Source: an uncultured Candidatus Binatia bacterium (GTDB taxonomy: Bacteria; Desulfobacterota; Binatia; Bin18). From it: a stretch of 64,000 nucleotides of DNA. The stretch covers positions 1,985,684 to 2,049,683 of the forward strand of contig OY282457.1 of assembly GCA_958296235.1 (NCBI GenBank). Reading direction: 5' to 3'. Under the pieces are notes generated by a model. That model searched no databases. It was not told the origin of the DNA and worked only from the letters and a program-made list of their open reading frames with translations. The translations under genes and the position numbers were made by a program. Below are positions 1-64,000 of the stretch, piece by piece. The first letter of the stretch is position 1. Every line of letters starts with the position of its first letter.

Positions 1-723
1 TCCCAAATCCGTCACGGTTCCGCCGCATTCGGTAATCATGGCGTGGAGAGCGTATTGGTTCACGTTCCGGACCTGGCCCGGTCGGGGGGAGCGTGAGGGC
101 GGAACGATTTCATCGCCCGTGGAAATCAGGGCCACGGTCGGGCGTTTATAGACCGGCACTCTGGTAATCCCCACGCCGGTGAGCGCACCGATATCGTGGG
201 CGCGCAGGCGGCGGCCGGCAGGAAAGATAGGCTTCTTCTTTTTGATGTCCTCGCCCACGCGGAGAATGTTTTCCCAGGGCGACACGCTGCGTAAGACCTC
301 AACCGTCCCGTCGCCCAACTCTTCGGTGTATTCCACCATGACCATCGAGTTCGCGCCCGGCGGAAGCATACCGCCGGTCGCAATCCGCATGGTCTCGCCC
401 TTCTTGAGCCGGCGTTTCGCTTCCGAGCCCATCTCGATTGCGCCAACGAGTTTCAGATAGGCCGGCAGACTGGCTGACGCCCCAAACGTATCCTGGGCAC
501 GGACCGCATAGCCGTCCATATTCGTCCGGTTGAAATGGGGCAGATCGACCGGCGAGGTCAGGGGCTTGGCCAAGGTCCGTCCACAGGCGTCAAGCGCCGG
601 AATCTGTTCGCTTTTGGTCTGGGGAGCAAAGGCGGCAAGCTGGCTACGGGCCTCCTCGGACGTCACCACCCGAAAAAAGGCTTTAACCGGGGCCGGGGCT
701 AGAGCCGCTGATGCGCGAGGCAT
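1..723 (-). CDS. moeA: Molybdopterin molybdenumtransferase MoeA. The 5' end is present and the C-terminus runs off the window. The start overlaps the stop of the upstream nitrilase gene.
   Basis: Minus-strand translation reads ...PHFNRTNMDGYAVRAQDT...RIATGGMLPPGA...PTVALISTGDEIVPP...GQVRNVNQY, which are classic MoeA motifs. The frame is open to position 1. Confidence 0.75.
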   Translation of the reverse strand, partial: MPRASAALAPAPVKAFFRVVTSEEARSQLAAFAPQTKSEQIPALDACGRTLAKPLTSPVDLPHFNRTNMDGYAVRAQDTFGASASLPAYLKLVGAIEMGSEAKRRLKKGETMRIATGGMLPPGANSMVMVEYTEELGDGTVEVLRSVSPWENILRVGEDIKKKKPIFPAGRRLRAHDIGALTGVGITRVPVYKRPTVALISTGDEIVPPSRSPRPGQVRNVNQYALHAMITECGGTVTDLG

Positions 724-1502
724 GGCAGTTCCTTCCTCACTTTTTCCAGATAGTCGAGATCAATCTCGGCGGTAATGAAACACTCGCGGTCGGGCGCCCG
801 GGCAATAATTTTGCCCCACGGGTCAATAATCATGGAGTTGCCATAGTCGGCAAAGCCGTACACGTTTTTTCCGATCTGGTTCGGCGCAATGATATATACC
901 TGGTTTTCAATGGCCCGCGCTCGCAGCAGGGCTTCCCAATGGGCCGCGCCGGTCGGAAAGGTAAACGCCGACGGAACGGAAATGATTGCTGCGCCTTTGC
1001 GAGAGAGCCCCCGGTAGAGTTCAGGAAAGCGCAGATCGTAGCAGACGGAAAGACCGACCGTACCGAGCGGCGTGGAGGCGACGACAACTTCTCCCCCCGG
1101 CTTCATACTGTCGGACTCTCTGAGGCTGACCTGACCGGGGATATCAACATCAAAGAGGTGGATTTTGCGGTACTGGGCCAGCAGGTCGCCCTTCGGGTTG
1201 ATCAGCAGGCTGGTATTATAGGCGCGGGCCTCGTCTGATTTTTCGAGGAAAGAGCCAGCCAGCAGGTGAATCCCGAGTTGGGTTGCCAAATCTTGCAGGC
1301 GATGTGTAGTCGGACCGGGAATGGCCTCGACCTGTTCAGGTTCTTTTCTATGCCGGCCGCGCCAGGAAAACACCTCCGGCAGAACGACCAGGGCGGCGCC
1401 CCGTTCTGCGGCCAAACGCACGAACGTTTCGGCCTTAGCCAGATTCTCTTCTTTTGAAGCGGACGCGGTCATTTGAATCGCCGCGGCAAGGTAGGATCGC
1501 AT
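699..1502 (-). CDS. Carbon-nitrogen hydrolase (nitrilase/Nit-family amidohydrolase)
   Basis: 267-aa ORF with the CN-hydrolase catalytic E..K..C context (LPEVF, NPKG, SVCYDLRFPE). Confidence 0.85.
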   Translation of the reverse strand: MRSYLAAAIQMTASASKEENLAKAETFVRLAAERGAALVVLPEVFSWRGRHRKEPEQVEAIPGPTTHRLQDLATQLGIHLLAGSFLEKSDEARAYNTSLLINPKGDLLAQYRKIHLFDVDIPGQVSLRESDSMKPGGEVVVASTPLGTVGLSVCYDLRFPELYRGLSRKGAAIISVPSAFTFPTGAAHWEALLRARAIENQVYIIAPNQIGKNVYGFADYGNSMIIDPWGKIIARAPDRECFITAEIDLDYLEKVRKELPCLAHQRL

Positions 1503-1673
1503 GACTCAGACTCCCCCAATCTCTGAGGACGAAGACTACCGAACGCCTCAGGAGGGGTCAAGAGAAGCACAGGAGGAGAAGCCGGCCCTTTGGAGTCTGC
1601 TGTATGGAGGTAGCCGTGCCGGGGGCTCCCGTCATGCCGGACGTGATCCGGCATCCAGCCTGCGGCGGGGGCT

Positions 1674-1725
1674 GGGGTCCTGGATTCCTGCTTCCGCAGG
1701 AATGACAGGTGGCTACACAGCATCG
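1674..1725. repeat. Interspersed hairpin repeat ('GGAATGAC' family), copy A
   Basis: The 52-bp core ggggtcctggattcctgcttccgcaggaatgacaggtggctacacagcatcg is near-identical to 39241-39292. A related variant sits at 6602-6634. Confidence 0.8.
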
Positions 1726-1887
1726 CAATTTGTTCCAGTACAGTCGGCAGACAAACCGCACCTGCTGTCGTCGGTATATCTATATTTATACCGTCTCCCA
1801 ATTTCACACAGACGTTTCAGCCGGCAGGTAAAATAAAGAGGAGGTTAAGGCGTTGTGATTGTTGAGGAGGGAAGATAGGAAGGAAGG

Positions 1888-2088
1888 GTGACAGAAAACG
1901 GGCAGAAAGAGATACGGAAGAATAAACGCCGAGGCTTGGCGAAATCTCTCTATGATTCTGGAAAGATTATTTTAGGCGCGGGCGTGATTTCTTACGGTCT
2001 TGGAGGAAAAAGTCCTTGGTGGGTGACGGTCATCCTCTTTTTTTCTGTCCTTGGACTCTATATGTGGGCCTATTATGTCGATGAGTAG
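1888..2088 (+). CDS. Small hydrophobic membrane protein (hypothetical) in an AT-rich pocket
   Basis: 66-aa ORF with a Lys/Arg-rich N-terminus followed by two predicted TM segments. Local GC is clearly lower than the surroundings. Confidence 0.35.
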   Translation: MTENGQKEIRKNKRRGLAKSLYDSGKIILGAGVISYGLGGKSPWWVTVILFFSVLGLYMWAYYVDE

Positions 2089-2097
2089 AGGGACTTC

Positions 2098-2202
2098 ATG
2101 GAACTTGCTTTATTACTGTCCTTAGTGCTCGTTACCACCATTATTGGTGGGCTTGGATTCTATCTCAAAGATCGCCGGGAAGACAAAGCTCGTCACAGGT
2201 AA
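2098..2202 (+). CDS. 34-aa single-TM peptide (hypothetical), translationally adjacent to the preceding small ORF
   Basis: ATG at 2098 preceded by gagggac. MELALLLSLVLVTTIIGGLGFYLKDRREDKARHR has a hydrophobic core and a basic tail. Confidence 0.25.
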   Translation: MELALLLSLVLVTTIIGGLGFYLKDRREDKARHR

Positions 2203-2262
2203 TCGGCGTCATCCACCGGTTCCCTTCCTCCTCAAAGAGCCTTCACCCGGCGATTCTCTGTT

Positions 2263-2553
2263 ATGCGACTCCAGAAAAAAAGAGCCGGCTGGCGGGGGCG
2301 GCTTCACCTCATGGGCGGAGTTCTGGCGGTCCTTGGGATGCTCCTCACCGGCTGCCAAACGCTTCAGCACACGCTGTCTTTTGCCGAGTCGAGGCGGGAC
2401 CCGCAGCTCGCCCGGATATTGGGCGAGCGGGCGGAACTGGAGGAGCAGTATTGGCAGTGTCGGGTCGAACACGGGAGTGCCGACGCCGCCGCGTGCGCTG
2501 AGTACAAACGAGGCTTGGACAAGCCGCTGGCGCTGCCGGCCGCCTCAGAGTAG
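2263..2553 (+). CDS. Small lipoprotein (hypothetical)
   Basis: Signal peptide ending in the lipobox LLTGC, then a 70-aa hydrophilic region. Confidence 0.4.
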   Translation: MRLQKKRAGWRGRLHLMGGVLAVLGMLLTGCQTLQHTLSFAESRRDPQLARILGERAELEEQYWQCRVEHGSADAAACAEYKRGLDKPLALPAASE

Positions 2554-2583
2554 AAGCCCCAACACCCGCGGACGACTCCTCAC

Positions 2584-3342
2584 TCAAGACCTTTGCATAT
2601 CCATAACGGCCATGCCTTCCAAAGCCAGCCCGTACCCCAGACCGTCGAGCATCAGTTTTTTGATCTGATGGGTAATGGAGATGCGTGCATACCGTAGCGT
2701 CAGCGGGGGCTGTTGGGCCAATTGTTCGGCCAGCTCCCAAGCGCGAGCGGACAGTTGATCCGGCGGCAGCACCTCATTCACCACCCCAAGGCTGAGCGCC
2801 TCCTGGGCAGACAGCTTTTGCCCGGTCAGGAGAAAATAGCGCCCCCGGTTGGCGCCCAAAAGCAGCGGCCAGACCAGATGGACGCCGTCGCCCGGCACAA
2901 TGCCGTTTGGAAAATGCGGAGCATCCTGAAACGCCGCGGTCTCGGACGCGAGGACAATATCGCACAGCACAGGGATCTCGGCATGGATGAGGGCCGGCCC
3001 GTTGACTGCAGATATCATCGGTACGGGAATGTCGAGCAGATTCATCAGCAGGCGCTTGCCTTCCCAATACACAGTGTCCCAGCCGCGTGGCGTACCCAGG
3101 CTATCCCCAAAGCTGGCAAAATCGATATCCGCACAATAGCTGTCGCCCGTTCCGGCCAGAATAACGACTTTATTCTCCGGGTCGGCTCCGATATCAACGC
3201 AGGCGTGGCCGATTTCGCGGTGGACCGGCTCATTCCAGACCAGCGGCCCATCGTTGACGTGAAAGGTGACTTCGAGAATGCCGTTGCGACGCTGCATTTT
3301 CATTGTCTCGTACTTATTGGCATAATCTTCCAATTGGCTCAT
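2584..3342 (-). CDS. Enoyl-CoA hydratase/isomerase (crotonase) family protein
   Basis: Crotonase fold motifs (VVILAGTGDSYCAD..., oxyanion-hole GG context). The start is taken at MSQLEDY (ATG 3342) with aggagggga upstream; the longer ORF to 3516 is probably an over-extension. Confidence 0.8.
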   Translation of the reverse strand: MSQLEDYANKYETMKMQRRNGILEVTFHVNDGPLVWNEPVHREIGHACVDIGADPENKVVILAGTGDSYCADIDFASFGDSLGTPRGWDTVYWEGKRLLMNLLDIPVPMISAVNGPALIHAEIPVLCDIVLASETAAFQDAPHFPNGIVPGDGVHLVWPLLLGANRGRYFLLTGQKLSAQEALSLGVVNEVLPPDQLSARAWELAEQLAQQPPLTLRYARISITHQIKKLMLDGLGYGLALEGMAVMDMQRS

Positions 3343-3455
3343 CTGTCCCCTCCTGTGTGTTTTTACATCCTCTTCTAACGCTTCTTTCCGGGCGCTGTCG
3401 AGAGATATGGTATATGAGGAACACGTCCGTGCCACTGCAAGAAAGGTGAATAGCC

Positions 3456-4109
3456 ATGCCGCAGTTTGAGAGAACCGAGAGAACCCGATTACGCCGTATG
3501 CCGGAGCGCGCGTCATATGACGCTACAGTCGTTGAGGCCATTTTGGCGGAAGGCTTGTACTGTCATGTCGGCTTCAGCGTTGACGGCCAGCCGTATGTGA
3601 TCCCGACGATCTACGCGCATATTGAGGATCGTCTGTATATTCACGGTTCGGCGGCGAGCCGAATGCTGCGGACGATTGGGGGGAGTCTGCCGGTCTGCGT
3701 CACAGTCACCCTGCTGGACGGTCTGGTGCTGGCCCGTTCGGCCTTTCATCATTCGATGAATTATCGTTCCGTAGTGATTCTCGGCCAAGCCACAGAGGTC
3801 ACTGACCCGGACGAAAAGCCGGCCGCCCTCAAAGCTATTGTCGATCACGTCATGCCCGAACGCTGGGCTGACGTCCGCGAACCCTCGGCGCAGGAACTGA
3901 AAGCCACCAGCGTGCTCCGCGTGCCCCTGGAAGAGGTGTCGGCAAAAATCCGCACCGGGCCACCAGTGGACGCGGAGGAAGACTATCGGCTCAACTGCTG
4001 GGCCGGCGAGCTGCCCTTGCGCCTGGCGCCGCAACCGCCGGTTGCCGACCCGCAGCTCCGGGCCGATATCGCCCTGCCGGAGTACGCGAAAAATTATACC
4101 CGTTCCTGA
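3456..4109 (+). CDS. Pyridoxamine 5'-phosphate oxidase-like FMN-binding (split-barrel) protein
   Basis: 217-aa PNPOx/NimA-like pattern (YCHVGF..DGQPYVIPT...RSVVILG). Confidence 0.65.
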   Translation: MPQFERTERTRLRRMPERASYDATVVEAILAEGLYCHVGFSVDGQPYVIPTIYAHIEDRLYIHGSAASRMLRTIGGSLPVCVTVTLLDGLVLARSAFHHSMNYRSVVILGQATEVTDPDEKPAALKAIVDHVMPERWADVREPSAQELKATSVLRVPLEEVSAKIRTGPPVDAEEDYRLNCWAGELPLRLAPQPPVADPQLRADIALPEYAKNYTRS

Positions 4110-4123
4110 GAAACTTCTGCGCC

Positions 4124-5116
4124 TTATTCCGCCAGCGCGCCGCCGCAGGAGCTGCCGGCACCGGCGGTACAGCCATAGCAATGGGCATCCAGACGGATGT
4201 CCCGGCCGATGAGCTGCCGGACCAGGCTGGCGGCTGAGTGTTCGCCCAGGCGCAGGGGAGTGCCGTTGCCCAGACGCAGATCGAGCATCTGGTTGAAATC
4301 GCAGTCGTACAGATAGCCATCCCAGGAGATGCTCACCAAGTGGCGACACATCAGGCTGTCAAGCGTGGCCGGATTAAAAGCCTGGGCCAATAGCTCCATA
4401 TATTCGGCCAGCTTGCCATCTCGCTCCAGGCTATGGGCAAAGCGGGCGATGGGCATATTCGTAATCGTCAAGAGGTTGTTAAACGTCAGCCCAAAGCGTT
4501 CGTCGAGTTCTCGTCTATAATCCGCCTCCAGGTTTTGCTGGGGCGGCGGCAGGTGAGCGCCAACCGGGTTATAGACAAGATTGAGGACCAGGTCTGAGCC
4601 TGCCTGCCCATAGCCGAGGGAGTTCAGTTGTCGGAGGGCGGCAATGGATTTCTCGTAGACACCGTGGCCACGTTGCGCCGAGACGTTCTCTTTCGAGTAG
4701 CAGGGCAGGCTGGCAAAAATTTCAACTTGGTGTGTGGCCAGAAACTCGGCCAAGTCTTCCTGACCGGGCTCAAACAGGACGGTCAAATTACAGCGGTCCA
4801 GCACATGCCGGCCGTCTTGGCGGTTTTGCTCAACCAGAAAACGAAAGGATGGATTCAGCTCCGGCGCGCCGCCGGTCAGATCAACCGTTCGCGCCGTGGC
4901 TGCGCGGATGAGATCAAGGGCCAGCGCGGCCGTCCGCGGCGCCATGATCTCGGTCCGTTGCGGACCGGCGTCCACATGACAGTGGAGACAGGCCTGGTTG
5001 CACAGCTTGCCCAGGTTGACCTGAACGGTCCCCAACTCGGCCCGTTTAAGGGGAAGGCCCTTCTCTTGGCCTACCCGCTCTGTAAAAGGCTGAAAAGATG
5101 GTTCAGCGGCGCGCAT
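4124..5116 (-). CDS. arsS: Arsenosugar-biosynthesis radical SAM protein ArsS
   Basis: CNQACLHCHV is a CxxxCxxC radical SAM motif. The C-terminal Cys cluster CYGCTAGAGSSCGGAL is typical of the ArsS family. It is adjacent to arsM. Confidence 0.7.
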   Translation of the reverse strand: MRAAEPSFQPFTERVGQEKGLPLKRAELGTVQVNLGKLCNQACLHCHVDAGPQRTEIMAPRTAALALDLIRAATARTVDLTGGAPELNPSFRFLVEQNRQDGRHVLDRCNLTVLFEPGQEDLAEFLATHQVEIFASLPCYSKENVSAQRGHGVYEKSIAALRQLNSLGYGQAGSDLVLNLVYNPVGAHLPPPQQNLEADYRRELDERFGLTFNNLLTITNMPIARFAHSLERDGKLAEYMELLAQAFNPATLDSLMCRHLVSISWDGYLYDCDFNQMLDLRLGNGTPLRLGEHSAASLVRQLIGRDIRLDAHCYGCTAGAGSSCGGALAE

Positions 5117-5137
5117 GCGGGGTATCCATTCCTTGGG

Positions 5138-6055
5138 CTAACAGCATTTACTTGGCGCGCAGCACGCCTGCGTGTCTGTGGACGCTTGATAGGCGAGCGC
5201 CTTAGCGCCGGGTTCCCCTTTATGGGCAACCAGGGTCATGGACCGAAAGGCGATACCTTCGACCGTTCGCCACGGCTGCTCGTCACGCCTCAGAACGGCT
5301 ATGCCGGAGAAACCGGCTTCTTCGAACGCTGCGATGAACTCTTTTTCCTGCATGGCCCCAGAGACGCAGCCACTCCATAATTCGGGGTCGGCCTTCAGGT
5401 GAGCCGGCACCGGTTCGTCGGCAACAATATCGGAGATTACCGTCCGCCCGTCCTGGCGCAGCACCCGAAAAATTTCACCAAACAGTTGCCGCTTGTCCGC
5501 GTCCTGGACCAGGTTGAGCACGCAGTTCGAGACGACAACGTCAACGCAACCGTCGGCAATCAGCGGTCGCTGCGTACGCTGTTCGGCCATGACCGCTTCA
5601 AAGGTTTGGAAATCTTCGAGCGAAGCCACCGGATGCTGGCGCAGGTAGGCATCCGCGACATTCAAATCGGTCCGCAAATCCTGGATTCTCCCCCGGTGAA
5701 ACTCGACGTTGTGATAGCCCAATTGTTCGCCAATGGACTGGCGGTATTTCTCGGCGACGTTGAGCATCTCCGGCGTCATGTCAACGCCGATAACCCGACC
5801 TTCGGCCCCAACGACCTGGGCGGCGATATAACAGATTTTGCCTGCGCCCGCGCCAAGATCAAGCACGGTTTCTCCCGGCTGGAGGTGCTGCGAGGGGTCT
5901 CCGCAGCCGTAATCGCGCTCAAGAATTTCTTCGGGGATGAGCGTGAGAAAGCGCGGGTTATAGTCTACCGGGCAGCACAACGCCGCTTCTTCCCGCTGCG
6001 CTCCCGCGGCATAACGCGCCTTGACCGCCTGCTCAATATCAAACACTGCTGTCAT
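5138..6055 (-). CDS. arsM: Arsenite S-adenosylmethionine methyltransferase
   Basis: SAM-MTase motif VLDLGAGAG, conserved N-terminal Cys pair (ALCCPVDY) and C-terminal Cys-rich tail (QACCAPSKCC) as in ArsM. Confidence 0.8.
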   Translation of the reverse strand: MTAVFDIEQAVKARYAAGAQREEAALCCPVDYNPRFLTLIPEEILERDYGCGDPSQHLQPGETVLDLGAGAGKICYIAAQVVGAEGRVIGVDMTPEMLNVAEKYRQSIGEQLGYHNVEFHRGRIQDLRTDLNVADAYLRQHPVASLEDFQTFEAVMAEQRTQRPLIADGCVDVVVSNCVLNLVQDADKRQLFGEIFRVLRQDGRTVISDIVADEPVPAHLKADPELWSGCVSGAMQEKEFIAAFEEAGFSGIAVLRRDEQPWRTVEGIAFRSMTLVAHKGEPGAKALAYQASTDTQACCAPSKCC

Positions 6056-6185
6056 CTCTTCTTCTCCTTCTGGACCACGCCTATTAGAACTGTGTCAGCA
6101 TACTAGCGTATCTTTTCATCAGTGTACTAGAGCCGTTTACGGATAGTGTCTCAGTTTGAATTTTCCCTCACCCGTTGCCGGCACC

Positions 6186-6272
6186 GCGCCCCCTCACCCC
6201 ACCCCTCTCCCTCCGGGGGAGAGGGGGTCTACTTCCCTCCCCCCTTGAGGGGGAGGGCCAGGGTGGGGGGTG
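6186..6272. repeat. GC-run hairpin repeat ('CCCTCTCCC..GGGAGAGGG' / 'CCTCCCCCTTGAGGGGGAGG' family)
   Basis: Perfect palindromes ccctctccctccgggggagaggg and cctcccccttgagggggagg. The second half is near-identical to 55491-55527, and a related pair lies at 41640-41765. Confidence 0.8.
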
Positions 6273-6412
6273 TTCCGCCGGCAGCGGGGCAGGAAGATGT
6301 GCAACTGAGACACGACCGGCCGGACCGCCCTTGCTCCTCCGGTAGGGCGACTCCCGCTCTCCTGGCGGGAAGTGCGTAAACGCGCCGCCTTCATGAGGAG
6401 CGCGGCCATCCT

Positions 6413-6450
6413 GGCCGCGATTCTTTGCGGGCTGGAAGCCCGCACTCCTT
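6413..6450. repeat. REP-like palindromic unit (gcgggctggaagcccgc), tandem 1.5 copies
   Basis: tttgcgggctggaagcccgcactcc followed by ttgtttgcgggctgg. It is the reverse complement of the tandem pair at 40561-40640. Confidence 0.6.
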
Positions 6451-6601
6451 GTTTGCGGGCTGGGGGGAGGGTCTGAGCTTCCGGCAGAAAAGAGTCGGGG
6501 GATTTCAAACTGATACACCACCCGTTTACGCTAGGTTGTAGCCCTGTCGTGACGCTCTTGTCACTCCGGCCCTGATCCGGCCTCCAGCGGTGGGGGACGG
6601 C

Positions 6602-6634
6602 GGGCCTGAATTCCGGCTTTCGCCGGAATGACGG
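6602..6634. repeat. 'GGAATGAC' hairpin repeat, variant copy C
   Basis: gggcctgaattccggctttcgccggaatgacgg has the same architecture as copies A and B (G-run, hairpin, ggaatgac) with compensatory stem changes. Confidence 0.6.
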
Positions 6635-6722
6635 AAAGTATACATTTTCTCATGGTCTAAGATGGTGGATTCAACCTCTCGATATTTCGAGAGGGACAGC
6701 GACCCATGCTGAGGAAGACTGC

Positions 6723-7958
6723 ATGCCAACAATTAAAGACGACGCCGGCTCGGAATCGGATACAGCGGCAGGCTTTCACCTCCGACCTCACTTCAAACGC
6801 TTCAACCAAAAAGATGATGTGTTTCGTCGTTCGTGGTGGGATGAACGCATTCGGACCCGGAAGAGCGAGTTATTCTACGAGACGTACAGAGAGCCGCTCA
6901 AAACCTGGCGCAAGGTTGATGGCTTTACCCAAAAAGATTATGCGCTCCGCAATGCCGCCTGGCATGTCAGCGACCTCTTCACTGAACTCAAACAAGACCA
7001 GGATCGTCGAGAAGGCTTTTCCGACGAGTTTACGTTGTACCGAGATGTGGCCGAAGAACAGATGGACCTTGGGACGCCGACTCAAGCCGCGGCTGAGATA
7101 AAACGGGTCGGGAAAGCCTTTGGCGCAGATCTAATTGGCATTGCCGAGTACGACGAACGCTGGATGTACGTGAATAAATTCAGCGATATGAGTAAACGCG
7201 AAAAGCCACAGGAAATTCCCGAGGGCCTGTCGTCTGTGATTGTGGTTGCTCAGGCGATGGACTACGACCTGATTCGGACCGTTCCGTCTGCCCTCAGCGG
7301 TGCGGCAACCGGTCTGGGATACTCGCACGACGCGCTCGTGGTCTTGTCGCTGGCCCAGTACATCCGCAACCTCGGCTATACGGCGATTGCGAGCATGAAT
7401 GATACCGCGCTCGCCATTCCGTATGCGATCAAGGCCGGCTTGGGCGAGTATGGGCGGCTTGGGCTGTTGATTACCAAAGAGTTCGGCCCCCGTGTCCGGC
7501 TCGGCAAGATATTTACCAATCTCCCGCTTGCGCTCGATACACCGATTCGGTTTGGGGTGAAGGAATTTTGCGATACGTGTCAGCGGTGTTCCGCTGGCTG
7601 TCCGGTAAGCGCCATTCCCTCGAACGCTCCGTCGGACGCAATCCATAATCAGTCCAACATCAAAGGTGTCGTAAAATGGACGGTCGATGGGGAAAAATGT
7701 TTCAGTTATTGGGCCGCCCAAAATAGCGACTGCTCTATTTGTATCCGGGTGTGTCCCTACAACAAGGACTTCTCCAAATGGTATACGCGGCTCGGACGCT
7801 GGCTGGCCGGCACGCGATTACGCAAGCTGATGTTGCAGCTTGACGTTGCCACAGGTTTTGGAAGTCGGATGGCATCGAAGCGGTGGTGGCAGGGGGAACG
7901 GGAAGCCTTGGTGGAGCGCATCAGGCAGCTATTGAACCGGGGGAAGGGGAAACGGTAA
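6723..7958 (+). CDS. Reductive dehalogenase / epoxyqueuosine-reductase superfamily protein (B12-type, two [4Fe-4S] motifs). No Tat signal, so it looks like a cytoplasmic orphan.
   Basis: FCDTCQRCSAGCP (CxxCxxCxxxCP) and C..x10..CSICIRVCP are the signature RdhA/QueG ferredoxin motifs. 411 aa without an RRxFLK leader. Confidence 0.6.
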   Translation: MPTIKDDAGSESDTAAGFHLRPHFKRFNQKDDVFRRSWWDERIRTRKSELFYETYREPLKTWRKVDGFTQKDYALRNAAWHVSDLFTELKQDQDRREGFSDEFTLYRDVAEEQMDLGTPTQAAAEIKRVGKAFGADLIGIAEYDERWMYVNKFSDMSKREKPQEIPEGLSSVIVVAQAMDYDLIRTVPSALSGAATGLGYSHDALVVLSLAQYIRNLGYTAIASMNDTALAIPYAIKAGLGEYGRLGLLITKEFGPRVRLGKIFTNLPLALDTPIRFGVKEFCDTCQRCSAGCPVSAIPSNAPSDAIHNQSNIKGVVKWTVDGEKCFSYWAAQNSDCSICIRVCPYNKDFSKWYTRLGRWLAGTRLRKLMLQLDVATGFGSRMASKRWWQGEREALVERIRQLLNRGKGKR

Positions 7959-7991
7959 GAGCCGCCTGAGGGGGGGCTTAAAAACCGTAGC

Positions 7992-8114
7992 ATCATTTTG
8001 TGCGATGCTGTCCGCTCTATTGCCAAAGAGCGCCTCACCCGTCGCTGGGGACGCGTCTCTCCGCCGACGCTGGCCGCGGTCGAGGATCGTCTGCGTATCC
8101 TCATAGGGCTATAG
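7992..8114 (+). pseudogene. C-terminal remnant of a MazF/PemK-family toxin gene (no start codon, in frame after the rdhA-like stop)
   Basis: The frame reads ..ILCDAVRSIAKERLTRRWGRVSPPTLAAVEDRLRILIGL*, matching the conserved MazF C-terminus (..RLGrls...V..aL...LgL). There is no N-terminal part and no initiator. Confidence 0.4.
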
Positions 8115-8124
8115 CCTGCGTGGG

Positions 8125-8290
8125 AGGAATGCAGCGCGATAAGATCGCTGAGCTAATGCGCCTCAGCCCGGAAAAGTCACCTCAGGCACGGCCCGCATAG
8201 CCCGTTCAACCGCCTCAGCCGGATACTCGTAGCGTTCGAGTTTTCCGGCGTGGTAGTCTGAATAAAAATTCTGCGGGAGCACGACCGCCC
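8125..8290 (-). pseudogene. Duplicated 3'-end fragment of trpB2 (~37 codons plus ~36 bp of 3' flank)
   Basis: 8125-8290 aligns at about 85% identity with 11645-11790. It encodes ..[30 protein letters not shown], against trpB2 ..[30 protein letters not shown]. Confidence 0.7.
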
Positions 8291-8519
8291 CCGGCTCCCC
8301 GTCCCGCCTTGGCGATGGTTCCGCCTCACACCGGTTCTGACGCGACAGCCGCCAAAAAACTCGTAAACTTCTCAGAGTTCCAACTGAATATACAAGTAGG
8401 AAGGGCTGCCCCATGCCGGCCCCTGGCTCCCAAAAAATACCCTGCTCCAAATTTCTTTTGAAAAATCCGTGAACTTTTCTGATCCCATTTAGTATCTACC
8501 TAATGAAAGGAGAGAGTAT

Positions 8520-9617
8520 ATGACTGATTGCACACATATCCACCACAGCCCCACCCTGCGGCGCCTGCTCGGCACCGCGGTAGCATTCCCCGACCCGACG
8601 CACCACCAGAGGTGGAGTAGCGGCGTGCTGCTTGGCCTCGCCGCCGGTAACGTGCTCGGGCTCCGCGGCGAGGGCGCGTGGTACGACGAGATCCCCGCCC
8701 GGTATCCGGGCGGCGTCATTGCGCCCGACCCCCAGGAAAAAGAGCGCCCGATGGACGACGACCTCGCCCAGGCCGTGGAGTTGGCCTTAGCCCTGCTCGC
8801 CAAGGGCGATGTCGTCCGGGCGTTCGCCCGGCACCTGGTACGCTGGCGGCGCAAGAACGGCCGCGGGATGGGCCGCACGACCCGAAGCGTCATCAATCTG
8901 CTGGAAGCCGGCACCTCGCCGTATGAGGCCGCCCGCGTGTGCTACGAGCGGAACCCAATTGCCCCCAACGGTGGCCTCATGCGCTGCGCCCCGGTCGCCG
9001 TCGCCCACCAGCACGCCCCGGAGCGGTTGATCCATGACTCGGCCGCCACCTGTGCCGTCACCCATTACGCCCCCACCTGCCAGTGGTCCTGCATCATCCT
9101 CAATGCCGTCATCGCCCTGCTGCTCCAGGACCCTGACCCGGATGTGCCCGCCGTGCTGGCCGCAGCCACAGCCGACGGCGCCCCGGACCTGCACGCTGCG
9201 GCCGCCGCAGACGGCATTCCAACGGACGTGTTCGCCCGTCTCGCCGCCGGCCTGCCCCCCAGCGCTGACACGTCTTGGTTATGTCGCGACCAGCATCTGA
9301 TTGGCCACACCCTGTTGACGCTACAGGTGGGCTTGTGGGCGGCGGTGACAACGCTGAATTTCGAGGACGCGCTGGTGCAGGTCGTCAGGGCGGGTGGGGA
9401 TACGGACACCAACGCCGCGGTGGCGGGGGCCGTGCTGGGTGCCCGCTACGGGGCGACGGCCATCCCCGACCGCTGGCTGGAGTGTATCCCCGATCTGGAG
9501 CGGATCGACCTGCTGGCCACCCTCTTCGCGACGTTTAACCAGATCATTTGGAGAAAGCGGTTTGAGAGGGTAGTGGCCCTTGACACGGAGGACCAGGCAA
9601 AACCCTCCAGAGGGTAG
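8520..9617 (+). CDS. ADP-ribosylglycohydrolase (ARH/DraG family)
   Basis: Strong RBS aaaggagag. GGDTDTNAAVAGAVLGARYG is the ARH C-terminal metal-site motif. The N-terminal GLAAGNVLG and MDDDL are variants of the GDALG / TDDT motifs. Confidence 0.8.
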   Translation: MTDCTHIHHSPTLRRLLGTAVAFPDPTHHQRWSSGVLLGLAAGNVLGLRGEGAWYDEIPARYPGGVIAPDPQEKERPMDDDLAQAVELALALLAKGDVVRAFARHLVRWRRKNGRGMGRTTRSVINLLEAGTSPYEAARVCYERNPIAPNGGLMRCAPVAVAHQHAPERLIHDSAATCAVTHYAPTCQWSCIILNAVIALLLQDPDPDVPAVLAAATADGAPDLHAAAAADGIPTDVFARLAAGLPPSADTSWLCRDQHLIGHTLLTLQVGLWAAVTTLNFEDALVQVVRAGGDTDTNAAVAGAVLGARYGATAIPDRWLECIPDLERIDLLATLFATFNQIIWRKRFERVVALDTEDQAKPSRG

Positions 9618-9754
9618 CCCGTCGAGCAAGAGGGCCGTGAACGTTTTGACGAGAGAGAAAGGAGCGAGAACGATGGCGACCGTATTAATTGAGCAGGGTG
9701 GCGGTCCAGACGGTCGGCACCTCATGGAGAGCCAAGAATACGAAGGAGGCAGCA

Positions 9755-10282
9755 ATGGATGAGTCCCGATTCCGAGTCAGCTACTACTATAGCGAAAAAG
9801 AAGGAACCATCGCTATCGACCTTGACGACCTCCACAAGATGCTGAACACCGGTCACGGCTACCACAAGATCATCAAATCCCGGCCTTCGCGTTTCTGCGA
9901 TGTCGTCGGCCGCAGCAGGCTCAATGACGACGGAGTGCTCGTATTCGTAATGGAAGCCGGAGCACTTGAGATAGAACCGATGAACTTTGACCCCGTTCCG
10001 CGCCTGGTGGACATAGGAGAAATAGGACGAGAACATCCCGTCCCCATGCCTAATGTCTCCAAGCCGGGAATCGCCACCGAGGAGCACCCCCCCATCCTGC
10101 CCTGTAAATGGGAAACCATCACCACCTCAGATGGGGTCAAGAAGGATGAGGAGACCGTCACCATTGCTCTCGACGACCTCCAACAGATGTTGAACACCGG
10201 CTACGGCTATCACGAGATTGCCAAATCTCGGGCGGCCGGCTCTGTCTCTATCGTCCGCCGCCGGACTGCACCGTCCTGTTGA
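9755..10282 (+). CDS. Hypothetical protein with an internal tandem repeat
   Basis: RBS aggagg then ATG 9755. Two ~30-aa repeats: TIAIDLDDLHKMLNTGHGYHKIIKSR and TVTIALDDLQQMLNTGYGYHEIAKSR. No family recognised. Confidence 0.45.
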   Translation: MDESRFRVSYYYSEKEGTIAIDLDDLHKMLNTGHGYHKIIKSRPSRFCDVVGRSRLNDDGVLVFVMEAGALEIEPMNFDPVPRLVDIGEIGREHPVPMPNVSKPGIATEEHPPILPCKWETITTSDGVKKDEETVTIALDDLQQMLNTGYGYHEIAKSRAAGSVSIVRRRTAPSC

Positions 10283-10382
10283 CGCACAGGACGGACAACC
10301 GATATGGAAGCTCCCTCATGCCCCGGGCCAAGAGGGTTTTCATCATTCCGGGGGAGAGAGCAGGGGAATAAAGGAGTCTACT

Positions 10383-11384
10383 ATGACGTGGTTTGAAGAA
10401 CTGACCGGCTTTTCAGAAGAGTCCCCCGAGCAGGTACGGGCGAATCTCAGCGTGGACGGTCAGGTGTTGCGATCTCATGTCACCGGGAAAACGCTGGTGT
10501 GTGGCGAACTGGAAACGCCGTCCTTGGCCGAGTTGCGCCACCGGGTCCAAGCGAGCGGGTATGAGACTGGAGCCATGACGATCCGCGAGGTCGTTGCCAA
10601 CGTCCAGAAGTTGCACACGAACGCGGCGAATACAGGCGCGTTGTTTCAGGTCGCGTCCCAGTTCAATCTGCTTGAAATGACGGGTCCAGGGGTCACCCCT
10701 GAGGAGGGGGTTGGCATTTATGAGCATGATCTCACTCAGGGACCGGCGTGTGCCATCGCGGCTGGGGCGGGCACGATCTATCGCAACTACTTTGCCCCCG
10801 TGAACGGACAGACCGGGCAATCCGCCACCAACCAAATCGATTGCCTGGCGGATATCGGCGCGGCCCTGGGCAATACCGAGAATCGTCTGTGGGACATGCG
10901 CAACGGGTATGCGTGGCCTTCATATGAGGGGTTAGTCGAGATTGGGGAGTGCCTGCGCGCGGCGAGTAAGCCGGAGCTGGATGAGTTGCGCCAACTGCTC
11001 CGCATCGGTCTTCAGTGGCACACGCAAGTGACGCTCGATGACTGCACCCATACGGTCTCCCAAGCCTGTTGTTCTGCCTTGCCGGTCGGCTATCTGGATC
11101 ATTCTCATGAACTGTGGACCGAGTTCGCCCGGCTCGTTCTGGAGGCGACCTACGAGGCCACGCTCTGCGCGGCTCTCGTGAATGCGCGCCAAACCGGCAA
11201 CAAAACGGTATTTCTGACCCTGGTCGGTGGCGGAGTGTTTGAGAACGACCCCGATTGGATTCTCAGCGGCCTCCAACGCGCTTTGGACCTCTACCAGGAT
11301 GCTGCTCTTGACGTCGCCATTGTTAGCTATGGGTCGTCAAATCCAGATATCCAGCATCTTGTGAGCCACACAGATTACGATTAG
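10383..11384 (+). CDS. Hypothetical protein, possibly a divergent macrodomain / bacterial PARG-like (DUF2263-like) ADP-ribose hydrolase
   Basis: RBS aaggag then ATG 10383. FLTLVGGGVFENDP resembles the GCGVFGNDP motif I recall from bacterial PARG/DUF2263 macrodomains. An upstream NAAN..FQVASQFN..GPG..PEE segment loosely resembles the diphosphate-binding loop. The assignment is tentative. Confidence 0.4.
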   Translation: MTWFEELTGFSEESPEQVRANLSVDGQVLRSHVTGKTLVCGELETPSLAELRHRVQASGYETGAMTIREVVANVQKLHTNAANTGALFQVASQFNLLEMTGPGVTPEEGVGIYEHDLTQGPACAIAAGAGTIYRNYFAPVNGQTGQSATNQIDCLADIGAALGNTENRLWDMRNGYAWPSYEGLVEIGECLRAASKPELDELRQLLRIGLQWHTQVTLDDCTHTVSQACCSALPVGYLDHSHELWTEFARLVLEATYEATLCAALVNARQTGNKTVFLTLVGGGVFENDPDWILSGLQRALDLYQDAALDVAIVSYGSSNPDIQHLVSHTDYD

Positions 11385-11680
11385 CTGCAACATAACGAAC
11401 CGTGATTTACCGGCAGTTGTGACAGATGCAGCAATACCGCTGGCAGCGGGGTCGGGCGGTATCTTATTCAGGAGAGAGCGCCAATAAGTTGTCGGCCAGC
11501 GTTTCGATCCGCTCGCGCTCAGGAATGCAGTCCAGCCAGTCGCGCGGGCCGTTGATAAAGCCGGTCACACTCTCCACGGTGGTCTGCGACCGCTCAATAT
11601 TGAACAAGTGGCTGTGTTGGACAGGATGAGCATCTCGGCGTTCGGAATGCGGCGCGATAAGACCACCGAGTTAATGCACG

Positions 11681-13063
11681 TCACCCCGGAAAAGTCACCT
11701 CAGGCACGGTCCGCATAGCTCGTTCAATCGCCTCAGCCGGATACTCGTAGCGTTCGAGTTTTCCGGCGTGGTAGTCGGCATAGGCGCTCATATCAAAATG
11801 ACCGTGGCCGCTCAGATTAAACGCAATGACTTTCTTTTCGCCGCTTTCCCGGCACTGCACAGCCTCATTCATCGCCGCGCAGATTGCGTGGTTGGACTCG
11901 GGCGCCGGCACTATCCCTTCGGCCCTGGCAAACGCCACACCGGCCTCAAAGGTCGCAAGCTGATCAAACGCGGTGGCCTCAATATGACCGCTGTGCGCCA
12001 GCGCACTCACGTGTGGAGCCATGCCATGATAGCGCAGCCCGCCGGCATGGATGGTCGCCGGCATAAACGAATGACCCAGCGTGTACATCTGACAAATCGG
12101 CGCAACACCGCCAGCGTCGGCCCAATCCCAGGTGAAAGAACCTTTGGTTAAGGTCGGACAGGCGGCCGGCTCAACTGCGATAATACGCGTGTTCTTGCCC
12201 TGCTTGAGTTTCTCTCGGACGAACGGAAAGGCAAAACCGGCAAAATTCGATCCGCCCCCGGCGCAGCCGATGACAATGTCCGGGTACTCGCCGGCCATCT
12301 CCATTTGGCGTAATGCCTCTTCACCAATAATGGTTTGATGCAGCAACACATGCGGGAGAAAAGAGCCCAGACTGTACTTTTTCGTCCCGCCGGACTGTTG
12401 GGCGGCTTCAATCCCTTCTGAGACGGCCAGCCCCAATGAGCCGGGATGGTCCGGGTCTTCAGCCAGAAACCGCCGTCCCACTTCGGTTCGGTCGGACGGA
12501 CTGGCAAACACCTCAGCGCCATAGGTCGCAATCACGTGGCGACGATAGGGCTTTTGCTGAAACGAGATACGGACCATATACACTTCGCAGCCCAGCCCGA
12601 ACATATTGCATGCCATAGCCAGGGCCGTGCCCCACTGGCCCGCGCCCGTTTCTGTCGTCAGCGTCTTGATACCTTCTTGCTTGGCATAAAACGCCTGGGC
12701 CACAGCCGTGTTCGGCTTATGTGAACCAACCGGACTGACACCTTCATATTTGTAATAGATGTGGGCTGGGGTCTGGAGCGCCCGCTCCAGCCGGCGGGCC
12801 CGAAAAAAGGGGGTTGGTCGCCAGAGTGTATAGATATCGCGGACCGGCTCCGGGATTTCAATATAGCGCTCTTGGCTGACATCCTGAGCGAGGAGGGCTG
12901 TTGGCGTAAAGGAAGCCAGGTACTCGGGTGTGACCGGCTGTTTGGTTTCCGGGTGGAGCGGCGGCATCAGGGGTGCGGGCATGTCGGCATTGATGTTATA
13001 CCACGCCGTGGGCATCTGGTGTTCTTCAAGCAGATATTTGGTCTGGTCACTCATGCGGGTCAT
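11681..13063 (-). CDS. trpB2: TrpB2-type tryptophan synthase beta-like PLP enzyme
   Basis: The 460-aa N-terminus [20 protein letters not shown] and the PLP lysine context are TrpB2-specific; the protein is full length. Confidence 0.85.
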
Positions 13064-13089
13064 CCTTGGAACGGGTCAGCGTCCGCTCG

Positions 13090-14943
13090 CTACGCCTGTG
13101 TCACGTCGCGGACCGCTCCACGGGCCGCGCTGGTTGTCAGCGCCGCATAGGCTTGCAGGGCGGCTGACACCGGGCGTTTACGTCCGAGCGGCTTGTAGGC
13201 GTCCTTGCCTTTGGTCTCCATCTTTTTGCGCCGTTCGGCCAGCTCTTCTTCCGAGAGCAGGACGTTGATCGAGCGCTGCGGGATATCGATACGGATGATG
13301 TCGCCCTCTTCGACCAGGGCAATAACGCCGCCTTCCGCGGCTTCGGGCGACACATGCCCGATCGACAGGCCGCTGGTGCCGCCGCTGAAACGACCATCAG
13401 TCACCAGCGCGCATTGGGCGCCCAGATGTTTGGACTTGATATAGGAAGTCGGGTAGAGCATCTCCTGCATCCCTGGTCCCCCGCGTGGGCCTTCATAGCG
13501 AATGACCACCACATCGCCGGGCCGGAGCTGATCGCCGAGGATGCCCTCGCAGGCCGCGTCTTGCGATTCGAATATACGTGCCGGACCCTCCATGACCCAG
13601 ATGGATTCGTCCACGCCGGCGGTTTTGACAATACAGCCGTCCTCGGCCAGATTGCCGTACAGGACGGCCAGACCACCATCCTGGCTGTAGGCAAACTCGG
13701 TCGAACGAATGCAGCCCTTGATCGCGTCCTTGTCCGGGGTGTCATAATACGGATTGTGTGCAAAGGCTTCTTTGGTGCGGATATTACACGGCGCCGCCAG
13801 GCTGCGTTTGCGGGCAAACTCGTCCGGCTGCTCGCGTCTGATGTCGTTCGCTTCGAGCATTTCGCCCAGTGTCAGGCCCGTCACCGTCTTGACGTTGGTA
13901 TGCAGTTTCCCGGCGCGCTCCAGTTCACCCAGAATCGTGGCGATGCCGCCAGCGCGGGCGCAGTCTTCAATATGGTAGATGGCCGAGGCTGGGGCGAGTT
14001 TGCATATACAGGGCACGCTGCGCGACAGCCGGTCGATATCAGCCATCGTGAAATCGACTTCCGCCTCTTGGGCCGCGGCTAACAAGTGGAGAACCGTGTT
14101 GGTCGATCCACCCATAGCGATATCCAGGGTGATCGCATTTTCAAAGGCTTCAAACGTGGCAATGCTGCGTGGCAATACCGAGTCGTCGCCTTCGACATAA
14201 TAGGCGTTGGCCATCTCGACAATGCGTTTGGCGGCCCGCTGAAAGAGTTCCCAGCGCAGGGCGTGCGTAGCCAGGATGGTGCCATTGCCCGGCAACGCCA
14301 GGCCGATGGCCTCGTTCAGGCAGTTCATGCTGTTGGCGGTAAACATGCCGGAGCACGAGCCGCAGGTCGGGCAGGCCGCCTCTTCCATCTTCTCGACATC
14401 TTCATCGCTGAGCGAGTCGTCACCGGCCCCGATCATGGCGTTGACCAGATCGAGCTTGGCCAGGCCGGTAGACAGCTCGGTCTTACCGGCCTCCATCGGA
14501 CCGCCGGAGACAAAAACGGCCGGAATGTTCAGCCGCATGGCCGCCAGCAACATACCTGGGGTGATCTTGTCGCAGTTAGAGATGCAAATCATCGCATCGG
14601 CTTTATGCGCCTGAACCATGTACTCGACACTATCGGCAATCAACTCGCGGCTGGGCAGAGAATACAGCATCCCGTCGTGGCCCATGGCAATGCCGTCATC
14701 CACCGCGATCGTATTGAACTCGACGCCGTAGCCGCCGTTGGCATCCACCACCTGTTTGACCCGCTGTCCGATCTCGTGCAGATGGACATGACCGGGCACG
14801 AACTGGGTAAACGAATTGGCAATGGCAATAATCGGTTTTTGGAAATCTTCCTTTTTCATACCGGTCGCCCGCCACAGGGCGCGCGCACCGGCCATACGCC
14901 GTCCTTGGGTGGTGATGCTGCTCCGAAATCCGCGCTGTTGCAT
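13090..14943 (-). CDS. ilvD: Dihydroxy-acid dehydratase
   Basis: 617 aa with the CDKITPGM [Fe-S] motif and IlvD/EDD signatures along the full length. Confidence 0.9.
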
Positions 14944-15160
14944 AATGCTGTACCCTCCTCATGATGAGTAAACGTGCCAACATTTGCCTGTCTGTTGGAG
15001 GGCGCGTTTACTCATTTGCAGTAAGCTCGAAAACATAGCATCTTTTTTTCCGGCAGTCGTTAGGCTGATGATCTTTTATATTTATCCTGGCCGTGCCAAG
15101 AGTGGTCAGGAATGTAGTGAAGGCTGCTGGAAGATGGTAGACAAACAAAAGAGGTGATTT

Positions 15161-15367
15161 ATGGTCAACCTGGAACCCCTGACGCTGGCGGAACTCATTA
15201 ACTCACTCATAGGGATAGCTGGCTTGTCTCTGGTGGCGTGGGGCATTAATGAGATGCGCAACAGCAACATTGACCGAAAGGCAAACGCTGAAGTCCTGCA
15301 GGGCGTAGCCCGGACGCTGAATGCGCATACCGCTGCTTTGGAGCGTTTGCTGGGGAAGCGCGAATAA
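15161..15367 (+). CDS. Small hypothetical protein (68 aa), one predicted TM segment
   Basis: Good RBS aaagaggtg 6 nt before the ATG. No homolog recognised. Confidence 0.3.
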   Translation: MVNLEPLTLAELINSLIGIAGLSLVAWGINEMRNSNIDRKANAEVLQGVARTLNAHTAALERLLGKRE

Positions 15368-15433
15368 AGAAGCCTGTCTGCGCCCCGCGTCCAGCAGCGT
15401 GAGCGGAGATGTAAGAAGGAGGAATACAGCATC

Positions 15434-16195
15434 ATGGCAGGGCAAGTAGACGGAAAAATTGCATTGGTGACTGGCGGCGGGTCGGGCATTGGCCGGTCTG
15501 CGTCATTAGCGTTAGCCCGCGAAGGCGCATCGGTCGTTGTTTCCGATGTGGTTGTTGAAGGTGGAGAGCAGACGGTCAATTTCATCAAATCCGCCGGGGG
15601 CGAGGCCGTGTTTGCGCAAACCGACGTGGCCCAGGCTGCGGAAGTCGAGGCATTAGTCAAGCAAACGGTGGAGACGTATGGGCGGCTTGACTGCGCCTTC
15701 AACAACGCTGGAATTGCCGGCGCGGCGGCGCGAACCGCTGACTACACCGAGAAACACTGGGAGCGGGTGATTGCGATTAACCTGACCGGGGTATGGCTGT
15801 GCATGAAGTATGAGCTCCAGCATATGCTGACGCAGGGCAGCGGCGCGATTGTCAATACCGCCTCAGTTGCCGGTCTGGTCGGTTTTCGGAGTGGACCGGC
15901 CTACGTGGCGGCAAAGCACGGAGTGGTCGGACTGACTAAGACCGCGGCCTTGGAATACGCCAAATCCGGCATTCGAGTGAACGCTGTCTGTCCGGGGGTC
16001 ATCCGCACCCCGATGTTCGAACGCGGCCTGGAGATAGACCCGCGCATAGAAGACGGCATGACCGCCAAAGAGCCGATTGGTCGCTTGGGAAAACCTGAGG
16101 AGATTGCCGAAGCCGTGGTCTGGCTCTGCTCCGACGCGGCGTCGTTTGTGACTGGCCATCCGATGGTTGTTGATGGTGGTTGGGTTGCCCAGTAG
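15434..16195 (+). CDS. SDR-family oxidoreductase
   Basis: TGGGSGIG Rossmann motif, NNAG, and YVAAK catalytic Y-x3-K. Confidence 0.85.
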
Positions 16196-16387
16196 GACCA
16201 TATTCTTCCCAGCGACCCGTACGCTGTCCCGCTCTCTGCCAGGGAGCGGGACAAGAGCGGACAGCACGCAACCTGCCTACGTCTTTTGCCCAAACGCGCT
16301 CACCGTCTCCGAGCGAGAGCCGGTCTCTTCAACATGCAGGCTGACGCCATTTATTGGGATGCGTGTCATGCGCAATCCTTCCGAGCG

Positions 16388-17458
16388 CTATTTCTTTGGC
16401 CGACCCACTCGCGGGATGCCGGCCATCGTTTCGTTTGCCAGTTCCGTGCGGACGAGCCGGACGCCGTCTGCCAAGGCTTTCATTTTTCCGCGCGCGGCGG
16501 TCCGAGAGCGGGGGATCATGCCACAGTCCGTACACGGGTAGAGTTTGTCCGGCGCGACATAGGGCAGCGCGGCTCGAATGCGTTCCGCAACGGTTGCAGG
16601 TGTCTCAACGTCCTCTGTCCCCACATCAATAACGCCAACCATGAGGTCTTTGCCTCGGGCCAGTTCGAGGACGGACGGATCAACGCCCGAGGCCGCGCAT
16701 TCGACTGAGATCATATCGAGCGTACTGGTACGCAGAAGGGGCAGCGTGCGGTGATAATGGCGCCAGTCCGTATTCGTTGTCTTCCAGGCCAGGACCTGCG
16801 GAACGCCATAGCCGTAGCAGATATGGACCGCGGTCTTTGCCCGGACTCCCTCGGCCGCGGCTTCCAGCGTGGCGATACCCCACTCCTCAACCGCATCGAG
16901 ATAGATATTAAAGCACGGCTCATCAAACTGAATAATGTCACAGCCGTTTTCGGCCAGCTCGCGCGCCTCATCATTGAGGACCCTAGCCAAATCCAAGGCG
17001 AGACGCCGCGGCTCCCCGTAGTGCTCATCCGCCAGGGTGTCTGCGGTTGTCATCGGACCCGGAAGGGTGACTTTCACCGGCAGAGTCGTGTGTCGTTTGA
17101 GGAAGCGGAGCGCGTCCAGAAAAATGGCGCGAGGTCGTCGGACCGGTCCCGTTACCCGCGCGACATCTATCCGTGTCTTATACCGACCGCCGCGCGTTTC
17201 CTTTTTGACCATACGGTTGAAATCAATCCCGGTCAGTCCCTCGGTAAATCCCCAGATATAGTGCCGCCGTCGCTGTTCGCCGTCGGTTACAATATCCATG
17301 CCGGCGGCGTGCTGATCGACCACGGCCAGACGCACGGCATCGTCCTGGCCTTCGCGCAAGGCGTCAGCCTCAAGCCGCAGGGAGACAGACGAGATGTGGT
17401 TCTGCGGGGCGAGCCACGTCGGGCGCGGCAGACTGCCGGTAATCATTGTTTTCAGCAT
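16388..17458 (-). CDS. Cobalamin-independent methionine synthase (MetE C-terminal domain)-like methyltransferase
   Basis: IIQFDEPCF and PCTDCGM match the MetE zinc-ligand regions (IQIDEPA.. / ..DCGLKTR). The ~350-aa single-domain form is known. Confidence 0.7.
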   Translation of the reverse strand: MLKTMITGSLPRPTWLAPQNHISSVSLRLEADALREGQDDAVRLAVVDQHAAGMDIVTDGEQRRRHYIWGFTEGLTGIDFNRMVKKETRGGRYKTRIDVARVTGPVRRPRAIFLDALRFLKRHTTLPVKVTLPGPMTTADTLADEHYGEPRRLALDLARVLNDEARELAENGCDIIQFDEPCFNIYLDAVEEWGIATLEAAAEGVRAKTAVHICYGYGVPQVLAWKTTNTDWRHYHRTLPLLRTSTLDMISVECAASGVDPSVLELARGKDLMVGVIDVGTEDVETPATVAERIRAALPYVAPDKLYPCTDCGMIPRSRTAARGKMKALADGVRLVRTELANETMAGIPRVGRPKK

Positions 17459-17572
17459 GATATTCCCCTTTTGTGAAGACCTGGGGTTTGGGGATGTGAC
17501 GGAAACAACTAGGATTTTTCGGGATCTTCTTTTGTGTGGTTTTGGCGAGTCCGTACGCCGTTAGACATACCT

Positions 17573-17845
17573 TTATGAAAAGATGTCTGAGTGGGTTCCA
17601 GTCCGCAAGAACTTTATTTGCTCAGGGTCTTCGTCGTTCCAGATAAGAAGCCAATCTGATTCGATATGACATTCCCATGACGAAACCCATTTTCCCTTCA
17701 ACGGGTGTGGCTTATAGCTTTGGTCAAGCTGCTCTCCACGCAGGAGCGTGGACATGACTGTTTGGAGCTTGGTAACATCCTTTCTTCGTTGCTGCGCTTT
17801 TTTGAAATCCCTTTTGAACTGTGTTGTTTGATACGCTTTAATCAT
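17573..17845 (-). CDS. yafQ: Type II toxin, YafQ/RelE-family mRNA interferase
   Basis: ..HPLKGKWVSSWECHIESDWLLIW..RTGTHSDIF matches YafQ. It lies in an AT-richer pocket and overlaps the upstream antitoxin ORF by 8 nt. Confidence 0.8.
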   Translation of the reverse strand: MIKAYQTTQFKRDFKKAQQRRKDVTKLQTVMSTLLRGEQLDQSYKPHPLKGKWVSSWECHIESDWLLIWNDEDPEQIKFLRTGTHSDIFS

Positions 17846-18062
17846 CAGCGTTCAAATCAGCCCACAGGTCTTCAAAACTATGAAAGGGACCGACCAATCC
17901 CTCTCCCGTTCGCGCTTGGTGAATGGCCTCAAGACTTTCTGCATTAGGGACCTTTGACTGAGTGGTCCGCCCTCCTTTCCTTCTTTGAACTTGCCCATGT
18001 GCCCGTCCCTTCAACAGACTCATCGCATACCGATTTTCCGCGCCGTCCGGTTTGTCAGCCAT
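17838..18062 (-). CDS. dinJ: DinJ/RelB-type antitoxin paired with yafQ
   Basis: 74-aa acidic C-terminus in the upstream overlapping position, typical of antitoxins. The RHH N-terminus is weakly recognisable. Confidence 0.55.
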   Translation of the reverse strand: MADKPDGAENRYAMSLLKGRAHGQVQRRKGGRTTQSKVPNAESLEAIHQARTGEGLVGPFHSFEDLWADLNADD

Positions 18063-18243
18063 GCGCGTCCTCCTCTGGTTATTATTTGCAGAAAATATAA
18101 AACAACATAAAACACGTAACGGCTTGGATTATAAGCGTCAAGCCTCTTCGGTACTGTCCTGAACTTAAAACGGCCTAATTAGGGCAGTACCGACGTGTCC
18201 CTGGTTCCCGCGGAACGGTTTTGGTACAGTTCAGCGCAACGCT

Positions 18244-19428
18244 TTGAGGAATGGAGCCATTATGCGTCAACGCCTTCGCTTCGGTGCTTTTCTTGCCCCC
18301 CACCATCCGCTGGGGGAACATCCAACCCTTCAATTTCAGCGCGACCTCGCATTAGCCACATTTCTGGACGAACTCCAGTTCGACGAGTTCTGGGTCGGTG
18401 AGCATCACTCGGCCGGCTGGGAAACAATCGGTTCGCCGGAAATGTTCCTGGTCGCGGCCGCGGAGCGGACGCAGCGCATCCGGCTGGGGACCGGTGTGAT
18501 TTCCGTACCGTACCACCACCCCTTTAATATCGCTCAGCGCATCGTCCACCTCGACCATCTGAGCCGTGGCCGGGCCATCCTCGGCGTAGGTCCGGGCGCC
18601 TTGCCGTCTGACGCGGTGATGCTGGGCATAGACCCCAGCACGCAACGCGACCGTATGGATGAGGGGCTGGGTGTTGTCCTGCGTCTGCTGAACGAGGACG
18701 AGCCGATTACAGTCGAAAGCGATTGGTTCACGCTGCGCGAAGCCGCCTTACAATTACGACCGCTCCAGGATGAGATTCCAGTGGCCGTTGCCTCATCGAT
18801 CTCTCCGGCTGGCATGAAAGCCGCGGGCAAGTACGGCGTCGGCGTGCTTTCCATTGCATCGTACCTGGAAGAAGGGCTGACCGCGCTGCCAACGCAGTGG
18901 GGCTGGGGTGAAACCTCAGCCCGTGAGCACGGCCAGCGTCTCGACCAGGCAAACTGGCGCATTGTGATGCCCTTTCATCTGTCCTCCTCAAAGGAACACG
19001 CCTACCGCGAGGTGGCCGACGGGCTGCAGCGCTGGCAGAACGAGTATATTGTCGGCACCCTCGGCACACCAAAACGCAAGCCGTTTGAGGATGGCTATCG
19101 GGCGGCCCGAAGCCTGGACGAACACGGCGGGGGCATTTTCGGCACGCCCGAAGACGCGCTTGAAAAAATCGCCCACCTCCAGGAACTCTCGGGCGGTTTC
19201 GGCACGCTGTTGTGCTTTGTCCACGACTGGACGCCGCCGGACCTGGCCCGCAAGAGCTACGACCTCCTGGCGCGGCACGTGATGCCCCACACCCAGGGCT
19301 TGCTACGGCGGCTGGAGACCTCGGCAGAGCGGGTGTCCGCGAACAAGAAGGAGCTGATGAACAAGGCCGGCGGAGCGATTTTGAAAGCCATTCGCGAGTA
19401 CAACGCCGAACATCCACGCGAGCAATAG
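18244..19428 (+). CDS. LLM-class (luciferase-like) flavin-dependent oxidoreductase
   Basis: FDEFWVGEHH..., a TIM-barrel LLM signature over 394 aa. Confidence 0.8.
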   Translation: MRNGAIMRQRLRFGAFLAPHHPLGEHPTLQFQRDLALATFLDELQFDEFWVGEHHSAGWETIGSPEMFLVAAAERTQRIRLGTGVISVPYHHPFNIAQRIVHLDHLSRGRAILGVGPGALPSDAVMLGIDPSTQRDRMDEGLGVVLRLLNEDEPITVESDWFTLREAALQLRPLQDEIPVAVASSISPAGMKAAGKYGVGVLSIASYLEEGLTALPTQWGWGETSAREHGQRLDQANWRIVMPFHLSSSKEHAYREVADGLQRWQNEYIVGTLGTPKRKPFEDGYRAARSLDEHGGGIFGTPEDALEKIAHLQELSGGFGTLLCFVHDWTPPDLARKSYDLLARHVMPHTQGLLRRLETSAERVSANKKELMNKAGGAILKAIREYNAEHPREQ

Positions 19429-19431
19429 GGC

Positions 19432-20214
19432 ATGGGTATTTTTACGGGAAAAGTCAGCGTTGTGACCGGCGCCAGCCGCGGCCTGGGAAAACCCATTGCG
19501 GTTGAGTTGGCAGAAGCCGGCGCGCGGCTGGCCTGCGTTGCCACGCGGGCCGAAAACGCGGCAGAGACGGTTGCCGAGATCAAGCGTCAGGGCGGAGAGG
19601 CGAGCGCGTTTGGCTGTCATGTCGAGCGGGCGGACGAGGTCACCCGCTTGTTTGCCGAAGTGGAGAAGCAGCTCGGACCGGTCGATATCCTGGTCAATAA
19701 TGCCGGCATCACGCGCCCGCAGTTGACGCTGGAAATGACCGAGGAGAACTGGGACCAGCATATGGACATCAATGTGAAGTCCATTTTCCTGTGCTCTCAG
19801 GCCGCGGCGCGTCACATGACGCAGCACGGCGGCGGCTGCATTATCAATATCGGCTCGATTCTAGGCCGCAACGCCTTCCCGGCCACACTCGGGTACTGCA
19901 CCTCAAAAGCCGCGGTGGATCACATGACCAGGGTCATGGCGATCGAATGGGCCCGGTATGGCATTCGCGTCAACTGTATCGCGCCGGGTTATATCGAGTC
20001 GGACATGATCGACGGCCTTGAAGCGGACGGCAAGCTGACCGCGATCGATTTAATCAAGCGCACGCCCCAACGGCGGCTGGGCTCGGAGACGGACATTGCC
20101 AAAGCCGTGCGCTTTGTGGCCAGTGAGGACGCTGGTTTTATGACCGGCGAAGTCATGGTCATCGACGGCGGCTGGACTGCATTTGGGTATTATCAAACGA
20201 GAGGAGGTAAATGA
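19432..20214 (+). CDS. SDR oxidoreductase (FabG-like 3-oxoacyl reductase)
   Basis: VTGASRGLG, NNAGI and YCTSKAAV motifs. Confidence 0.85.
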   Translation: MGIFTGKVSVVTGASRGLGKPIAVELAEAGARLACVATRAENAAETVAEIKRQGGEASAFGCHVERADEVTRLFAEVEKQLGPVDILVNNAGITRPQLTLEMTEENWDQHMDINVKSIFLCSQAAARHMTQHGGGCIINIGSILGRNAFPATLGYCTSKAAVDHMTRVMAIEWARYGIRVNCIAPGYIESDMIDGLEADGKLTAIDLIKRTPQRRLGSETDIAKAVRFVASEDAGFMTGEVMVIDGGWTAFGYYQTRGGK

Positions 20215-20217
20215 GAG

Positions 20218-21171
20218 ATGAAGATGAGGCATGTATATACATTAGTATTTTTTATCGTCGTGGCCTGGGTGTTTGGGCCGACCCCGGCACGGGCGGGTTC
20301 GGGCTTTTACCTCAGCAGCGAGTTGGGGGCCAACTTCGCCTCCGGGGTGGACCTCAATGAATACGACAACGACCGGGCCAGCCACTGCGACGAATTCCAC
20401 AACCCGCTGTATGCGTCCGTTCCCGAATGCACAGACCCCGCGGGCCGGGGCGACCGTTGGATGAGCGAATTCGACGATGCCGAGGGTATTCTGGCCGGCA
20501 CCGCGGCCGGCTACAGCCTGCGGGACCGCTTCCCGGACTACTTTCTGGGCCGCTTCCGGCTGGAGTTGGAATACTTCTACCGCAACTCCGAATACGACCA
20601 GAAAGCCGACATCATGACCGGGGCCGACGGGGGTGGCTCGGTCGGCGAAAAGCTGGCCGGGGAGATCGTGCAGGCCGAAGCCACGGTCGACGGTATCGCC
20701 TCGCATAATCTGTTCGGGAACCTGTATTTCGACTTTTTCAACTCCAGCCGCTTCACGCCCTACATCGGCTTCGGGGTCGGCGTCGGCTTCACGGACATGG
20801 AGTATGGGAATCTGTGGGTCCGCAATATCGACCCGGAGCGCAGCACGGCCGGCGCGGGCTTGCCCAATGTGGACCAGATCCGCCAGAGCCTCGCCGGCAC
20901 AGTCACCAGCGAGCAGGCCGACCTGAGCGACACACTGTTCGGCTACCAGGTGTTGTTCGGCGTGGACTACGCGCTGACGGAAGCACTGTCACTCGGTGTC
21001 AAGGGCCGCTGGGTCAACTTCGACAGCTTCAAGGACAGCAGCCCGTGGGACCGCTTGCGCAGCCACGACTCCCAACTGAGACTCGACGGCAGCGAACCGG
21101 TGCTGCACCACGTCCCGACCGATGACATGGAAATGTTCGGCGTCAGCCTGAACCTGAAATATCATTTCTAG
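20218..21171 (+). CDS. Outer-membrane beta-barrel protein (OmpW/opacity-like), paralog 1
   Basis: Signal peptide (..ARAGSGFYLSS) and alternating amphipathic strands. The C-terminal LNLKYHF ends in Phe. Confidence 0.6.
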   Translation: MKMRHVYTLVFFIVVAWVFGPTPARAGSGFYLSSELGANFASGVDLNEYDNDRASHCDEFHNPLYASVPECTDPAGRGDRWMSEFDDAEGILAGTAAGYSLRDRFPDYFLGRFRLELEYFYRNSEYDQKADIMTGADGGGSVGEKLAGEIVQAEATVDGIASHNLFGNLYFDFFNSSRFTPYIGFGVGVGFTDMEYGNLWVRNIDPERSTAGAGLPNVDQIRQSLAGTVTSEQADLSDTLFGYQVLFGVDYALTEALSLGVKGRWVNFDSFKDSSPWDRLRSHDSQLRLDGSEPVLHHVPTDDMEMFGVSLNLKYHF

Positions 21172-21227
21172 GCGGTTCCGGCCGCGCGGCCGCCTGTGGC
21201 CCGACGCAGAACGGGAAGGAGGACAGG

Positions 21228-22163
21228 ATGCCTATACGACGGACATTCCTGGCGGTGGCGGCTGCCATCGGTCTGCTCGTGCCGGGTTCTGCGCGCGCCG
21301 GGTTCTATCTGAGCGGCGACATCGGGGCCAATTTCGCCTCCGGGCCAGATCTGGAGGGACGCGACAACGACCGGGGCGGCGTGTGCGACGAGTTCATCAA
21401 TCCGCTGTTTGCCGACGTGCCCGGTTGTACCGACCCTATCCGACGGGGCGACAGTTGGATGAGCAAATTCGACGGCGCCGTGGGCATTCTGGCCGGCACC
21501 GCGGCCGGCTACAGCCTCCAGGACCGGTTTCCTGATCACCTGCTCGGCCGTTTCCGCTTGGAGATGGAGTACTTCTACCGCAACTCAGAATACGACCGGG
21601 ACGCCGACATTCGGTTCGGCTCGGGAGCGTCAGTCGCCGCGCATCAGAACGGTGAACTCGTGCTGGCGGAAGATCGGCTGGGCAGCATTGCCGGGCACAA
21701 CCTGTTCGGGAACCTGTATTTCGATTTCTTCAACACCAGCCGCCTCACGCCCTACGTGGGCTTCGGGGTCGGCCTTGGCTTCACCAATGTAGACTATGGA
21801 ACGCTCGGGGCGCTGAATACCGACCCGGCCCGCATCACTTCCGGTGCGGATTTATCCAACGCGGATCAGATCCGCCGGAACCTCGCCGGGACGGTCGTGA
21901 GCGAGCAGACCAACCTCGACGATACGTTGTTCGGCTACCAAGTCCTGTTTGGGGCAGACTACGCGATTACGGAAGCGCTGTCGTTGGGCGTGAAGGGCCG
22001 CTGGGTCGCCTTCGACACATTCCGGGACGGTGGAGGGTGGGACCGTCTGCGCAGCCACGAGTCCCAACTCAGACTCGATGGCAGCGAACCGGTCGCTTAC
22101 AAGATCAAGCTTGACGACATCGAGTTATTCGGCGTCAGCCTGAACCTGAAGTACCACTTCTAG
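21228..22163 (+). CDS. Outer-membrane beta-barrel protein, paralog 2 (tandem duplicate)
   Basis: About 70% identical to the preceding gene along its length, with the same C-terminal LNLKYHF. Confidence 0.6.
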   Translation: MPIRRTFLAVAAAIGLLVPGSARAGFYLSGDIGANFASGPDLEGRDNDRGGVCDEFINPLFADVPGCTDPIRRGDSWMSKFDGAVGILAGTAAGYSLQDRFPDHLLGRFRLEMEYFYRNSEYDRDADIRFGSGASVAAHQNGELVLAEDRLGSIAGHNLFGNLYFDFFNTSRLTPYVGFGVGLGFTNVDYGTLGALNTDPARITSGADLSNADQIRRNLAGTVVSEQTNLDDTLFGYQVLFGADYAITEALSLGVKGRWVAFDTFRDGGGWDRLRSHESQLRLDGSEPVAYKIKLDDIELFGVSLNLKYHF

Positions 22164-22234
22164 TATCTCAGAGTCAGGCCGCGGCCCGGACCAAAGGCCC
22201 GGCAACCGTCTCAGCCGGACGCTCTTAGGCTTCA

Positions 22235-22310
22235 CGAACCGGGCGGACGCGCTGGTTATAGAGCATTTTGCGCAGAGTGAATCTCAGGACGGCTCGTTCG
22301 GGGCGCGGGA
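22235..22310. repeat. Copy A of a ~75-bp element derived from a GST-gene 3' end
   Basis: About 95% identical to 23750-23827. On the minus strand it encodes ..LRKMLYNQRVRPVREA*, against the GST C-terminus QLRKMLYNQRARPVPE*. Confidence 0.7.
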
Positions 22311-22484
22311 CAATTGCTGCGCCGTGTTCTTGCAGACCCGGAGATTACGGGGCTGGAGCGCGTTCGGGTATTGCTACGATCCAAAGGAGCGCCAGCTATC
22401 TTTCTTTTTTCACCTGCGCTATGCTGCTGGGCTTCTGAAGACGAGCGTCAGAATATTACCACGCTCCAAAGGAGGATACGGACT

Positions 22485-23582
22485 ATGACAGCACGACTCG
22501 ATTCGCCGATGCAGATCGGCATGGCTGCGATCTGCCAAAACCCGGCGCAGAAAATCTCGGACTATGAGGTCTACAAAAATGAGATTCGGTTGGCCGATTT
22601 GGCCGAGCCGCTTGGATTTGATTCGATTTGGAGCGTTGAGCACCACTTTACCGATTACACTATGGTGCCCGATGTGCTCCAGTTCCTGACCTATATGGCC
22701 GGTCGGACCAAGACGGTGAAGCTGGGCTCGATGGTCGTCGTACTGCCCTGGCACGATCCCATGCGGGCGGCAGAAGAAATTGCGATGCTGGACGATATGT
22801 GCGACGGGCGGTTGATTCTGGGGCTTGGGCGCGGCGCCGGGCAGGTTGAGTTCGAGGGCTTCCGGGTCGATATGGGTGAGTCCCGCGAACGCTTTGTCGA
22901 GGCCGCGGATATGGTTCTGACCGGACTCGAACGGGGCTACTGCGAGTATGCGGGTCAGTATTATACCCAGCCCAAGAAAGACATCCGTCCCAAGCCGTTC
23001 AAATCCTTTAAGGGCCGGACGTATGCCGCCGCGGTTTCACCCGAGTCGTCCGAGATCATGGCCCGTCTGGGCGTCGGCATCCTGATCATTCCCCAGAAGC
23101 CGTGGGAAGACGTAGCGGTGGAATTGGATACGTACCGGACGATCTACCGTGAGGCCAACGCTGCCGAGGCGCCGGCGCCGGTCGCCGGCGGCTGGGTCTT
23201 TTGCGATAAGGATGCCGGCCGTGCCGAAGAGCTGGCTCGGCGCTACATCGGCGCTTACTGGCAGTCGGCCATGAAGCATTACGATTTTGGTGGTGACCAT
23301 TTCGCCAAGACCAAGGGCTACGAATACTACGGCAAGATGTCTGAGGCCATGGGCAGTGTCGAGGGCGTGACCGACTTTTTCCTCAACCTCCAGGTCTGGG
23401 GCACGCCGGACCAGTGTTTTGAAAAAGTCCTTGAGATCCGTTCCAAGATTGGCTGCGATGCCTTCACCGGTGTGTTCAGCTATGGCGGCATGCCGTATGA
23501 GGACAGTGAGCAGAGCATGCGGCTGTTCGCGGCCGAGGTCATGCCGCGCTTGCAGCAGTTGGACCAAAAAGCGGTGGCCTAG
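22485..23582 (+). CDS. LLM-class flavin-dependent oxidoreductase
   Basis: Start at MTARLD (RBS aaaggagg). LGFDSIWSVEHHF.. is an LLM signature. Confidence 0.8.
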   Translation: MTARLDSPMQIGMAAICQNPAQKISDYEVYKNEIRLADLAEPLGFDSIWSVEHHFTDYTMVPDVLQFLTYMAGRTKTVKLGSMVVVLPWHDPMRAAEEIAMLDDMCDGRLILGLGRGAGQVEFEGFRVDMGESRERFVEAADMVLTGLERGYCEYAGQYYTQPKKDIRPKPFKSFKGRTYAAAVSPESSEIMARLGVGILIIPQKPWEDVAVELDTYRTIYREANAAEAPAPVAGGWVFCDKDAGRAEELARRYIGAYWQSAMKHYDFGGDHFAKTKGYEYYGKMSEAMGSVEGVTDFFLNLQVWGTPDQCFEKVLEIRSKIGCDAFTGVFSYGGMPYEDSEQSMRLFAAEVMPRLQQLDQKAVA

Positions 23583-23744
23583 TCAGCCGTCCGTCCTGTT
23601 CGGAACATCCCCCTCCCCCCCTTTAACCAAAATACGGCGAGGCCCCAAGGGAAATACCCTGGGGCCTTGCGTGAATTGATGCGCTACCAGAACTGGCTGT
23701 CGCAGCTGTGGCTCGGGTGAGCGTCGCCTCACCCGACACTCCAA

Positions 23745-23827
23745 CTATTCCGGGACCGGGCGGGCGCGCTGGTTTATAGAGCATTTTGCGCAGAGTGAAT
23801 CTCAGGGTGGCTCGTTCGGGGCGCGGG
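23745..23827. repeat. Copy B of the GST-3'-end-derived element
   Basis: ctattccgggaccgggcgggcgcgctggttTatagagcattttgcgcag... matches the true GST 3' end (25800-25847) with 2 mismatches, then continues like copy A. Confidence 0.7.
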
Positions 23828-25741
23828 GGGCAGCACCGCCCTCACTTCCTGTCTGTAAGGAACCAACTCTCCATACGGCCCCCATACCACGGGTATCCAC
23901 AGCAGCAACGCCTCCGCTTCATGTCTGTGAGGAGCCAGCTCCAACGCTTTGTCACGATAGCGTATTGCCGTTTCTGCGTATGCTGGACCGGAGGCGGCTA
24001 TTGTCCCATAGAGCCTTGCCAGCGCCAGGTAGACCCGCCAATTCTCGGGTTCGCTGTCGATGGCCGCGGCCGCCTCGGTATCCACGAGCACGAGCAGCCT
24101 GCTCTTGGACAATATGCCGAGCATTGGCCAGAGTCTCGCTACATTGTCAAACAGGACCAGTCTGGGATAGTTCGCGAGTGGCTTGAAGTCGGTCAGCGCC
24201 TGCTCGAAACAGTCGAGGGCTTGATCGAAGGTGCTTGTCGGAGCGACCATTCGTCTGACAGCGCTGGCCGCTGAGTATTGCGCCTGGTTGGTGAGGAGAC
24301 CCACCCCCACCAGGGCGAGCGCTCCCACGCCCAGGCCGATGCGAAGCCCGGTGTGCCAACCGGTCGCTCTGCGCCGCCGGGCCGGCGCTCTCTCTCCCCT
24401 GCCCCTTTCGAGGGTAACGACGAAAGCGAGCAGCAGGCTATACTGGAGAGAAGTGGTGGGGATATTGAAAAAGAACTGACTCTGCACGAAATGGCCCATC
24501 AAGGTCGCGCCGACAAACAGCGTCAGCACTTGCTCTCTGAAATCCATTGTCCCTGTGGCGGCGCGCACCACGACGGAGAATGTGAGTGCCCAGAGAGCAA
24601 GGTAGCTCGACAGACCGAACAGGCCCGCTGTCGTAAGCACTTCGAACATCTCGCCATGTGCCGCATCGCTGATCTTTATAGAGCTCCCGAGTCCAGAGGC
24701 ATACCGGCCGAAGACCACTATATAATTCTCCGGACCCCAGCCCAGGAGCGGCTCATCGACGAATCCTTTCACACCTGCTTCCCAGAGCGCTAGGCGGCCT
24801 CGAATGCTGAGAAACTTTTCGCCCGGTAACACTTCGCTTGTCCTGGGTGCGAACGCACTGTGGGGTGGTATGTTGAACGGTAAGATATCGGGCGTGAGAA
24901 ACACCGACGCAATCAGGATGGCCGCGCCGCCAAGGGTGCCGGTCAATCCAATTGCGGCCAGCCGAACAGGTCGCCTCCTCGCCAGAAACACAAATAGTAC
25001 TGCTGAGAAGCCCAGACCCAGGATAAGTCCGAGGAGCGCCCCCCGGGTGCCGGTCAAGATGAGGACCCAAATATTGATAAGTGCCGTGCCGCCCCAGAAG
25101 CATCTCCCGCCCCAGAGCAGGAGAAAAAAGTTCTTCCCAATCCGCTGCGCCGGGATGAACGACCGTATGAGGAAACCCAGGGCGAGGATGACGTTGACCA
25201 GCATGTAGGTGCCGAGATAGGTCGGGTTGCCGAACGAGGCAGATTCCCTATATGGGCTGAAGGCGAAAAGCGAGAAGTCCACGTTGGCGGAGTACTGACT
25301 AAGGGCCAGCAGGGCCACTATCAGACTGACACCCAGATTGAGGTTCAGCAGAACGCCCCAGCCCCGGAAAGTTCGGACCACGGACGCCACAACGACAGTG
25401 AAGACAAACCAATGGGCCAGGTCCACCACGCCCTGCATCCGTTCATAGGTTGACCAGAAACTCCGCTGGACGCTGACCCCAAAGCAGGCTGCAAGTATTG
25501 CCACGCCGAGGGAAAGGGCAAGCAGTATCAGCAACCACGAACGCGGCGGACGATAGGCAGGGCGCAAGATAGCGAGCAGCGCCCAGAGACCGAGGATGAT
25601 CTCGATAATAGTCCGCGAATACAGGGCCTTCCCCACGATGAAAGGGAAAATCGTCTGAGGGGTGACGACCAGGGGCATCAGGAGGAGCAGGCCCAAGCCG
25701 GTCCAGATACCGGAAAGCAGGGCTTTTTCTAACATGCGCAC
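23774..25741 (-). CDS. O-antigen ligase/polymerase-like polytopic membrane protein with a C-terminal TPR region
   Basis: Ten-plus TM helices with a WaaL-like periplasmic loop, followed by a soluble TPR-like C-terminal region. The last 13 codons are supplied by repeat copy B. Confidence 0.5.
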   Translation of the reverse strand: MRMLEKALLSGIWTGLGLLLLMPLVVTPQTIFPFIVGKALYSRTIIEIILGLWALLAILRPAYRPPRSWLLILLALSLGVAILAACFGVSVQRSFWSTYERMQGVVDLAHWFVFTVVVASVVRTFRGWGVLLNLNLGVSLIVALLALSQYSANVDFSLFAFSPYRESASFGNPTYLGTYMLVNVILALGFLIRSFIPAQRIGKNFFLLLWGGRCFWGGTALINIWVLILTGTRGALLGLILGLGFSAVLFVFLARRRPVRLAAIGLTGTLGGAAILIASVFLTPDILPFNIPPHSAFAPRTSEVLPGEKFLSIRGRLALWEAGVKGFVDEPLLGWGPENYIVVFGRYASGLGSSIKISDAAHGEMFEVLTTAGLFGLSSYLALWALTFSVVVRAATGTMDFREQVLTLFVGATLMGHFVQSQFFFNIPTTSLQYSLLLAFVVTLERGRGERAPARRRRATGWHTGLRIGLGVGALALVGVGLLTNQAQYSAASAVRRMVAPTSTFDQALDCFEQALTDFKPLANYPRLVLFDNVARLWPMLGILSKSRLLVLVDTEAAAAIDSEPENWRVYLALARLYGTIAASGPAYAETAIRYRDKALELAPHRHEAEALLLWIPVVWGPYGELVPYRQEVRAVLPPAPRTSHPEIHSAQNAL

Positions 25742-25799
25742 CTGGGGCGTTGAACGAATCTTGTAATATGAAATTTATCCCTGACGCTCAATTGAACCG

Positions 25800-26522
25800 C
25801 TATTCCGGGACCGGGCGGGCGCGCTGGTTGTAGAGCATTTTGCGCAGCTGGTCTTTCTCTTCCTGTGAGAGCTTGGAAACGTCGAACCCGAGGTCGCTGC
25901 CGACGGCCATGCCTTTTTTGACACCCTCGCGTTCCGAGAGTTCATCAGACCAGCGCTTGAAGTATTTGAACTCGTTGATGTCCTGCCCCTGCGCTTCCCA
26001 GTTGACCGCCCAGGGGTAACAGATCATGTCGGCAATAGTGTATTCGTTCCCGGCCAGATAGGGCTGCCGATATAACTGATTGTTCAGCACGCCGAACAGG
26101 CGATTGACCTCATCCGTAAAACGCCGGACCGCATAGGTCTGATCGCCCTGGTCGTCGCCCAAACGGCGAAAATGACCGCACTCGCCGCTCTTGGGGCCCT
26201 GGTTGGCCATCTGCCACATCAGCCACTGATTGACCTCGTAGCGGACGCGGACATCCTGGGGATAAAACTGGCCGGCCTTCTCGGCGATATACATCATCAT
26301 CGCCCCGGACTCGAAAATGCTGATCGGCTCGCCCCCGCCGAGCGGTTCGTGGTCCACCAGGGCTGGCATCCGATTATTCGGGCAGATCCTGAGAAACTCG
26401 TCCGTGAACTGATCCCCCTGGGCGATATTGCACGGGATCATCTTGTACGGCATGTCGCACTCTTCCAGCAGAATGGTGACTTTCTTACCGTTCGGGGTGG
26501 GCCAGTAGTGTAAATCGATCAT
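25800..26522 (-). CDS. Glutathione S-transferase (YghU/YfcG-like)
   Basis: 240 aa with an N-terminal thioredoxin-like GST fold (HYWPTPNGKKV) and a C-terminal helical domain. Confidence 0.8.
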   Translation of the reverse strand: MIDLHYWPTPNGKKVTILLEECDMPYKMIPCNIAQGDQFTDEFLRICPNNRMPALVDHEPLGGGEPISIFESGAMMMYIAEKAGQFYPQDVRVRYEVNQWLMWQMANQGPKSGECGHFRRLGDDQGDQTYAVRRFTDEVNRLFGVLNNQLYRQPYLAGNEYTIADMICYPWAVNWEAQGQDINEFKYFKRWSDELSEREGVKKGMAVGSDLGFDVSKLSQEEKDQLRKMLYNQRARPVPE

Positions 26523-26559
26523 ACGCTCTTCCTCCTGACAGTTCGTTTATCCAGTTTAT

Positions 26560-27405
26560 CTAGCTCATACTCGCCATAAACGCGGCGTACTTATCCAGAA
26601 TCGGCAAGACCTTGTCTCGGCTCTCGGACGGGACGGCGAAGATGGAGCGTTCAATCCCCAATTCCTGATACTGATTGATCACTGCTTCTTCTGCGGGGGC
26701 CATGAAAGCGGAGACGGCCAGGTCCGAGGCCTGACGGCCAAACTTTTCCGCCCGCGCGTGCATATCGCCGATCCAGCCCTTGAGGTCGGGAATTCTTGGC
26801 CCAATCGGAATCCAACCGTCGCAGTAGTTGGCGACCCGATTCAAGCCGCCTGGGGTGTGAGCGCCCAACAGAATCGGGGGATGGGGTTTCTGCAACGGTT
26901 TGGGATAGGACCAGATCGGATCAAAGTTCACAAACTCGCCGTGATACTCGGCTTCCTCTTCGGTCCAGATGGCTTTCATGGCCTCAATTTTTTCCCGCAA
27001 AATCTTCCAGCGACGGTCAAAGGGCGTGCCGTGGTTTTCCATTTCTTCGGCATTCCAGCCACCGCCGATCCCGAACAATAAGCGGCCGTTCGAGAGGTGG
27101 TCTACTGTAGCCACTTCCTTGGCGAGCTTAATCGGGTCGTGCTCCTGCACCAGGCAGATGCCACTGCCGACGTTGATCGTCTTCGTGACAGCCGCGGCGG
27201 CCATCAGCGACGCGAACAAATCGTGGGTATGCCAATAGTCTTTGGGTAACTCTCCGCCACCCGGCCACGGACTGCGCCGACTGGCGGGGATATGGGTATG
27301 CTCTGGATACCAGACCGACTCAAAGCCGCGGTCCTCGCACTCTTTGGCAAACTCGTCAGGACGGATGGCGTAATCCGTGGCGAACATGACAACACCAAAT
27401 TTCAT
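26560..27405 (-). CDS. LLM-class (probably F420-dependent) oxidoreductase
   Basis: Start at MKFGV (RBS ggagg). Pattern typical of F420-dependent LLMs (..VWYPEH.., GGGWN..). Confidence 0.75.
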   Translation of the reverse strand: MKFGVVMFATDYAIRPDEFAKECEDRGFESVWYPEHTHIPASRRSPWPGGGELPKDYWHTHDLFASLMAAAAVTKTINVGSGICLVQEHDPIKLAKEVATVDHLSNGRLLFGIGGGWNAEEMENHGTPFDRRWKILREKIEAMKAIWTEEEAEYHGEFVNFDPIWSYPKPLQKPHPPILLGAHTPGGLNRVANYCDGWIPIGPRIPDLKGWIGDMHARAEKFGRQASDLAVSAFMAPAEEAVINQYQELGIERSIFAVPSESRDKVLPILDKYAAFMASMS

Positions 27406-27478
27406 ACTCTCCTCCTTTTCATTGAAAACTCTCCGCACTTCATGCGAATTCCGCAGAAGAGTCAAGCCGCAATCTGCT

Positions 27479-28228
27479 CTACCACGGCTCAACCCACGGC
27501 CGCAGCACAACCTCAAAGGCCCAGGTCGAGCGGGGCTGACGGTGGAGTTGCAGATAGGTCTCGGCAATGGAATCCGGGTCGGCCATATTGTCGTCCACCG
27601 TTGTCCCTGCCAGGCGATGCCAGCGGGTGCCGTCTTCCTGAGTCCACCCGATCGCCGCGTCAATCGGTACATGGGCGATGTGGATGCCCTTGGGCATGAG
27701 TTCTCTGGCCATACTCTGGGCCAGGCCCGATTTGCCCTGACAGGCCATCGCAAACGCGCCACTCCGCGGGTAGCCCTTATAGGCCGCGCTGGCATTGGTG
27801 AAGATAATAGTGCCCCGGTGCCCGTCGGCACCGGGCCGGCTGGCCAGCATGCTTTTTGTCGCCTGTTGACCCACGAGGAAGGCGCTGTACGCGGAGTTCA
27901 GCAGGGTGTCGCGGACCAGGCCGGGATCGGCCTCCGCGAGGTCTTTACGGAAAATGTCCGGGGTCCGGCCATCAATATTGTGCACAACCAGCGTAGGCCG
28001 TCCAAGGTCAGCCTGCACCGCTTGAAACAGGGCCTCCACGGCCTCGGGCTCTCGCGCGTCGCACGCATAGCACCGCACGCCATACTCGCTCGTCAATTGC
28101 TTGAGCGCGGGTTTATCCGGGGTGCGGGCGGCAACGGCCACCTGCATGCCTTCGCGGGAAAAAAGCCGGGCGCAACTCGCGCTTGTTCCCGGACCGCCCC
28201 CGACGATCAGGGCTACCTCTGTTGTCAT
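27479..28228 (-). CDS. SDR-family oxidoreductase
   Basis: LIVGGGPGTSAS Rossmann motif, 249 aa. Confidence 0.7.
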   Translation of the reverse strand: MTTEVALIVGGGPGTSASCARLFSREGMQVAVAARTPDKPALKQLTSEYGVRCYACDAREPEAVEALFQAVQADLGRPTLVVHNIDGRTPDIFRKDLAEADPGLVRDTLLNSAYSAFLVGQQATKSMLASRPGADGHRGTIIFTNASAAYKGYPRSGAFAMACQGKSGLAQSMARELMPKGIHIAHVPIDAAIGWTQEDGTRWHRLAGTTVDDNMADPDSIAETYLQLHRQPRSTWAFEVVLRPWVEPW

Positions 28229-28395
28229 AGACTTCTCCTCTCGGGTGGTGTGGAACAGGCTAGGGTTCCGTTTGTTCTAGCCATGCGCTGCCACCTGTGT
28301 CGTCACTCGCGAGCGTAGTCAATAGACCGGGACTGTCAAGTAACAGGAGGCGGACACACAGGCGCAATTATCAAGCTCGCCAAGGATGTGCGCCT

Positions 28396-29681
28396 TTAGC
28401 CGGCTTGTTGAGTAGACTCGTACTCGACACTGTCCTCACAGCCTGGCGGGCGGAAGCTCCAGTTGAAAGGTTTCTTGCCCAGCAGTTGACCGTTATAGCT
28501 CGCAGGGTCAGCAAGTGCATCTGGGTGGTGCAGGATGCTGCAAAAATGTGCCTCGAACACCGTCCCTGTCACAGGGACCCCATTGGCGTCCAGGTCTACC
28601 GCGCTCATGCCGAGAGTCACATGTCGCTGATACTGAGTATCCCACTTGAACGTGAGCCCCAGGATATTCCGGGCGACCCCGGCCTCCGTATAAAATACCG
28701 TCCACAACGGCTCGAATGTGACCGTATCGAGCCACAGCGCCACATACCCCGAGCCGGCACCTTTGTGGGCGCGTTTGCCAACCACCAGGAAGGCCGGGCG
28801 GAGCATCCACTGGTCGTCTGCAAACCAGCGATTGACGGGCAAATACTGGGGAAACTCGTGCCGACTGTCGAATGCCGTCAAGACCGGGCGCTCGCCCAGC
28901 ATCTCCCAGTCATAAAAAAAGAACTGCCCTTCCCAGCCAAAGGCATGCTCGCGGGTGAATTGGGTCCCCGCCATTTTATCGCCCCGCGTGGTCGACCCCT
29001 GGCGCGGCCGACGCATCTTCATATTATACACATAGAAGCTTTCGGCTTTGTCCCGCGCCCACGGTAGCCAGCCCATCATTTCGTTGTCCTTTTGGTCGCC
29101 TGGAGCCAGCGTCAGCGCGCGGAGGCCGAAGCCCTGCGGTCCCCAGCCGTTCCAGCCATTGATGATAAGGGTCCGATGAGGATTTGGGCCTGAGCCGCGA
29201 AAGGTATGCCCGAGATACTCAAAGCTCCCGCCCCGATTCCGACACAACAGGTTCCAGACGGCCTTCAGTCCGGCGCGGTTCGCGTCGGGAGCGAGGCCGG
29301 GAAAGGGCAGCTCTCGCCCGCAGTGCGTCGTATCATCGAGTTCACCGTTCGGGTTCAGTTGATGGACGCTGTCCGAAACCAGGACATCATACGTACGGGC
29401 GGCGACCACATCGAGCGTAGGGACCGTGCCATTGGTCGCTTCGGAGGCCAGCAGCCCAGGCGCATGGGGTGGCAGCACTCCGACCAGTTCCTCAGCCGGG
29501 TAGGAACCAGGCGGGAGCGCCCGCGGGGTGGCGGTCTGCGTCAACCACGTCCTGAGTTCCGCCGGCACCGCTGGGCCGGGCAGGTCCTGGGGAGCGGCTT
29601 CCTGGGCCTCGCCAGACCCCCCGGTCAACATCACGAGTCCAACCCACCAACTGCTAAAGATCCGAACGCCTCGATACATGA
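28396..29681 (-). CDS. Secreted hypothetical protein (signal peptide, Trp/Gly-rich)
   Basis: Start at MYRGV (RBS aaggagg). N-terminal signal ..SWWVGLVMLTGGSGEAQEA. No confident family. Confidence 0.45.
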
Positions 29682-29796
29682 AGCTCTCCTCCTTGGACAA
29701 CTGCTGATATCTTATGGGTCTGTTGGGTATAGAGCAGCGGTCAGTGCGTCAAGCCAGATTTGACGCAGGGCGGAAGAGACTGCCAAAGATGCGCCT

Positions 29797-31386
29797 TCAG
29801 GCGAACCAGTGCTCAGCGTGCAGTTGCGCCCAGATTTTTTGGACAGCCGCACCGCCTTGTTGCTGCACCCGGGCGGCGTCATCGCTCACAAACTGGCCGT
29901 GAAAAACCTGGAATTTTCCGTCAACCATCACATGCCGCACACTCAGGCCGTGGGCATACAGCAGATTGTTGAGCGGTTCGGGCGGGACGGCTCCGCTGCC
30001 AGTCAGGAAACCGGAGACATCAACCGTACACAGGTCCGCTTTGGCCCCTGGCGCAATGCGGCCCAGATCGTCCCGTCCGAGGCCCTGAGCAGCTTCCAAG
30101 GTTGCCCCTTGGACGGCCTCCCAAATGGTCGGCAGGTGCAATAGGACGGGGCTGCTGGCCTGTAAGAGTCGGGCGCGGGCACGTCCGTATAGCACGGCGA
30201 GTTTCAGGTTTTCGAGATAATCGTTTGAGTGCGTGTCGATGCCGATCGTTGTGCGGACACCGGCGGCCAGGGCTTCGGGGTAGGGCTGCGTGCCGCTACT
30301 GCCGCCAGCGCCATTACCAGACGGACAGTGGGCGTAGGTCAACTGCTTGCCGGCTAAAAACGGCAGGTCGTGCTGAACATCAATCCCGGTGAAGTGGGCA
30401 CCAAAGATACGCTCGGAATAAAAGCCAAGTTCGTCTAACCATTCCGCCGGCCGTTTTCCCCATAAGCGCTGGACTGTTTTTGTCTCTTGGGCGCTTTGTG
30501 ACAAGTGAATATGAATCCCGTTACCGATTTCTTTGGCTGCGGCCAGAATGGCCGCCATCGTCGTGGGTGTATGCGTATCCGTGGCATGTGGGGCCATTTG
30601 GGGGCGAATCCGCCCGTCTTCACTGCCATTGTGGCTCAGGGCAAAGCGTCGATTCGCCGCAATCTCAGCCAAAGTCTCCTGTTCTGAGTCGGTCAGGACT
30701 TGATCCGAATTTCGAAACCAGATGGGAAACAGCCGCGCAATACCGGGAATCATACCGCCCGGATATCCCCGCACCCCCCAACGCCCGGCAATGCGGACAT
30801 ACGACTCTGCCTGGCGCAAACTCAGACTCATTTCAACCTGGGTCGTACAGCCCGAGCGGAGCAACTCCGCTACGTTATAGGCAGTCAGGGCGTCGAGATC
30901 TTCGGTGCTCAGAGACTCGACCAGTTCGAGTGGTCGGGCGTACGAGCGACCACCCTCAATAATCCCCCGGGTTGGGGTGGCTGAACAGGCATGGGTATGA
31001 CCCGAAATAAAACCCGGCAGCAACAGTTGGCCGCTCGCTCGGAGACGCGGCGTATCGCCCTGGAGATGGCCGCTTTTGACTGTTTCGATATGGTCTCTCC
31101 GTACCCGAACCGAGCAGTCCGGCAAAAGCTGCAAGCGGCCATTGTGAAAAACCAGCCCCCACGGCGCTTCGATGATGCAGTCGTGGTGGGGTGGTTTTTC
31201 TTCGAGTGGGAGCGGGTTGGCAAAAAGGGCCGGCGAAGCCTGAGCGCCAGCCGCGCTAAAAGCCGCACCCGCCAGACCGCCGTGGACCAGGAGCTGCCGG
31301 CGGGTGAAACTGTTTTCAACGCTCTCGCTCGGCGATTCTGGACTGCTACAGACAAAGCAGGCGCCGTGAAGATCTGGATCAGCCAT
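29797..31386 (-). CDS. Tat-secreted amidohydrolase-family metal-dependent hydrolase
   Basis: Twin-arginine leader TRRQLLVHGGLAGAA. The HxH metal site is in PGFISGHTHA, and the C-terminal Asp region is present. Confidence 0.75.
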   Translation of the reverse strand: MADPDLHGACFVCSSPESPSESVENSFTRRQLLVHGGLAGAAFSAAGAQASPALFANPLPLEEKPPHHDCIIEAPWGLVFHNGRLQLLPDCSVRVRRDHIETVKSGHLQGDTPRLRASGQLLLPGFISGHTHACSATPTRGIIEGGRSYARPLELVESLSTEDLDALTAYNVAELLRSGCTTQVEMSLSLRQAESYVRIAGRWGVRGYPGGMIPGIARLFPIWFRNSDQVLTDSEQETLAEIAANRRFALSHNGSEDGRIRPQMAPHATDTHTPTTMAAILAAAKEIGNGIHIHLSQSAQETKTVQRLWGKRPAEWLDELGFYSERIFGAHFTGIDVQHDLPFLAGKQLTYAHCPSGNGAGGSSGTQPYPEALAAGVRTTIGIDTHSNDYLENLKLAVLYGRARARLLQASSPVLLHLPTIWEAVQGATLEAAQGLGRDDLGRIAPGAKADLCTVDVSGFLTGSGAVPPEPLNNLLYAHGLSVRHVMVDGKFQVFHGQFVSDDAARVQQQGGAAVQKIWAQLHAEHWFA

Positions 31387-31585
31387 CGTCCTCTTTCTTC
31401 ATCTGCCGGTACGAAGTCAGGCCAAGCCTACGCCTCCAGACCGCTTTGGTCCAGAGTTTTTTACCCTTGGGCAAGGAGATACAGCAAAGAGATAAAGGGG
31501 GTAGCGAGATGAAGGCGAAGTCTGACTTGCTTCCTGGCGGGCTGGTTGTGTATGCTCGGGGCGAAACGCACGACGAGGGGGAAAT

Positions 31586-32662
31586 ATGCGTCAGGTGAAC
31601 ACGGATCGCGTCTTTGTGAAACAATCGTATCCGGTGAGTGAGAAAGATATCATCCCGGTGTTGGACTTCGGACCGTTTCTGGCCGGCGACCCCGGCGCGC
31701 TGGCCCGCCTGGGTCAGGAGGTTTGCCAGGCGCTTGAAGACATCGGCTTCTTTTTCATCAAAAACCACGGCGTGCCCCAGGAGTTAGTTGACCGCGTGTT
31801 CGCCGAAAACGCCCGTTTTCATGCGCTGCCGCCGGCGCGTAAACTGTCCGTCAAGGTCGATGGCAAAGGCATCGGCTATATGCCGCCGGGGCTCCAGCAT
31901 CCCAAATACAAGCAGGACGAACCGGCCCGTAAGCCTGATATTGGCGAGGCGTTTTTCATCGGGCGTGAGGCCCAGTCCAGGAGCCGGGACGCCGGCGCGC
32001 CCGACCCGCTGTATCAGGGCGGCAATCAGTGGCCGGAGGATTTGCCCGGCTTTCGGGAGACCCTGGTCGAGTATTTCGACGCTATGGAAGCGCTCAGCCT
32101 GCGCCTGCTGCCGGTGTACGCCACCGCCCTGGGTCTGCCCGTACATTTCTTTGATGACGCCTTTCTGCACTCGCGGCCAATGGGGATTCTGCGCTTGTCC
32201 CACTATCCCGAGACCCCCTGTGAGGAAAACCAGTTTAATGCCTCGCCGCATATTGACGGCGACTTTATTACGTTTTTGGCCCAATCCGAGGTGCCCGGTC
32301 TGGAGCTGCGCACCTCGGAGAAAAAATGGATTCAGGCCCCGGCGCTGGCCGGGACGTTTCTGGTCAATGCGGGCGAGATTCTCCGCTTGTGGAGCAACGG
32401 CCGGTTTCGGGCGACATTTCACCGAGCCATCAACCGCTCGGGTCGCGACCGGTATGCAATTCCGTTCTTCTACAGCCCCAGCCCGGACACCCTGATTGCG
32501 TGTGTGGAGACCTGCTGCGACGCCGACCATCCGCCCCAGTATCGACCGGTGACGGTCCGGGAGTATACCGAGTGGTTCTCGCATAAGGTCTTTGTCCATC
32601 TCAAGGACAAACCGGGCCGCTCACCGTATTACGCCGGAGACCGGCCCGACAGTGCGGCCTGA
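31586..32662 (+). CDS. 2-oxoglutarate/Fe(II)-dependent oxygenase (isopenicillin N synthase-like)
   Basis: HxD...H facial triad (SPHIDGDF ... RATFHRAIN) and the 2OG-binding RxS. Confidence 0.8.
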   Translation: MRQVNTDRVFVKQSYPVSEKDIIPVLDFGPFLAGDPGALARLGQEVCQALEDIGFFFIKNHGVPQELVDRVFAENARFHALPPARKLSVKVDGKGIGYMPPGLQHPKYKQDEPARKPDIGEAFFIGREAQSRSRDAGAPDPLYQGGNQWPEDLPGFRETLVEYFDAMEALSLRLLPVYATALGLPVHFFDDAFLHSRPMGILRLSHYPETPCEENQFNASPHIDGDFITFLAQSEVPGLELRTSEKKWIQAPALAGTFLVNAGEILRLWSNGRFRATFHRAINRSGRDRYAIPFFYSPSPDTLIACVETCCDADHPPQYRPVTVREYTEWFSHKVFVHLKDKPGRSPYYAGDRPDSAA

Positions 32663-32704
32663 GCCAGGATGAGATTGTGACTCAAATCAAAGGAGGGAAC
32701 GGAT

Positions 32705-33091
32705 ATGCCAGCAAACAAACCCGAAGAGTGTGATCTGCTGTTGCTTGAAGCGCTGAAAGCGGGCGACCTGGACGCGGCCGTAGCGCTCTATGAGCCGGAT
32801 GCTACGTTTGTGGTGTCGCCCGAGCAGGTCGTCACCGGCCACGCCGCCATCCGCGAGGTCATGCAGGGCTTTATTAACGCCCAGGCCACGTTTAACGTCG
32901 AGGCGGTCACGGCAGTCCCCAGTACGGACGGGTCGGTGGCGGTCACGCGAGTGAAGGGCAGCAGCACCAGTCCGGGTCCCGACGGAAATCCGGTCACGAC
33001 GCCGCTGCACAGTGTGGAGGTGGTGCGCAAGCAGGCTGACGGGACGTGGCTCTTTATCGTCGACGACCCCAGTGGCGAAGGGCTGAAGTAA
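32705..33091 (+). CDS. SnoaL/NTF2-like (DUF4440-type) small protein
   Basis: 128-aa NTF2-fold pattern (YEPDATFV..., GTWLFIVD). Confidence 0.55.
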   Translation: MPANKPEECDLLLLEALKAGDLDAAVALYEPDATFVVSPEQVVTGHAAIREVMQGFINAQATFNVEAVTAVPSTDGSVAVTRVKGSSTSPGPDGNPVTTPLHSVEVVRKQADGTWLFIVDDPSGEGLK

Positions 33092-33370
33092 GGCTCCAAT
33101 ATCATCGCCAGGTCGCTCAACCGTGCGGCGCATTAGTCCGTATCCGTATACATGCGCCTGATGTCGGCTGTATCCTTGTCTTGAAGAAATGCGGGTTCTC
33201 CAGCCTGGTGAGCATGACCCGAGGCGCAGCGAAAAAGCGCCTCGAATCCCGTCCTAAAGAGATTGATACGGAGTAACGGAAAGAGCTGGCGCGCTTCACG
33301 CCAGGCTGTCGCCATGTGTTCCGCTCTTATCATGCCGACAGGCTTGCTCACCTGACAAGAGGAGAAGTAA

Positions 33371-33646
33371 TCATTTGTGATGCTCGCGGGTCTCATCCTG
33401 GTGCGCTTCGTAGTAAGCTCGGAGGATGGCGTTAATGCGGCTTTGATAGCCCTTGCCCTGGGCTTTCATCCACTCCAGCACATCGGCGTCTAAGCGTAAG
33501 GTCAGTTGTTTTTTTCCAGGCGTGACTACTACCCGTGCTTTCTTGAAGAAGTCTTCATCCAACTCAGGGATGTCGCTGTAATCAATATCTTGATCGCCCT
33601 GGGCATCAACGCGTTTCAAGTCGCTCTTGATAGATCTTTTGCTCAC
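33371..33646 (-). CDS. brnA: BrnA antitoxin (RHH)
   Basis: ..RLDADVLEWMKAQGKGYQSRINAILRAY.. matches the BrnA family. It overlaps the brnT 3' end. Confidence 0.7.
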   Translation of the reverse strand: MSKRSIKSDLKRVDAQGDQDIDYSDIPELDEDFFKKARVVVTPGKKQLTLRLDADVLEWMKAQGKGYQSRINAILRAYYEAHQDETREHHK

Positions 33647-33881
33647 GACTATTAGCCTTTCTCATCGAAATGATCCGTATCTTCTTACCGCGTGGCGTAT
33701 GGGCGATGACCACTACGCGGCCTTCCAACCGGCCTAGGGTAATGAACCGTTCTTCCCTATAGTCGTAACGTTTGTCCTCGAACGTCACGCACGCCCCAGC
33801 AAACACGAGAGGCGCATCTTCAAAGCTCAGCCCATGCTTGCATAGATTTTCGCGCTGCTTTGTCTTATCCCATTCATACAT
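33606..33881 (-). CDS. brnT: BrnT toxin (DUF497 ribonuclease)
   Basis: MYEWDKTKQRENLCKHGLSFEDA.. matches the BrnT N-terminus. The toxin lies upstream of the antitoxin, as in BrnTA. Confidence 0.75.
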   Translation of the reverse strand: MYEWDKTKQRENLCKHGLSFEDAPLVFAGACVTFEDKRYDYREERFITLGRLEGRVVVIAHTPRGKKIRIISMRKANSREQKIYQERLETR

Positions 33882-33920
33882 GACCCTTGCCTGTAAACGT
33901 AGTTACAATTTCTTCGTTCG

Positions 33921-34343
33921 TCATTGTACTCCTTGACCATCCCGGATTTTGACTTCAACGAAAACCGCGCCGGTCCATTCCGCCCGTTTGTAAGTCCACG
34001 GACGCAGCTTCTTGAACCCCGCGCTGCTGCGCTCGGGGTCGCCGAGAATGGGCGTGGCCCAGCCTGTGTACTCCGTTCTTTGAATGAGCAGGGTGACTTC
34101 CGCACCGCCTTCGAGGTGTTTCCACCAGCCGGAGTCACTCCCAATATAGACCATATTTCCCTCACGCAGATAATCCACCGGAAAGGTTTTCATCTCCGAT
34201 GAGTCTCGCTTCTTGAGGGTGATGAGCATGACGCTATCGCTCAGCAGTCCATGCTGCCTGGATTGCAGGATGGTCGGCACGAGGGGGTGATAGGCCGCAA
34301 CAAGTACCGATATGCCGGCCAATACGGAAATAATTGTGATCAT
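33921..34343 (-). CDS. DUF385/Ddn-like deazaflavin-dependent nitroreductase-family protein (membrane anchored)
   Basis: N-terminal TM helix, then FPVDYLREGNMVYIGSDSGWWKHLEGGAEV, which resembles the PNPOx-like DUF385 pattern. Confidence 0.4.
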   Translation of the reverse strand: MITIISVLAGISVLVAAYHPLVPTILQSRQHGLLSDSVMLITLKKRDSSEMKTFPVDYLREGNMVYIGSDSGWWKHLEGGAEVTLLIQRTEYTGWATPILGDPERSSAGFKKLRPWTYKRAEWTGAVFVEVKIRDGQGVQ

Positions 34344-34391
34344 ATACAGAGATAATAGGGATATTTCATGACAGGGAAAGCCCCTAGTCCG

Positions 34392-36107
34392 CTATCCCCG
34401 CCGCGCGCCTTCGAGCATTTCACGCGCGTGGCGACGAGCTTCGGGCGTGATTTCCACACCACCTAGCATGCGGGCGAGTTCCTGGAGGCGTTCGCGCTGG
34501 GTCAGACGTTGGGCCGAAGAAATCGTGCGGCCTTGGGCCACCGTTTTGGTCACAGTGTAGGCGTGGTCGGCACAGGCCGCGATCTGCGGCAAATGCGTAA
34601 TGCACAGCACCTGATGCTGGTCGGCCAGGACCTTGAGCCGCCGCCCGACGACCTCGGCCACTCCACCGCCGATTCCCGCGTCCACTTCGTCAAAAATCAG
34701 TGTCGGCGTGGCTTCCGCAGCCGCGCTGAGCGCTTTGAGGGCGAGCATGAGGCGGGAGAGTTCTCCGCCAGAGGCAACCTGGACAAGTGGCAAGAGTGGC
34801 TCCCCGGGATTGGCGGACAGATAAAATTCGACCTGATCGTAGCCGCGCGCTGTGAGCCGCCGGCCATTTTGCGTAAACGGCGAATCCGGTCCACCCCTGG
34901 TTTCATCTTCAGGCGGTTGCGGAAATTGGACGCCAAAGTGCGCGCCCTGCATGCCGAGCTGACCTAACTCGGTCTGGATGCTGCGCTCAAGCTTCCGGGC
35001 AGCCGCGCGCCGCTCCTCCGACAGTTCGTCAGCCCAGGACCAGGCCGCCTGCGCGGCTTGAGTGACTTCCTGTTGCAACGCGGCAATCGCCGCTTCGCCG
35101 CTTTCGATATGTTCCAGCTCTTGTTCCAGCGTAGCCTGCCGGGCCAGAATCGCCTCAATATTTTCGCCGTATTTTTTCTTGAGACGCGAGAGCAGCGCGA
35201 GGCGGACATCAATCTCTTCCAGACGCTCGGGGTTCGGGCTGAGGCGCTCGCCATATTTGCGCAGGAAAAGGGCGGCCTCTTCGACCTGGGCCAGCCCGTC
35301 ACTCAGGAGTGAGACCGCTTCGTTCAGGCGGGCGTCCACCCGGACCAGGTCGCGTAACTGGGCCACCAGTCGCCCGAGTCGATCCGTCACCGCTCCGTCG
35401 CTCGCAGTGAGCATCTCTTCGCCGCCAGCCGTCGTCTGATACAGCTTTTCGGCGTTCATGAGCATGGTCCGTTCCTGGCGCAACTCCTCTTCTTCTCCGG
35501 TCTGGAGGGCGGCGCGGCGAATCTCATCGACCTGAAAACGTACGAAGTCCTGGCGGGCCTCAGCCGCGGCTTTGTCCTCGGTCAGCGCGCGCACGCGCTC
35601 CCATACCCGTCGCAGGGTCTGGTAGCGGGTCGCCATTTCCCGGATGCGCTGCGGCGTATCAGCGAAATCGTCGAGCAGGGAGAGCGCCGAATCAGCCTCA
35701 CGCAAGACCTGCTGCTCATGCTGTCCATAGATCTGCATCAGCCCGGCGCTGAGCTGACGCAACAGCGCGACCGTGGTCAGCCGGCCGTTCAGATACACTC
35801 GGCTGCGTCCGTTCGCTGTAATCACGCGACGGACCAGGAGTTCTTCGGCTGCAAGCATCTCATGTTCCGCCAAGAGGGGGGCGAGACGCGCGTTGTCGAG
35901 GCCGAAGACTGCCTCGACAACGGCCTCTGTGGTATCCCGTCGAATCAGGTCGGCGGTTGCTCGACTGCCCAGGGCCAGGCCGATGGCCTGCATGAGCAGG
36001 CTTTTGCCGGCGCCCGTCTCTCCGGTAATCACATTCAGGCCGGACTCGAACGACAGGGCGAGATCGTCGATCAGGGCCAGATTTTTCACGTGCAGATGGC
36101 GCAGCAT
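34392..36107 (-). CDS. recN: DNA repair protein RecN
   Basis: Walker A GETGAGKS, long coiled-coil and C-terminal signature region; 571 aa. Confidence 0.9.
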   Translation of the reverse strand: MLRHLHVKNLALIDDLALSFESGLNVITGETGAGKSLLMQAIGLALGSRATADLIRRDTTEAVVEAVFGLDNARLAPLLAEHEMLAAEELLVRRVITANGRSRVYLNGRLTTVALLRQLSAGLMQIYGQHEQQVLREADSALSLLDDFADTPQRIREMATRYQTLRRVWERVRALTEDKAAAEARQDFVRFQVDEIRRAALQTGEEEELRQERTMLMNAEKLYQTTAGGEEMLTASDGAVTDRLGRLVAQLRDLVRVDARLNEAVSLLSDGLAQVEEAALFLRKYGERLSPNPERLEEIDVRLALLSRLKKKYGENIEAILARQATLEQELEHIESGEAAIAALQQEVTQAAQAAWSWADELSEERRAAARKLERSIQTELGQLGMQGAHFGVQFPQPPEDETRGGPDSPFTQNGRRLTARGYDQVEFYLSANPGEPLLPLVQVASGGELSRLMLALKALSAAAEATPTLIFDEVDAGIGGGVAEVVGRRLKVLADQHQVLCITHLPQIAACADHAYTVTKTVAQGRTISSAQRLTQRERLQELARMLGGVEITPEARRHAREMLEGARRG

Positions 36108-36140
36108 ACCGCGGTTTCCCCGATCGCTTTTGTCTCCTGC

Positions 36141-38906
36141 CTAGGCCACTCCGCGTCGAGACGCGTCGTCCAGACGATCGCTCACAATCCTGGCGATATT
36201 CAGGAATATCCGAGCGCCAATCCGGGGGTAGCGTTTTTGCATACGCTGCAAGAAGCGCTCGTCCACCGCAATCGCCTCAGCCTCGTCCACGGCAATCACG
36301 TCCGCGGTCCGCCGATTCTGACGGATGAGGGCCATTTCGCCAATCACATCGCCGCGGCCCATGCTTCGCAGCAGCTTTGACGAGCCGTCAGTATTGAGCC
36401 GGGCGTCTGCCCTGCCATTGATCAGCACAAACATCTCCCTGCCCATTTCTCCTTGCCTGACGATGAACTCACCCTTGGCAAAGGTCCGAAATTCGCCCAT
36501 CAGGGTGACGATCTTGGCTTGCACGGGACGGAGCCCGGCAAAGAGGGGAATCGTCTTATGCGGGTCGCGGCCGAGTTTCAGGTATAAGACGTCCCACAGG
36601 GTGATGATCTTGGTGGTGGCGAGCAAGGCCGGCAGCAAGAGCACATCCGCCCCAAAGGCGACGATCATGGTGGCCGCCGAGAGCATACCAAATTCCCGGA
36701 TCGGGACAAAAGTCGAAAAATACAGCACCAGAAAGCCGAGCAATAAGATGACGGAGGCATACAGGCTCGGCTTGCCCACCGTCCCGAGGGTGTGGAGCAG
36801 GGCGGTCTCCTGGTCTGGGGCCGTATGCACCTCAGCGCTCAGCCTGGTCATCAGGTGCACCGTATTATCCACAGCAATGCCGAGTGCAATAGCGGCGATA
36901 ATGCTGGTCCCCAGGTTGAGCACCGCGCCGGAGAGCCCCATCAGTCCGAAAAAAATGACAATCGGAAAGATGTTCGGAATCATGGCGATCAGCCCAATCC
37001 GAGCGGACAGAAACATGGCCGCCATAATAACGAAGATGACGCTGGCAGCCAGCGACAGACTGCGGATCTGGCCAGTAATAATATCGCCGGTTGTCTGGGT
37101 CAGGAGAATCAGATTGCCGGTGGGACGGACCTTGAGATCGGGCGGAAAGCGCTCCTGAGCGTAGGCGCTGATCCGCTCCGCGAGCGCGGAGATCTCCTGT
37201 GAGCCCGAGAGGGTTGTGCGGACAAGGATATTCGAGCGCGCAAAGTCCGGGCTGGCGACGGACCGAAAACTGGTCGGACTGCCGGCCACGAGTTGCATGA
37301 CAGCGCGGAGTTGAGACGGCTCCTGCCAGAAGGTGGTGGGCTTGTCCGCTGGCTGAGCCGCAATAGTTTCGTCGCCCGGACCGACCAGAACCCCACCGCC
37401 GCCGGACTGCGCCCCGCGGTCGAGCAGCTCGCAATAGTCCACGAACGAAACGGTTTTATCCACACCGGGCAGGCCGTCGATATAGGTCTGGAGGTCTTTG
37501 ATCCGGCGCAAGGTATCCCACTGTTTCATGACGTCTTTTTCTTCGCCATCAATCACCACATAAAAAGCCATGCTGCCGACCAGATGCTCATTAATGGCAT
37601 CGGTCGCCTGGCGCACGGGGTCGTTGGGACGAAAGAAGGACTGAAAATTAGAATCGACCTGAATCGAGGTCAGGTTCCATAGCGCCACCCCGGCGCAGAG
37701 CAGCGCCGCGGCAATCACGCTCAGGCGGTTCTGAATGGCAAAGCGACCGATACGCCGCAGACCCGTGGTGACCCCAGGGGCAAACGCGGCCGCGGGGTTG
37801 GCCGGGAGACGCAGCTGCATGAGACTGGCCGGAACCAGGAGAATGGATAAGACAAAAGCGATCAGAATGCCGACCGACGAGAAAATACCCATCGCGCGAA
37901 TACTGCTGAGCGGGTTTATGCCCAAGGAGAGAAAACCGAGCACAGTTGTCAGCGCAGTAATACAAATCGGCGGGCTGGTTTTTCTGAGGGTCTCCAACAC
38001 AACGTCCCGCACTGAGCCATCTGGCTGGGCCAACTCATAATACTCAGCCACCACGTGGAGCGAATAGGCTGTCCCCAAGACGAGAATCAGGGGCGGCAGG
38101 GCAATACTCCCCAGGCTGAGGCTGCTCCCGGCAAGGACCATGATGCCCAGCGTCCAGATGAGACTGACGAGAATCGTCAGGGCCGGCAACAAGACGCCGC
38201 GGACGGAACGAAAACTCACGAAGAGCACAAGAACAATAGCGAGCAGGGTCAGGGGAACAAAGCGGCTCAAATCGCTCTGCATGGCCCGGGCGGAATAGAC
38301 TTTGAAGCGGGGCAGGCCAGTATAAAACAGTTGTTCCGGCCCTGTTGCGTGTTCTGCGTCTATGATGGCCTGGATGTGCTCATCAATCTCCCGCGGCATG
38401 AATGCAGCGTCGTCCATATCCGCGAAGAAGATATTGATGGCCGCGGCCTTTCCGTCTTCGGAGACCAGATTCTTCAGGTAAATAGGCCGGTCGGCCAACG
38501 TCTCCCGGAGCGCATCCAGACCGGCCTGGTCGGCAGGGATGTGTGTGACCAACCGCGGCGGCTCGACCACATCGGCAATCGGGTCAAGCGCATTGGTCAG
38601 GCTGAGCACCTCCTGGACCCCCTCGATATTCTCCAGCGCTTCGGTCAGGCGCGTAATTTTGTGTAAGACGTCCGCGGTATAAATGTCATCGGCCAGCAGC
38701 CCGACCACCCCGACTTCATCGCTGCCAAAGAGCTGGCGGACCTCAGCGTAATACTGGCTGTCCGGGTTGTCCTGGCTCAGGAGGCTTTCAACCGAGCTGT
38801 CCAGACGAATGTCTTTTGCGTACACCCCAAAGACGCAGGTGAGGATGAAGAGCAGAAGGAGCAGGGTCTTTGGCCGGTTGACGATGAGCAGGTAGAGCGG
38901 TTCCAT
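36141..38906 (-). CDS. MMPL/RND-superfamily (HpnN-like) exporter fused to a C-terminal cyclic-nucleotide-binding domain
   Basis: Two 6-TM bundles with large periplasmic loops. The C-terminal ~120 aa carry the cNMP-binding signature (GEFIVRQGEMGREMFVLINGRA...GEMALI..RTADVIA). Confidence 0.75.
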   Translation of the reverse strand: MEPLYLLIVNRPKTLLLLLFILTCVFGVYAKDIRLDSSVESLLSQDNPDSQYYAEVRQLFGSDEVGVVGLLADDIYTADVLHKITRLTEALENIEGVQEVLSLTNALDPIADVVEPPRLVTHIPADQAGLDALRETLADRPIYLKNLVSEDGKAAAINIFFADMDDAAFMPREIDEHIQAIIDAEHATGPEQLFYTGLPRFKVYSARAMQSDLSRFVPLTLLAIVLVLFVSFRSVRGVLLPALTILVSLIWTLGIMVLAGSSLSLGSIALPPLILVLGTAYSLHVVAEYYELAQPDGSVRDVVLETLRKTSPPICITALTTVLGFLSLGINPLSSIRAMGIFSSVGILIAFVLSILLVPASLMQLRLPANPAAAFAPGVTTGLRRIGRFAIQNRLSVIAAALLCAGVALWNLTSIQVDSNFQSFFRPNDPVRQATDAINEHLVGSMAFYVVIDGEEKDVMKQWDTLRRIKDLQTYIDGLPGVDKTVSFVDYCELLDRGAQSGGGGVLVGPGDETIAAQPADKPTTFWQEPSQLRAVMQLVAGSPTSFRSVASPDFARSNILVRTTLSGSQEISALAERISAYAQERFPPDLKVRPTGNLILLTQTTGDIITGQIRSLSLAASVIFVIMAAMFLSARIGLIAMIPNIFPIVIFFGLMGLSGAVLNLGTSIIAAIALGIAVDNTVHLMTRLSAEVHTAPDQETALLHTLGTVGKPSLYASVILLLGFLVLYFSTFVPIREFGMLSAATMIVAFGADVLLLPALLATTKIITLWDVLYLKLGRDPHKTIPLFAGLRPVQAKIVTLMGEFRTFAKGEFIVRQGEMGREMFVLINGRADARLNTDGSSKLLRSMGRGDVIGEMALIRQNRRTADVIAVDEAEAIAVDERFLQRMQKRYPRIGARIFLNIARIVSDRLDDASRRGVA

Positions 38907-38916
38907 GTGGTTTGTG

Positions 38917-39010
38917 ATGAGTGGCTAGTGATGAGTGGTTAGTGATGAGTGATGAGTGGCTAGGGGCTAGTGGTTAGTGGTTAGTGATGAGTGGTTAGTA
39001 GTGACGGACA
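38917..39010. repeat. Tandem short repeat (GTGATGAGTGGTTA-like units)
   Basis: gtgatgagtggctagtgatgagtggttagtgatgagtgatgagtggctag... gives 6-7 degenerate units. The stretch is AT-richer than its flanks. Confidence 0.8.
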
Positions 39011-39240
39011 ACTGACAACTAGCAACTGCCATAGCGGTTGGCAATTCTGGCGGCCACAGCTATAGAGCTACGAAGGTATGCAGTGTACGAGTTGCGGCTT
39101 TGCAAATCAGACGGGGATGAAGTGGGGCGTGTCCGCGCCCATTCCCGTCTATCGCATTGTGGAGGAACGCGAGGCCCGTCATCCCCTGGAGGGAACCGTC
39201 CAGACCGGCCTGACGCCGCTGACCGGACGGGAGCAGGAGT

Positions 39241-39292
39241 GGGGGCCTGGATTCCTGCTTCCGCAGGAATGACAGGTGGCTACACAGCATCG
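39241..39292. repeat. 'GGAATGAC' hairpin repeat, copy B
   Basis: Identical to copy A over ~50 bp. Confidence 0.8.
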
Positions 39293-39406
39293 TAAAACGT
39301 ACTAAGCCGGCAGGGCGCAAAGGGCCGTGACCGCCCCGCCCAGACAACGAAGGCCCTGAAACCCTCGTCTTGACCCGCCGGCAACACCTGCGCTAAGCCG
39401 ACCAAG

Positions 39407-40552
39407 GTGGCTCAGAAACCCACATATGACCGCGCGACAACAAACCAGCTCATCCACAGCATGGGGGTGAAGTTCCGTAAAGAAATCCTCCAGCCGGTCG
39501 GCCCCACCCCAACCCGTCTGCCGGTCAACCAGGCTTTTTCCCTTGCGGCCACCCATCTTTTCTGGACGCTTCCGGGGCAGGTGCGACGTTTTTCTTCTCG
39601 GGCCACCCCGCAGGCCATTGCTCAGCGGAGCCGGCGGCTTGACACCAGCGTCTCTCCGTTGGCCATCTGGATGTTTGGTTATTCCTTTCTGGTTGGGCGA
39701 GAGATACTGCTTGATTTCGGGGTCATCAAAGCAACCGACTACGCCGAGGATATCGGACTGGTCTTAGACTGCTGGAATCGATCCGCAACCGCGGCGCGAG
39801 CCGACGGACATACGGATAACAGCGAGGCCGGCGGGGCAAATCCCTATCTCCCCAGCGCAACCGTTCGGCAACTGTCCGCCGCGCTTATTCCGGTTGATGC
39901 CGAACTGCGACGAGTGACCAGTCAATTCCTCTCCGCGCTTGAGTCCTACACCTTTATTGTAAATGCTGAGGCCCATCTTGGGACCGTTGATTCCGGCCCC
40001 TACCCGCTGAGTACGAATCGCGTTCTTATCGTGCGTCACTTTTTTGACCTGACCGGGCGGTGGTATGCGTGGCATGAGCGCGTGGGCGGTTTTCCCTACC
40101 CGGCCTGCGCCCTGGCTTTTACCCTCAACCCGGAGGAGTTTCGGACTATCGAGTTCAGCGACCGCGCCGCCCTGCTTACCGCACCCAGGAATTATCGAGA
40201 GCGCATCCAGGAACTCGTTCTGGTCAGGCTCGACCGTACCCGCCCCCGTCCACTTCCCTTTACCGATCTGGACCGTCTCACTCGGGCCGCAAAAAAAACA
40301 GAGCCGCGCGTCCTCTCCTGGTTTCAAGCGCAAGCGCCCCATGCAACCACCCTCCATTGCGCGCACCCCTGGGCCGTCAGACCAGCCGCGGTGGTAGTGC
40401 CTTCGGAGTACTGTTTTGCCTGGCAGCCGGCCCCAGCCGCGCTTGAGCTCCTATCCCAATACGCTCGGGACGACGCCCTGGCCGCCCGCTGGGCTCTGGA
40501 GCGCTGTTTGGCGCCAGGTCGTTCATCCGCCTTTGTCCCTTTAGACGGCTAA
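39407..40552 (+). CDS. Hypothetical 381-aa protein adjacent to the leader-distal end of the CRISPR array
   Basis: GTG start at 39407 with a weak RBS. Long ORF with protein-like composition. No recognisable domain and no Cas1/Cas2/Cas4 motifs. Confidence 0.45.
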   Translation: MAQKPTYDRATTNQLIHSMGVKFRKEILQPVGPTPTRLPVNQAFSLAATHLFWTLPGQVRRFSSRATPQAIAQRSRRLDTSVSPLAIWMFGYSFLVGREILLDFGVIKATDYAEDIGLVLDCWNRSATAARADGHTDNSEAGGANPYLPSATVRQLSAALIPVDAELRRVTSQFLSALESYTFIVNAEAHLGTVDSGPYPLSTNRVLIVRHFFDLTGRWYAWHERVGGFPYPACALAFTLNPEEFRTIEFSDRAALLTAPRNYRERIQELVLVRLDRTRPRPLPFTDLDRLTRAAKKTEPRVLSWFQAQAPHATTLHCAHPWAVRPAAVVVPSEYCFAWQPAPAALELLSQYARDDALAARWALERCLAPGRSSAFVPLDG

Positions 40553-40560
40553 CCTTCAGA

Positions 40561-40640
40561 CCCCCTGGGAGCGCGGGCTTCCAGCCCGCAAGAAAGAGCC
40601 ACCCTGGGAGCGCGGGCTTCCAGCCCGCAAGAAAGGATGA
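40561..40640. repeat. Tandem pair of REP-like palindromic units (ccctgggagcgcgggcttccagcccgcaagaaag x2), possible bidirectional terminator
   Basis: Two ~37-bp units, each with the hairpin gcgggc-ttcca-gcccgc. It is the reverse complement of the element at 6413-6450. Confidence 0.7.
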
Positions 40641-41337
40641 GCTTCAATGAGGCCCAGGCATCACCACCTGGGAGATTCCATGAAATTTCATTGCGAGTGT
40701 TCCTGCGGATGTATGCTTCAATGAGGCCCAGGCATCACCACCTGGGAGATTCCCATCCAGTCGCCTTCTGCCTGGAAATAGTGGGTGTTACTTCAATGAG
40801 GCCCAGGTATCACCGCCTGGGAGATTCCATAAGCCACATACCTTCGTGGGTCTCGGGCGGATTGCTTCAATGAGGCCCAGGTATCACCGCCTGGGAGATT
40901 CGGAGCGGAGAATCTCGCTCTGCAAGAGATCATGTAGCTTCAATGAGGCCCAGGTATCACCACCTGGGAGATTCCGCCGAACCATGAGACGGACTTATCG
41001 CCAGCATCCCAGCTTCAATGAGGCCCAGGCATCACCACCTGGGAGATTCGGGTTTCGCCTCGCCGACATAGCGAACAGTTATGCTTCAATGAGGCCCAGG
41101 CATCACCACCTGGGAGATTCAGGAGAAACGCCATGGACTGGCAGCGTGTTCTGATGCTTCAATGAGGCCCAGGCATCACCACCTGGGAGATTCGCCGGGC
41201 GGATTGGATTTCGGGGGAGTCGTTGGGGCTTCAATGAGGCCCAGGCATCACCACCTGGGAGATTCTTATGTGCACTGGCGGTGCGAGCGCGATATGGAAG
41301 CTTCAATGAGGCCCAGGCATCACCACCTGGGAGATTC
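40641..41337 (-). CRISPR. CRISPR array with 10 repeats and 9 spacers, transcribed on the minus strand with the leader at 41338-41808
   Basis: The 37/38-bp repeat GCTTCAATGAGGCCCAGGCATCACCACCTGGGAGATTC starts at 40641, 40715, 40790, 40864, 40937, 41012, 41083, 41156, 41228 and 41300. Spacers are 33-37 bp and unique. The reverse complement ends ..CATTGAAGC, the typical 3' handle of type I repeats. Repeats 3-5 carry variants (C>T, A>G). Confidence 0.9.
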
Positions 41338-41639
41338 TCCCCCACGCCCAATCCGTTGTTTTGGCTGGGGGTTTTTCCTCGTTTGCGCGGGTTGGCTGTT
41401 TTCTGGCTGGGATACGCCTGACAGCCTTTCTGCCTCAACGAGAAAATCGTTATGTTTCGGCAGGATAGAAGCAACGCGGTCCTCCCCGGCTCTGTGCCCT
41501 CGCTTCCGATCCGCGCTGAGTTTGTTTCCATCCTTACCGGCCCGTTATGACCAGACATCACGCCCTCCCGTTCTCTGTGTGGAACGGCTCGTATCATCTC
41601 TTCTATGTAGCTGTCAAAGAACGGAAAAAGCGGGGAGCG

Positions 41640-41765
41640 GTTCAGTTTCACCTCTCCCTCCCCTGCTGCCGGCTCAACGCCCCCCCACCCTGACCCTCCC
41701 CTCAGAGGGGGGAGGGAATAGCTGCTCCCTCTCCCCTGGAGGGAGAGGGTTGGGGAGAGGGGGCA
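41640..41765. repeat. GC-run hairpin repeats in the CRISPR leader / csb2 3' flank
   Basis: ccctcccctcagaggggggaggg and ccctctcccctggagggagaggg are the same family as 6186-6272 and 55487-55527. Confidence 0.7.
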
Positions 41766-41808
41766 AATACCAAAAATCAGCTGCGAGCGCTGCCAGTGAT
41801 AGCGTCCG

Positions 41809-43986
41809 TCAGCCTGCCGCGCCAAAGAGGCCGCCGCCCCGGTGGCTGTCGCGGCCCAACATCACCGGTCCGTCAACCGCAGTCGCAAAACGAAGACAGA
41901 GGCGTGCCGCTACCCCTCCCCCCTTTGGCCCGCTCTTCAGGTCCAACACTTCGACTTCCGGTCTTGGGATGCCTCGCCGGCCGCACTCAAGAATCACATC
42001 TTGCGTAACGGCAGCCACCGTGTCCTTGCCGCGCTGCGTATGCCGCGTTGGGCGATAGGGCGTTCTGCTTTCCCATAGCCTCGACGGCCCGATAAGGACA
42101 TCGCCGGGGGCAGGTTGCACTGCGGATGACAATGCAACCACGCCGAGCCGACCCGCCCGCACGCGCTCAAGCGAAGAGACAACCCCCTCAAAGTACGCGC
42201 GGTCCGTCCGCTTCGGAGCCTGTTGAGCGCGATCAACCGCCCAGGGCGCGGCCACGATCAAACGGTCAATGCGCCCATCCCCGTCAGTATCATCCGTGGC
42301 AAGAAAAACATGCTCATGCCTACCCGACCCCGCCGGGGCTCCATCAGGCTCGTGCCCGGAAAAAAGCCGAGGCACGCGCTCCTGCCTGTCTTTTGCCAGT
42401 GCCATCAACGCCCGGCGAACCGCGCGTAACAGGGAGGGGGCGTCTGTCATGGCAATACTGGTCTCAGGCGCGACCGAGAACAGCAGCGCGCCGGGCGCGA
42501 CCTCCTTTTGCGGGGCCATCAGACCCAGGCCAAGATAGCGTCCATTCCCAATGACGAGAGGACCATGCACGGCTTGCGCAAACGTCATCTCCACATGATG
42601 CAGGCCACGCGCCGCAAAGCGCCTTGGCATGGCGAACCCTTCCGCCCGCGAGCCGTTGCGGTCGAACGGCTCGCGTTGGACGCGGATGGACGCTACCCGC
42701 GTTGCCACGCCGGCATGACGCAACGCCTGCATAACAGCGTGGGCCGTCTTCGCCTCGTTTGCCACCCGCCCGGCCCCGGTAGTTCCGTGTCCTGCCCGCA
42801 TGGCCGGCAGAGCAGCGGGGGTGACGGTACGCCAGACGCGGAAGCCATCCTGTTCCCTGCTGTCGATGCCATAGTGGTCAAGCATTCCCCGACCTTCGGC
42901 CCGAACGAGGCTCCACGGTTCCACCGTTGCCGAGCCGGTGTTTTCAAGGCCGGAAAACGCCCAAGCGATATCGTCGGCCCGTAAAGGGCAGTTCGGCGGG
43001 ATTTCGACGAGAACACGGCGAATCTCTTGATCCGCATGGATGTGGCCGATGGAGGGGAGCGGCAGAATCCGCACGCGGGCGGCCTTGTCGGCTTCTGTTG
43101 CCTGACGGCCAATGAACACTCGGTCAATCTTCCCGGCTTCTTCGGGGAGCGCCTCTTTCAGCCTCCTCGCGGCCTTGTCCCGCACATTGAGGACGAGTTC
43201 CGTCACCCGTTCGGACGGCCACGGCACAAAAGACTCGTCGGACATGGCCGTCCGTATCTCGAATAGAAAGCGGTGTGGCGGCGTGGCATATGCAACCCTG
43301 GCGAAGCGGGGCTTTGGCGATTGAGAGAAAAGCTGCTGTGGCTTTTTGCCCTCTTGAATCCAGGTGAAACGAGACCGGCCCGCGGCGAACCGCCTTTCAA
43401 GACTGGCGAGTGATCCTTTCTGCGGACACGGGAGAGCCTTGCCGGTATTACCCTCACTCGGACGATGCACCACGCCCCGGTGGCACGCAAGGCGTTGCTC
43501 AATCTCGCTTTCGTCCAGAAGTTCTCCCCAAGCCCACGCCATATCAACGCCCCGCCCAAACTGGTACAAGCGCTCCGCCATCTTACAGATGGTTTGAGCG
43601 TGTTTCTCGTCATACGCATGGTCGTCCGATGTCCAGATAAACAGCAGCGGGATTTTTGCGTCAAAAATATACGGACGAGTAACCTTGGGGGGGGCGGTAC
43701 GAATCTCGCCAATTCGTCTTGGATCGCCGTCGACCGCATCGAGGTCATTATTCGGCACATAGTTTTTGCAGGGTTCGCCTCTGCGAACGGCTGGCGCGGC
43801 AATCACCGGCGCTCCAAGCGTCTCCAGCCATTTCAGCGCGGACCTGTCCTCATCCGCCAGCGTTGCGCCCCTGGCGGCCCCAGCGACCAGCGCCTGAAAC
43901 AGCCGGGCAGGCGCAGGCGGCCAATCCCCAGCCCCGTGATACCGTCCGTCGTGGAAGCGAACCGAGAGAAGCAGAGCGCGTGTCAT
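41809..43986 (-). CDS. csb2: Type I-G CRISPR-associated Csb2 (Cas5u-Cas6u fusion)
   Basis: N-terminal MTRALLLSVRFHDGRYHGAGDWPPAPARLFQALVAG is the Csb2 family signature. The C-terminal Gly-rich RAMP loop is GRDSHRGGGLFGAAG. Confidence 0.8.
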   Translation of the reverse strand: MTRALLLSVRFHDGRYHGAGDWPPAPARLFQALVAGAARGATLADEDRSALKWLETLGAPVIAAPAVRRGEPCKNYVPNNDLDAVDGDPRRIGEIRTAPPKVTRPYIFDAKIPLLFIWTSDDHAYDEKHAQTICKMAERLYQFGRGVDMAWAWGELLDESEIEQRLACHRGVVHRPSEGNTGKALPCPQKGSLASLERRFAAGRSRFTWIQEGKKPQQLFSQSPKPRFARVAYATPPHRFLFEIRTAMSDESFVPWPSERVTELVLNVRDKAARRLKEALPEEAGKIDRVFIGRQATEADKAARVRILPLPSIGHIHADQEIRRVLVEIPPNCPLRADDIAWAFSGLENTGSATVEPWSLVRAEGRGMLDHYGIDSREQDGFRVWRTVTPAALPAMRAGHGTTGAGRVANEAKTAHAVMQALRHAGVATRVASIRVQREPFDRNGSRAEGFAMPRRFAARGLHHVEMTFAQAVHGPLVIGNGRYLGLGLMAPQKEVAPGALLFSVAPETSIAMTDAPSLLRAVRRALMALAKDRQERVPRLFSGHEPDGAPAGSGRHEHVFLATDDTDGDGRIDRLIVAAPWAVDRAQQAPKRTDRAYFEGVVSSLERVRAGRLGVVALSSAVQPAPGDVLIGPSRLWESRTPYRPTRHTQRGKDTVAAVTQDVILECGRRGIPRPEVEVLDLKSGPKGGGVAARLCLRFATAVDGPVMLGRDSHRGGGLFGAAG

Positions 43987-44025
43987 GGTTCAACTCAAGA
44001 AGCTGTGGATTTTTTGTCGGCTTTT

Positions 44026-45972
<1,947 letters not shown>

Positions 45973-45973
<1 letters not shown>

Positions 45974-48723
45974 CAGACCTTCTCCCCCGTCTCCGTGTCG
46001 CGATTGTCGTTATCGCGCGAAGCCTGTTGGTCTGCCGCACGCAACAGCGCTTCCCACCACGCCAGCCCCCACGCTCCCCAGCGCTTTTGAAGTCGCGCAA
46101 AACGTAACGCGATGTCGCGGGCGCGCCTTTCCGAAACGGAGGGCGACTCGTCGCTGCCACTTGTGGAAATGACGGGCCGCGCCCAACCGTGATGGGCCGC
46201 GACCAGATGCAGAGCGAGTTCCTGAAGGTAAGCGGGCAAGGCTCTGAGCCCCCCATCCTTCTCGGCATAGGGCAGCGAGCCAAATTCATGGCGGTAGCCG
46301 TCAAGCAGCCTGGTATTCATCCGCCTGTCTGTCTTGGCGTAGATTTTTTCTCCAGGTGGAACTTTGGCGGCCTGCTGCCAGCGTAGGAGCCGCTTGCCCT
46401 CGTCGTGGAGTCGGGCCGCGGTGGCGAGCATGTCGGCATAATCAGCCGGTAAACCGATTTCCTCGGCCAGGGCGCGGGCCTTACATTCGGTCCAGGCGTG
46501 ATGCTCGGCCAGTTCTTGCAGATGTCCGACGGAGCGGTCGTCCTCTGTCTCTGCGTCGTGACGCCATTTTTCAACAAGCAGAAAACCTTGCACTTCCCCT
46601 TCGGCTGATTGCGCTGCGGTGAAACGATACCGCTCCCGCCAATCTCCGTTCGATTCGGGGCTTGCTTCTCCAGAGCCGGAACGGACGCGAAATCGAATGA
46701 CGGGCTTACCGTCTTGCGGAGGCAACCATTCCTTGCCGTCGTCAATCACCTGCGGCGAATGGTCAGCCTTCTCATCAAGTATGCCATCTTCTTCGCTAAG
46801 GCCACCGAAACGAACATCTACCACCAACGTAACGCCGGGAAGCATCTCTTTTAACTTTTTCTTGTTATCCGAGGAATCCTCAAGGTCATGTCCTTTCAAA
46901 GTATGGCGATAATCTCGTGCCGGAGACAGGGCGTAGGCGACAACCTCTTCCTGCTTTAGCAGCGAAGCATTTTCAGAAGCGCCATCTGAAAATTCGGCTT
47001 GGTCGGTCGCCTTACGCTTAGAGGCGAACAACTGTTTTGCGCGTTTCACAAACCAGTCAACCACTTTGGAGGTCTCGGTTTCGAGTTTCTCACTGACATG
47101 GGGCGGCGCTGCTTCAAAGAATGCTTCAATCTCCTTCTGCGTTGTTTCACCATCATCTGTACGTACTGGCAGGTGTTTGCGCCAGATAATCGTAGTTTGC
47201 GGCTGTGGGTCTTCCTCCCATCCACGCAACCAGGGCTGGATATCGTCAGGGCGGCCTGTGTGTTCGTCCAGCGAGGTCATTGACCACGCATCGACAAGCG
47301 CGCGGGTCAGCGCCGGACGTAGCGGGGCGGGCGTCGTGGCCGCCTCAATCGCTTTTTGCAGTTCCGCATCATTTTCTGCGCGTTCTTTCAGTTCCAGGAT
47401 TGCGCCGGGGCTGGCGTCTCGTTCACTCCCCGAATCGACACCGCGAAGCCTGTCCAACGGGTTGCGGAGACGAGACAAACGTTCGTTCCAGCGCTCTTCC
47501 CATTCTTTGACCTTGTTCGGGGGTCTCTTGGGCTTGTCTGTGTCGGGCGCAGCGATGACCTTAATGTAAGCGTCTCCCTTACCGCGCCGATTCACGCGGC
47601 CAAGCCGCTGTACCATGCGTTCCCACTCAACCAGGTCGCAGACCATGTGATCGGCGTCCAGATCGACACCCACTTCGCCCGCTGAGGTTGCAATGAGAAA
47701 GGTCGGCTGCTCGGGCTTTCCCTGGGCCTCGCCCAGGAAACCGTGCTTCTTCAACCATTCAGCAAGAGCTTCACGCTCGAATACGCGCCGACCGCCGACC
47801 AGAAGTTCGGAGACAGGTTTGCATTTCGCCTTCTCGAATTTATTGTCGATTTCCTCCTTCACGTTCGCGGCGTGGTCTCGGCGGTGGCAATAGACGATGA
47901 CGCGGGCAGGCCCCTGTTCTGCGAGTGTCCGGGCTCTCTCCGCAAGTTTCGCCGCGAGTTTTTTTCTGTCGTCAAGCGTCTCGACTGTAAGGCGCTTGCG
48001 GGCAGAAAGACGTTCTCCGACTACCTCGTCTTTTCGGTCTTCAGGAGAAAGCCGAAATATCTTGCCCGCTTCATCGTTGCGCCCGGTAGCTGACAGGGAA
48101 AGAAGCCGGAAGCGTGGCACAATTTTGCGCTCCTCTTCTGCGCGCGGTCCCATCGAGTCTGACCCGCCTTCGACAGCCCTCAGAAGCTTCTCGAACGGCG
48201 GAACCAGATGCGCCTCATCAAGCACGACCAGCGTGTCCGCTCCGAGCAAACCGGCGTGATAGGGACGCATCTTGCGCGATACACCGTAACCCGAGAACAA
48301 CAGCCGCGAGCCGATCATGTCCACGGTGCCGACAACGATGGCCGGCGTAGCCGGGTCGGCCAGCCATTCCCTGTTGTCCACATGCTGGCCGCGTAGCGTG
48401 CTCACGCGCAATGCGGGGTCTTGCGCCCTTTCCCGGATGTCGTCGGCGACGGTCGTTGCCTGATCGACCACCGCTCGTCTATCGACCACATAAACCAGAC
48501 GCCTGGGTAGTATCGCTCCGGTCTCCGAGGCTCCGGCAATGCGAGCCAAATACCAGATAACCATAACGGAGGTCTTGCCGAGGCCCGTTGGAATATCCAG
48601 CGCGGCAGGGATACAGCCCTTGGCAAAATAATCGTGAAAGAGACGCTGTTGCCAACAAAATGGCGAGTTGCCGGTCAGCGCTTTGAATCGAGCGTGAAAG
48701 TTACAAGAAGTCCCGGAATTCAT
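45973..48723 (-). CDS. cas3: Cas3 helicase-nuclease, I-G architecture (N-terminal SF2 helicase, C-terminal HD)
   Basis: DEAD/H helicase motifs (TGLGKTS, VLDEAH) and C-terminal HD motifs (LAEHHAWTE, AARLHDEGK, LVAAHHGWARP); 916 aa. Confidence 0.85.
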
Positions 48724-48724
48724 T

Positions 48725-48934
48725 TTACGCGTCGTTTTTATCCGTGAGGATTGTACGTGCGACCTCGTCGACTTCCTTCTTGCTTTGCCGCAGCAAGTTT
48801 ATTTCGTATGGTGTCAACATCCGGGGGGCGGGTGAGATACCGAGCCTCCGATTGAGTAAGGCAATCGAAGGAGTGCCCGAAATGTTCCTGCCACCATTCT
48901 TCAAAGTCCGATCCGTGTCGTTGTCGGAGTTCAT
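48725..48934 (-). CDS. Small ORF (69 aa) translationally coupled to the cas3 start
   Basis: RBS aaaggag 7 nt before the ATG. Its TAA stop lies 1 nt before the cas3 ATG. No family recognised. Confidence 0.3.
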   Translation of the reverse strand: MNSDNDTDRTLKNGGRNISGTPSIALLNRRLGISPAPRMLTPYEINLLRQSKKEVDEVARTILTDKNDA

Positions 48935-49187
48935 AGAGCTGCTCCTTTGATGGGCTCAGTTTAGGGATATGTCACGGCCCTTTCCATATTGAAATGGTGT
49001 AAAAATCTGCTCGGCCAGAAGATATATCACTTCATAACGGAGCCGAACTGAGGGGGAAAGACCGGAGAAAACGAGTATTCTTGTGTAGCTCAGGTATCAG
49101 CTGACCTCCCCTCCCCACTCTTCCCTCACCCCTCGCCACTGTATAAGTTTCGCCATGAGCCAGTGACAGAGGCGAAAAGAGGCCCAG

Positions 49188-50081
49188 GTGCTCCCATCGT
49201 TATTCACAGCAGACTACTTGTCTCGACTGGAAACCCTACGCATTCAGACCAGACGCCGCTTTCTGGGCAGCCGTCCCGGTGGCCATGTTTCGCTGCGCCG
49301 TGGGGCGGGGCTCGAATTTGCGGATTATCGCCGCTACTCCCCCGGCGATGACCTGCGCTATATTGACTGGAATCTGTACGGTCGGACCGACCGTCTCTAT
49401 ATTAAACAATTCCAGGAAGAAGAAGACCTCTATACCTCACTCTTCCTGGATGGGAGCGCTTCTATGGCCTACCCCGCTCAAGACGGAAAGTCCGAAGCCG
49501 CTCGGGATATTATCCTGTCGCTTGCCCATGTTGTTCTGGCCAGTAACGATGCCGTCAAACTCTCTCTCCTGGGCGCGGATACCACCCCATCAACAACGCC
49601 GTTCCTGCGTGGCCGCCAGCGGTTGGGCGCTGTTGCGGAATTTCTTGATACTTACAGCCCGGCGGGTCGGGCCAATGTCGTTCAATCGCTGGCGCAACAG
49701 TTGCAGCAGTCCCGCCATCCGGGCAAGGCGGTGTGGGTTTCTGATTTTTTATTTCCTCTGCCCGATGTCCGCACCGGATTGAGTCTGCTGCGCGATGCAA
49801 ACTTTGACCTGGCGCTTATTCAGATTCTCGGCCAGGAGGAAGTTGACCCGCCGCTCTTTCCGGGCGGGGCCCGACTGACGGACAGTGAAAGCGGGGAGGA
49901 AAGCGTGGTCTACTTCGACACGCAGGCCAAACAGACCTATATGCAGCGCTTGGACCGACACAATCGAGAAATCCAGAGTTCCTGCCATCAGGCTGGTGTT
50001 CACTATGCCCGTTTTATTACCCGGCAAGACCTGCCCCACTTTGTCTTACGCGAGCTACCGGAGCTGGGGCTGCTGATATAG
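49188..50081 (+). CDS. DUF58 protein (MoxR-associated, vWA-like)
   Basis: GxGxEF...R.Y.PGDDLRYIDW motif of DUF58, with a GTG start. Confidence 0.7.
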   Translation: MLPSLFTADYLSRLETLRIQTRRRFLGSRPGGHVSLRRGAGLEFADYRRYSPGDDLRYIDWNLYGRTDRLYIKQFQEEEDLYTSLFLDGSASMAYPAQDGKSEAARDIILSLAHVVLASNDAVKLSLLGADTTPSTTPFLRGRQRLGAVAEFLDTYSPAGRANVVQSLAQQLQQSRHPGKAVWVSDFLFPLPDVRTGLSLLRDANFDLALIQILGQEEVDPPLFPGGARLTDSESGEESVVYFDTQAKQTYMQRLDRHNREIQSSCHQAGVHYARFITRQDLPHFVLRELPELGLLI

Positions 50082-50111
50082 GCGAGCGCCCTCGACCTCA
50101 GGCTGAGTCTC

Positions 50112-52046
50112 ATGCAGTTCAGTTTTCTCTCCCCCGCGGCTTTTTCCCTCCTGCTTGCGCTTCCCTTGCTGCTTGTGCCGTATTTGCTGCGGCAGCGATA
50201 TCAACGCCGGGTCGTTCCGGCCCTCTTTCTCTATCAGGATATTTCTTCTCCGGTGCGGCGACGCCTGTGGGGCCGAATCCGGCTGTCTCCGCTCTTTTTG
50301 CTCCAGCTCCTCATCCTCCTGTTATTGGTTGCCATCGCCGCCCGTCCGGTCTTGCGATACGACACCGCTGGAAAAATTGCGCTCGTACTCGACACCTCGG
50401 CCAGTATGCAGGCGCGCGACCCTTCAGGTCAGGGCTCAGTTTTTGAGGCGGCAAAAGAAAAAATTCAACAAGAACTGGCAAATATCCCGGCCGAGCGCCC
50501 CATCAGTATCTTTACGACTAATCCTCTTGGAGCGGTTCCCAAAGACCTGCTTGAAGCTGATACTGGAACGCCCCTCACAGCCGGTTCTGATACGCGGGCC
50601 ATTTTGGAGCGGATTCGTGCCAGCGATGCGCCCGACCCGAACGCTGCAACGCTCTCGGCCTTCTTGGCCCGGCTCTTGCGCGCTCGCGATTTTGAGCGTG
50701 TCTTGTTTGTGACCGACCGCCCTGTTACGCCGCTCCCTGGCGAGCAGCCGCCCCCCCCCGCCCTCCGCACGGTGACGCTGGACTCTGCCCAGCCCAATAT
50801 CGGGATCAGCACATTTCGCTTGTACCGGAGCCCGTTTTTCCCAGACGAGATTCACGCCACGGTCGGCATACACGCCGCCCAAGACGCCCTCTCCCCGTTG
50901 CCTCTGAGGCAGGTTGTCATCGAAGACGGCCAGACCCAGCAGCGTTTCGCCGCGCAACCGCTCGGACAGCCGGCCCCGCAGAGCTTCTCCTTTTCCCGGC
51001 TCCCGCTGGCGACGAGCTACCGAGCCCGGCTTCTTTTTGGCGAGGGGGAGGGAGAAGGCCAGGACAAAGATGGACTGGCCGTTGATAACGAAGCCTACGC
51101 CGTTCTGCCGCCCCTTGAAGAGATCGCGGTCTTACTCGTCAGCCCAACGCCTGAGGTCGGGGACAGTCTTGGACAGATACCAAATATCAAATTGACGCTG
51201 ATGACCCCCCAGGACTATGACCCCGCTGCGGTCACGCCCGCCTCCGCGTTCAGGTGTATCCTCTTTCACCTGACCGCCCCTGAAGTACTGCCCCCGACGC
51301 CGGCGGCCTTTTTTCTGCCGCCGGACGATAATCCGCTCTTCCCTTTGGGACAGAGCGCCCAGCAACCCGCGCTTACCCATTGGACCCACGGCCATCCCCT
51401 GACCTCGTATGTGACCTTTCCCTTGCTCACCCCGGCCTATGCCCAGGCCCTCCATCCCTCTGGGTGGAATACGCCCATCATCGAGAGTACGGTCGGCCCG
51501 CTGCTGCTGGCCGGAGAGCGGGCCGGAAGGCGCTACGTTGTAACGGGATTCGACCTCTTGCCGTACCTGGGAAGGCGCAACCTGCCGGCATCCATTTTGA
51601 CCCTGAATATTTTAGGCTGGCTCGCGGATGAGGCTTCGCAATCCGTTCCCTATAAAACAGGGGCAGCGCTCGGCCCGCAGTCCCACCTGGCCGGGACAGC
51701 GGACTTGCCGCGGCATGTTCGGTTTCCTCAGAGCACGCATTTTCAACCCGTTGAACAAGCCCTCTCCCTGGACCGGCAGGGGGTGTATACTTTTCGTGAA
51801 AATGGCCGGGAACGTCTTGTGGCCGTCAATCTCCTGAGCCCGGAAGAGACTGACCTGGGCAGACCGCTCTCCCTCGTGTTTGAAGCGCCGGTCGGACAGC
51901 CCCACGTCCCGCAGTCCCAGACCGGCCTCGCGAGCCGAACACACGAGCAACCTGTCTGGCCGTGGCTCTTGCTGGCCGTGTTCGTCCTGTGCAGTCTGGA
52001 GTGGTGGTGGGTCGCTCGAACGGATAAGGCCCGAGAACAGGACTGA
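50112..52046 (+). CDS. BatA-like membrane protein (aerotolerance-operon N-terminal double-TM domain + vWA)
   Basis: N-terminal two TM helices with LLVPYLLRQRYQRR, then the vWA MIDAS motif LVLDTSASM. Confidence 0.6.
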   Translation: MQFSFLSPAAFSLLLALPLLLVPYLLRQRYQRRVVPALFLYQDISSPVRRRLWGRIRLSPLFLLQLLILLLLVAIAARPVLRYDTAGKIALVLDTSASMQARDPSGQGSVFEAAKEKIQQELANIPAERPISIFTTNPLGAVPKDLLEADTGTPLTAGSDTRAILERIRASDAPDPNAATLSAFLARLLRARDFERVLFVTDRPVTPLPGEQPPPPALRTVTLDSAQPNIGISTFRLYRSPFFPDEIHATVGIHAAQDALSPLPLRQVVIEDGQTQQRFAAQPLGQPAPQSFSFSRLPLATSYRARLLFGEGEGEGQDKDGLAVDNEAYAVLPPLEEIAVLLVSPTPEVGDSLGQIPNIKLTLMTPQDYDPAAVTPASAFRCILFHLTAPEVLPPTPAAFFLPPDDNPLFPLGQSAQQPALTHWTHGHPLTSYVTFPLLTPAYAQALHPSGWNTPIIESTVGPLLLAGERAGRRYVVTGFDLLPYLGRRNLPASILTLNILGWLADEASQSVPYKTGAALGPQSHLAGTADLPRHVRFPQSTHFQPVEQALSLDRQGVYTFRENGRERLVAVNLLSPEETDLGRPLSLVFEAPVGQPHVPQSQTGLASRTHEQPVWPWLLLAVFVLCSLEWWWVARTDKAREQD

Positions 52047-52048
52047 GG

Positions 52049-54694
52049 GTGTCGTTGCTCATGTCGTTTATGGAAGGCCTGACGCTGCTGCTCGACCTGT
52101 TTCCTCCACTGGAGTGGAGCCGGCCGGCTGTGCTGTACGGGCTTATTGCCGTGCCCATCTTTCTTTTCTTGCAACGTTTTGCTTTCCGCCAGCGTCCTGC
52201 GTTGTCCAGTCTGATACTGCGCGGGCTTTTCCTGGCCGCGCTCGTCCTCGCCGCCGCAGGTCCCTCTACCCAAGGCCGACAACAGCCCATTCCTCCCATA
52301 CTGGTCATCGATGTCTCGGACAGCCTGACCGCTCCCCAACGGCAGTGGATACAGCAGACGATTACCGACCATATTCGACCCGCTCCTGACACCCCGGTTG
52401 TGCTCTTTGGGGGCGGCAACCAGCGCTTTGCCTGGCAAGATGTTCCTCCCCTTCTGGCTACCCCCCCGCAAGGAGTACAGCCGGAAGAGACCAATATCGA
52501 GGCTGCCCTGGGTCAGCTTTTGGAAGAGCCCCGGCCCCGACCGGTCTATATTTTGAGCGATGGCTGGGAAACGCAGGGAACGGTGGCCGCCCTGCTCCCT
52601 GCACTGGCCGAGCGGGGTCTTCGGCTGTATCCATTGCCGCCGCCGTCGGCAGAACGCGCGCCCAATATCGCGCTCCGGCGTTTTGGCGCGCCGCAGTCCG
52701 CCTCGGGTGGCGAGGACATCGAAATTACGATTGCGTTGGAGAATACCGCTCTTCGAGCTGTACGGGGTGAGTTGACTGTGCGCGAGCGCGAGACGGTCGT
52801 GTGGCGGCAGGAAACCGAACTCCGCCCAGGCGGCTCGCTCCTGACCCATGCGCTGCGCTTATCCGGCAGTGGTCTCATTCCCCTGCATGCAAGTTTCGCC
52901 CCGCAGCCCGAGGCGCCCGACGCCATTCCCTACGACAACCAGGCAACCGCGTGGGTGCAGGTTGCGCCGCGGTCGAGCGTCTTGCTGCTGAGCGCCGCTC
53001 CGCGCGACAACCGCTATCTCGAACAGGCTTTAACCAGTCGTGGGCTCGCGGTTACAGCCCTTGCCATCCAGGCCCCGCCGGCCTCGTTGCCGGCGCTCAG
53101 CGCCTTTACCGCGGTCATCCTCAATAATATTGCGCACCAACAACTGCCCGCAGCCTTTGCGCGTGGGATGGACGCCTATGTCAAAAATGGCGGCGGTCTG
53201 ATTATGGTCGGGGGGGAGAGCAGCCTCGGTCTGGGCCATTATGCCGGCACGGCCATTGAAAAGGTCTTGCCCGTGCGGCTCGTCCCCCCCCAAAAAGAGG
53301 AGCAGCGCACAGCCATGCTGCTGATTATTGATAAATCCGGCAGCATGCGGAAACAGCAGAAATTATTGTACGCGAAACTGGGCGCCCGGGCGGTTGCCCG
53401 CAACCTGACGGATACCGACCTGTTCGGAATAATCGGTTTTGATAAGACGCCGTTTGTGGTTGCCCCGCTCGACTACTTGGGCAAAACCCGCGCTCAGCTT
53501 GACGGGCGGATTGACCGCCTGAAGCCGTCCGGCGGCACGTTTCTGCTGCCGGCCCTGCAAGAGGCCAAACGCCAGTTGGAACGTCAGTATGCAACCCGCA
53601 AACATATTGTGCTCCTGACCGACGGCGAAACCGGCGGCAGCGGGAGTGACTATCTGGACCTTGCCGCAGCGCTGCGCAACGAACTCAAGATCACGATTTC
53701 AACCATTGCCGTGGGCAGGCAGCCAAACCTGCGGCTGTTATCACGTTTGGCCGACTACGGCGGCGGGGCGTTCTACCATACAACCGACCCGTCTACCCTA
53801 CCCGAACTCTTCCTTGACGAGCTGGAAGAGAAACCGGAAGAAAAGACGATGGTTGAACGGCTGCTGGACCCCATTCCGAACCCGCGTTCTCCCTTGCTCA
53901 AAGGCTTGGCCCGGCAGCGATTGCCGGCAGTCCAAGGCTATGTGCAAACCAGACTCAAAAAGGGAGCGCGGGCCGACCTGTCGGTCCGGGATGCGGACAA
54001 GCGGCCACCTCTTTTAGCCTCCTGGTCCTATGGTCAGGGCAAGACCGCCGCATTCACCTCAGATGCGAACGGGCGCTGGTCGGCGTCGTGGGTGGGCTGG
54101 GACCGGTACAGCCAGTTCTGGAATCAAACTGTCCGCTGGACTTTTGCCCGAGAGGAGGGAGACGAACCCACCTGTCCTGAGCCTTGTCAAAGGGATGGGC
54201 AGCGCGCCGCTCCGTTTTCCATTGAGGTCGGGCATACCGAGACAGGGCTGCTGGTTGAAGCCTTTTTCTATGGGACGAAAGAGGCCGGCCAGCCCGACGC
54301 AACGCTCACGGCAACGCTCACAGCGCCGGATGGGGCGACCAGCCGTCTGCTCTTTGAACGCCTGGCTCCCGGTCATTATCAAGGCGGGTATGCTACTCGT
54401 ATGGCCGGCGACTATACCCTTGAGGGTATTCTTCCCAGCGGGGAGCAGTTTGGCCCCCTGGGCTACACGCTGCCCCGTCTCCAGCCGCGTGAAGCCCCGC
54501 AGCCCCAGCCGAATCTCCGCCTCTTTGAAACGCTGGTAGAGGCAACCGGCGGCGGACTGAACTCTGAGTTGGCCACCCTCAGCCGGCCGCTCGGGCCAGC
54601 CGAGCGACTGCCGCTCTGGCCGTACCTTATCCCCCTGGCTATGGCCCTCTATCTTGTGGAACTGATTGGACGTTCTTTGACTTCGCCCCGCTGA
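52049..54694 (+). CDS. Large vWA-domain membrane protein (BatB-like, 881 aa)
   Basis: N-terminal double TM, VIDVSDSLT and a second vWA (LLIIDKSGSM ... LLTDGET), and a C-terminal TM anchor. Confidence 0.6.
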   Translation: MSLLMSFMEGLTLLLDLFPPLEWSRPAVLYGLIAVPIFLFLQRFAFRQRPALSSLILRGLFLAALVLAAAGPSTQGRQQPIPPILVIDVSDSLTAPQRQWIQQTITDHIRPAPDTPVVLFGGGNQRFAWQDVPPLLATPPQGVQPEETNIEAALGQLLEEPRPRPVYILSDGWETQGTVAALLPALAERGLRLYPLPPPSAERAPNIALRRFGAPQSASGGEDIEITIALENTALRAVRGELTVRERETVVWRQETELRPGGSLLTHALRLSGSGLIPLHASFAPQPEAPDAIPYDNQATAWVQVAPRSSVLLLSAAPRDNRYLEQALTSRGLAVTALAIQAPPASLPALSAFTAVILNNIAHQQLPAAFARGMDAYVKNGGGLIMVGGESSLGLGHYAGTAIEKVLPVRLVPPQKEEQRTAMLLIIDKSGSMRKQQKLLYAKLGARAVARNLTDTDLFGIIGFDKTPFVVAPLDYLGKTRAQLDGRIDRLKPSGGTFLLPALQEAKRQLERQYATRKHIVLLTDGETGGSGSDYLDLAAALRNELKITISTIAVGRQPNLRLLSRLADYGGGAFYHTTDPSTLPELFLDELEEKPEEKTMVERLLDPIPNPRSPLLKGLARQRLPAVQGYVQTRLKKGARADLSVRDADKRPPLLASWSYGQGKTAAFTSDANGRWSASWVGWDRYSQFWNQTVRWTFAREEGDEPTCPEPCQRDGQRAAPFSIEVGHTETGLLVEAFFYGTKEAGQPDATLTATLTAPDGATSRLLFERLAPGHYQGGYATRMAGDYTLEGILPSGEQFGPLGYTLPRLQPREAPQPQPNLRLFETLVEATGGGLNSELATLSRPLGPAERLPLWPYLIPLAMALYLVELIGRSLTSPR

Positions 54695-54832
54695 GGATGC
54701 CTCTGTCCTGAGCGTAGCGCAGCGGAGTCGAAGGGCGCTTGCCCAGAGATGGTCGGACTGGTATGGCGGGCGGAAGGACTGGAGCGTTGACCCTGGTCTG
54801 AGGACACTGGAAAGCTGGGAGAATAAGAATAG

Positions 54833-55444
54833 ATGGCATATCTTGTACTTCTTCGACATGGCCAATCACAATGGAACCTGGAAAACCGCTTTACCGGCTG
54901 GGTTGACGTTGCCCTGACGGAAAAAGGCGAGGAAGAGGCGCGGCAAGCCGGAGAAAAGATCAAAGCCGCCGGCCTGCAATTTGATACCACCTTCACCTCA
55001 GTGCTTCAGCGCGCCATCCGCACGCTGGAGCTGGTCCTGGAGGCGCTGGGCCAAGCGCATCTTCCCGTCGAACAGGACCAGGCACTCAACGAACGCCATT
55101 ACGGCGACCTGCAGGGACTCAATAAAGCCGAAACTGCCAAGAAGTTTGGCGACGAGCAGGTGCGACTCTGGCGACGGAGCTGTGATATTGCCCCACCAGG
55201 CGGCGAAAGTCTGGAAAACACAGCCGCGCGGACGCTCCCCTATTTGAAGGACCGGATTCTCCCCACAGTCCAAGCCGGACAGAATGTACTGGTTGCGGCG
55301 CATGGCAATAGCCTGCGTTCGATCATCATGTATCTCGATCAGTTAAGCCGAGAGGCAGTCCTCAGTCTTGAGTTGGGAACAGGCGTCCCGGTGGTGTACG
55401 ATATTGACGCTGAGGGCAACGTCCAGTCAAAAGAGGTTTTGTAA
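54833..55444 (+). CDS. gpmA: 2,3-bisphosphoglycerate-dependent phosphoglycerate mutase (short form)
   Basis: LRHGQSQWN catalytic His motif and the His-phosphatase fold; 203 aa. Confidence 0.85.
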
Positions 55445-55563
55445 CGCGCAACGAGCAGATGGGGTAAGCGGGGGCCTCACGTTATTCCCTCCCCCCTTGA
55501 GGGGGAGGGCTAGGGTGGGGGGTCCTACGCGCAACGAGCAGACGGGGTGAGCGGGGGCCTCAC
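55445..55563. repeat. 1.45x tandem duplication carrying a GC-run hairpin repeat
   Basis: acgcgcaacgagcagatggggtaagcgggggcctcacg ... cccttgagggggagggctagggtggggggtcct ... acgcgcaacgagcagacggggtgagcgggggcctcacg. Confidence 0.7.
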
Positions 55564-55572
55564 GGGGGACTA

Positions 55573-56049
55573 CTATGGGGCCAGGGAACGATATTTCCCC
55601 TGATAAAAGAGGAGTGGGTCGCCTGGTGAAGTCACGAGCCGCTGAACCTCTCCAACATAAATCGTGTGGTCTCCACCCTCGTAGGCGTGCGCGACAGTGC
55701 ATTCAAAATGCGCCAGCGCGCCATCGAGCAGGGCCACGCCGAGTTCCCCGAGGCGGTAGGCCAGGCCCGCAAACTTTTCAATCCCTTTTGTTGCAAAACG
55801 TGTGGAGAGTTCTTCTTGCGCCAGACTCAGGAAGTTGACGGCAAAGACCCTGGATTCCTCAAAACAGTCGTAGCAGTCTACGCCTTTATCAACACAGATT
55901 AAAAGCATCGGTGGGTCCAGAGACAGTGAGCTGAACGCATTGGCGGTCAGGCCAAACGGCTTGCCTGCGGCATCTTTCGTCGTGATGATGGTCACTCCGG
56001 TTGCAAACAGCCCCATTGCGTTTCGTAATTCGCGCGCGTCAATTGCCAT
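55573..56049 (-). CDS. Flavin reductase (NAD(P)H:FMN oxidoreductase, HpaC/RutF-like)
   Basis: FATGVTIITT and SLSLDPPMLLICV motifs; 158 aa. Confidence 0.8.
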   Translation of the reverse strand: MAIDARELRNAMGLFATGVTIITTKDAAGKPFGLTANAFSSLSLDPPMLLICVDKGVDCYDCFEESRVFAVNFLSLAQEELSTRFATKGIEKFAGLAYRLGELGVALLDGALAHFECTVAHAYEGGDHTIYVGEVQRLVTSPGDPLLFYQGKYRSLAP

Positions 56050-56151
56050 ACTGCCTCCCCGATCGGTAAAGAAGTTCTCTGACAGCTACCAGAGCGCCTC
56101 CCAGGCTGTCAATTGCTCTGCGCGTCTACCCGGCTGGCGCAGGCCCGCCTG

Positions 56152-57246
56152 TTACAGATTCGGCGCAGTCAGTGACCGCGCGACATCCTTGTCACAGCCC
56201 GGCGCGCGCCCAAAAACTTTTCGCCACACCGGGGCGGTTTCCATGCACATATACACCGGAACCGTGGGAGCCAGGCGGTTCAGCTGGGTGATGAGGGCGC
56301 GGTACATCGTGACGCGCAGGGCCTGAAAGGTGCGCCATTTGCCATCATCACACAAGACCTGCTCACCGGATAAGAGACGGGTCTGCGGGAAGCGTTGCCG
56401 TATGGCTTTGCGTAAGGGTGGGGTGAGGCGCAGGCTACCGAAACTGACCCAGGCCACCCCACGCGGATCAACGGTCGCAAAGACCTGCTCCAGCGCCTGC
56501 TGATAATCCGTCTCCCAGCCGGGATACTCGATGAGCGGATCAAAGTGAAAACCTGTTTTATAGCCCGCCTGCTGGACACGCCGGGCGGCGCGGAGGCGGT
56601 TGGCAAACGGTGCCGTGCCATGCTCTTCCGTATCGGCAATAGCCGGGGGCGTCAGGCTCCAGGACACCACTACCCGCCCGTGCGATTCGAGCCTGAGCAA
56701 ATTGTCAATACAGTCGCTCTTCGTTTTGAGTTCGAGCAGGACGTTTTTTCGAGCGGCGAAAAAGGGCACCAGGTCTGCTGAAAACCCCAGAAGCGCATCC
56801 AGGGCCAAGCTATCGGAGAGTTCGCCGGTCCCGATCCGAAACGGTCGCCAGGGCTGACGATCGACGACCTGGGCGACTTCATCCAGCAGGTCGTCACTGT
56901 TGGTGAAAACTTTGAGGGTGGGATTATTGGCGAGATATTCCTGTAAAAAACAATAGCTGCAATCCATTGGACAGTTGGAGATCAGGCTGACGACCAGATA
57001 GTTGCAGCACACCAGCCCAGGGGTTCCGGCCGGACAATGTTCGAGAAAGCCGGCGCGCTGGCGGGTAAAGAACAGCCGGCGCTTGCCGGCGCCGAACGGG
57101 TCGTTGCCCGCCGGCCGCGCTTTCCTTTGCTCCCAGTCTTTTTCAACAATGTGGACGGGCAGCTCCGGCAGCCTGGCTAAAGCCCGTTGAACGACCGGGG
57201 CCTCTTCCTCGCCACGCTCGATAAGAATTTCAGTTGGCTGATACAT
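56152..57246 (-). CDS. SPL/SplB-family radical SAM protein (DNA photolyase-like, COG1533)
   Basis: SNCPMDCSYCFLQ is a CxxxCxYC motif; 364 aa. Confidence 0.65.
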   Translation of the reverse strand: MYQPTEILIERGEEEAPVVQRALARLPELPVHIVEKDWEQRKARPAGNDPFGAGKRRLFFTRQRAGFLEHCPAGTPGLVCCNYLVVSLISNCPMDCSYCFLQEYLANNPTLKVFTNSDDLLDEVAQVVDRQPWRPFRIGTGELSDSLALDALLGFSADLVPFFAARKNVLLELKTKSDCIDNLLRLESHGRVVVSWSLTPPAIADTEEHGTAPFANRLRAARRVQQAGYKTGFHFDPLIEYPGWETDYQQALEQVFATVDPRGVAWVSFGSLRLTPPLRKAIRQRFPQTRLLSGEQVLCDDGKWRTFQALRVTMYRALITQLNRLAPTVPVYMCMETAPVWRKVFGRAPGCDKDVARSLTAPNL

Positions 57247-57269
57247 GGCCGGCCATTATGCCGCAGGAC

Positions 57270-57812
57270 TCACACCTCATCCAGAGCATCGAACACGCGC
57301 TGAAAGCGGCCATCATCGAGCCGTTGCTGAAGCTGGGAGAGACCGTCCTGGAGGGCGTGCACATCGCGCGCCGTCAGGGTGACGGTGACTTCATCGCCTT
57401 CAAAGTCGGACGGGAAAGAGACCTGCCCTGCCCTGCCCAAGTCGAGGGCTTTCACCGCCTGGCGGACATTTTCCTCCAGGCGCGTCAGGCGCGGGTAGCG
57501 TATCTTGCGCAACACGGTCTTGACCGCCTTGAGTTTGTCGTTACGTGACCCCGGTGTTGCTCGCGCGCGGCGGAGTTCTCGCCGTTCGAGAATGTCCGCA
57601 ATGGTCTGCTCATCGCGCGCGGCAATCTCCTCTAACCAGTCGAGCAGGTCTTTGAGATGATTCTCGCCGCACTGGAGGTCTTGCAGCAAGAAGAGCAGCG
57701 CGGCTTGGTCGGTCCCTGGCCACGCCTGCCAGCGGGCCAGCGTTGTGCGGCTCAGGCGTTTGCGCTGGGCATAGGCCGCTATCTGCCGCGCCTGCTCATT
57801 CAGGGTCGCCAT
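57270..57812 (-). CDS. Hypothetical protein (180 aa) between GT2 and the SPL-like radical SAM gene
   Basis: Overlaps the GT2 stop region (coupled). No family recognised. Confidence 0.4.
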   Translation of the reverse strand: MATLNEQARQIAAYAQRKRLSRTTLARWQAWPGTDQAALLFLLQDLQCGENHLKDLLDWLEEIAARDEQTIADILERRELRRARATPGSRNDKLKAVKTVLRKIRYPRLTRLEENVRQAVKALDLGRAGQVSFPSDFEGDEVTVTLTARDVHALQDGLSQLQQRLDDGRFQRVFDALDEV

Positions 57813-58665
57813 ACGCCTCCTGGGCGCGAGGATAGCGCGCCATCAGGGCCAGGTAGGGTTCCGCCGATTTGCCCCGTTTGCGCGCTCCATTGGACAGGAT
57901 CCGACATTTTTTGTGAAGCATGGAAAGGGTGGCGTGGCGTTGCTGGAGAGAGAGGCGGCCCGAATCGAGCAGTTTGCGGAGCGCGACCAGCCGAAAGCGA
58001 TCCATGCCCCAAAACTGACGGGATAATTGATCGGTGTGGCCGCCGCGTTTCAGGACTAACGACCTGTCAATCAGGGAGACCGGCTCCTGTACACTGATGC
58101 GGAGCCACAGGTCATAATCTTCACACGCCGGGAGCTGCTCATCAAAACCGCCTACCCGTTCAAACAATTCCCGGCGGAGTATAACGGCCGAGGGACTGAC
58201 CAGACAGGCGGCGAGGCTCTGAATGAAAATATCGCCGTGGGGTTTGCGATGTTTATGCCGCGGATTGACCCGCGTCCCATGCCGAATCCAGGTTTCCTGG
58301 GTCTGACAAATCTGCGCGGTCGGCTGCGCCTCAAAAAAGGCGAGCTGGTGGGCCAATTTTTCGGGCTGCCAGATGTCGTCGGAATCGAGAAAGGCGAGGA
58401 GTTCGCCCTGACTGGCCGCTACCCCGCGATTGCGGGCGGCAGAGACGCCCCGATGGGGCTGAAAGAGGTAGCGGATGGGCCGGGACTGCGCGCGGGCGCA
58501 TTCGTCAACGAGCTGCCGGGTTGCGTCCCGCGCGGCCTTCGTTGAGCCGTCGTCCACAACAAGAATTTCACTCTCCTGATACGTCTGGGCCAGGACCGAG
58601 GCCAGCGCCTCGCGCAGGAAGGCGGGACGATTACAGGTCGGTATGATCGTTGAAACCCTAGGCAT
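57796..58665 (-). CDS. Family 2 glycosyltransferase
   Basis: STIIPTCNR, LVVDDGS and DSDD motifs. Confidence 0.8.
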   Translation of the reverse strand: MPRVSTIIPTCNRPAFLREALASVLAQTYQESEILVVDDGSTKAARDATRQLVDECARAQSRPIRYLFQPHRGVSAARNRGVAASQGELLAFLDSDDIWQPEKLAHQLAFFEAQPTAQICQTQETWIRHGTRVNPRHKHRKPHGDIFIQSLAACLVSPSAVILRRELFERVGGFDEQLPACEDYDLWLRISVQEPVSLIDRSLVLKRGGHTDQLSRQFWGMDRFRLVALRKLLDSGRLSLQQRHATLSMLHKKCRILSNGARKRGKSAEPYLALMARYPRAQEAYGDPE

Positions 58666-59272
58666 CTGAGCGGCTGTTCGTGTCGGGAGTAGCGGGCTGG
58701 CCGGCGGTCAGCGCGAGCATCGCCTGCCACAGGGCGGCTGTGCCGCAGCCGTCCCGCGCAGAAAAAAGCAGCAGCGGCTCGCCCCCGATTTGCTGCATCA
58801 GGCTGTGGCGCCGCTTTTCTCGCTGGTTGCGTTTGAGCTTGTCACATTTGGTCGCCACAAAGAGAAAGGGGCGGTCATGATAGGCCAGAAAGTCAGCCAG
58901 GGCGGCTTCTTCTGCTTCCGGCCCACGACGGATATCGAGAATGATGACCACCCCACACAGGTTCGGCGCGTGTATCAGATAGTCTTCAATCAGTCGCCGC
59001 CAGGCCGCCCGCTCGGACTTGGCAACTTTGGCATAGCCGTAACCGGGCAGGTCAACAAAGGTCAGGACCTGGTTGATGGTAAAAAAATTGAGCTGGCGCG
59101 TCCGGCCCGGAGTCTGACTCGTCCGGGCAATTTTCCGGTTCAGGAGTCGATTGATTAACGAAGACTTGCCGACATTCGAGCGTCCGGCAAAGGCGACCTC
59201 CGGCTGAGAGAGTCTCGGGTATTGTCCCGGTCGCAACGTGGCACCGGCAAACTCAACACTTGAAATTTTCAC
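58658..59272 (-). CDS. engB: Ribosome-biogenesis GTPase EngB/YihA
   Basis: G1 GRSNVGKSS and G3 DLPGYG motifs, plus a basic C-terminus. Confidence 0.85.
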   Translation of the reverse strand: MKISSVEFAGATLRPGQYPRLSQPEVAFAGRSNVGKSSLINRLLNRKIARTSQTPGRTRQLNFFTINQVLTFVDLPGYGYAKVAKSERAAWRRLIEDYLIHAPNLCGVVIILDIRRGPEAEEAALADFLAYHDRPFLFVATKCDKLKRNQREKRRHSLMQQIGGEPLLLFSARDGCGTAALWQAMLALTAGQPATPDTNSRSDA

Positions 59273-59408
59273 GCTCTTGACTCACCCTCAGCGGTGGACC
59301 GAACACCGGCGGCCCGCAGGATTTGACAGGATTTGACAGGAGGGTAGCTGACAGAGCCTCTTTGCGCCACCTTGACTTCCGCTCGCCGGGCTTGTTTGTT
59401 TAGGGGGT

Positions 59409-59849
59409 ATGAAAAACGAACTCTTGGGCATGCTCGTGACTGCCCTGGCCATATTATCCGCAGCCATTGTGTCCGGCCTGCGGCTCAAGCCCTATATTGA
59501 CGCCGGCGAAACGTATACGCCGGCTTCGTTTATGCTGTATCCGGCCCTGGCGGCTGTGTTGGTCGCCATCCCGCTCATCTTCTTGCTGCGCGCAGCCCAA
59601 GGCACAAAAGAGCTTGAAATCGGTCCGCTGAAATTCACCGAGCGCAGCCCGTTTATGGCCTTATGGTGCATCTTGTATATTGTAATTGCCGTCACCTTCT
59701 TCCCCTACGACGGTCCTGAGGAGTCGGACCTCTTGCCCGAGCCGTCGTACCAGGAGGATACCGGGTCTCCCTTAAATCAGCCGGTTCGTCTCCCCCTGCC
59801 ATTTGCCGCGCTCCAGGAGAGCGCAGTGGAGAAGAGGCACGTGCTCTGA
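59409..59849 (+). CDS. Hypothetical membrane protein (3-4 TM helices)
   Basis: Hydrophobic 146-aa ORF on the strand away from its neighbours. Confidence 0.35.
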   Translation: MKNELLGMLVTALAILSAAIVSGLRLKPYIDAGETYTPASFMLYPALAAVLVAIPLIFLLRAAQGTKELEIGPLKFTERSPFMALWCILYIVIAVTFFPYDGPEESDLLPEPSYQEDTGSPLNQPVRLPLPFAALQESAVEKRHVL

Positions 59850-59865
59850 CCAGGAAGCAGTTGTG

Positions 59866-60258
59866 ACCAATTTTCAGCCTCAGCTCGATCCGTTTCAGGT
59901 CTTGTTAGGTTTTCACCTCGACCTGGTGACGCCGGAACTTTGCCGTATCAGTCTACCCTTCAGGCCCGAGTTGCGGACCGGCGGCGACGTTGTGCACGGT
60001 GGGGTCATTGCCACCCTGATCGACAGCGCCGGGGTGGTCGCGGCCTGGTCTGATGCCGACCCCAGCGCCATCCGTGGAGCCACGGCTGATCTCTCGGTCA
60101 GCTATTTATCCGCGGCGCGCGGCGTTGATCTCGTGGCTGAAGCCCGGGTCATGCGGCGCGGGCGGAGTCTGGTCTTTATTGAGGTCGATGTCACGGCATC
60201 GACTGGAGAGCGGATTGCCAAGGGGCTGGTCACGTATAAGTTGGGGTATCGTGCATGA
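59866..60258 (+). CDS. PaaI-type hotdog thioesterase
   Basis: VVHGGVIATLIDSA core motif. The start is probably GTG 59866 rather than the long overlapping ORF from 59803. Confidence 0.55.
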   Translation, partial: TNFQPQLDPFQVLLGFHLDLVTPELCRISLPFRPELRTGGDVVHGGVIATLIDSAGVVAAWSDADPSAIRGATADLSVSYLSAARGVDLVAEARVMRRGRSLVFIEVDVTASTGERIAKGLVTYKLGYRA

Positions 60259-61268
60259 CGCAACCCTCGTTCAATCACTCTGTCCCGCCGAATTTTCCGT
60301 CATCGCTTGGGTCGTCCCGGACTGTTTCACCCAGAACTATCCCGCCCATCCATATCATCCTGTTCGGGGCGACCCTCTTTACCACAACGCTCGCCGGAAC
60401 CTTTCAGGCTGGTGGAGACCCCCTCAGCGACCCGGCCGCTCTGGTGTTGGGGTTGCCCTTTGCCCTGACCTTACTGCTCATCCTCCTCAGCCATGAGATG
60501 GGACATTACATTTTGGCCCGCATTCATGGGGTCTGGGCCAGCCTGCCGTATTTCATTCCCGGCCCGCCCTTCTTTGTCGGGACTTTTGGCGCGTTCATTC
60601 GGATGAAGTCAGCTCCGGCCAATCGCTCGGCACTGTTTGATATTGGCGCGGCCGGACCCTGGGCCGGGGTCTGCTTCGCCATTCCCGCGGTGATTATTGG
60701 GCTGACACTCTCCGAGGTGCGGCCGCTCAACCCCCTTTCGGGTGGTATCATTCTCGGCGACTCCGTGCTGTTCTCTGCCCTGATAAGGCTCGTTCTTGGC
60801 GTCGCCCCTGACGAGGTCAGAGTCGTACTCCATCCCATTGCGCTGGCCGGCTGGTTTGGCCTGTTTATCACCTTTCTCAATCTGCTGCCGGTTGGGCAAC
60901 TCGATGGCGGCCACGTGGTGTACTCGCTCTTTGGGCCGGCGCACCGTTGGGTCGCCCGCGCCTTTCTGCTGGTTATTCTGGTGCTGGGTTTTCAGGGCTG
61001 GAATGGCTGGTTCGTGTGGGTCGTCCTGTTGGCCATCCTGGGCATCGACCACCCGCCGACAGACGATCAGGTCGTGCCCCTTGATCGCCGGCGGACCATC
61101 TACGGCTGGTGTACCGTCGGGCTCTTTGTCCTGACTTTTACCCCCGTGCCCATCACCATATCGATGGATTTTCCACTCCAGGAGGAGGTGACTCCAGTGG
61201 TCTATCAGCTCGAACACCAGCCCCTGTCTCCCCCCTTATCCCCCTGGACGGTGGTGTACCAGCCATGA
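60255..61268 (+). CDS. M50-family (site-2 protease-like) membrane metallopeptidase
   Basis: HEMGHY zinc motif in a TM helix and LDGG in a later helix; polytopic. Confidence 0.75.
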
Positions 61269-61717
61269 CTGATCGTCTGTCCTGGCATCAATACTTCATC
61301 ACCATCACGCGCCAGGTGGCCGAGCGTTCGACCTGTCAACGCGCCAGGGTTGGCGCGGTCATTGTCCGCGAGCGCAATATTCTGACTACGGGCTATAACG
61401 GCGCGCCGGCCGGACAGCCCCACTGCACCGAGGTTGGCTGCCTGATTTACGAATCAAAGACGCCGACCGGGGAAATCGAAGAGCACTGCTACCGGACCAT
61501 CCATGCGGAAATCAATGCTATTGCCCAAGCGGCGAAGAACGGCACCAATATCAGTGGGGCGGATATTTATGTGACCCACACCCCGTGTATCCATTGTCTC
61601 AAAGTGTTGGTGAATACCGGCATCCGGCGTATCTTTTACGAGAAAGCGTATAAGCTTCACACCATACAGGAGTTGCTGGCGTCCTCTCAGGTCGAGTTGC
61701 AGCAAGTTGCACTGTAG
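61265..61717 (+). CDS. dCMP/cytidine deaminase (ComEB-like)
   Basis: HAE and PCxxC zinc motifs (TIHAEINAI ... HTPCIHCLK). ATG 61265 overlaps the preceding stop. Confidence 0.8.
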
Positions 61718-61779
61718 ACCGGCGAGGCGAATGAGTCCGCCCAGCTTTCGGCCTGGCAGGGACGCCGGGCCAACGTCCT

Positions 61780-61932
61780 CTATTCTTGCGTTTCGGCCGA
61801 TGGGGCTGCGGATGGCGCGGATAACCCGTCATACGCGCCAAATTGATAGGCGGCCGCCAACAGAAGAACGGACAGGACAAGCGCTGTAATCAAAATATCC
61901 AGGGCACTGAGCCCGGCATGGCTCTGCTTCAT
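61780..61932 (-). CDS. Small single-TM protein (50 aa), hypothetical
   Basis: RBS ggagga then ATG. MKQSHAGLSALDILITALVLSVLLLAAAYQF... Confidence 0.25.
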   Translation of the reverse strand: MKQSHAGLSALDILITALVLSVLLLAAAYQFGAYDGLSAPSAAPSAETQE

Positions 61933-61951
61933 TGTTGTCCTCCAGGCGCGT

Positions 61952-62971
61952 CTAGGGGTAGACCGGGGCGTCTCCATCGGGACGACGCTTCCAGCGCTTG
62001 TGTATCCACAGCCAATGGTCTGGATAGCGCTCAACCATATCCTGAAAGATGGCTGTGAATTGCGCGGTTGTGGCGCGGATATCTTCTTTTTGGTTCCCAG
62101 TCCGGATCGGTTCGATCAACGGTAAGATTACGATCTTGTGTTGGCCCGAGCCGTTTTCCCGAACCAGAAAAGCCGGCACAACCGGCACCCCTGTTGTCAG
62201 AGCCAGGCCGGCCAGGCCGGCCGAGGTTGAGGCCAGCCGTGAGAAAAACGGCACAAATACGCCCATCCGTCCAGAGGCGTTTTGATCCACCGCGGCGACA
62301 ACCGCACTCTTTTTCTTAATCGCCCGGAAGACCTCAAGCCCGGCGGTCGTTTTCTTAATCACGGTGGTCCCGCACCGTTCGCGCTCTGTAGTCAACACCT
62401 TTTCAATAAAGACATTGCGCAGCCGACGGTGGATGATGTGCACGGGCAGACCGTAACACGCAGCCGCATGGGCGAAGAGTTCCCAGTTGCCAAAATGTCC
62501 GGTGAGAATCAGGGCGCCGGTCTGGCGCAGTTTGTCACCCAGATGACGCCATTCGGCTTCATTCTCAAACTGTACCCGCTCGTGAATATTCTCTGGCGTG
62601 AGGGAACGCAAATGGCAGAACTCCGCCAGCAAGCGGCCCAGATTCCGAAAACTTTCACGCAAGATACGCTGCCGTTCCGCGGTGTCCTTGGCCGGAAAGG
62701 CCAGGGCCAGGTTCGTCAGCCCCACCTTGCGATGCGGCCAGTCTATCCAGTAGAGCAGACTGCCGAGGCCTTCGCCGAGCCGAAACGCGACGCGAAACGG
62801 CAACACCCGAAAGAAGGTGAAGAGGGCCAGGAACAGCACATATTCGAGCCGAGCGAGAGCGTGCTTTTTCTCACGAGCCGGACGGATGATTTTTTTTCTG
62901 AGCCGGCGCTCCTGCTGAGGAATCGCCGGCTCAGTCCGGGCAGTCACAGCCGTATCGTGCGCTGCGCCCAT
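61952..62971 (-). CDS. Lysophospholipid/lipid A (LpxL/HtrB-type) acyltransferase
   Basis: HFGNWE catalytic motif of the LPLAT superfamily, with an N-terminal TM. Confidence 0.75.
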   Translation of the reverse strand: MGAAHDTAVTARTEPAIPQQERRLRKKIIRPAREKKHALARLEYVLFLALFTFFRVLPFRVAFRLGEGLGSLLYWIDWPHRKVGLTNLALAFPAKDTAERQRILRESFRNLGRLLAEFCHLRSLTPENIHERVQFENEAEWRHLGDKLRQTGALILTGHFGNWELFAHAAACYGLPVHIIHRRLRNVFIEKVLTTERERCGTTVIKKTTAGLEVFRAIKKKSAVVAAVDQNASGRMGVFVPFFSRLASTSAGLAGLALTTGVPVVPAFLVRENGSGQHKIVILPLIEPIRTGNQKEDIRATTAQFTAIFQDMVERYPDHWLWIHKRWKRRPDGDAPVYP

Positions 62972-62991
62972 GATCTCTGATGAAAGGACGG

Positions 62992-63558
62992 CTAGGCTTC
63001 CGGCGCATCGGAAAACGAAAAGCCAAACGCTTCCCGTTCCTTTGCCATCAAGTCGGCAACGACCTGCCGATCAATATCCCGGTAGCGTTGCAGGGTTTCC
63101 CGCATCTTGCCTTCCCCGGCGTTTGCTCTCGCCATCTCTTTCAGCTCGTTTTTGATCCAGCCGATATGCCATTTTTCGTCTTTGGTGACTTCGTGCAGGA
63201 TGGCGAGCGTCTCCGGGTCGACATCGGTCCGTTTGGCGTGTTCAAGATAGCGGCGCTGGGCGCGCTCTTCGACCACGACGGTAAGGGCGAAGAGATCAAT
63301 CAACGAGCGAGGAATGCCGACGGCTCTGCCAATGCGGGTCTGATAGCCATCATCGACATGAACCGGCTCATACCCCAGGTCGGCAATGCGTTTCGTCCAT
63401 AACCAGGCGTGACGGGTTTCGTCAGCCAGATGCCGAGAGAGTTTGACCTGAGCCTCAACATTTTCGACTCGCATGGTCAATTTCAAGAGTAGCGTCGCGC
63501 CCCGTAGCTCGGCGTCGCGGTAATAGCTGTATAAATGGATCATCCGTGCATCGATAGA
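62992..63558 (-). CDS. Ferritin-like di-iron protein (MiaE/DUF455-like)
   Basis: Two ExxH motifs (ADETRHAW, KDEKWHIGW) on a four-helix-bundle-sized protein. Confidence 0.45.
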   Translation of the reverse strand, partial: SIDARMIHLYSYYRDAELRGATLLLKLTMRVENVEAQVKLSRHLADETRHAWLWTKRIADLGYEPVHVDDGYQTRIGRAVGIPRSLIDLFALTVVVEERAQRRYLEHAKRTDVDPETLAILHEVTKDEKWHIGWIKNELKEMARANAGEGKMRETLQRYRDIDRQVVADLMAKEREAFGFSFSDAPEA

Positions 63559-63735
63559 CATAAAGTGTTTACCTTCCACCCGATTCCACCCGAAAAGCCC
63601 TGTCCTCTTCTCGGCAAGAAAGGACGTCTCCCCCCGCCGGCTTCCCCCGGTATAGAGTAATGGTCACAGAAAAGCAAGAACCTCGGTAGCGCGCTAAGCA
63701 TCGACAAATACTCTATTTTTTTATACCGTGGCAGC

Positions 63736-64000
63736 CATGCAGCCGGCTTTCCGCTCTACACTGGATTCCTGCCCTTCGTCGTGGTTCAGAGCAGGCTTGT
63801 GGCTGGACATTATGCTCTGGAGCGGAGCGCTGTGTCTCTTGTTGCACGGCCTGAGCGGATGTTGGGGCGGTGAAGACACCCGCCTGGTAGCCCGGCCGAC
63901 CGGGCCATATCACCTGACCTTGGACTTGGGGCCAACACTCCCGCAGGCCGGCCAGGACACAACCCTGACCTTTCACCTGACCCATACCAGAACGCAACAA
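63736..64000 (+). CDS. 5' end of an ORF running off the window (possible secreted protein)
   Basis: ATG 63736 opens a frame that continues beyond 64000 (MQPAFRSTLDSCPSSWFRAGLWLDIMLWSGALCLLLHG...). No stop is seen in the window. Confidence 0.2.

Follow-up and report, generated by a model that had tools for sequence, protein, structure and literature searches.

A foreign islet probably entered the 3' end of trpB2, which encodes a TrpB-like PLP enzyme, in a genuine one-off insertion that regenerated the end of the gene; the event would have taken place in the lineage of the species represented by the 64-kb stretch of DNA analysed here (the window). What occupies the site now is an integrase-less islet in a recombination hotspot. 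The features of the locus are listed in Table 1.

Table 1. Features of the trpB2 islet and its flanks in the window (strand "." where none applies)
Feature	Position	Strand	Basis or remark
rdhA-like gene (reductive-dehalogenase family), conserved left hotspot flank	6723..7958	+	TIGR02486 RDH, 2.7e-52
MazF/PemK C-terminal remnant, start-less	7971..8114	+	PF02452
Left copy of the 37-nt flank	8126..8162	.	repeat; left-hand copy confined to the window, L089 and L092
Displaced trpB2 3' end (stop and 33 codons), constant part of the left repeat	8163..8264	-	repeat and alignment
Left end of the islet, upstream of ARH1	8265..8519	.	no counterpart in empty-site genomes
ARH1, ADP-ribosylglycohydrolase	8520..9617	+	PF03747, E 1.5e-54, model 1-287 of 287
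X, 176 aa, with internal 78-nt duplication (repeat D2)	9752..10282	+	no known family
Y, 333 aa, PARG-like/macrodomain fold (predicted)	10383..11384	+	AF2 model and Foldseek
ARH2 C-terminal remnant, last ~25 codons and stop	11464..11539	-	contiguous with the full 343-aa ARH2 of L089
11 nt plus a 93-nt stretch found immediately upstream of GmrSD in sister contigs	11540..11643	.	no Pfam match (translation)
Right copy of the 37-nt flank	11644..11680	.	repeat; absent here in L089
Right repeat: stop and last 33 codons of intact trpB2	11681..11782	-	repeat and alignment
Intact trpB2, TrpB-like PLP enzyme, conserved right hotspot flank	11681..13063	-	NF009057, 9e-215

The islet is bracketed by an ungapped direct repeat of 139 nt (8126-8264 and 11644-11782, spaced 3518 nt start to start), delimited with a repeat finder and local alignment. 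The copies agree at 126/139 positions (90.6%), and the longest identical run, 48 nt, lies at the trpB2-internal end. Each consists of the last 33 codons and stop codon of trpB2 followed by 37 nt of 3' flank. The right copy completes the intact gene, whose homologues begin with MSDQ, giving a product of 457 aa; an exact copy of the window's trpB2 is not on record in the assembly index. The left copy has no start codon, and its 33 codons, free of indels and internal stops, differ from the right copy at two amino acids. An earlier, sequence-only reading of this DNA had recognized the repeat as gene end plus flank, with a start-less left copy; its figures (8125-8290 and 11645-11790, ~85% identity, ~37 codons and ~36 bp of flank) give way to a left copy that ends at 8264 and to the extents above at ~91% identity, and its description of the left copy as decayed is not borne out. 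Self-comparison of the whole window, which that reading had proposed as a dot-plot and which was run here by BLAST, returns the repeat as the sole such pair in the region (E 4.8e-49). There is virtually no prospect that the pair arose from faulty assembly, low complexity or chance resemblance, an explanation already refuted by that E value, by the ordinary coding nature of the repeated sequence and by the occurrence of the same duplication in five further, independently assembled contigs.

Comparison with related genomes, also suggested by the sequence-only reading, revealed empty sites in five of them (L001, L084, L086, L087 and L088). In these relatives, whose trpB2 is 88-92% identical to that of the window, the gene is followed after ~70 nt by the convergent rdhA-like gene, and the DNA found between the repeat copies is missing. 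The rdhA-like gene of the window is collinear with that of L001 at ~91% nucleotide identity, and in L001 it directly adjoins trpB2. The empty-site genomes represent at least two other lineages (90-92% trpB2 identity); in L085 (88%) both the insert and rdhA are missing, the latter through loss. The genes thus do not form a conserved syntenic block lacking an empty site, and the existence of such sites in relatives means that the insertion scar is real. The six occupied sites (the window, L081 and L089-L092) all belong to one cluster at 98-99% identity, the window's own species. Five of these six contigs come from a single metagenome sample, ERZ19489113. In 6/6 of these contigs the 102-nt coding part is duplicated, and the inner boundary of the left copy (...TTATTCA/GACTACC) is identical.

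The opposite direction of change is unlikely. The islet could have been ancestral to the genus-level group and lost from the empty genomes by homologous recombination between the repeats, which would then be a substrate for excision. Such recombination at an L090-type locus could in principle recreate the exact arrangement seen in L086 and L088, so the empty sites are no strict proof that a site was never occupied. The neighbourhood is also rich in deletions, ilvD having been deleted independently in L001 and L086, most of ARH1 in L091, and part of ARH2 in the window. A history of loss, however, would require at least three independent and precise events against one gain, all occupied sites fall within the single 98-99% cluster, and the origin of the repeat would be left unexplained.

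The preferred reading, a gain, starts from a single ancestral event in which a foreign islet was inserted within the final 33 codons of trpB2. The incoming DNA would have carried its own copy of these codons and the stop. This would have kept the gene intact (the right copy) and moved the native 3' end of the recipient ~5 kb off, to a position beside the rdhA-like gene (the left copy). In L089 the repeat is 102 nt long and ends exactly at the stop codon, and the stop codon of the intact gene is immediately followed by islet DNA, a junction that fits an element-borne replacement 3' end. The left copy of L090 and L091 lies on a native spacer of the L086/L088 type, exactly as would be expected for a displaced native 3' end. 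The stretch covered by the right repeat is more variable among the sister contigs than the remainder of trpB2 (95-96% identical in 4/5 contigs and 98% in L089, against 98.0-99.2% outside this stretch). The two repeat copies resemble the trpB2 of relatives to about the same degree, so that neither is clearly foreign. Private variants are common to the left and right copies within one genome, and the left copy of L081 ends in FPGT* and carries L001-type variants in its last ~55 nt; alleles from other strains may later have replaced part of the left copy.

The 37-nt flank has a different distribution from the coding part. It is missing beside the intact gene in L089 and beside the remnant in L081, L090 and L091, and is absent from all sampled empty-site genomes; only the window and L092 have it at both copies, and hence it is probably a later addition. 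Comparison of the contigs thus suggests that the 139-nt repeat of the window probably combines a primary scar of 102 nt with a secondary addition of 37 nt, rather than a scar of which the flank is a constant part, as had been supposed. The same distribution bears on a local segmental duplication of the trpB2 3' end together with its flank, with unrelated genes accumulating between the copies and no element integrating. Such a duplication would account for the flank on both window copies, for their similar closeness to the trpB2 of relatives and for the lack of a mobility gene. It is nevertheless most improbable, and would appear already weakened by L089, L090 and L091, given the one-sided flanks of four sister contigs, the absence of the flank from empty sites and the L089 repeat that stops exactly at the stop codon; moreover, the intervening DNA is absent from five relatives and includes a gene of 70% GC.

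The first 19 nt of the flank occur at only two places in 64 kb (0.07 expected). We rejected the idea that the flank is a dispersed repeat, as its only two known places in the window are those of Table 1 and it is confined to this locus among the loci fetched; by eye it shows no likeness to dif/Xer sites. It ends two unrelated cassettes, a MazF fragment on the left and a GmrSD block on the right. The peptide encoded at 7959-8111 matches PF02452 (PemK_toxin, E 1.1e-7, model positions 66-108 of 109) and the NCBIfam MazF model (E 0.0018), which upholds the earlier identification of a MazF remnant. This remnant was not an original neighbour of the scar: it lies within a separate 192-nt segment (7967-8158) that replaces 30 nt of native intergenic spacer and is absent from L090 and L091, whose spacer matches that of the empty sites in L086 and L088. 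A second, diverged MazF C-terminus at 11540-11643, which would have extended the repeat, was rejected: its translation has no Pfam match (E up to 10), and its nucleotide alignment to 7960-8125 is poor.

One speculative reading, to which we give a low probability, is that the 37 nt by the trpB2 stop codon are a candidate recombination site and that ARH, X and Y form a conflict system in the slot. If true, integrase-less cassettes would be swapped into and out of the slot by a host or trans-acting recombinase, and ARH, X and the PARG-like Y would constitute an uncharacterised ADP-ribose-based conflict system, acting in defence or in toxin reversal.

As the sequence-only reading had noted, the islet carries no integrase or recombinase. 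Pfam searches detected no recombinase domain in the three insert genes or in the other scanned ORFs of the window (4124-6055, 6723-7958 and 27 ORFs at 20.2-63.6 kb), the regions at 1-4 kb and 15-20 kb being covered only via precomputed Pfam tables of collinear sister loci; nor do the gene tables of sister loci L081 and L089-L092 contain one. Target-site duplications left by transposons measure from a few bp to ~15 bp. A transposon origin was rejected, because the duplication here is 102-139 nt long, no transposase domain was found in the insert genes, and the repeat finder reported no inverted repeat that pairs the two ends of the insert. A second trpB2 C-terminus within 10 kb was found in 0/80 other species, and IMG/VR viral contigs yielded no confirmed close relative of the trpB2 C-terminal fragment or of Y; nothing therefore shows an element that targets trpB2. 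The empty sites bear out one half of the proposed footprint of site-specific integration at a gene's 3' end, namely an insertion that regenerates the gene. The other half, site-specificity, is plausible but unproven, with no integrase in the six contigs, no second trpB2 3' end among the 80 other species and no close viral relative of the C-terminal fragment. As for the enzyme, we slightly favour, tentatively, an integrase-borne element whose integrase was later lost; the main alternative, possible though we hold it with less confidence, is one-sided homologous (Campbell-type) or homology-facilitated illegitimate recombination.

The closest analogy is with e14 in icd of Escherichia coli, where icd and icdC flank the element (PMC13626634, citing Hill et al. 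1989). As with e14 and phage 21, the site of insertion is within the 3' end of a gene for a housekeeping enzyme, and the target gene is kept intact by a slightly different 3' end that the element brings with it (PMC13626634). The left copy resembles icdC in being a start-less C-terminal fragment that forms a direct repeat at the far side of the insert, and in both systems a crossover between the copies would yield a gene that is chimeric yet intact (PMC13626634). The locus thus shares with this type of system an empty site and bracketing repeats, one completing the gene and one start-less; an encoded tyrosine or serine recombinase and repeated use of the target (0/80 species) were not found. 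Whereas e14 is ~15 kb long, has integrase and excisionase genes of its own and leaves the chromosome upon SOS induction, the insert described here is 3.4-5.1 kb, yielded no recombinase and lies in a target whose use was seen in no other genome. Cis-mobilisable or degenerate integrative elements are att-flanked islands that lack an integrase of their own. Like them, the islet holds foreign genes between direct repeats with no integrase inside, but neither an autonomous relative nor a matching integrase or circular form was found.

The insert of the window, described earlier as a 3.4-kb, three-gene module, is present as such, but is a cut-down form of the fullest islet, that of L089 (5.1 kb), in which the second ARH gene is complete and two small genes are present. 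We propose that the early islet comprised two paralogous ARH genes, X, the PARG-like Y and the two small genes, and that it then became a fixed but highly plastic hotspot, without a recombinase today. Later, homologous or illegitimate recombination would have placed the MazF fragment beside the left copy, and ARH2 and the two small genes would have been replaced by a block starting with the 37-nt flank, which bears GmrSD in sister strains. The six contigs of this one species display three left-junction types, presence or absence of GmrSD, and full or truncated ARH2, with three different junctions inside the ARH2 remnant. The GmrSD restriction gene (PADLOC 3.8e-166) is at the same spot in four sister contigs, as two alleles that are only 77% identical in amino acid sequence. 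Because 11464-11539 is a remnant of ARH2, this segment forms an inverted repeat (I1) with the 3' end of ARH1.

Gene-flux hotspots are usually clean intergenic slots; unlike these, the present site bears a 102-nt gene-end duplication that records how it first opened. Conserved flanking genes and strain-variable cargo identify it as a hotspot all the same. It resembles the core-gene-flanked, integrase-less hotspots of gene flux and defence genes described by Oliveira et al. (2017; PMC5635113) and Johnson et al. (2023; PMC10250203) in its fixed rdhA-like and trpB2 flanks, its strain-dependent cargo, which includes GmrSD and the MazF remnant, its lack of mobility genes and the exchange of alleles through its flanks. 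Insertion at such a gene-swapping hotspot is an ordinary kind of event that calls for no new type of element or mechanism. The value of the locus is that several haplotypes of one uncultivated species cleanly record how an integrase-less islet entered the chromosome and evolved there, from the gene-end duplication that opened the site to cassette swaps, truncations and the overwriting of alleles. Besides being a useful case study, it draws attention to an unstudied gene trio, encoding an ARH, a PARG-like protein and a repeat protein, that lies next to GmrSD and MazF.

The ARH-X-Y core has no counterpart among known defence systems: PADLOC returned no match for ARH1, X, Y, ARH2 or either small gene. 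ARH1 matches PF03747 over its full length, above the Pfam threshold, and has a GC content of 69-71% compared with ~58-60% around it. X has no match in Pfam or NCBIfam and only 26 homologues; at its position in L082 the middle gene encodes a 403-aa protein with PTP-like phosphatase domains that matches X. Y has no sequence match in Pfam, NCBIfam or the PDB, and therefore falls outside the bacterial-type PARG family (DUF2263) by sequence. Its AF2 model (pLDDT 72.8, pTM 0.80, with loop residues 92-114 below pLDDT 50) has a predicted fold that resembles solved bacterial PARG, the best Foldseek matches being 5zdc and 3sih (E ~1e-5, probability 1.0, with TM only 0.4-0.5). The catalytic GGG-X6-8-QEE loop of bacterial PARG was not found in the sequence, which contains an invariant FQVASQFNLLE stretch and a GGGVFEND loop. 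Among 37 metagenome loci of at least 6 kb that carry Y elsewhere, an ARH gene or X is nearby in 0/37, and direct repeats, weak and 68-86% identical, flank Y in 2/37. Flanking by repeats is thus not a general property of the Y family, and we discarded the notion that Y islands generally have such repeats or travel with ARH and X. The one scar comparable to that of the window, 116 nt long, is in L083, a member of the window's wider clade.

The 3' end of the TrpB-like gene trpB2 occurs twice in the window, once inside the intact gene and once, displaced, beside the rdhA-like gene (reductive-dehalogenase family) to its left. The two copies (8126-8264 and 11644-11782) form an ungapped 139-nt direct repeat with 126/139 identical positions by repeat search and local alignment, an unbroken 48-nt match at the trpB2-internal end, and E 4.8e-49 in a self-BLAST of the whole window; chance similarity or artefact is excluded. 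The repeat comprises the stop and last 33 codons of trpB2 (102 nt) and 37 nt of 3' flank. The sequence-only reading had recognized the duplicated gene end correctly, with figures slightly off (end at 8290, about 85% identity, about 37 codons). The MazF C-terminal remnant that it placed beside the left copy is also there: the peptide of 7959-8111 matches the PemK/MazF C-terminal part (43/109 positions, E 1.1e-7).

That reading proposed looking in related genomes for trpB2 directly beside the rdhA-like gene, and such empty sites exist. In the closest species representative (L001, OY763426.1, labelled Candidatus Binatia; about 91% DNA identity, collinear on both sides), trpB2 lies 69 nt from the rdhA-like gene's end, and both the insert and the MazF piece are absent. 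Four further genomes (L084, L086, L087, L088) share this arrangement; in L085, rdhA is lost too. These six represent at least three lineages, with trpB2 88-92% identical to that of the window. The adjoining ilvD underwent two independent deletions, one in L001 (at short TCCTTGG microhomology), leaving its first ~12 codons, and one in L086, where about 17 N-terminal codons are joined to the last ~6; L085 keeps a 299-aa piece.

The DNA between the copies, here called the islet, is present in all five sister contigs of the window's species (L081, L089-L092), which derive from one metagenome assembly (ERZ19489113) and are 98-99% identical to the window. The left copy's inner boundary is identical in all of them (...TTATTCA on one side, GACTACC on the other), which points to a single ancestral event as the probable origin of the islet in this species. 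An ancestral islet, precisely and repeatedly lost from the empty-site genomes, is possible in mechanism, as recombination between the repeats at an L090-type locus would restore the L086/L088 arrangement; compared with one gain, it would take at least three losses, and it leaves the origin of the repeat unaccounted for. Duplication of the trpB2 3' end in place is weakened as an explanation, because the flank varies among contigs and the DNA between the copies is foreign. In all other respects these contigs differ. The left side takes three forms: MazF remnant plus flank (window, L089, L092), a native short spacer of L086/L088 type (L090, L091), and a third spacer (L081), where the displaced trpB2 end reads FPGT and a stop, as in L001. 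The 37-nt flank is two-sided only in the window and L092, and was found in none of the empty-site genomes examined. The constant feature is a 102-nt gene-end duplication around foreign DNA, restricted to one species-level lineage.

The fullest islet (L089, 5.1 kb) carries two small genes 3' of the trpB2 stop, coding for proteins of 74 aa (membrane/coiled-coil) and 101 aa, then a complete ARH2 (343 aa) and, on the opposite strand, Y, X, and ARH1. Its repeat consists of the 102 coding nt only, the stop codon directly abutting islet DNA. There, 1,794 nt correspond to 141 nt in the window (11540-11680), made up of 11 unassigned nt, a 93-nt piece, and the 37-nt flank; the 93-nt piece lies directly upstream of a GmrSD gene in L081 and L090-L092. 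Of the window and its five sister contigs, these four carry GmrSD, as two alleles only 77% identical, with three distinct junctions inside 60 nt of the ARH2 remnant. These type IV restriction alleles (L081 11126-12835; L092 11137-12843; 77% protein identity) share one slot in strains 98% identical elsewhere; that of L092 ends at a stop supplied by the ARH2 remnant, its own last codons being lost.

Features of the islet, its neighbours, and the CRISPR-Cas locus in the window
Feature	Position	Description	Basis
ARH1	8520-9617		PF03747 1.5e-54
X	9752-10282	internal 78-nt duplication; no known family	
Y	10383-11384		AlphaFold model, fold comparison
ARH2 remnant	11464-11539	last ~25 codons; minus strand	
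trpB2	11681-13063 (minus strand)		NF009057 'TrpB-like PLP enzyme' 9e-215
ilvD	13070-14943	617 aa, dihydroxy-acid dehydratase	
CRISPR array	40641-41337	37-nt repeat GCTTCAATGAGGCCCAGGCATCACCACCTGGGAGATT(C), about 10 units	
GSU0054	41809-43986		
GSU0053	44026-45060		
Cas3-like helicase	45973-48723		

ARH1 has a GC content of 69-71%, versus about 59% in its surroundings. Searches of Y against Pfam, NCBIfam, PADLOC, and PDB sequences gave no match. Its family, for which there is no Pfam or NCBIfam model, is very large (>3,700 representatives at 50% clustering) and strongly conserved (about 70% identity to Nostoc proteins). The AlphaFold model (pTM 0.80) has bacterial PARG and other macrodomains as nearest folds (E about 1e-5, TM 0.4-0.5), so that the earlier label 'ARH/PARG-like module' is fair at fold level. 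X has only 26 homologues, and neither ARH nor X was found beside Y outside the window's clade. At X's position, locus L082 carries a 403-aa gene with PTP-like phosphatase domains (8741-9952), matching X over the duplicated part; in L083 the X-like and PTP-like genes are separate. Because the ARH2 remnant is the end of a second ARH gene, it forms an inverted repeat with the ARH1 3' end. The complete pair in L089 (12310-13204 and 15200-16094) consists of inverted, 76%-identical paralogues bracketing X and Y; as an inverted repeat of roughly 900 nt, the pair could permit inversion. A second Y-containing island (L083, 9.65 kb) also holds a fragment of a DDE transposase and an R-M pair of Eco29kI type. 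It is flanked on both sides by a 116-nt, 82%-identical direct repeat (5614-5721 and 15372-15487), which takes in the final 8 codons of an OmpA-like gene as well as the initial 23 of a gene for a 64-aa membrane/coiled-coil protein; that protein shares 38% identity (E 7e-13) with the product of the 74-aa gene at the L089 islet edge.

Incoming DNA with its own copy of the target 3' end would have recombined inside the native one, the imported end completing trpB2 and the native end being pushed away. The displaced end on a native spacer in L090 and L091 fits this topology exactly; integration of e14 or phage 21 into icd, which leaves the icdC fragment, is the textbook parallel (PMC13626634). The first reading had noted no integrase or recombinase, and domain scans of the islet, a set of window ORFs, and the sister loci found none. 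A second trpB2 C-terminus occurred in 0/80 other species, and no close relative of the fragment was found on viral contigs. Together, these comparisons count against a dedicated integrative element. In favour of such an element, the L089 repeat ends exactly at the stop, as selection would bring about if it preserved just the coding portion of a copy borne by the element. Gene loss is also frequent in the neighbourhood (ilvD deleted twice, ARH2 truncated, ARH1 deleted in L091, mazEF cut to a stub) and could have removed an integrase. We tentatively give an inserting element with a since-lost integrase slightly less than an even chance. Homology-driven insertion, though less probable, is a serious candidate: a single homologous crossover within trpB2, combined with an illegitimate join (Campbell-type or homology-facilitated illegitimate recombination), would suffice, and its product is identical to that of integrase insertion. 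The remaining probability falls to the rival explanations.

The left copy had been called start-less and decayed. It does lack a start codon, but plain decay does not hold, since its frame is intact with just two amino-acid changes, the L081 left copy carries L001-type variants in its distal half, and private variants are common to both copies inside each genome. Identity of the in-gene copy to the window is 95-96% in four of the five sister contigs, against 98.6-99.2% for the remaining trpB2; in L089 this copy is no more variable than the rest. Recombination between the two copies, and with alleles of other strains, is therefore probable.

Events of this kind are known already, and the locus adds a further case in a gene-flux hotspot such as Oliveira et al. 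2017 (PMC5635113) and Johnson et al. 2023 (PMC10250203) describe. The 37-nt flank forms the end of two cassettes that are unrelated to each other. Elsewhere, the window carries a type I-U-like CRISPR-Cas locus (40641-48723) and tandem paralogues (20218-21171 and 21228-22163; 317 and 311 aa, 75% nt identity) for which no Pfam match was found. Intergenic repeats of 38-73 nt and 94-96% identity (22238-22309, 23755-23827, and 25800-25847; 1673-1728 and 39240-39295; 55444-55481 and 55527-55564) look like small dispersed repeat elements.

Follow-up and report, generated by a model that had tools for sequence, protein, structure and literature searches.

A Binatia module of an ADP-ribosylglycohydrolase, a two-repeat protein and a PARG-like macrodomain protein as a possible writer-less eraser cassette

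Three co-directional genes and their products

The window analysed here is a 64 kb stretch of Binatia DNA in which positions 8520-11384 carry three plus-strand genes encoding an ADP-ribosylglycohydrolase (ARH), a 175-aa protein and a 333-aa macrodomain protein. All three ORFs are present on the plus strand as the original prediction had them, each with a Shine-Dalgarno-like motif 7-8 nt 5' of its ATG (AAAGGAG before 8520, GGAGG before 9755 and AAGGAG before 10383), and they are separated by gaps of 137 nt and then 100 nt. A promoter and terminator scan, otherwise uninformative, placed no plus-strand terminator-like site between them. The strand and ribosome-binding sites of the proposed operon are thus borne out and its co-transcription is presumed.

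The first gene (8520-9617, plus strand) encodes a 365-aa protein of the ARH/ARG fold, as judged from PF03747, its PDB relatives (Tri1, DraG and ARH3) and its motifs. The PF03747 match is full length and well above the gathering cutoff (E 1.5e-54, 186 bits against 26.2, model positions 1-287 of 287). When it is aligned with DraG, Tri1 and the T. thermophilus enzyme, the protein is seen to keep the E (in GNVLGLRGE), DDD, GNG..MR, TH and GGDTDT motifs, and the anticipated combination of GGDTDT with variant N-terminal motifs is visible in the same alignments, with GNVLG...E in place of GDALG...E (GD to GN) and MDDDL in place of TDDT (TDDT to DDDL). Scores against the Tri1 (NF041672, 80.1 bits, cutoff 490) and DraG (TIGR02662, 80.0 bits, cutoff 337) equivalog models fall below their cutoffs.

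The second gene (9755-10282, plus strand) encodes a two-repeat protein of 175 aa whose counterpart in relatives either forms the N-terminus of a DSP-type cysteine phosphatase (DSP-PTPase) or is encoded next to one. A repeat search and the conserved columns place repeat 1 (TIAIDLDDLHKMLNTGHGYHKIIKSR) at 9806-9883 and repeat 2 (TVTIALDDLQQMLNTGYGYHEIAKSR) at 10154-10231, both on the plus strand; the repeats described earlier are real, being 77% identical at the DNA level and kept across the family. The lack of a recognisable family likewise stood, with only noise from Pfam, NCBIfam, PADLOC and PHROGs (Slx4 at E 0.014, DolA of PADLOC at E 0.01 and phrog_4458 at 7e-4 on 14 residues). An AF2 model was unreliable (pLDDT 37) and gave no confident fold. 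The family comprises about 31 clusters located on the same contigs as the close (Binatia-type) relatives of the macro gene, and in P0296-P0299 the domain is fused to PF22784/PF22785/PF22741 phosphatase domains. It may act as a targeting or partner-binding module.

The third gene (10383-11384, plus strand) encodes a PARG-like macrodomain protein of 333 aa whose family is large and has no name. Structure comparison assigned it a macro/PARG-like three-layer alpha/beta/alpha fold with high confidence, the best match being DrPARG at a sequence identity of about 12%, so that the suggested macro/PARG fold was recovered by structure and not by HMM, where PF10021, TIGR02452 and Pfam Macro gave nothing. 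Its glycine motif is a conserved PARG-type diphosphate loop, as had been proposed, in which G282 is invariant and G283, G284, F286 and N288 are at least 90% conserved, and which aligns with the pyrophosphate-contacting residues G224-F228 of DrPARG. This C-terminal loop was the only part aligned by hhalign between the family profile and DrPARG (E 0.05). Searches of Pfam, NCBIfam (E <= 1), PADLOC and PHROGs returned no match, nor did single-sequence and profile searches of PDB sequences, a Csx1 entry at E 0.065 being dismissed as chance.

The family differs from bacterial-type PARGs (TIGR02452/DUF2263, including T. curvata PARG and D. radiodurans DRB0099) in its loop residues, in its identity of about 12% and in about 85 additional, highly conserved residues at the N-terminus. 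The GGG-X6-8-QEE signature, which holds the catalytic glutamate of PARGs (E112 in DrPARG, E115 in TcPARG), was found by regular expression in 0 of 270 family members. In a manual and tentative alignment made without superposition the QEE position corresponds to P106-E107-x or to Q119-G-P. The strand-helix loop has an invariant E98, E107 in 81% of sequences with an acidic second position in about half, and an almost invariant D116-x-T-Q-G-P. With the PF10021/TIGR02452 HMMs silent and the signature absent we rejected canonical PARG membership. The locus does therefore hold two different ADP-ribose-removing folds side by side, ARH and a PARG-like macrodomain, although the second is no member of the PARG family proper.

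Recurrence, rearrangement and remnants in related loci

A census of the neighbourhoods of the 175-aa homologs found the genes co-localised in related Binatia loci at several genomic sites. A gene of the 175-aa family lies 0-2 genes from a 333-family gene in 7/7 loci read and an ARH gene lies 0-3 genes away in 8/9 Binatia loci, in three different orders and orientations, and on these counts the module goes beyond chance adjacency. The order is ARH, 175-PTPase, macro in L127; 175-PTPase, macro and, further on, ARH on the minus strand in L126; 175, a decayed PTPase, macro and minus-strand ARH in L001; macro, ARH, 175-like in L002 and L003; and macro followed by minus-strand ARH in L008 and L009. 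Phosphatase and macro genes occur together without ARH in L128 and L010. The window shares 88-90% nucleotide synteny with the best Binatia loci, and its ARH gene is collinear with that of L127 at 83% nucleotide identity. All three genes are under purifying selection (dN/dS 0.22-0.39 overall, 0.24-0.35 for ARH and 0.22-0.39 for the 175-aa gene), and the gene set is quickly gained, lost and rearranged among close relatives. ARH, the 175-aa gene and the macro gene are a real module, a variant of an already predicted kind with a function that we infer. The ARH linkage is phylogenetically narrow, being limited to one class and mostly to metagenome assemblies, and we rejected a general ARH-macro operon because neighbour clustering of 87 loci gave the macro family no conserved partner of this kind and a locally built ARH HMM detected ARH only in Binatia loci.

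Between the 175-aa and macro genes (10283-10382, plus strand) alignments show a junction that lacks the DSP-PTPase coding sequence found in relatives, with about 480 bp deleted and the alignment jumping from 10599 to 11079 of L001 and from 8516 to 9131 of L126; tblastn with the PTPase over the whole 64 kb gave no match. To judge from sequence comparison the window cassette is a reduced derivative that has lost this phosphatase, since the 175-aa domain of relatives is fused or adjacent to it.

Further traces of rearrangement surround the genes. The 30-aa ORF that had been noted for its good RBS is probably no gene, and we rejected it as a micro-gene: it runs for 29 codons from an ATG at 9673 to a stop ending at 9762 (plus strand), overlaps the start of the 175-aa gene, and is a 5' remnant of a 111-aa gene intact in relatives. 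Window positions 9651-9694 match 7525-7568 of L126, where the 111-aa gene starts at 7547, at 95%, and the ORF begins MATVLIEQ, compared with MATIVMDQ in both L001 paralogues, before it diverges. At 11463-11539 (minus strand), the ARH position of syntenic relatives, lies the 3' remnant of a second, opposite ARH gene, matched by tblastn with P0301, sharing 91-92% identity with the 3' ends of the L008, L009 and L126 ARH genes and forming an inverted repeat with 9473-9518. The cassette is flanked by a 139-nt direct repeat whose copies are 91% identical: the left copy (8126-8264) is a duplicated 3' end of a trpB-like gene, where an ORF (8163-8450, minus strand) ends like the intact gene, and the right copy (11644-11782) belongs to that intact trpB-like (PALP) gene at 11681-13063 on the minus strand. 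A C-terminal fragment of a MazF-type toxin gene (7959-8111, plus strand) was detected by tblastn with 90% identity to residues 135-185 of the L001 MazF, whose MazEF pair is intact.

The flanking repeat, these remnants and the differing gene order in close relatives give the locus a shuffled look, in keeping with the idea of a laterally acquired module. We rejected the view that a simple inversion produced the ARH orientation, for ARH is flipped and the flanking repeat is not. Rfam and tRNA scans returned nothing between 7.5 and 12 kb and we therefore see no tRNA-type integration site there.

Absence of a writer and resemblance to predicted eraser systems

As the original prediction had noted no ADP-ribosyltransferase (ART) is visible at the locus. 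The neighbourhood yielded no ART of any Pfam type, whether in the window or at five annotated loci, syntenic or related. In every locus read the module neither contains nor adjoins an ART-family gene, and the ART, PARP, sirtuin and DarT Pfam families are missing from the annotated flanks (+/-8-10 kb) of L001-L003 and L126-L128. The neighbours of related loci are those of defence islands and include a complete NsnABC system (E 1e-103 to 1e-114), GmrSD-like genes, type I R-M, MazEF and a PLD-type REase. Such neighbours occur in Binatia loci and in L010, and the L127 cassette adjoins the type I R-M system. PADLOC-DB v2 gave no significant match to ARH, the macro protein or P0296, and neither Pfam nor PADLOC matched the small accessory ORFs (111, 174 and 98 aa) found in relatives.

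Known bacterial ADP-ribosylation biology consists mostly of writer and eraser pairs. In DarT-DarG, Tre1-Tri1 and DraT-DraG a macrodomain or ARH hydrolase reverses ADP-ribosylation, and our ARH has its best PDB and NCBIfam relatives in Tri1 and DraG, whereas the window set has no transferase gene, combines two erasers and suggests no toxin-antitoxin logic. The likeness to DarTG or Tre1/Tri1 modules proposed in the original prediction did not hold up, and a toxin-antitoxin reading of that type was rejected, for want of a writer; the locus fits instead the ART-less, ARG-centred eraser class predicted by Iyer et al. 2022 (Viruses 14:1977, PMC9503650, section 3.8). Those predicted systems combine an ARG with a phosphatase, mostly of the rhodanese-phosphatase superfamily, in about 55% of cases, with an optional Macro, a Nudix- or WYL-HTH repressor in about 42% and a peptide-binding chaperone, and were put forward as a host counter-measure to viral ARTs (PMC9503650).

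This class of counter-ADP-ribosylation systems, itself a prediction, is the closest known one. Shared with it are an ARG/ARH hydrolase without a coupled ART or sirtuin, an occasional extra Macro, a conserved core with parts accreted or lost between close genomes, nuclease and restriction-type neighbours and, in the relatives L126-L128, a coupled metal-independent cysteine phosphatase. DSP-PTPases belong to the rhodanese-phosphatase superfamily. In contrast to that class the window copy has no phosphatase anywhere in its 64 kb, the stable core is phosphatase plus PARG-like macro rather than ARG plus phosphatase, and the 175-aa domain falls outside the described accessory families and lacks the conserved Cys reported for ARPP. 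Binatia is not among the lineages listed there. No Nudix or WYL regulator and no vWA, SseB or TY-type chaperone was found here, and no Pfam family of a Nudix- or WYL-HTH repressor or peptide-binding chaperone appeared among the annotated neighbours.

We propose, with a probability of about 0.45, that the locus is a writer-less eraser cassette that would undo ADP-ribosylation by foreign transferases, with phages or competing bacteria as their most likely source. Such a cassette would remove ADP-ribose adducts, or ADP-ribose-derived products, of transferases not encoded beside it. The metal-dependent ARH may take N- or O-glycosidic protein-type linkages and the PARG-like macrodomain ribose 2'-OH or phosphate-linked adducts like those bacterial PARGs cleave, so that the two hydrolases would handle different linkages. 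In the putative ancestral Binatia module a DSP-type cysteine phosphatase with the two-repeat domain at its N-terminus would have lain directly upstream of the macro gene and presumably stripped a terminal phosphate from the substrate or released product; its deletion in the window would leave ARH, the 175-aa domain and macro. In its favour speak the fold and motifs of ARH, the macro/PARG-like fold with its diphosphate loop, the recurrence of the gene set in shuffled order, the phosphatase fused or adjacent in relatives, the ART-free annotated flanks, the defence-gene neighbours, the purifying selection and the signs of mobility of the macro gene. Counting against the eraser reading are the missing PARG signature of the macro family (0/270), the absence of the Nudix/WYL regulators or chaperones typical of the Iyer systems, the absence of a PADLOC model match, the narrow spread of the ARH linkage and the possible decay of the window copy.

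The locus and its fuller relatives, above all L127, offer a compact and testable example of a candidate eraser-only cassette, and we know of no multi-component cassette of this kind that has been put to the test. Eraser-only protection was predicted in 2022 and shown for single orphan PARGs in 2025, when orphan bacterial PARGs were reported to reverse 2'-OH and phosphate-end RNA ADP-ribosylation and to protect against the RhsP2 toxin (Lu et al. 2025, PMC11833690). Confirmed activity would extend the ADP-ribosylation toolkit by a new hydrolase family and give defence-system catalogues a new category.

Distribution of the macro family and alternative explanations

The macrodomain family that the locus brings to light is very large and lacks a Pfam model, a solved structure and a characterised member. 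It counts 3,742 clusters at 50% identity across many phyla and giant viruses, and its members are 60-70% identical between phyla among the matches listed. Outside Binatia the gene is mostly solitary in ordinary-looking contexts, for example in Nostoc; no conserved neighbour emerged in 80 species loci, and neighbour clustering of 87 loci gave no conserved partner beyond generic SDR and hydrolase genes. The solitary gene and the cross-phylum identity both count against the eraser reading and also fit a housekeeping enzyme. This alternative, which we consider unlikely yet the best of the rivals, would have the macro enzyme and a cysteine phosphatase acting in the metabolism or repair of ADP-ribose derivatives or ADPr-capped nucleic-acid ends, with ARH as a Binatia-specific add-on. 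Candidate substrates would be ADPr-1''-phosphate, 2'-phospho-ADPr, O-acyl-ADPr and ADP-ribosylated 5'/3' phosphate ends. The breadth and strong conservation of the family speak for it, as do the usual position of the gene alone among metabolic genes and the phosphatase Pfam families, named for the RNA-repair 'Swiss Army Knife' protein and an NAD-kinase fusion. The former name reportedly comes from a 2016 RNA-repair paper; literature searches on 'DSP-PTPase' returned no match. By analogy the model would be the D. radiodurans PARG operon of PARG, RNA ligase and phosphatase/kinase, in which the DrPARG gene is flanked by an RNA ligase gene and by one for an 'AAA family ATPase', described as the HD-phosphatase/polynucleotide kinase DRB0098 (PMC11833690). 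Against it stand the sporadic distribution of the family (at least about 600 of 185,579 species matched) and its signs of horizontal transfer, the defence-gene neighbours in Binatia and L010 together with the fast gain, loss and rearrangement between close relatives, and the lack of a ligase or kinase partner in the loci read. The macro gene looks horizontally mobile because dS is about 0.5 between the Binatia gene and that of a Latescibacterota MAG and because homologues occur in giant viruses.

The phosphatase is a recurrent partner of the family as a whole, the same type being fused to the macro domain in 8 of 40 long representatives and encoded by a gene adjoining the macro gene in L001, L010, L032, L091 and L092; in L074 another copy lies at a distance of about 3 kb. 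This partnership hints at substrates of a class that today's hydrolase assays may overlook. A wider reading, which we regard as doubtful, would place the 333-aa protein in a large clade of PARG-like macrodomain enzymes that spans bacteria of many phyla, giant viruses and probably eukaryotes and has a catalytic loop of its own (N95-x-x-E98 ... D116-x-T-Q-G-P) replacing GGG-X6-8-QEE. These enzymes would work in tandem with the DSP-type cysteine phosphatase on a phosphate-containing ADP-ribose adduct, such as ADPr-capped nucleic-acid ends, phosphorylated ADPr signals or toxic metabolites, and would provide a mobile broad-spectrum immunity to foreign ADP-ribosyltransferases, extended in Binatia by ARH and a two-repeat targeting domain. 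If true this would be a two-step de-ADP-ribosylation chemistry without earlier description. MacroD/Poa1p-type macrodomains (O-acetyl-ADPr, ADPr-1''-phosphate) differ in that our protein has no Pfam Macro match, is larger at 333 aa and is closer to PARG, and any phosphatase activity would sit in the separate DSP-PTPase, outside the macrodomain.

With its phosphatase lost and several remnants around it the window locus may be decaying. That the three genes are leftovers of a once-complete module, adjacent by history and with no joint function now, is nevertheless improbable: the deleted phosphatase, the remnants of the second ARH, the 111-aa gene, MazF and the duplicated trpB-like 3' end would fit it, as would the L001 phosphatase without its CX5R loop and the L002 ARH split into two ORFs, but all three ORFs are intact with a ribosome-binding site each, the dN/dS values against relatives stay at 0.22-0.35 with other phosphatase-less loci included, catalytic-type motifs are kept in both hydrolases and the 175-aa protein recurs unchanged in another assembly (P0121).

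Very improbable indeed is a complete reversible system or toxin-antitoxin module in which both hydrolases would neutralise a new ADP-ribosyltransferase or toxin, namely the 175-aa protein or the product of some other small ORF, since, although the 175-aa protein has no recognisable family or confident fold and known eraser genes are frequently antitoxins (DarG, Tri1, DraG), its invariant residues show no H-Y-E- or R-S-E-like spacing, HMM searches gave it no ART match and PADLOC and PHROGs no significant one, no further ORF and no space for another gene exist between the flanking repeats, its gene is missing from L009 where macro and ARH persist, and its domain is fused to the phosphatase in relatives and not paired as a separate toxin.

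A PARG-like macrodomain family and its phosphatase partner

The 333-aa macro protein encoded at 10383-11384 (+) has no match in Pfam, NCBIfam, PADLOC, PHROGs or PDB sequences, permissive thresholds included, and the source annotations are all 'hypothetical' or 'uncharacterized'. In a profile comparison of the family with the PARG of D. radiodurans (DrPARG; reference L088:28873-29730, annotated 'TIGR02452 family protein'), LTLVGGGVFENDP aligned with LVLGAWGCGVFRNDP, and the DrPARG residues G224, G226, V227 and F228, which contact the ADP-ribose pyrophosphate (PMC6445106), fall inside the aligned stretch. S92 and N95, which follow the central strand, correspond by position to DrPARG S95 and N98 in a manual alignment that predicted secondary structure supports. 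The PARG signature GGG-X6-8-QEE is found in 0/270 family sequences and an invariant E98 stands in its place, together with P106-E107 (E in 81% of sequences) and a nearly invariant D116-x-T118-Q119-G120-P121. The 'macro/PARG-like' assignment of the original prediction is therefore right as to fold. Membership of the PARG family fails, as a defining signature is absent.

An exhaustive HMMER search recovered 3,742 clusters at 50% identity (E <= 1e-3). At least 599 stretches of species genomes matched the family, with identities of 56-85% for the best 80, and among the matches listed are Binatia, Cyanobacteria, Acidobacteriota, Chloroflexota, Planctomycetota, Proteobacteria and others. Homologues are also present in 37 viral contigs, mainly giant-virus MAGs (L089-L125, IMG/VR); those of giant viruses include Yasminevirus, Bodo saltans virus, Klosneuvirus and GVMAG contigs (BFVD A0A5K0UBT0, A0A2H4UVR4, A0A2H4UUF0), and one carries a RING-finger fusion. 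The EF-hand or FYVE domains of long cellular homologues suggest that the family has eukaryotic members. The closeness of the window protein to a homologue in a Latescibacterota MAG (L010, 5412-7002; 77% protein identity, dS ~0.5) points to a recent inter-phylum transfer or else a binning error, as this dS lies far below what vertical descent between the two phyla would give, provided that the binning is correct.

When all ORFs within +/-5 kb of the macro gene were clustered across 87 loci no conserved neighbour emerged. One minority partner does recur, a DSP-type cysteine phosphatase (PF22784 PTP-SAK, PF22785 Tc-R-P, PF22741 PTP-NADK), which occurs as a fusion with the macro domain in 8/40 long representatives, directly adjoins the macro gene at five loci (L001, L010, L032, L091 and L092) and has a further copy ~3 kb from it at L074. 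We consider this large unnamed PARG-like family, notable for a conserved loop peculiar to it and for the cysteine phosphatase that recurs as its partner, to be of greater interest than the three-gene adjacency in the window.

The module in the window and in its relatives

The other two genes of the module encode an ADP-ribosylglycohydrolase (ARH) and a 175-aa protein. The ARH gene (8520-9617, +) is an intact ORF of 365 aa whose product matches PF03747 along the full length of the model (E 1.5e-54; 186 bits, cutoff 26.2), with Tri1, a T. thermophilus ADP-ribosylglycohydrolase, DraG and ARH3 as its nearest solved relatives. In residue-level alignments the N-terminal Glu, the Asp pair, G-N-G..M-R, T-H and GGDTDT are kept, while GNVLG replaces GDALG and DDDL replaces TDDT, in agreement with the variant N-terminal motifs noted originally. 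Its score of 80 bits is well under the equivalog cutoffs for Tri1 (490) and DraG (337), and it is therefore an ARH-superfamily member without a named subfamily.

The 175-aa gene (9755-10282, +) is likewise intact and the two repeats predicted in its product are real, being seen as a DNA repeat family (D2) and in the family alignment. Its family comprises only ~31 clusters, at least 15 of which apparently share contigs with close relatives of the window macro protein. In four related proteins of 351-409 aa (P0296-P0299) the N-terminal half is the 175-aa domain and the C-terminal half the same DSP-PTPase that partners the macro family, with an intact HCWGGVGRTG loop; in other genomes (L001) the phosphatase is a separate ORF immediately downstream of the 175-aa gene, and in P0301 the first repeat is fused to an ARH. 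The AlphaFold model of the protein is unreliable (pLDDT 37). An accessory function, for instance in targeting or in binding a partner, is what we infer for it.

The macro ORF is also intact, all three ORFs are co-directional with gaps of 137 nt (ARH/175-aa) and 100 nt (175-aa/macro), and an AGGAG-type motif precedes every ATG by 7-8 nt. A promoter/terminator scan found no + strand terminator-like site between the genes, and their co-transcription is plausible. Module GC (0.59-0.63) is unremarkable against the remainder of the window.

Co-localisation of the three genes extends to Binatia relatives. At L127, a different site from the window, the order is the same (ARH, the 175-aa domain fused to the phosphatase, macro, followed by a type I R-M system) and nucleotide identity is 83-90%. 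Syntenic relatives are more varied: L126 has a 111-aa gene, the 175-phosphatase fusion, macro, a 174-aa gene, ankyrin (-), ARH (-) and a trpB-like gene; L128 the fusion, macro and GmrSD (-) without ARH; L001 MazEF, two 110-aa paralogues, 175, a phosphatase without P-loop, macro, ARH (-) and IS fragments; and L008/L009 macro and ARH (-). At another site, L002/L003 carry macro, an ARH split into two ORFs and a 175-like gene, back to back with a complete NsnABC system (L002 10738-13964 and L003 3385-6599, both -; PADLOC E 1e-103 to 1e-114), a second genomic context of the module. The Latescibacterota locus L010 reads phosphatase, macro, then a PLD-type restriction-endonuclease-like gene, its DSP-PTPase being Binatia-like. 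From this gene content the stable core is therefore phosphatase plus macro, to which Binatia have added ARH and the 175-aa domain. Out of 127 loci, a locally built HMM detected ARH in those of Binatia alone.

Small genes of 110-112 aa, in places as tandem paralogues (L001 9011-9349 and 9550-9882; L126 7547-7882), 174 aa (L126 10368-10892) and 98 aa (L126 13962-14258; L128 12236-12532) recur within the module of relatives or next to it. Neither Pfam nor PADLOC gives a match for them, and they are possible additional components.

Proposed role

Our preferred reading, held tentatively at a probability of roughly 0.45, is that the module is an eraser-only protective cassette. ARH and the PARG-like macrodomain would strip ADP-ribose from different linkages that foreign transferases have made. 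At loci that have the phosphatase, it would act on a terminal phosphate of substrate or product, and the 175-aa domain would serve for targeting or tethering; the catalytic roles of macro, ARH and phosphatase are all predictions. This reading is supported by Iyer et al. 2022, who predicted the same logic for ADP-ribosyltransferase (ART)-less ARG plus rhodanese-phosphatase-superfamily systems with an optional Macro (PMC9503650, section 3.8), and by Lu et al. 2025, who showed that orphan PARGs of bacteria undo RNA ADP-ribosylation at the 2'-OH and at phosphate ends and shield cells from the RhsP2 toxin, and who pointed out that the operon of DrPARG also encodes a ligase and a phosphatase/kinase that processes ends (PMC11833690). 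The kind of module is already known as a prediction, and the present cassette is a variant of it.

The breadth and conservation of the macro family, and the usually solitary position of its gene in ordinary contexts, favour the main rival, processing of endogenous ADPr derivatives or nucleic-acid ends, which we judge possible though rather unlikely. Decay of the module in the window, which lacks the ~480-bp phosphatase segment found between the 175-aa and macro genes of L126/L127 and has no phosphatase anywhere in the 64 kb by tblastn, is more doubtful than endogenous processing; pairwise dN/dS of the three genes against relatives is 0.22-0.39. A hidden writer is less likely than endogenous processing too, and very improbable. 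As in the original prediction, which saw no ART, the annotated flanks of L001-L003 and L126-L128 contain no ART, PARP, sirtuin or DarT family.

A reduced copy in a variable island

The window copy is a reduced example of the module, and L127 would be the better experimental starting point. A 30-aa ORF ahead of the 175-aa gene (9673-9762, +), also noted originally, consists of the opening few codons of the 111-aa gene. Where syntenic relatives keep ARH the window has a 77-nt remnant of a second ARH gene in the opposite orientation (11463-11539, -) that is 91-92% identical to their ARH 3' ends and pairs with 9473-9518 (+). The resident ARH (+) is of the L127 type (83% nt), so it seems that the locus lost its original ARH and acquired another copy. 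Upstream, tblastn found a C-terminal MazF-type toxin fragment (7959-8111, +; 51 aa, 90% identical), the full MazEF-like pair being intact in L001 (7697-8285). The whole module is bracketed by a 139-nt direct repeat (8126-8264 and 11644-11782, 91% identical), of which the left copy is a duplicated 3' end of the trpB-like (PALP) gene at 11681-13063 (-). This repeat resembles the trace that recombination or integration would leave, and there is no integrase or tRNA near it.

The variable island lies between the trpB-like gene and three upstream genes (radical-SAM/DUF3641, methyltransferase and reductive-dehalogenase-like Fe-S; 4124-6055, -, and 6723-7958, +), which are unrelated to the module and kept in all syntenic relatives. 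Among these upstream genes an intergenic insertion of ~550 bp (6131-6682), absent from L001, contains nested inverted repeats (6134-6167/6497-6530 and 6146-6193/6266-6313). Parts of it are found again at 41642-41764, 55485-55523, 1610-1706 and 40568-40630 (75-97% identity), and it is therefore a dispersed REP- or MITE-like repeat.

Follow-up and report, generated by a model that had tools for sequence, protein, structure and literature searches.

The element e14 of Escherichia coli is about 15 kb in length and carries its own integrase. At icd, e14 and phage 21 leave an intact 3′ end of the gene on one side of the insert and a displaced 163-bp pseudo-fragment on the other, the copies differing slightly from one another (PMC6379469). 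In streptococci, the CIMEs and microCIMEs found at fda or tRNA-Lys are integrase-less; their att repeats are copies of the gene 3′ end and they accumulate in tandem stacks (PMC7563491). A further route is exemplified by the T6SS effector-immunity arrays of Vibrio cholerae and by Rhs C-terminal displacement, which proceed by homology-facilitated illegitimate recombination in the absence of any integrase. In these arrays the homology anchor lies in a conserved gene, and the old 3′ part is pushed downstream, together with the downstream genes, as orphans (PMC5361080).

The stretch of DNA analysed here (the window, 64 kb from a Candidatus Binatia species) contains a locus with a footprint of this known kind, and nothing in it indicates a new gene-capture machine. 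A sequence-only reading of the window had described three copies of the 3′ end of a GST gene, and had taken them to delimit two single-gene insertions that, with the same signature at trpB2, suggested a recurrent process of cassette acquisition. The copies are instead most likely scars of foreign DNA recombining into a very changeable stretch of chromosome. The features concerned are:

25800-26522, minus strand: GST open reading frame, 240 aa, the target gene, ending in QLRKMLYNQRARPVPE and the stop
25800-25847, minus strand: copy C, the functional GST 3′ end, 48 nt through the TAG stop codon, with the TAC variant
23794-23827, minus strand: 34-nt extension at copy B, common to copy A and absent from GST
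23745-23793, minus strand: copy B, a hybrid with an A-like left part (TAT) and a C-like right part (CCCGGAATAG)
22276-22309, minus strand: 34-nt extension at copy A
22225-22275, minus strand: copy A, relic of a GST tail of the 241-aa allele type (LRKMLYNQRVRPVREA and the stop)

The GST is a member of the YfcG/YghU-like glutathione-dependent disulfide oxidoreductase family (Pfam GST_N/GST_C; NCBIfam PRK13972 at 200 bits, below its cutoff), with a dN/dS of 0-0.04 between strains. All three copies lie on the minus strand in direct orientation, in the order copy A, LLM gene, copy B, Wzy_C membrane protein and copy C/GST, exactly as had been claimed, with spacings of 2055 nt from copy C to copy B and 1517-1518 nt from copy B to copy A; the same layout is seen in five other strain-level contigs. 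A search of the 64 kb with the GST-end pattern (≤3 mismatches) recovers only these three, against a chance expectation of 0.00, and further copies of the unit formed by the GST end and its extension were found nowhere among the sequences searched. The roughly 30 bp that copies A and B were said to share beyond GST proved to be the 34-nt extension, identical at 32 of 34 positions.

Copy B combines the extension and TAT on its left with a C-like right part in all six strains. It was thought that copies A and B both still encode LRKMLYNQRxRPV, which needs amending for copy B of this window, because a 1-nt insertion (TATAAAC) places it out of frame for NQRxRPV; the insertion is missing from four of the five other strain contigs. 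Copy A carries the extra codon of a GST clade of 29 protein clusters that ends in RPVREK-stop (the 241-aa type, RPVRE plus one codon), and is the tail of a different allele type (RPVREA-stop), not a duplicate of the resident GST end. A foreign allele type would also be expected if copies A and B were what is left of tandem GST paralogues that have been almost fully deleted. This can be given next to no credence: the two deletions would need to stop at one and the same base and to have 34 nucleotides foreign to GST in common, the right half of B and its flank belong to the resident gene, and tandem GSTs are present at none of 19 Binatia loci.

The segment between copies C and B, with the flank beyond it, comprises:

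25736-25799, minus strand: start of the insert, a 64-nt leader from the GST stop to the Wzy_C start, with no counterpart in relatives
23774-25735, minus strand: solitary Wzy_C gene of the O-antigen-ligase/polymerase family, co-oriented with GST (Pfam Wzy_C, E=1e-14)
23631-23744, minus strand: ancestral GST downstream flank, with a hairpin (GGGTGAGCGTCGCCTCACCC) at 23715-23734

In 11 relatives (L004-L012, L016, L017) the GST stop codon is followed directly by the copy-B-side flank, at about 92% DNA identity, and on the C side the homology of relatives to the window ends exactly at the GST stop. In L004-L012 and L016 the flank after the stop is the one with the hairpin. Because the stop and the flank directly adjoin in these relatives, the 2.05-kb Wzy_C segment is a genuine insertion, specific to this lineage and bordered by a duplication of the last 48 nt of GST. 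Of the two target-duplicating insertions that had been postulated, it is this one, with its empty sites in 11 relatives, that stands. Empty sites, here and at the two further loci described below, occur in other species-level lineages only. Homologues of the Wzy_C protein at 60-63% lie in polysaccharide clusters and end some 45 aa earlier; the last ~45 aa of the protein form a non-conserved tail that terminates inside copy B. Rather than the last 13 codons being supplied by copy B, as had been suggested, the last 17 lie in the repeat that A and B share, and only about six of these fall in the GST-homologous core, in a frame different from that of GST. The extension at copy B may represent the original end of the Wzy coding sequence, judging from a weak match between LPPAPRTSHP in this region and LPPRSSQPN-stop of protein P0005 (shuffle p=0.015). 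The gene has a dN/dS of 0.94-1.95 and is frameshifted in strain L090.

The features on the other side of copy B are:

22485-23582, plus strand: LLM365, a luciferase-like monooxygenase gene convergent with GST (Pfam Bac_luciferase, 2.9e-67)
22310-22484, plus strand: LLM365 upstream region, in which homology to relatives ends at TGTC(C/A)CGCG, the junction with the 34-nt extension
20218-22224, plus strand: OMPa-OMPb paralogue block with a 61-nt spacer abutting copy A

The LLM gene was considered as a second single-gene cassette and rejected, since it is a conserved neighbour of GST, kept beside it together with its flank in eight relatives that lack copy A. LLM365 shows 97-98% aa identity in L004, L005, L007-L010 and L016 (its 3′ end is also present in L006), is under strong purifying selection (dN/dS 0-0.02), and the corresponding 'unit' in relatives is conserved chromosomal sequence that continues into the neighbouring gene. 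The upstream region meets the extension at C(A/C)CGCG, a putative microhomology (CNCGCG). The OMP block is 88% nucleotide-identical to that of L022, compared with 68-78% to the closest relatives, and the proposed check for GST lying beside the OMPs was positive in L020 and L022, both in the RPVREK-stop clade, where neither LLM nor Wzy_C intervenes. In relatives, the interval from GST to LLM365 can hold toxin-antitoxin and defence-like cargo, unaccompanied by any repeats. The GST region is a general hotspot.

The same signature had been recognised at trpB2, and here too it is real. The features of this second locus are:

11644-11782, minus strand: proximal copy, made up of the final 102 nt of trpB2 (11681-13054) and 37 nt downstream of it
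8265-11643, plus strand: insert of 3.38 kb
8520-9617, in the insert: ADP-ribosylglycohydrolase, GC3 0.84
9755-10282, in the insert: small ORF
10383-11384, in the insert: macrodomain/PARG-like protein, the largest unannotated cargo protein, with a macrodomain/PARG-like fold
8126-8264, minus strand: distal relic copy, 139 nt, 91% identical to the proximal copy

The trpB2 insert is absent from L087 and L089, which have empty sites. The proximal and not the distal copy is closer to orthologues, and both copies share the same lineage-specific 37 nt after the stop. A third case is an LLM gene in the relative L020, with a 161-nt repeat, a 2.4-kb insert and an empty site in relatives; its repeat has the native left part in the proximal copy and the native right part in the distal copy. 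Three unrelated genes thus carry the signature, with repeats of 48, 139 and 161 nt, copy identities of 91-98% and an empty site each. The repeats are unrelated to one another, and the inserts at the three loci have no shared end motif. About 0.5 Mb of Binatia sequence holds three such scars, which suggests that the process is not rare there. The relic copies also explain odd C-terminal tails in annotation, as both the Wzy_C and the L020 fusion ORFs read into a relic.

The variable repeat length and the lack of a motif would be in keeping with foreign DNA end-joined at staggered double-strand breaks, where fill-in would have made target-site duplications of 48-161 nt, as would the 28-nt filler-like stretch and putative microhomology at the junction and the lineage-specific 37 nt common to both trpB2 copies. 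This origin is nevertheless improbable, as it fails to explain the extension and TAT common to copies A and B, or the allele type of A. The copies are only 91-98% identical, so that trpB2 would need a long period of decay, and the L020 pattern is hybrid and not one of one-sided decay.

About half of our confidence goes to the view that the repeats are scars of homology-driven recombination in plasticity zones, either Campbell-type or anchor-plus-illegitimate, and not working sites. DNA of divergent Binatia alleles would have entered via host homologous recombination, anchored in the conserved gene, either by a single crossover of a circularised fragment carrying the gene 3′ end and foreign genes (Campbell-type), or with homology anchoring one end while the other was joined illegitimately at a microhomology. 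Both routes would yield an intact end beside the gene body and a displaced, non-functional end copy beside the old downstream flank. The GST locus would record two or more such events, superimposed. In the first, the OMP block and a 241-aa-type GST relic tail would have been joined to the LLM365 upstream region at CNCGCG, giving copy A, the tail being preceded by 28-34 nt that probably derive from the end of a Wzy segment. In the second, the 2.05-kb Wzy_C segment, with the same 34 nt at its end, would have recombined into the resident GST end, with a crossover inside the 48-nt core that produced hybrid copy B and copy C. The relics would still be substrates for deletion, since a crossover between C and B would precisely remove the Wzy gene. 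The insertions, their empty sites, the hybrid copies, the allele types and the lack of a nearby recombinase are observed; which enzymes acted (RecA-type and not an integrase), whether the DNA came in as a circle or a linear molecule, and which event came first are inferred.

In favour of such import scars, distal copy B is contiguous with the recipient's ancestral flank, and the copies are non-identical or hybrid (B in six strains, with L020 in agreement and A of another allele type). Against them, searches did not find a donor allele with the arrangement GST-Wzy-extension-relic tail-OMP, and GST contains no mosaic tract, being uniformly 92-97% identical to its closest relatives. The first formation of the circle or two-copy structure is left unexplained. 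The closer match of the proximal copy at trpB2 can be accommodated by decay of the relic, or by a Campbell crossover close to the right end, but not by a simple donor-proximal model.

The main rival to import scars is that the repeats are attL and attR of integrase-mediated integrative elements that inserted at gene 3′ ends and have since decayed to integrase-less tandem remnants of the CIME/microCIME kind. Such elements would bring their own replacement for the gene end, in the manner of e14 at icd, where a 163-bp pseudo-icd end is left (PMC6379469), and the extension would form the attP arm on the element side. In topology the arrangement is identical to attL/attR and to tandem accretion, hybrid copies are expected from crossover inside the core, and both the boundary exactly at the GST stop, which restores the frame, and the occurrence of the same 34-nt end on two units are expected of an att element as well, which counts against import scars. 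Decayed integrase-less att-flanked elements are common in other bacteria (PMC7563491), and the repeat structure is compatible with their pattern, in which putative att sites are kept without recombination or transfer genes. We regard this as possible though rather unlikely. Pfam searches revealed no recombinase family, integrase or remnant in the three inserts (cargo included), in the ORFs of the 64-kb window or, for three strain contigs (L001-L003), within 10 kb, and no ICE or IME using the same site was found in tandem or nearby at these loci. A second GST end is present at none of 75 other GST loci, and the GST and trpB2 cores match no viral contig in IMG/VR. Three targets would need three specificities, all decayed, and the LLM 'element' is conserved chromosome running into the neighbouring gene in relatives.

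The analysis gave no sign of a dedicated cassette-acquisition process, revealing no nearby recombinase, no attC-like fold, no shared end motif and no extra copies in the sequences searched. In its strictest form, a dedicated integron-like system would add single genes at gene 3′ ends via a structured site, for which there speak the small gene units, each followed by a shared 82-nt unit (extension plus left part of the core), and the presence of two loci inside 64 kb. It is nonetheless a most improbable account: shuffled versions of the 94-nt repeat unit fold just as well on both strands (z −0.44 to +1.5), the same recombinase searches (the 64-kb window and within 10 kb in the strain contigs) gave no intI-like gene, LLM365 is in the opposite orientation and conserved in relatives, and the repeats of the three loci are mutually unrelated, with no other copies where searched. 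It is very unlikely, too, that Binatia possess an as yet unrecognised trans-acting recombination system that captures short gene segments at arbitrary gene 3′ ends with the target's own end as site. If true, this would be integron-like acquisition without attC or a linked integrase, and the extension would belong to a site carried by the cassette.

The locus neither opens a long-standing question nor overturns expectations. It is a clear, strain-replicated case, from an uncultured phylum, of new gene order that arose with no recognisable mobile-element genes, and short gene-end relics record the events, so that who recombined with whom can be partly reconstructed. It bears on how integration hotspots form without mobile elements.

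Compared with known systems, the array resembles integron cassettes in its single-gene units in series, each followed by a recombination-like repeat, but it has no intI, no attC hairpin and mixed gene orientation, and its repeats are the target gene's own end. Integron cassettes are co-oriented and mostly promoterless, whereas LLM365 runs against Wzy and GST and is preceded by a conserved upstream region of its own. As with e14 at icd, GST keeps an intact end and a displaced, near-identical end copy lies beyond the insert; unlike e14, the inserts are of 2.0-3.4 kb without a recombinase, and none of 75 other loci reuses the GST site. The likeness to CIMEs lies in integrase-less segments bounded by gene 3′-end copies and stacked downstream of the target. 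CIMEs, however, derive from and occur beside ICEs or IMEs that share their att site, a partner or integrase not found here, and one 'unit' here (LLM365) is ordinary conserved chromosome. With displacement arrays the locus shares an anchor in a conserved gene, a displaced 3′ part and successive events without an integrase. The displaced T6SS and Rhs tips are alternative toxin domains, kept with immunity genes under selection, whereas what has been displaced here is short homologous tails of housekeeping-type enzymes, for which no function is evident, and at least one junction here (B) appears to have formed by homologous and not illegitimate crossover.

The window contains three direct copies of the 3′ end of its GST gene, as the sequence-only reading had claimed and as inspection of the region and repeat searches confirmed. 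Copy C is the functional end, and copies A and B have in common 34 nt (ext34) that alignment shows to be missing from GST:

22225-22275, minus strand: copy A, GST 3′-end copy
22276-22309: ext34 at copy A, 34 nt
23745-23793, minus strand: copy B, GST 3′-end copy
23794-23827: ext34 at copy B, 34 nt
25800-25847, minus strand: copy C, end of the 240-aa GST ORF (25800-26522)

The gene layout put forward in that reading is likewise correct and runs from two outer-membrane-protein (OMP) paralogues through copy A, the luciferase-like monooxygenase gene LLM365 (22485-23582, plus strand), copy B and a solitary Wzy_C membrane protein gene (Wzy; 23774-25735, minus strand) to GST. In the window sequence, copy B has one extra base and is out of frame. 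With up to three mismatches allowed, the 28-nt core pattern and the 34-nt extension match the window only at these copies, and shuffled sequence gives 0.00 matches to either. Three long contigs of a single HiFi metagenome (ERZ19489113) encode a GST protein identical to that of the window and keep the window layout at 98.4-99.4% identity, and two further contigs of this metagenome (L084 and L090) are arranged in the same way. Because the diagnostic bases, TAT in copies A and B and TAC in copy C, are kept in all six sequences, the structure is real and fixed in this species-level cluster.

A one-genome-per-species scan placed the window in Candidatus Binatia; it recovered 19 Binatia loci whose GST proteins are 85-97% identical, along with 61 more distant loci. 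In the relatives L004-L012 and L016, whose GST DNA is 88-93% identical, homology to the window stops at the GST stop codon; their GST end and the next 45-110 nt, which include the hairpin GGGTGAGCGTCGCCTCACCC, align with copy B and its downstream sequence, and the Wzy gene is absent from all of these loci. Since relatives lacking Wzy join the GST end directly to the copy B flank, the 2.05-kb Wzy segment was inserted where GST once met this older flank, and a 48-nt duplication now bounds it. The LLM gene had been proposed as a second inserted cassette, a suggestion that the relatives do not bear out. L004, L005, L007-L010 and L016 carry LLM365 at 97-98% protein identity and a distance of 0.4-6 kb from GST, followed by the flank seen in the window; the locus fetched for L006 takes in only the 3′ end of the gene, ~10 kb from GST. 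No second GST end is present in these carriers (L004-L010, L016). In L020 and L022, GST is followed by OMP genes with neither Wzy nor LLM365 between them. The gap between GST and LLM365 in the relatives holds PIN, HigA and RHH toxin-antitoxin genes, a DUF262 protein, and QueC/DpdA-like and TIR-like genes, identified by eye from ORF translations rather than by family search, and no repeats flank this cargo. The gap (about 10760-16700 in L004-L016) is a general plasticity zone, a hotspot with no recognisable integrase.

Copy A differs in kind from the resident end. Upstream of LLM365 the sequence of the relatives runs beyond ...TGTCACGCG into a divergent gene (MSKRQSRQ...); the homology of the window to them ends at TGTC(C/A)CGCG, after which come 28 unmatched bases and then the GST-like core. 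The end encoded by copy A, RPVREA*, exceeds the resident RPVPE* by one codon. GSTs of 241 aa that end in RPVREK* form a large Binatia clade (29 clusters, the L022 protein among them), and this is the clade in which GST adjoins OMP genes. The window OMP block (20218-22163, tandem paralogues) has 88% DNA identity to L022 and 68-78% to L008/L009, whereas L008/L009 are the closest match for GST, LLM365 and the downstream SDR-LLM pair. Given this discordance in pairwise identities, the locus appears to be a mosaic of two allele types. The window OMP paralogues are closer to the distant L022/L020 clade than to the closest relatives, which suggests import or paralogue sorting. In copy B the left part is that of A (ext34, TAT) and the right part, with its flank, that of the resident end; it is a recombinant of A-like and C-like copies with the exchange inside the core. 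The downstream flank of copy A has no significant homology to the ancestral GST flank, no mosaic tract was detected in GST, and the donor allele was not found; a search for an intact RPVREA* GST beside OMPs gave only an unrelated match (L091). Separately, two copies of a ~30-nt motif, GCGTTCGGGTATTGCTACGATCCAAAGGAG, lie upstream of LLM365 (22360-22389, 22445-22474), and the motif recurs upstream of other genes in relatives (L004 20694-20715, L008 18208-18229); it has no Rfam match and could be a leader or regulatory element that these genes have in common.

The nearest non-allelic homologues of the Wzy protein (60-63% identity) are encoded inside polysaccharide gene clusters and end ~45 residues earlier; the window protein extends through unconserved sequence into copy B. 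The peptide encoded by ext34, LPPAPRTSHP, has a weak likeness to the native end LPPRSSQPN* of one protein, P0005 (shuffle p=0.015), and the Wzy segment may originally have ended in ext34, in which case copy A would be what is left of an allele that carried Wzy. Between strains, Wzy (window 23774-25735) has a dN/dS of 0.94-1.95, compared with 0-0.04 for GST and LLM365, and in L090 (8312-10170) a frameshift splits the gene, which is under relaxed or diversifying selection. Its dS of 0.02-0.05 is that of its neighbours; Wzy is inherited together with its flanks, and cassette swapping between strains is ruled out because the two dS values are equal.

The same signature had been reported at trpB2, and here it is real, with one true insertion and empty sites in two relatives. 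The repeated trpB2 end lies at:

11644-11782: last 102 coding and 37 downstream bases of trpB2
8126-8264: second copy, 91% identity

The 3.38 kb between the copies encode an ADP-ribosylglycohydrolase, with a GC3 of 0.84 that is well above that of neighbouring genes, a small ORF and a protein of 333 aa whose large family has no Pfam annotation. The confident structural model of the latter (pLDDT 97) matches bacterial PARG and macrodomains, and the protein is not a recombinase. Because of these matches the insert (8520-11384) resembles an ADP-ribose-removal module; it has no PADLOC match. In two relatives, with trpB2 proteins 93% and 95% identical, a reductive-dehalogenase-like gene follows within ~50 nt of trpB2, and these are therefore empty sites. 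Exact look-ups of the window trpB2 in its 457-aa and 460-aa forms returned no record, so that the comparison is with relatives rather than same-species strains. Self-comparison of ~0.5 Mb of Binatia sequence added a third case, in L020, where the last 161 nt of an LLM gene (LLM402) are repeated 2.56 kb downstream at 95% identity (1887-2057 and 4444-4615). These repeats enclose a 2.4-kb insert of an AlgX-like gene and two small genes, the last of which reads in frame into the relic, and L022, without such an insert, is an empty site. Of the bases that differ, those on the left agree with the orthologue in the proximal copy and those on the right in the distal copy, as would be expected from a crossover inside the repeat. 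Both small genes of the L020 insert encode a domain (FFLHxTPxD...TGQY) that in some Wzy_C homologues occurs as a fusion. A 298-nt repeat in L086 was rejected as a further case, being a plain tandem gene duplication.

Other repeats lie elsewhere in the window. At least 10 repeats of ~37 nt make up a CRISPR array (Rfam CRISPR-DR16), which adjoins cas genes of the GSU0053/GSU0054/Cas3 type (type I-U/I-G-like; array and cas region 40635-41344 and 41809-48723), and a 39-nt tandem pair (40558-40635) stands immediately ahead of it. A dispersed 56-nt repeat with the hairpin ATTCCTGCTTCCGCAGGAAT (1673-1728, 39240-39295) is also found downstream of GST in L013, L014, L019 and L020, and is a REP/MITE-like element that Binatia genomes share. 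A GC-rich 46-nt palindromic repeat, TTCCCTCCCCCCTTGAGGGGGAGGGCCAGGGTGGGGGG, occupies three intergenic places (6233-6278, 41725-41770, 55485-55530), and a tandem array of 7-, 14- and 21-nt units (GGTTAGTGATGAGTG...) lies downstream of an MMPL gene (38895-39018).

From the GST and trpB2 loci a recurrent cassette-acquisition process had been proposed. This interpretation is right in part: one true insertion at each locus stands, but the LLM gene is not a cassette, and nothing found indicates a cassette machine. Recombinase families are missing from the window ORFs, from the inserts and, in three strain contigs, from the annotated genes up to 10 kb away. The 94-nt unit, considered as an attC-like or single-strand structure, folds no better than shuffled sequence, and an integron-like reading is disfavoured. 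The ends of the three inserts have no significant motif in common, and a GTTCAAT..TGAGCG likeness of their termini, seen by eye, failed the p<=0.03 filter of a shuffle test. The idea of a dispersed repeat was rejected, there being no extra copies of the core or ext34 in the window, 90 fetched loci or JGI metagenomes; ext34 is missing from all relatives and from these metagenomes. A duplicated GST end occurs in none of 75 other GST loci, and a reading of the copies as decayed paralogues is disfavoured. Neither the GST core nor the trpB2 core was found on viral contigs, and no tRNA, tmRNA or Rfam element lies near the GST locus. A diversity-generating retroelement, with template and variable repeat, was dropped: no Pfam-annotated window ORF is a reverse transcriptase, and the copies differ by C/T and an indel, not by adenine-specific changes. 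The searches covered the window, the fetched loci and the JGI metagenomes, and a recombinase in trans, further copies elsewhere or excision products may yet exist.

Three unrelated targets, variable repeat lengths, non-identical or hybrid copies and the lack of a recombinase favour host homologous recombination between divergent alleles. The incoming DNA would itself have carried a copy of the target gene 3′ end, and exchange inside that copy would give a Campbell topology, either through a single crossover of a circularised fragment or through a double event with a short homologous arm. To this would be added at least one illegitimate join at microhomology, where the region upstream of LLM365 meets ext34. 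We infer the order in which the GST locus took shape; the predicted parental alleles would run GST-Wzy-ext34-RPVREA* tail-OMPb and GST-hairpin-LLM365-U-'MSKRQSRQ' gene, where U is the region upstream of LLM365. The Wzy circle junction would read Wzy tail-ext34-core-CGGTTCAATTG and the empty site GST-core-TTGGAGTGTCGGG. We regard homology-driven import between divergent alleles with an illegitimate join as having an even chance of being correct. Capture of DNA at a break, with long target duplications, is improbable and fails to account for ext34 or the allele type of copy A. The main rival, in which integrase-borne elements left the repeats behind as att sites that have since decayed, on the pattern of icd/e14 (PMC6379469) or CIMEs (PMC7563491), fits the topology equally well, but its defining recombinase and recurrent site use were searched for and not found, and we consider it rather unlikely. 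Homology-driven import is the kind of process proposed for the displacement arrays of Vibrio T6SS and Rhs loci (PMC5361080). The GST locus is a fresh example of an already known kind of recombination scar, useful mainly for reconstructing Binatia genome evolution.
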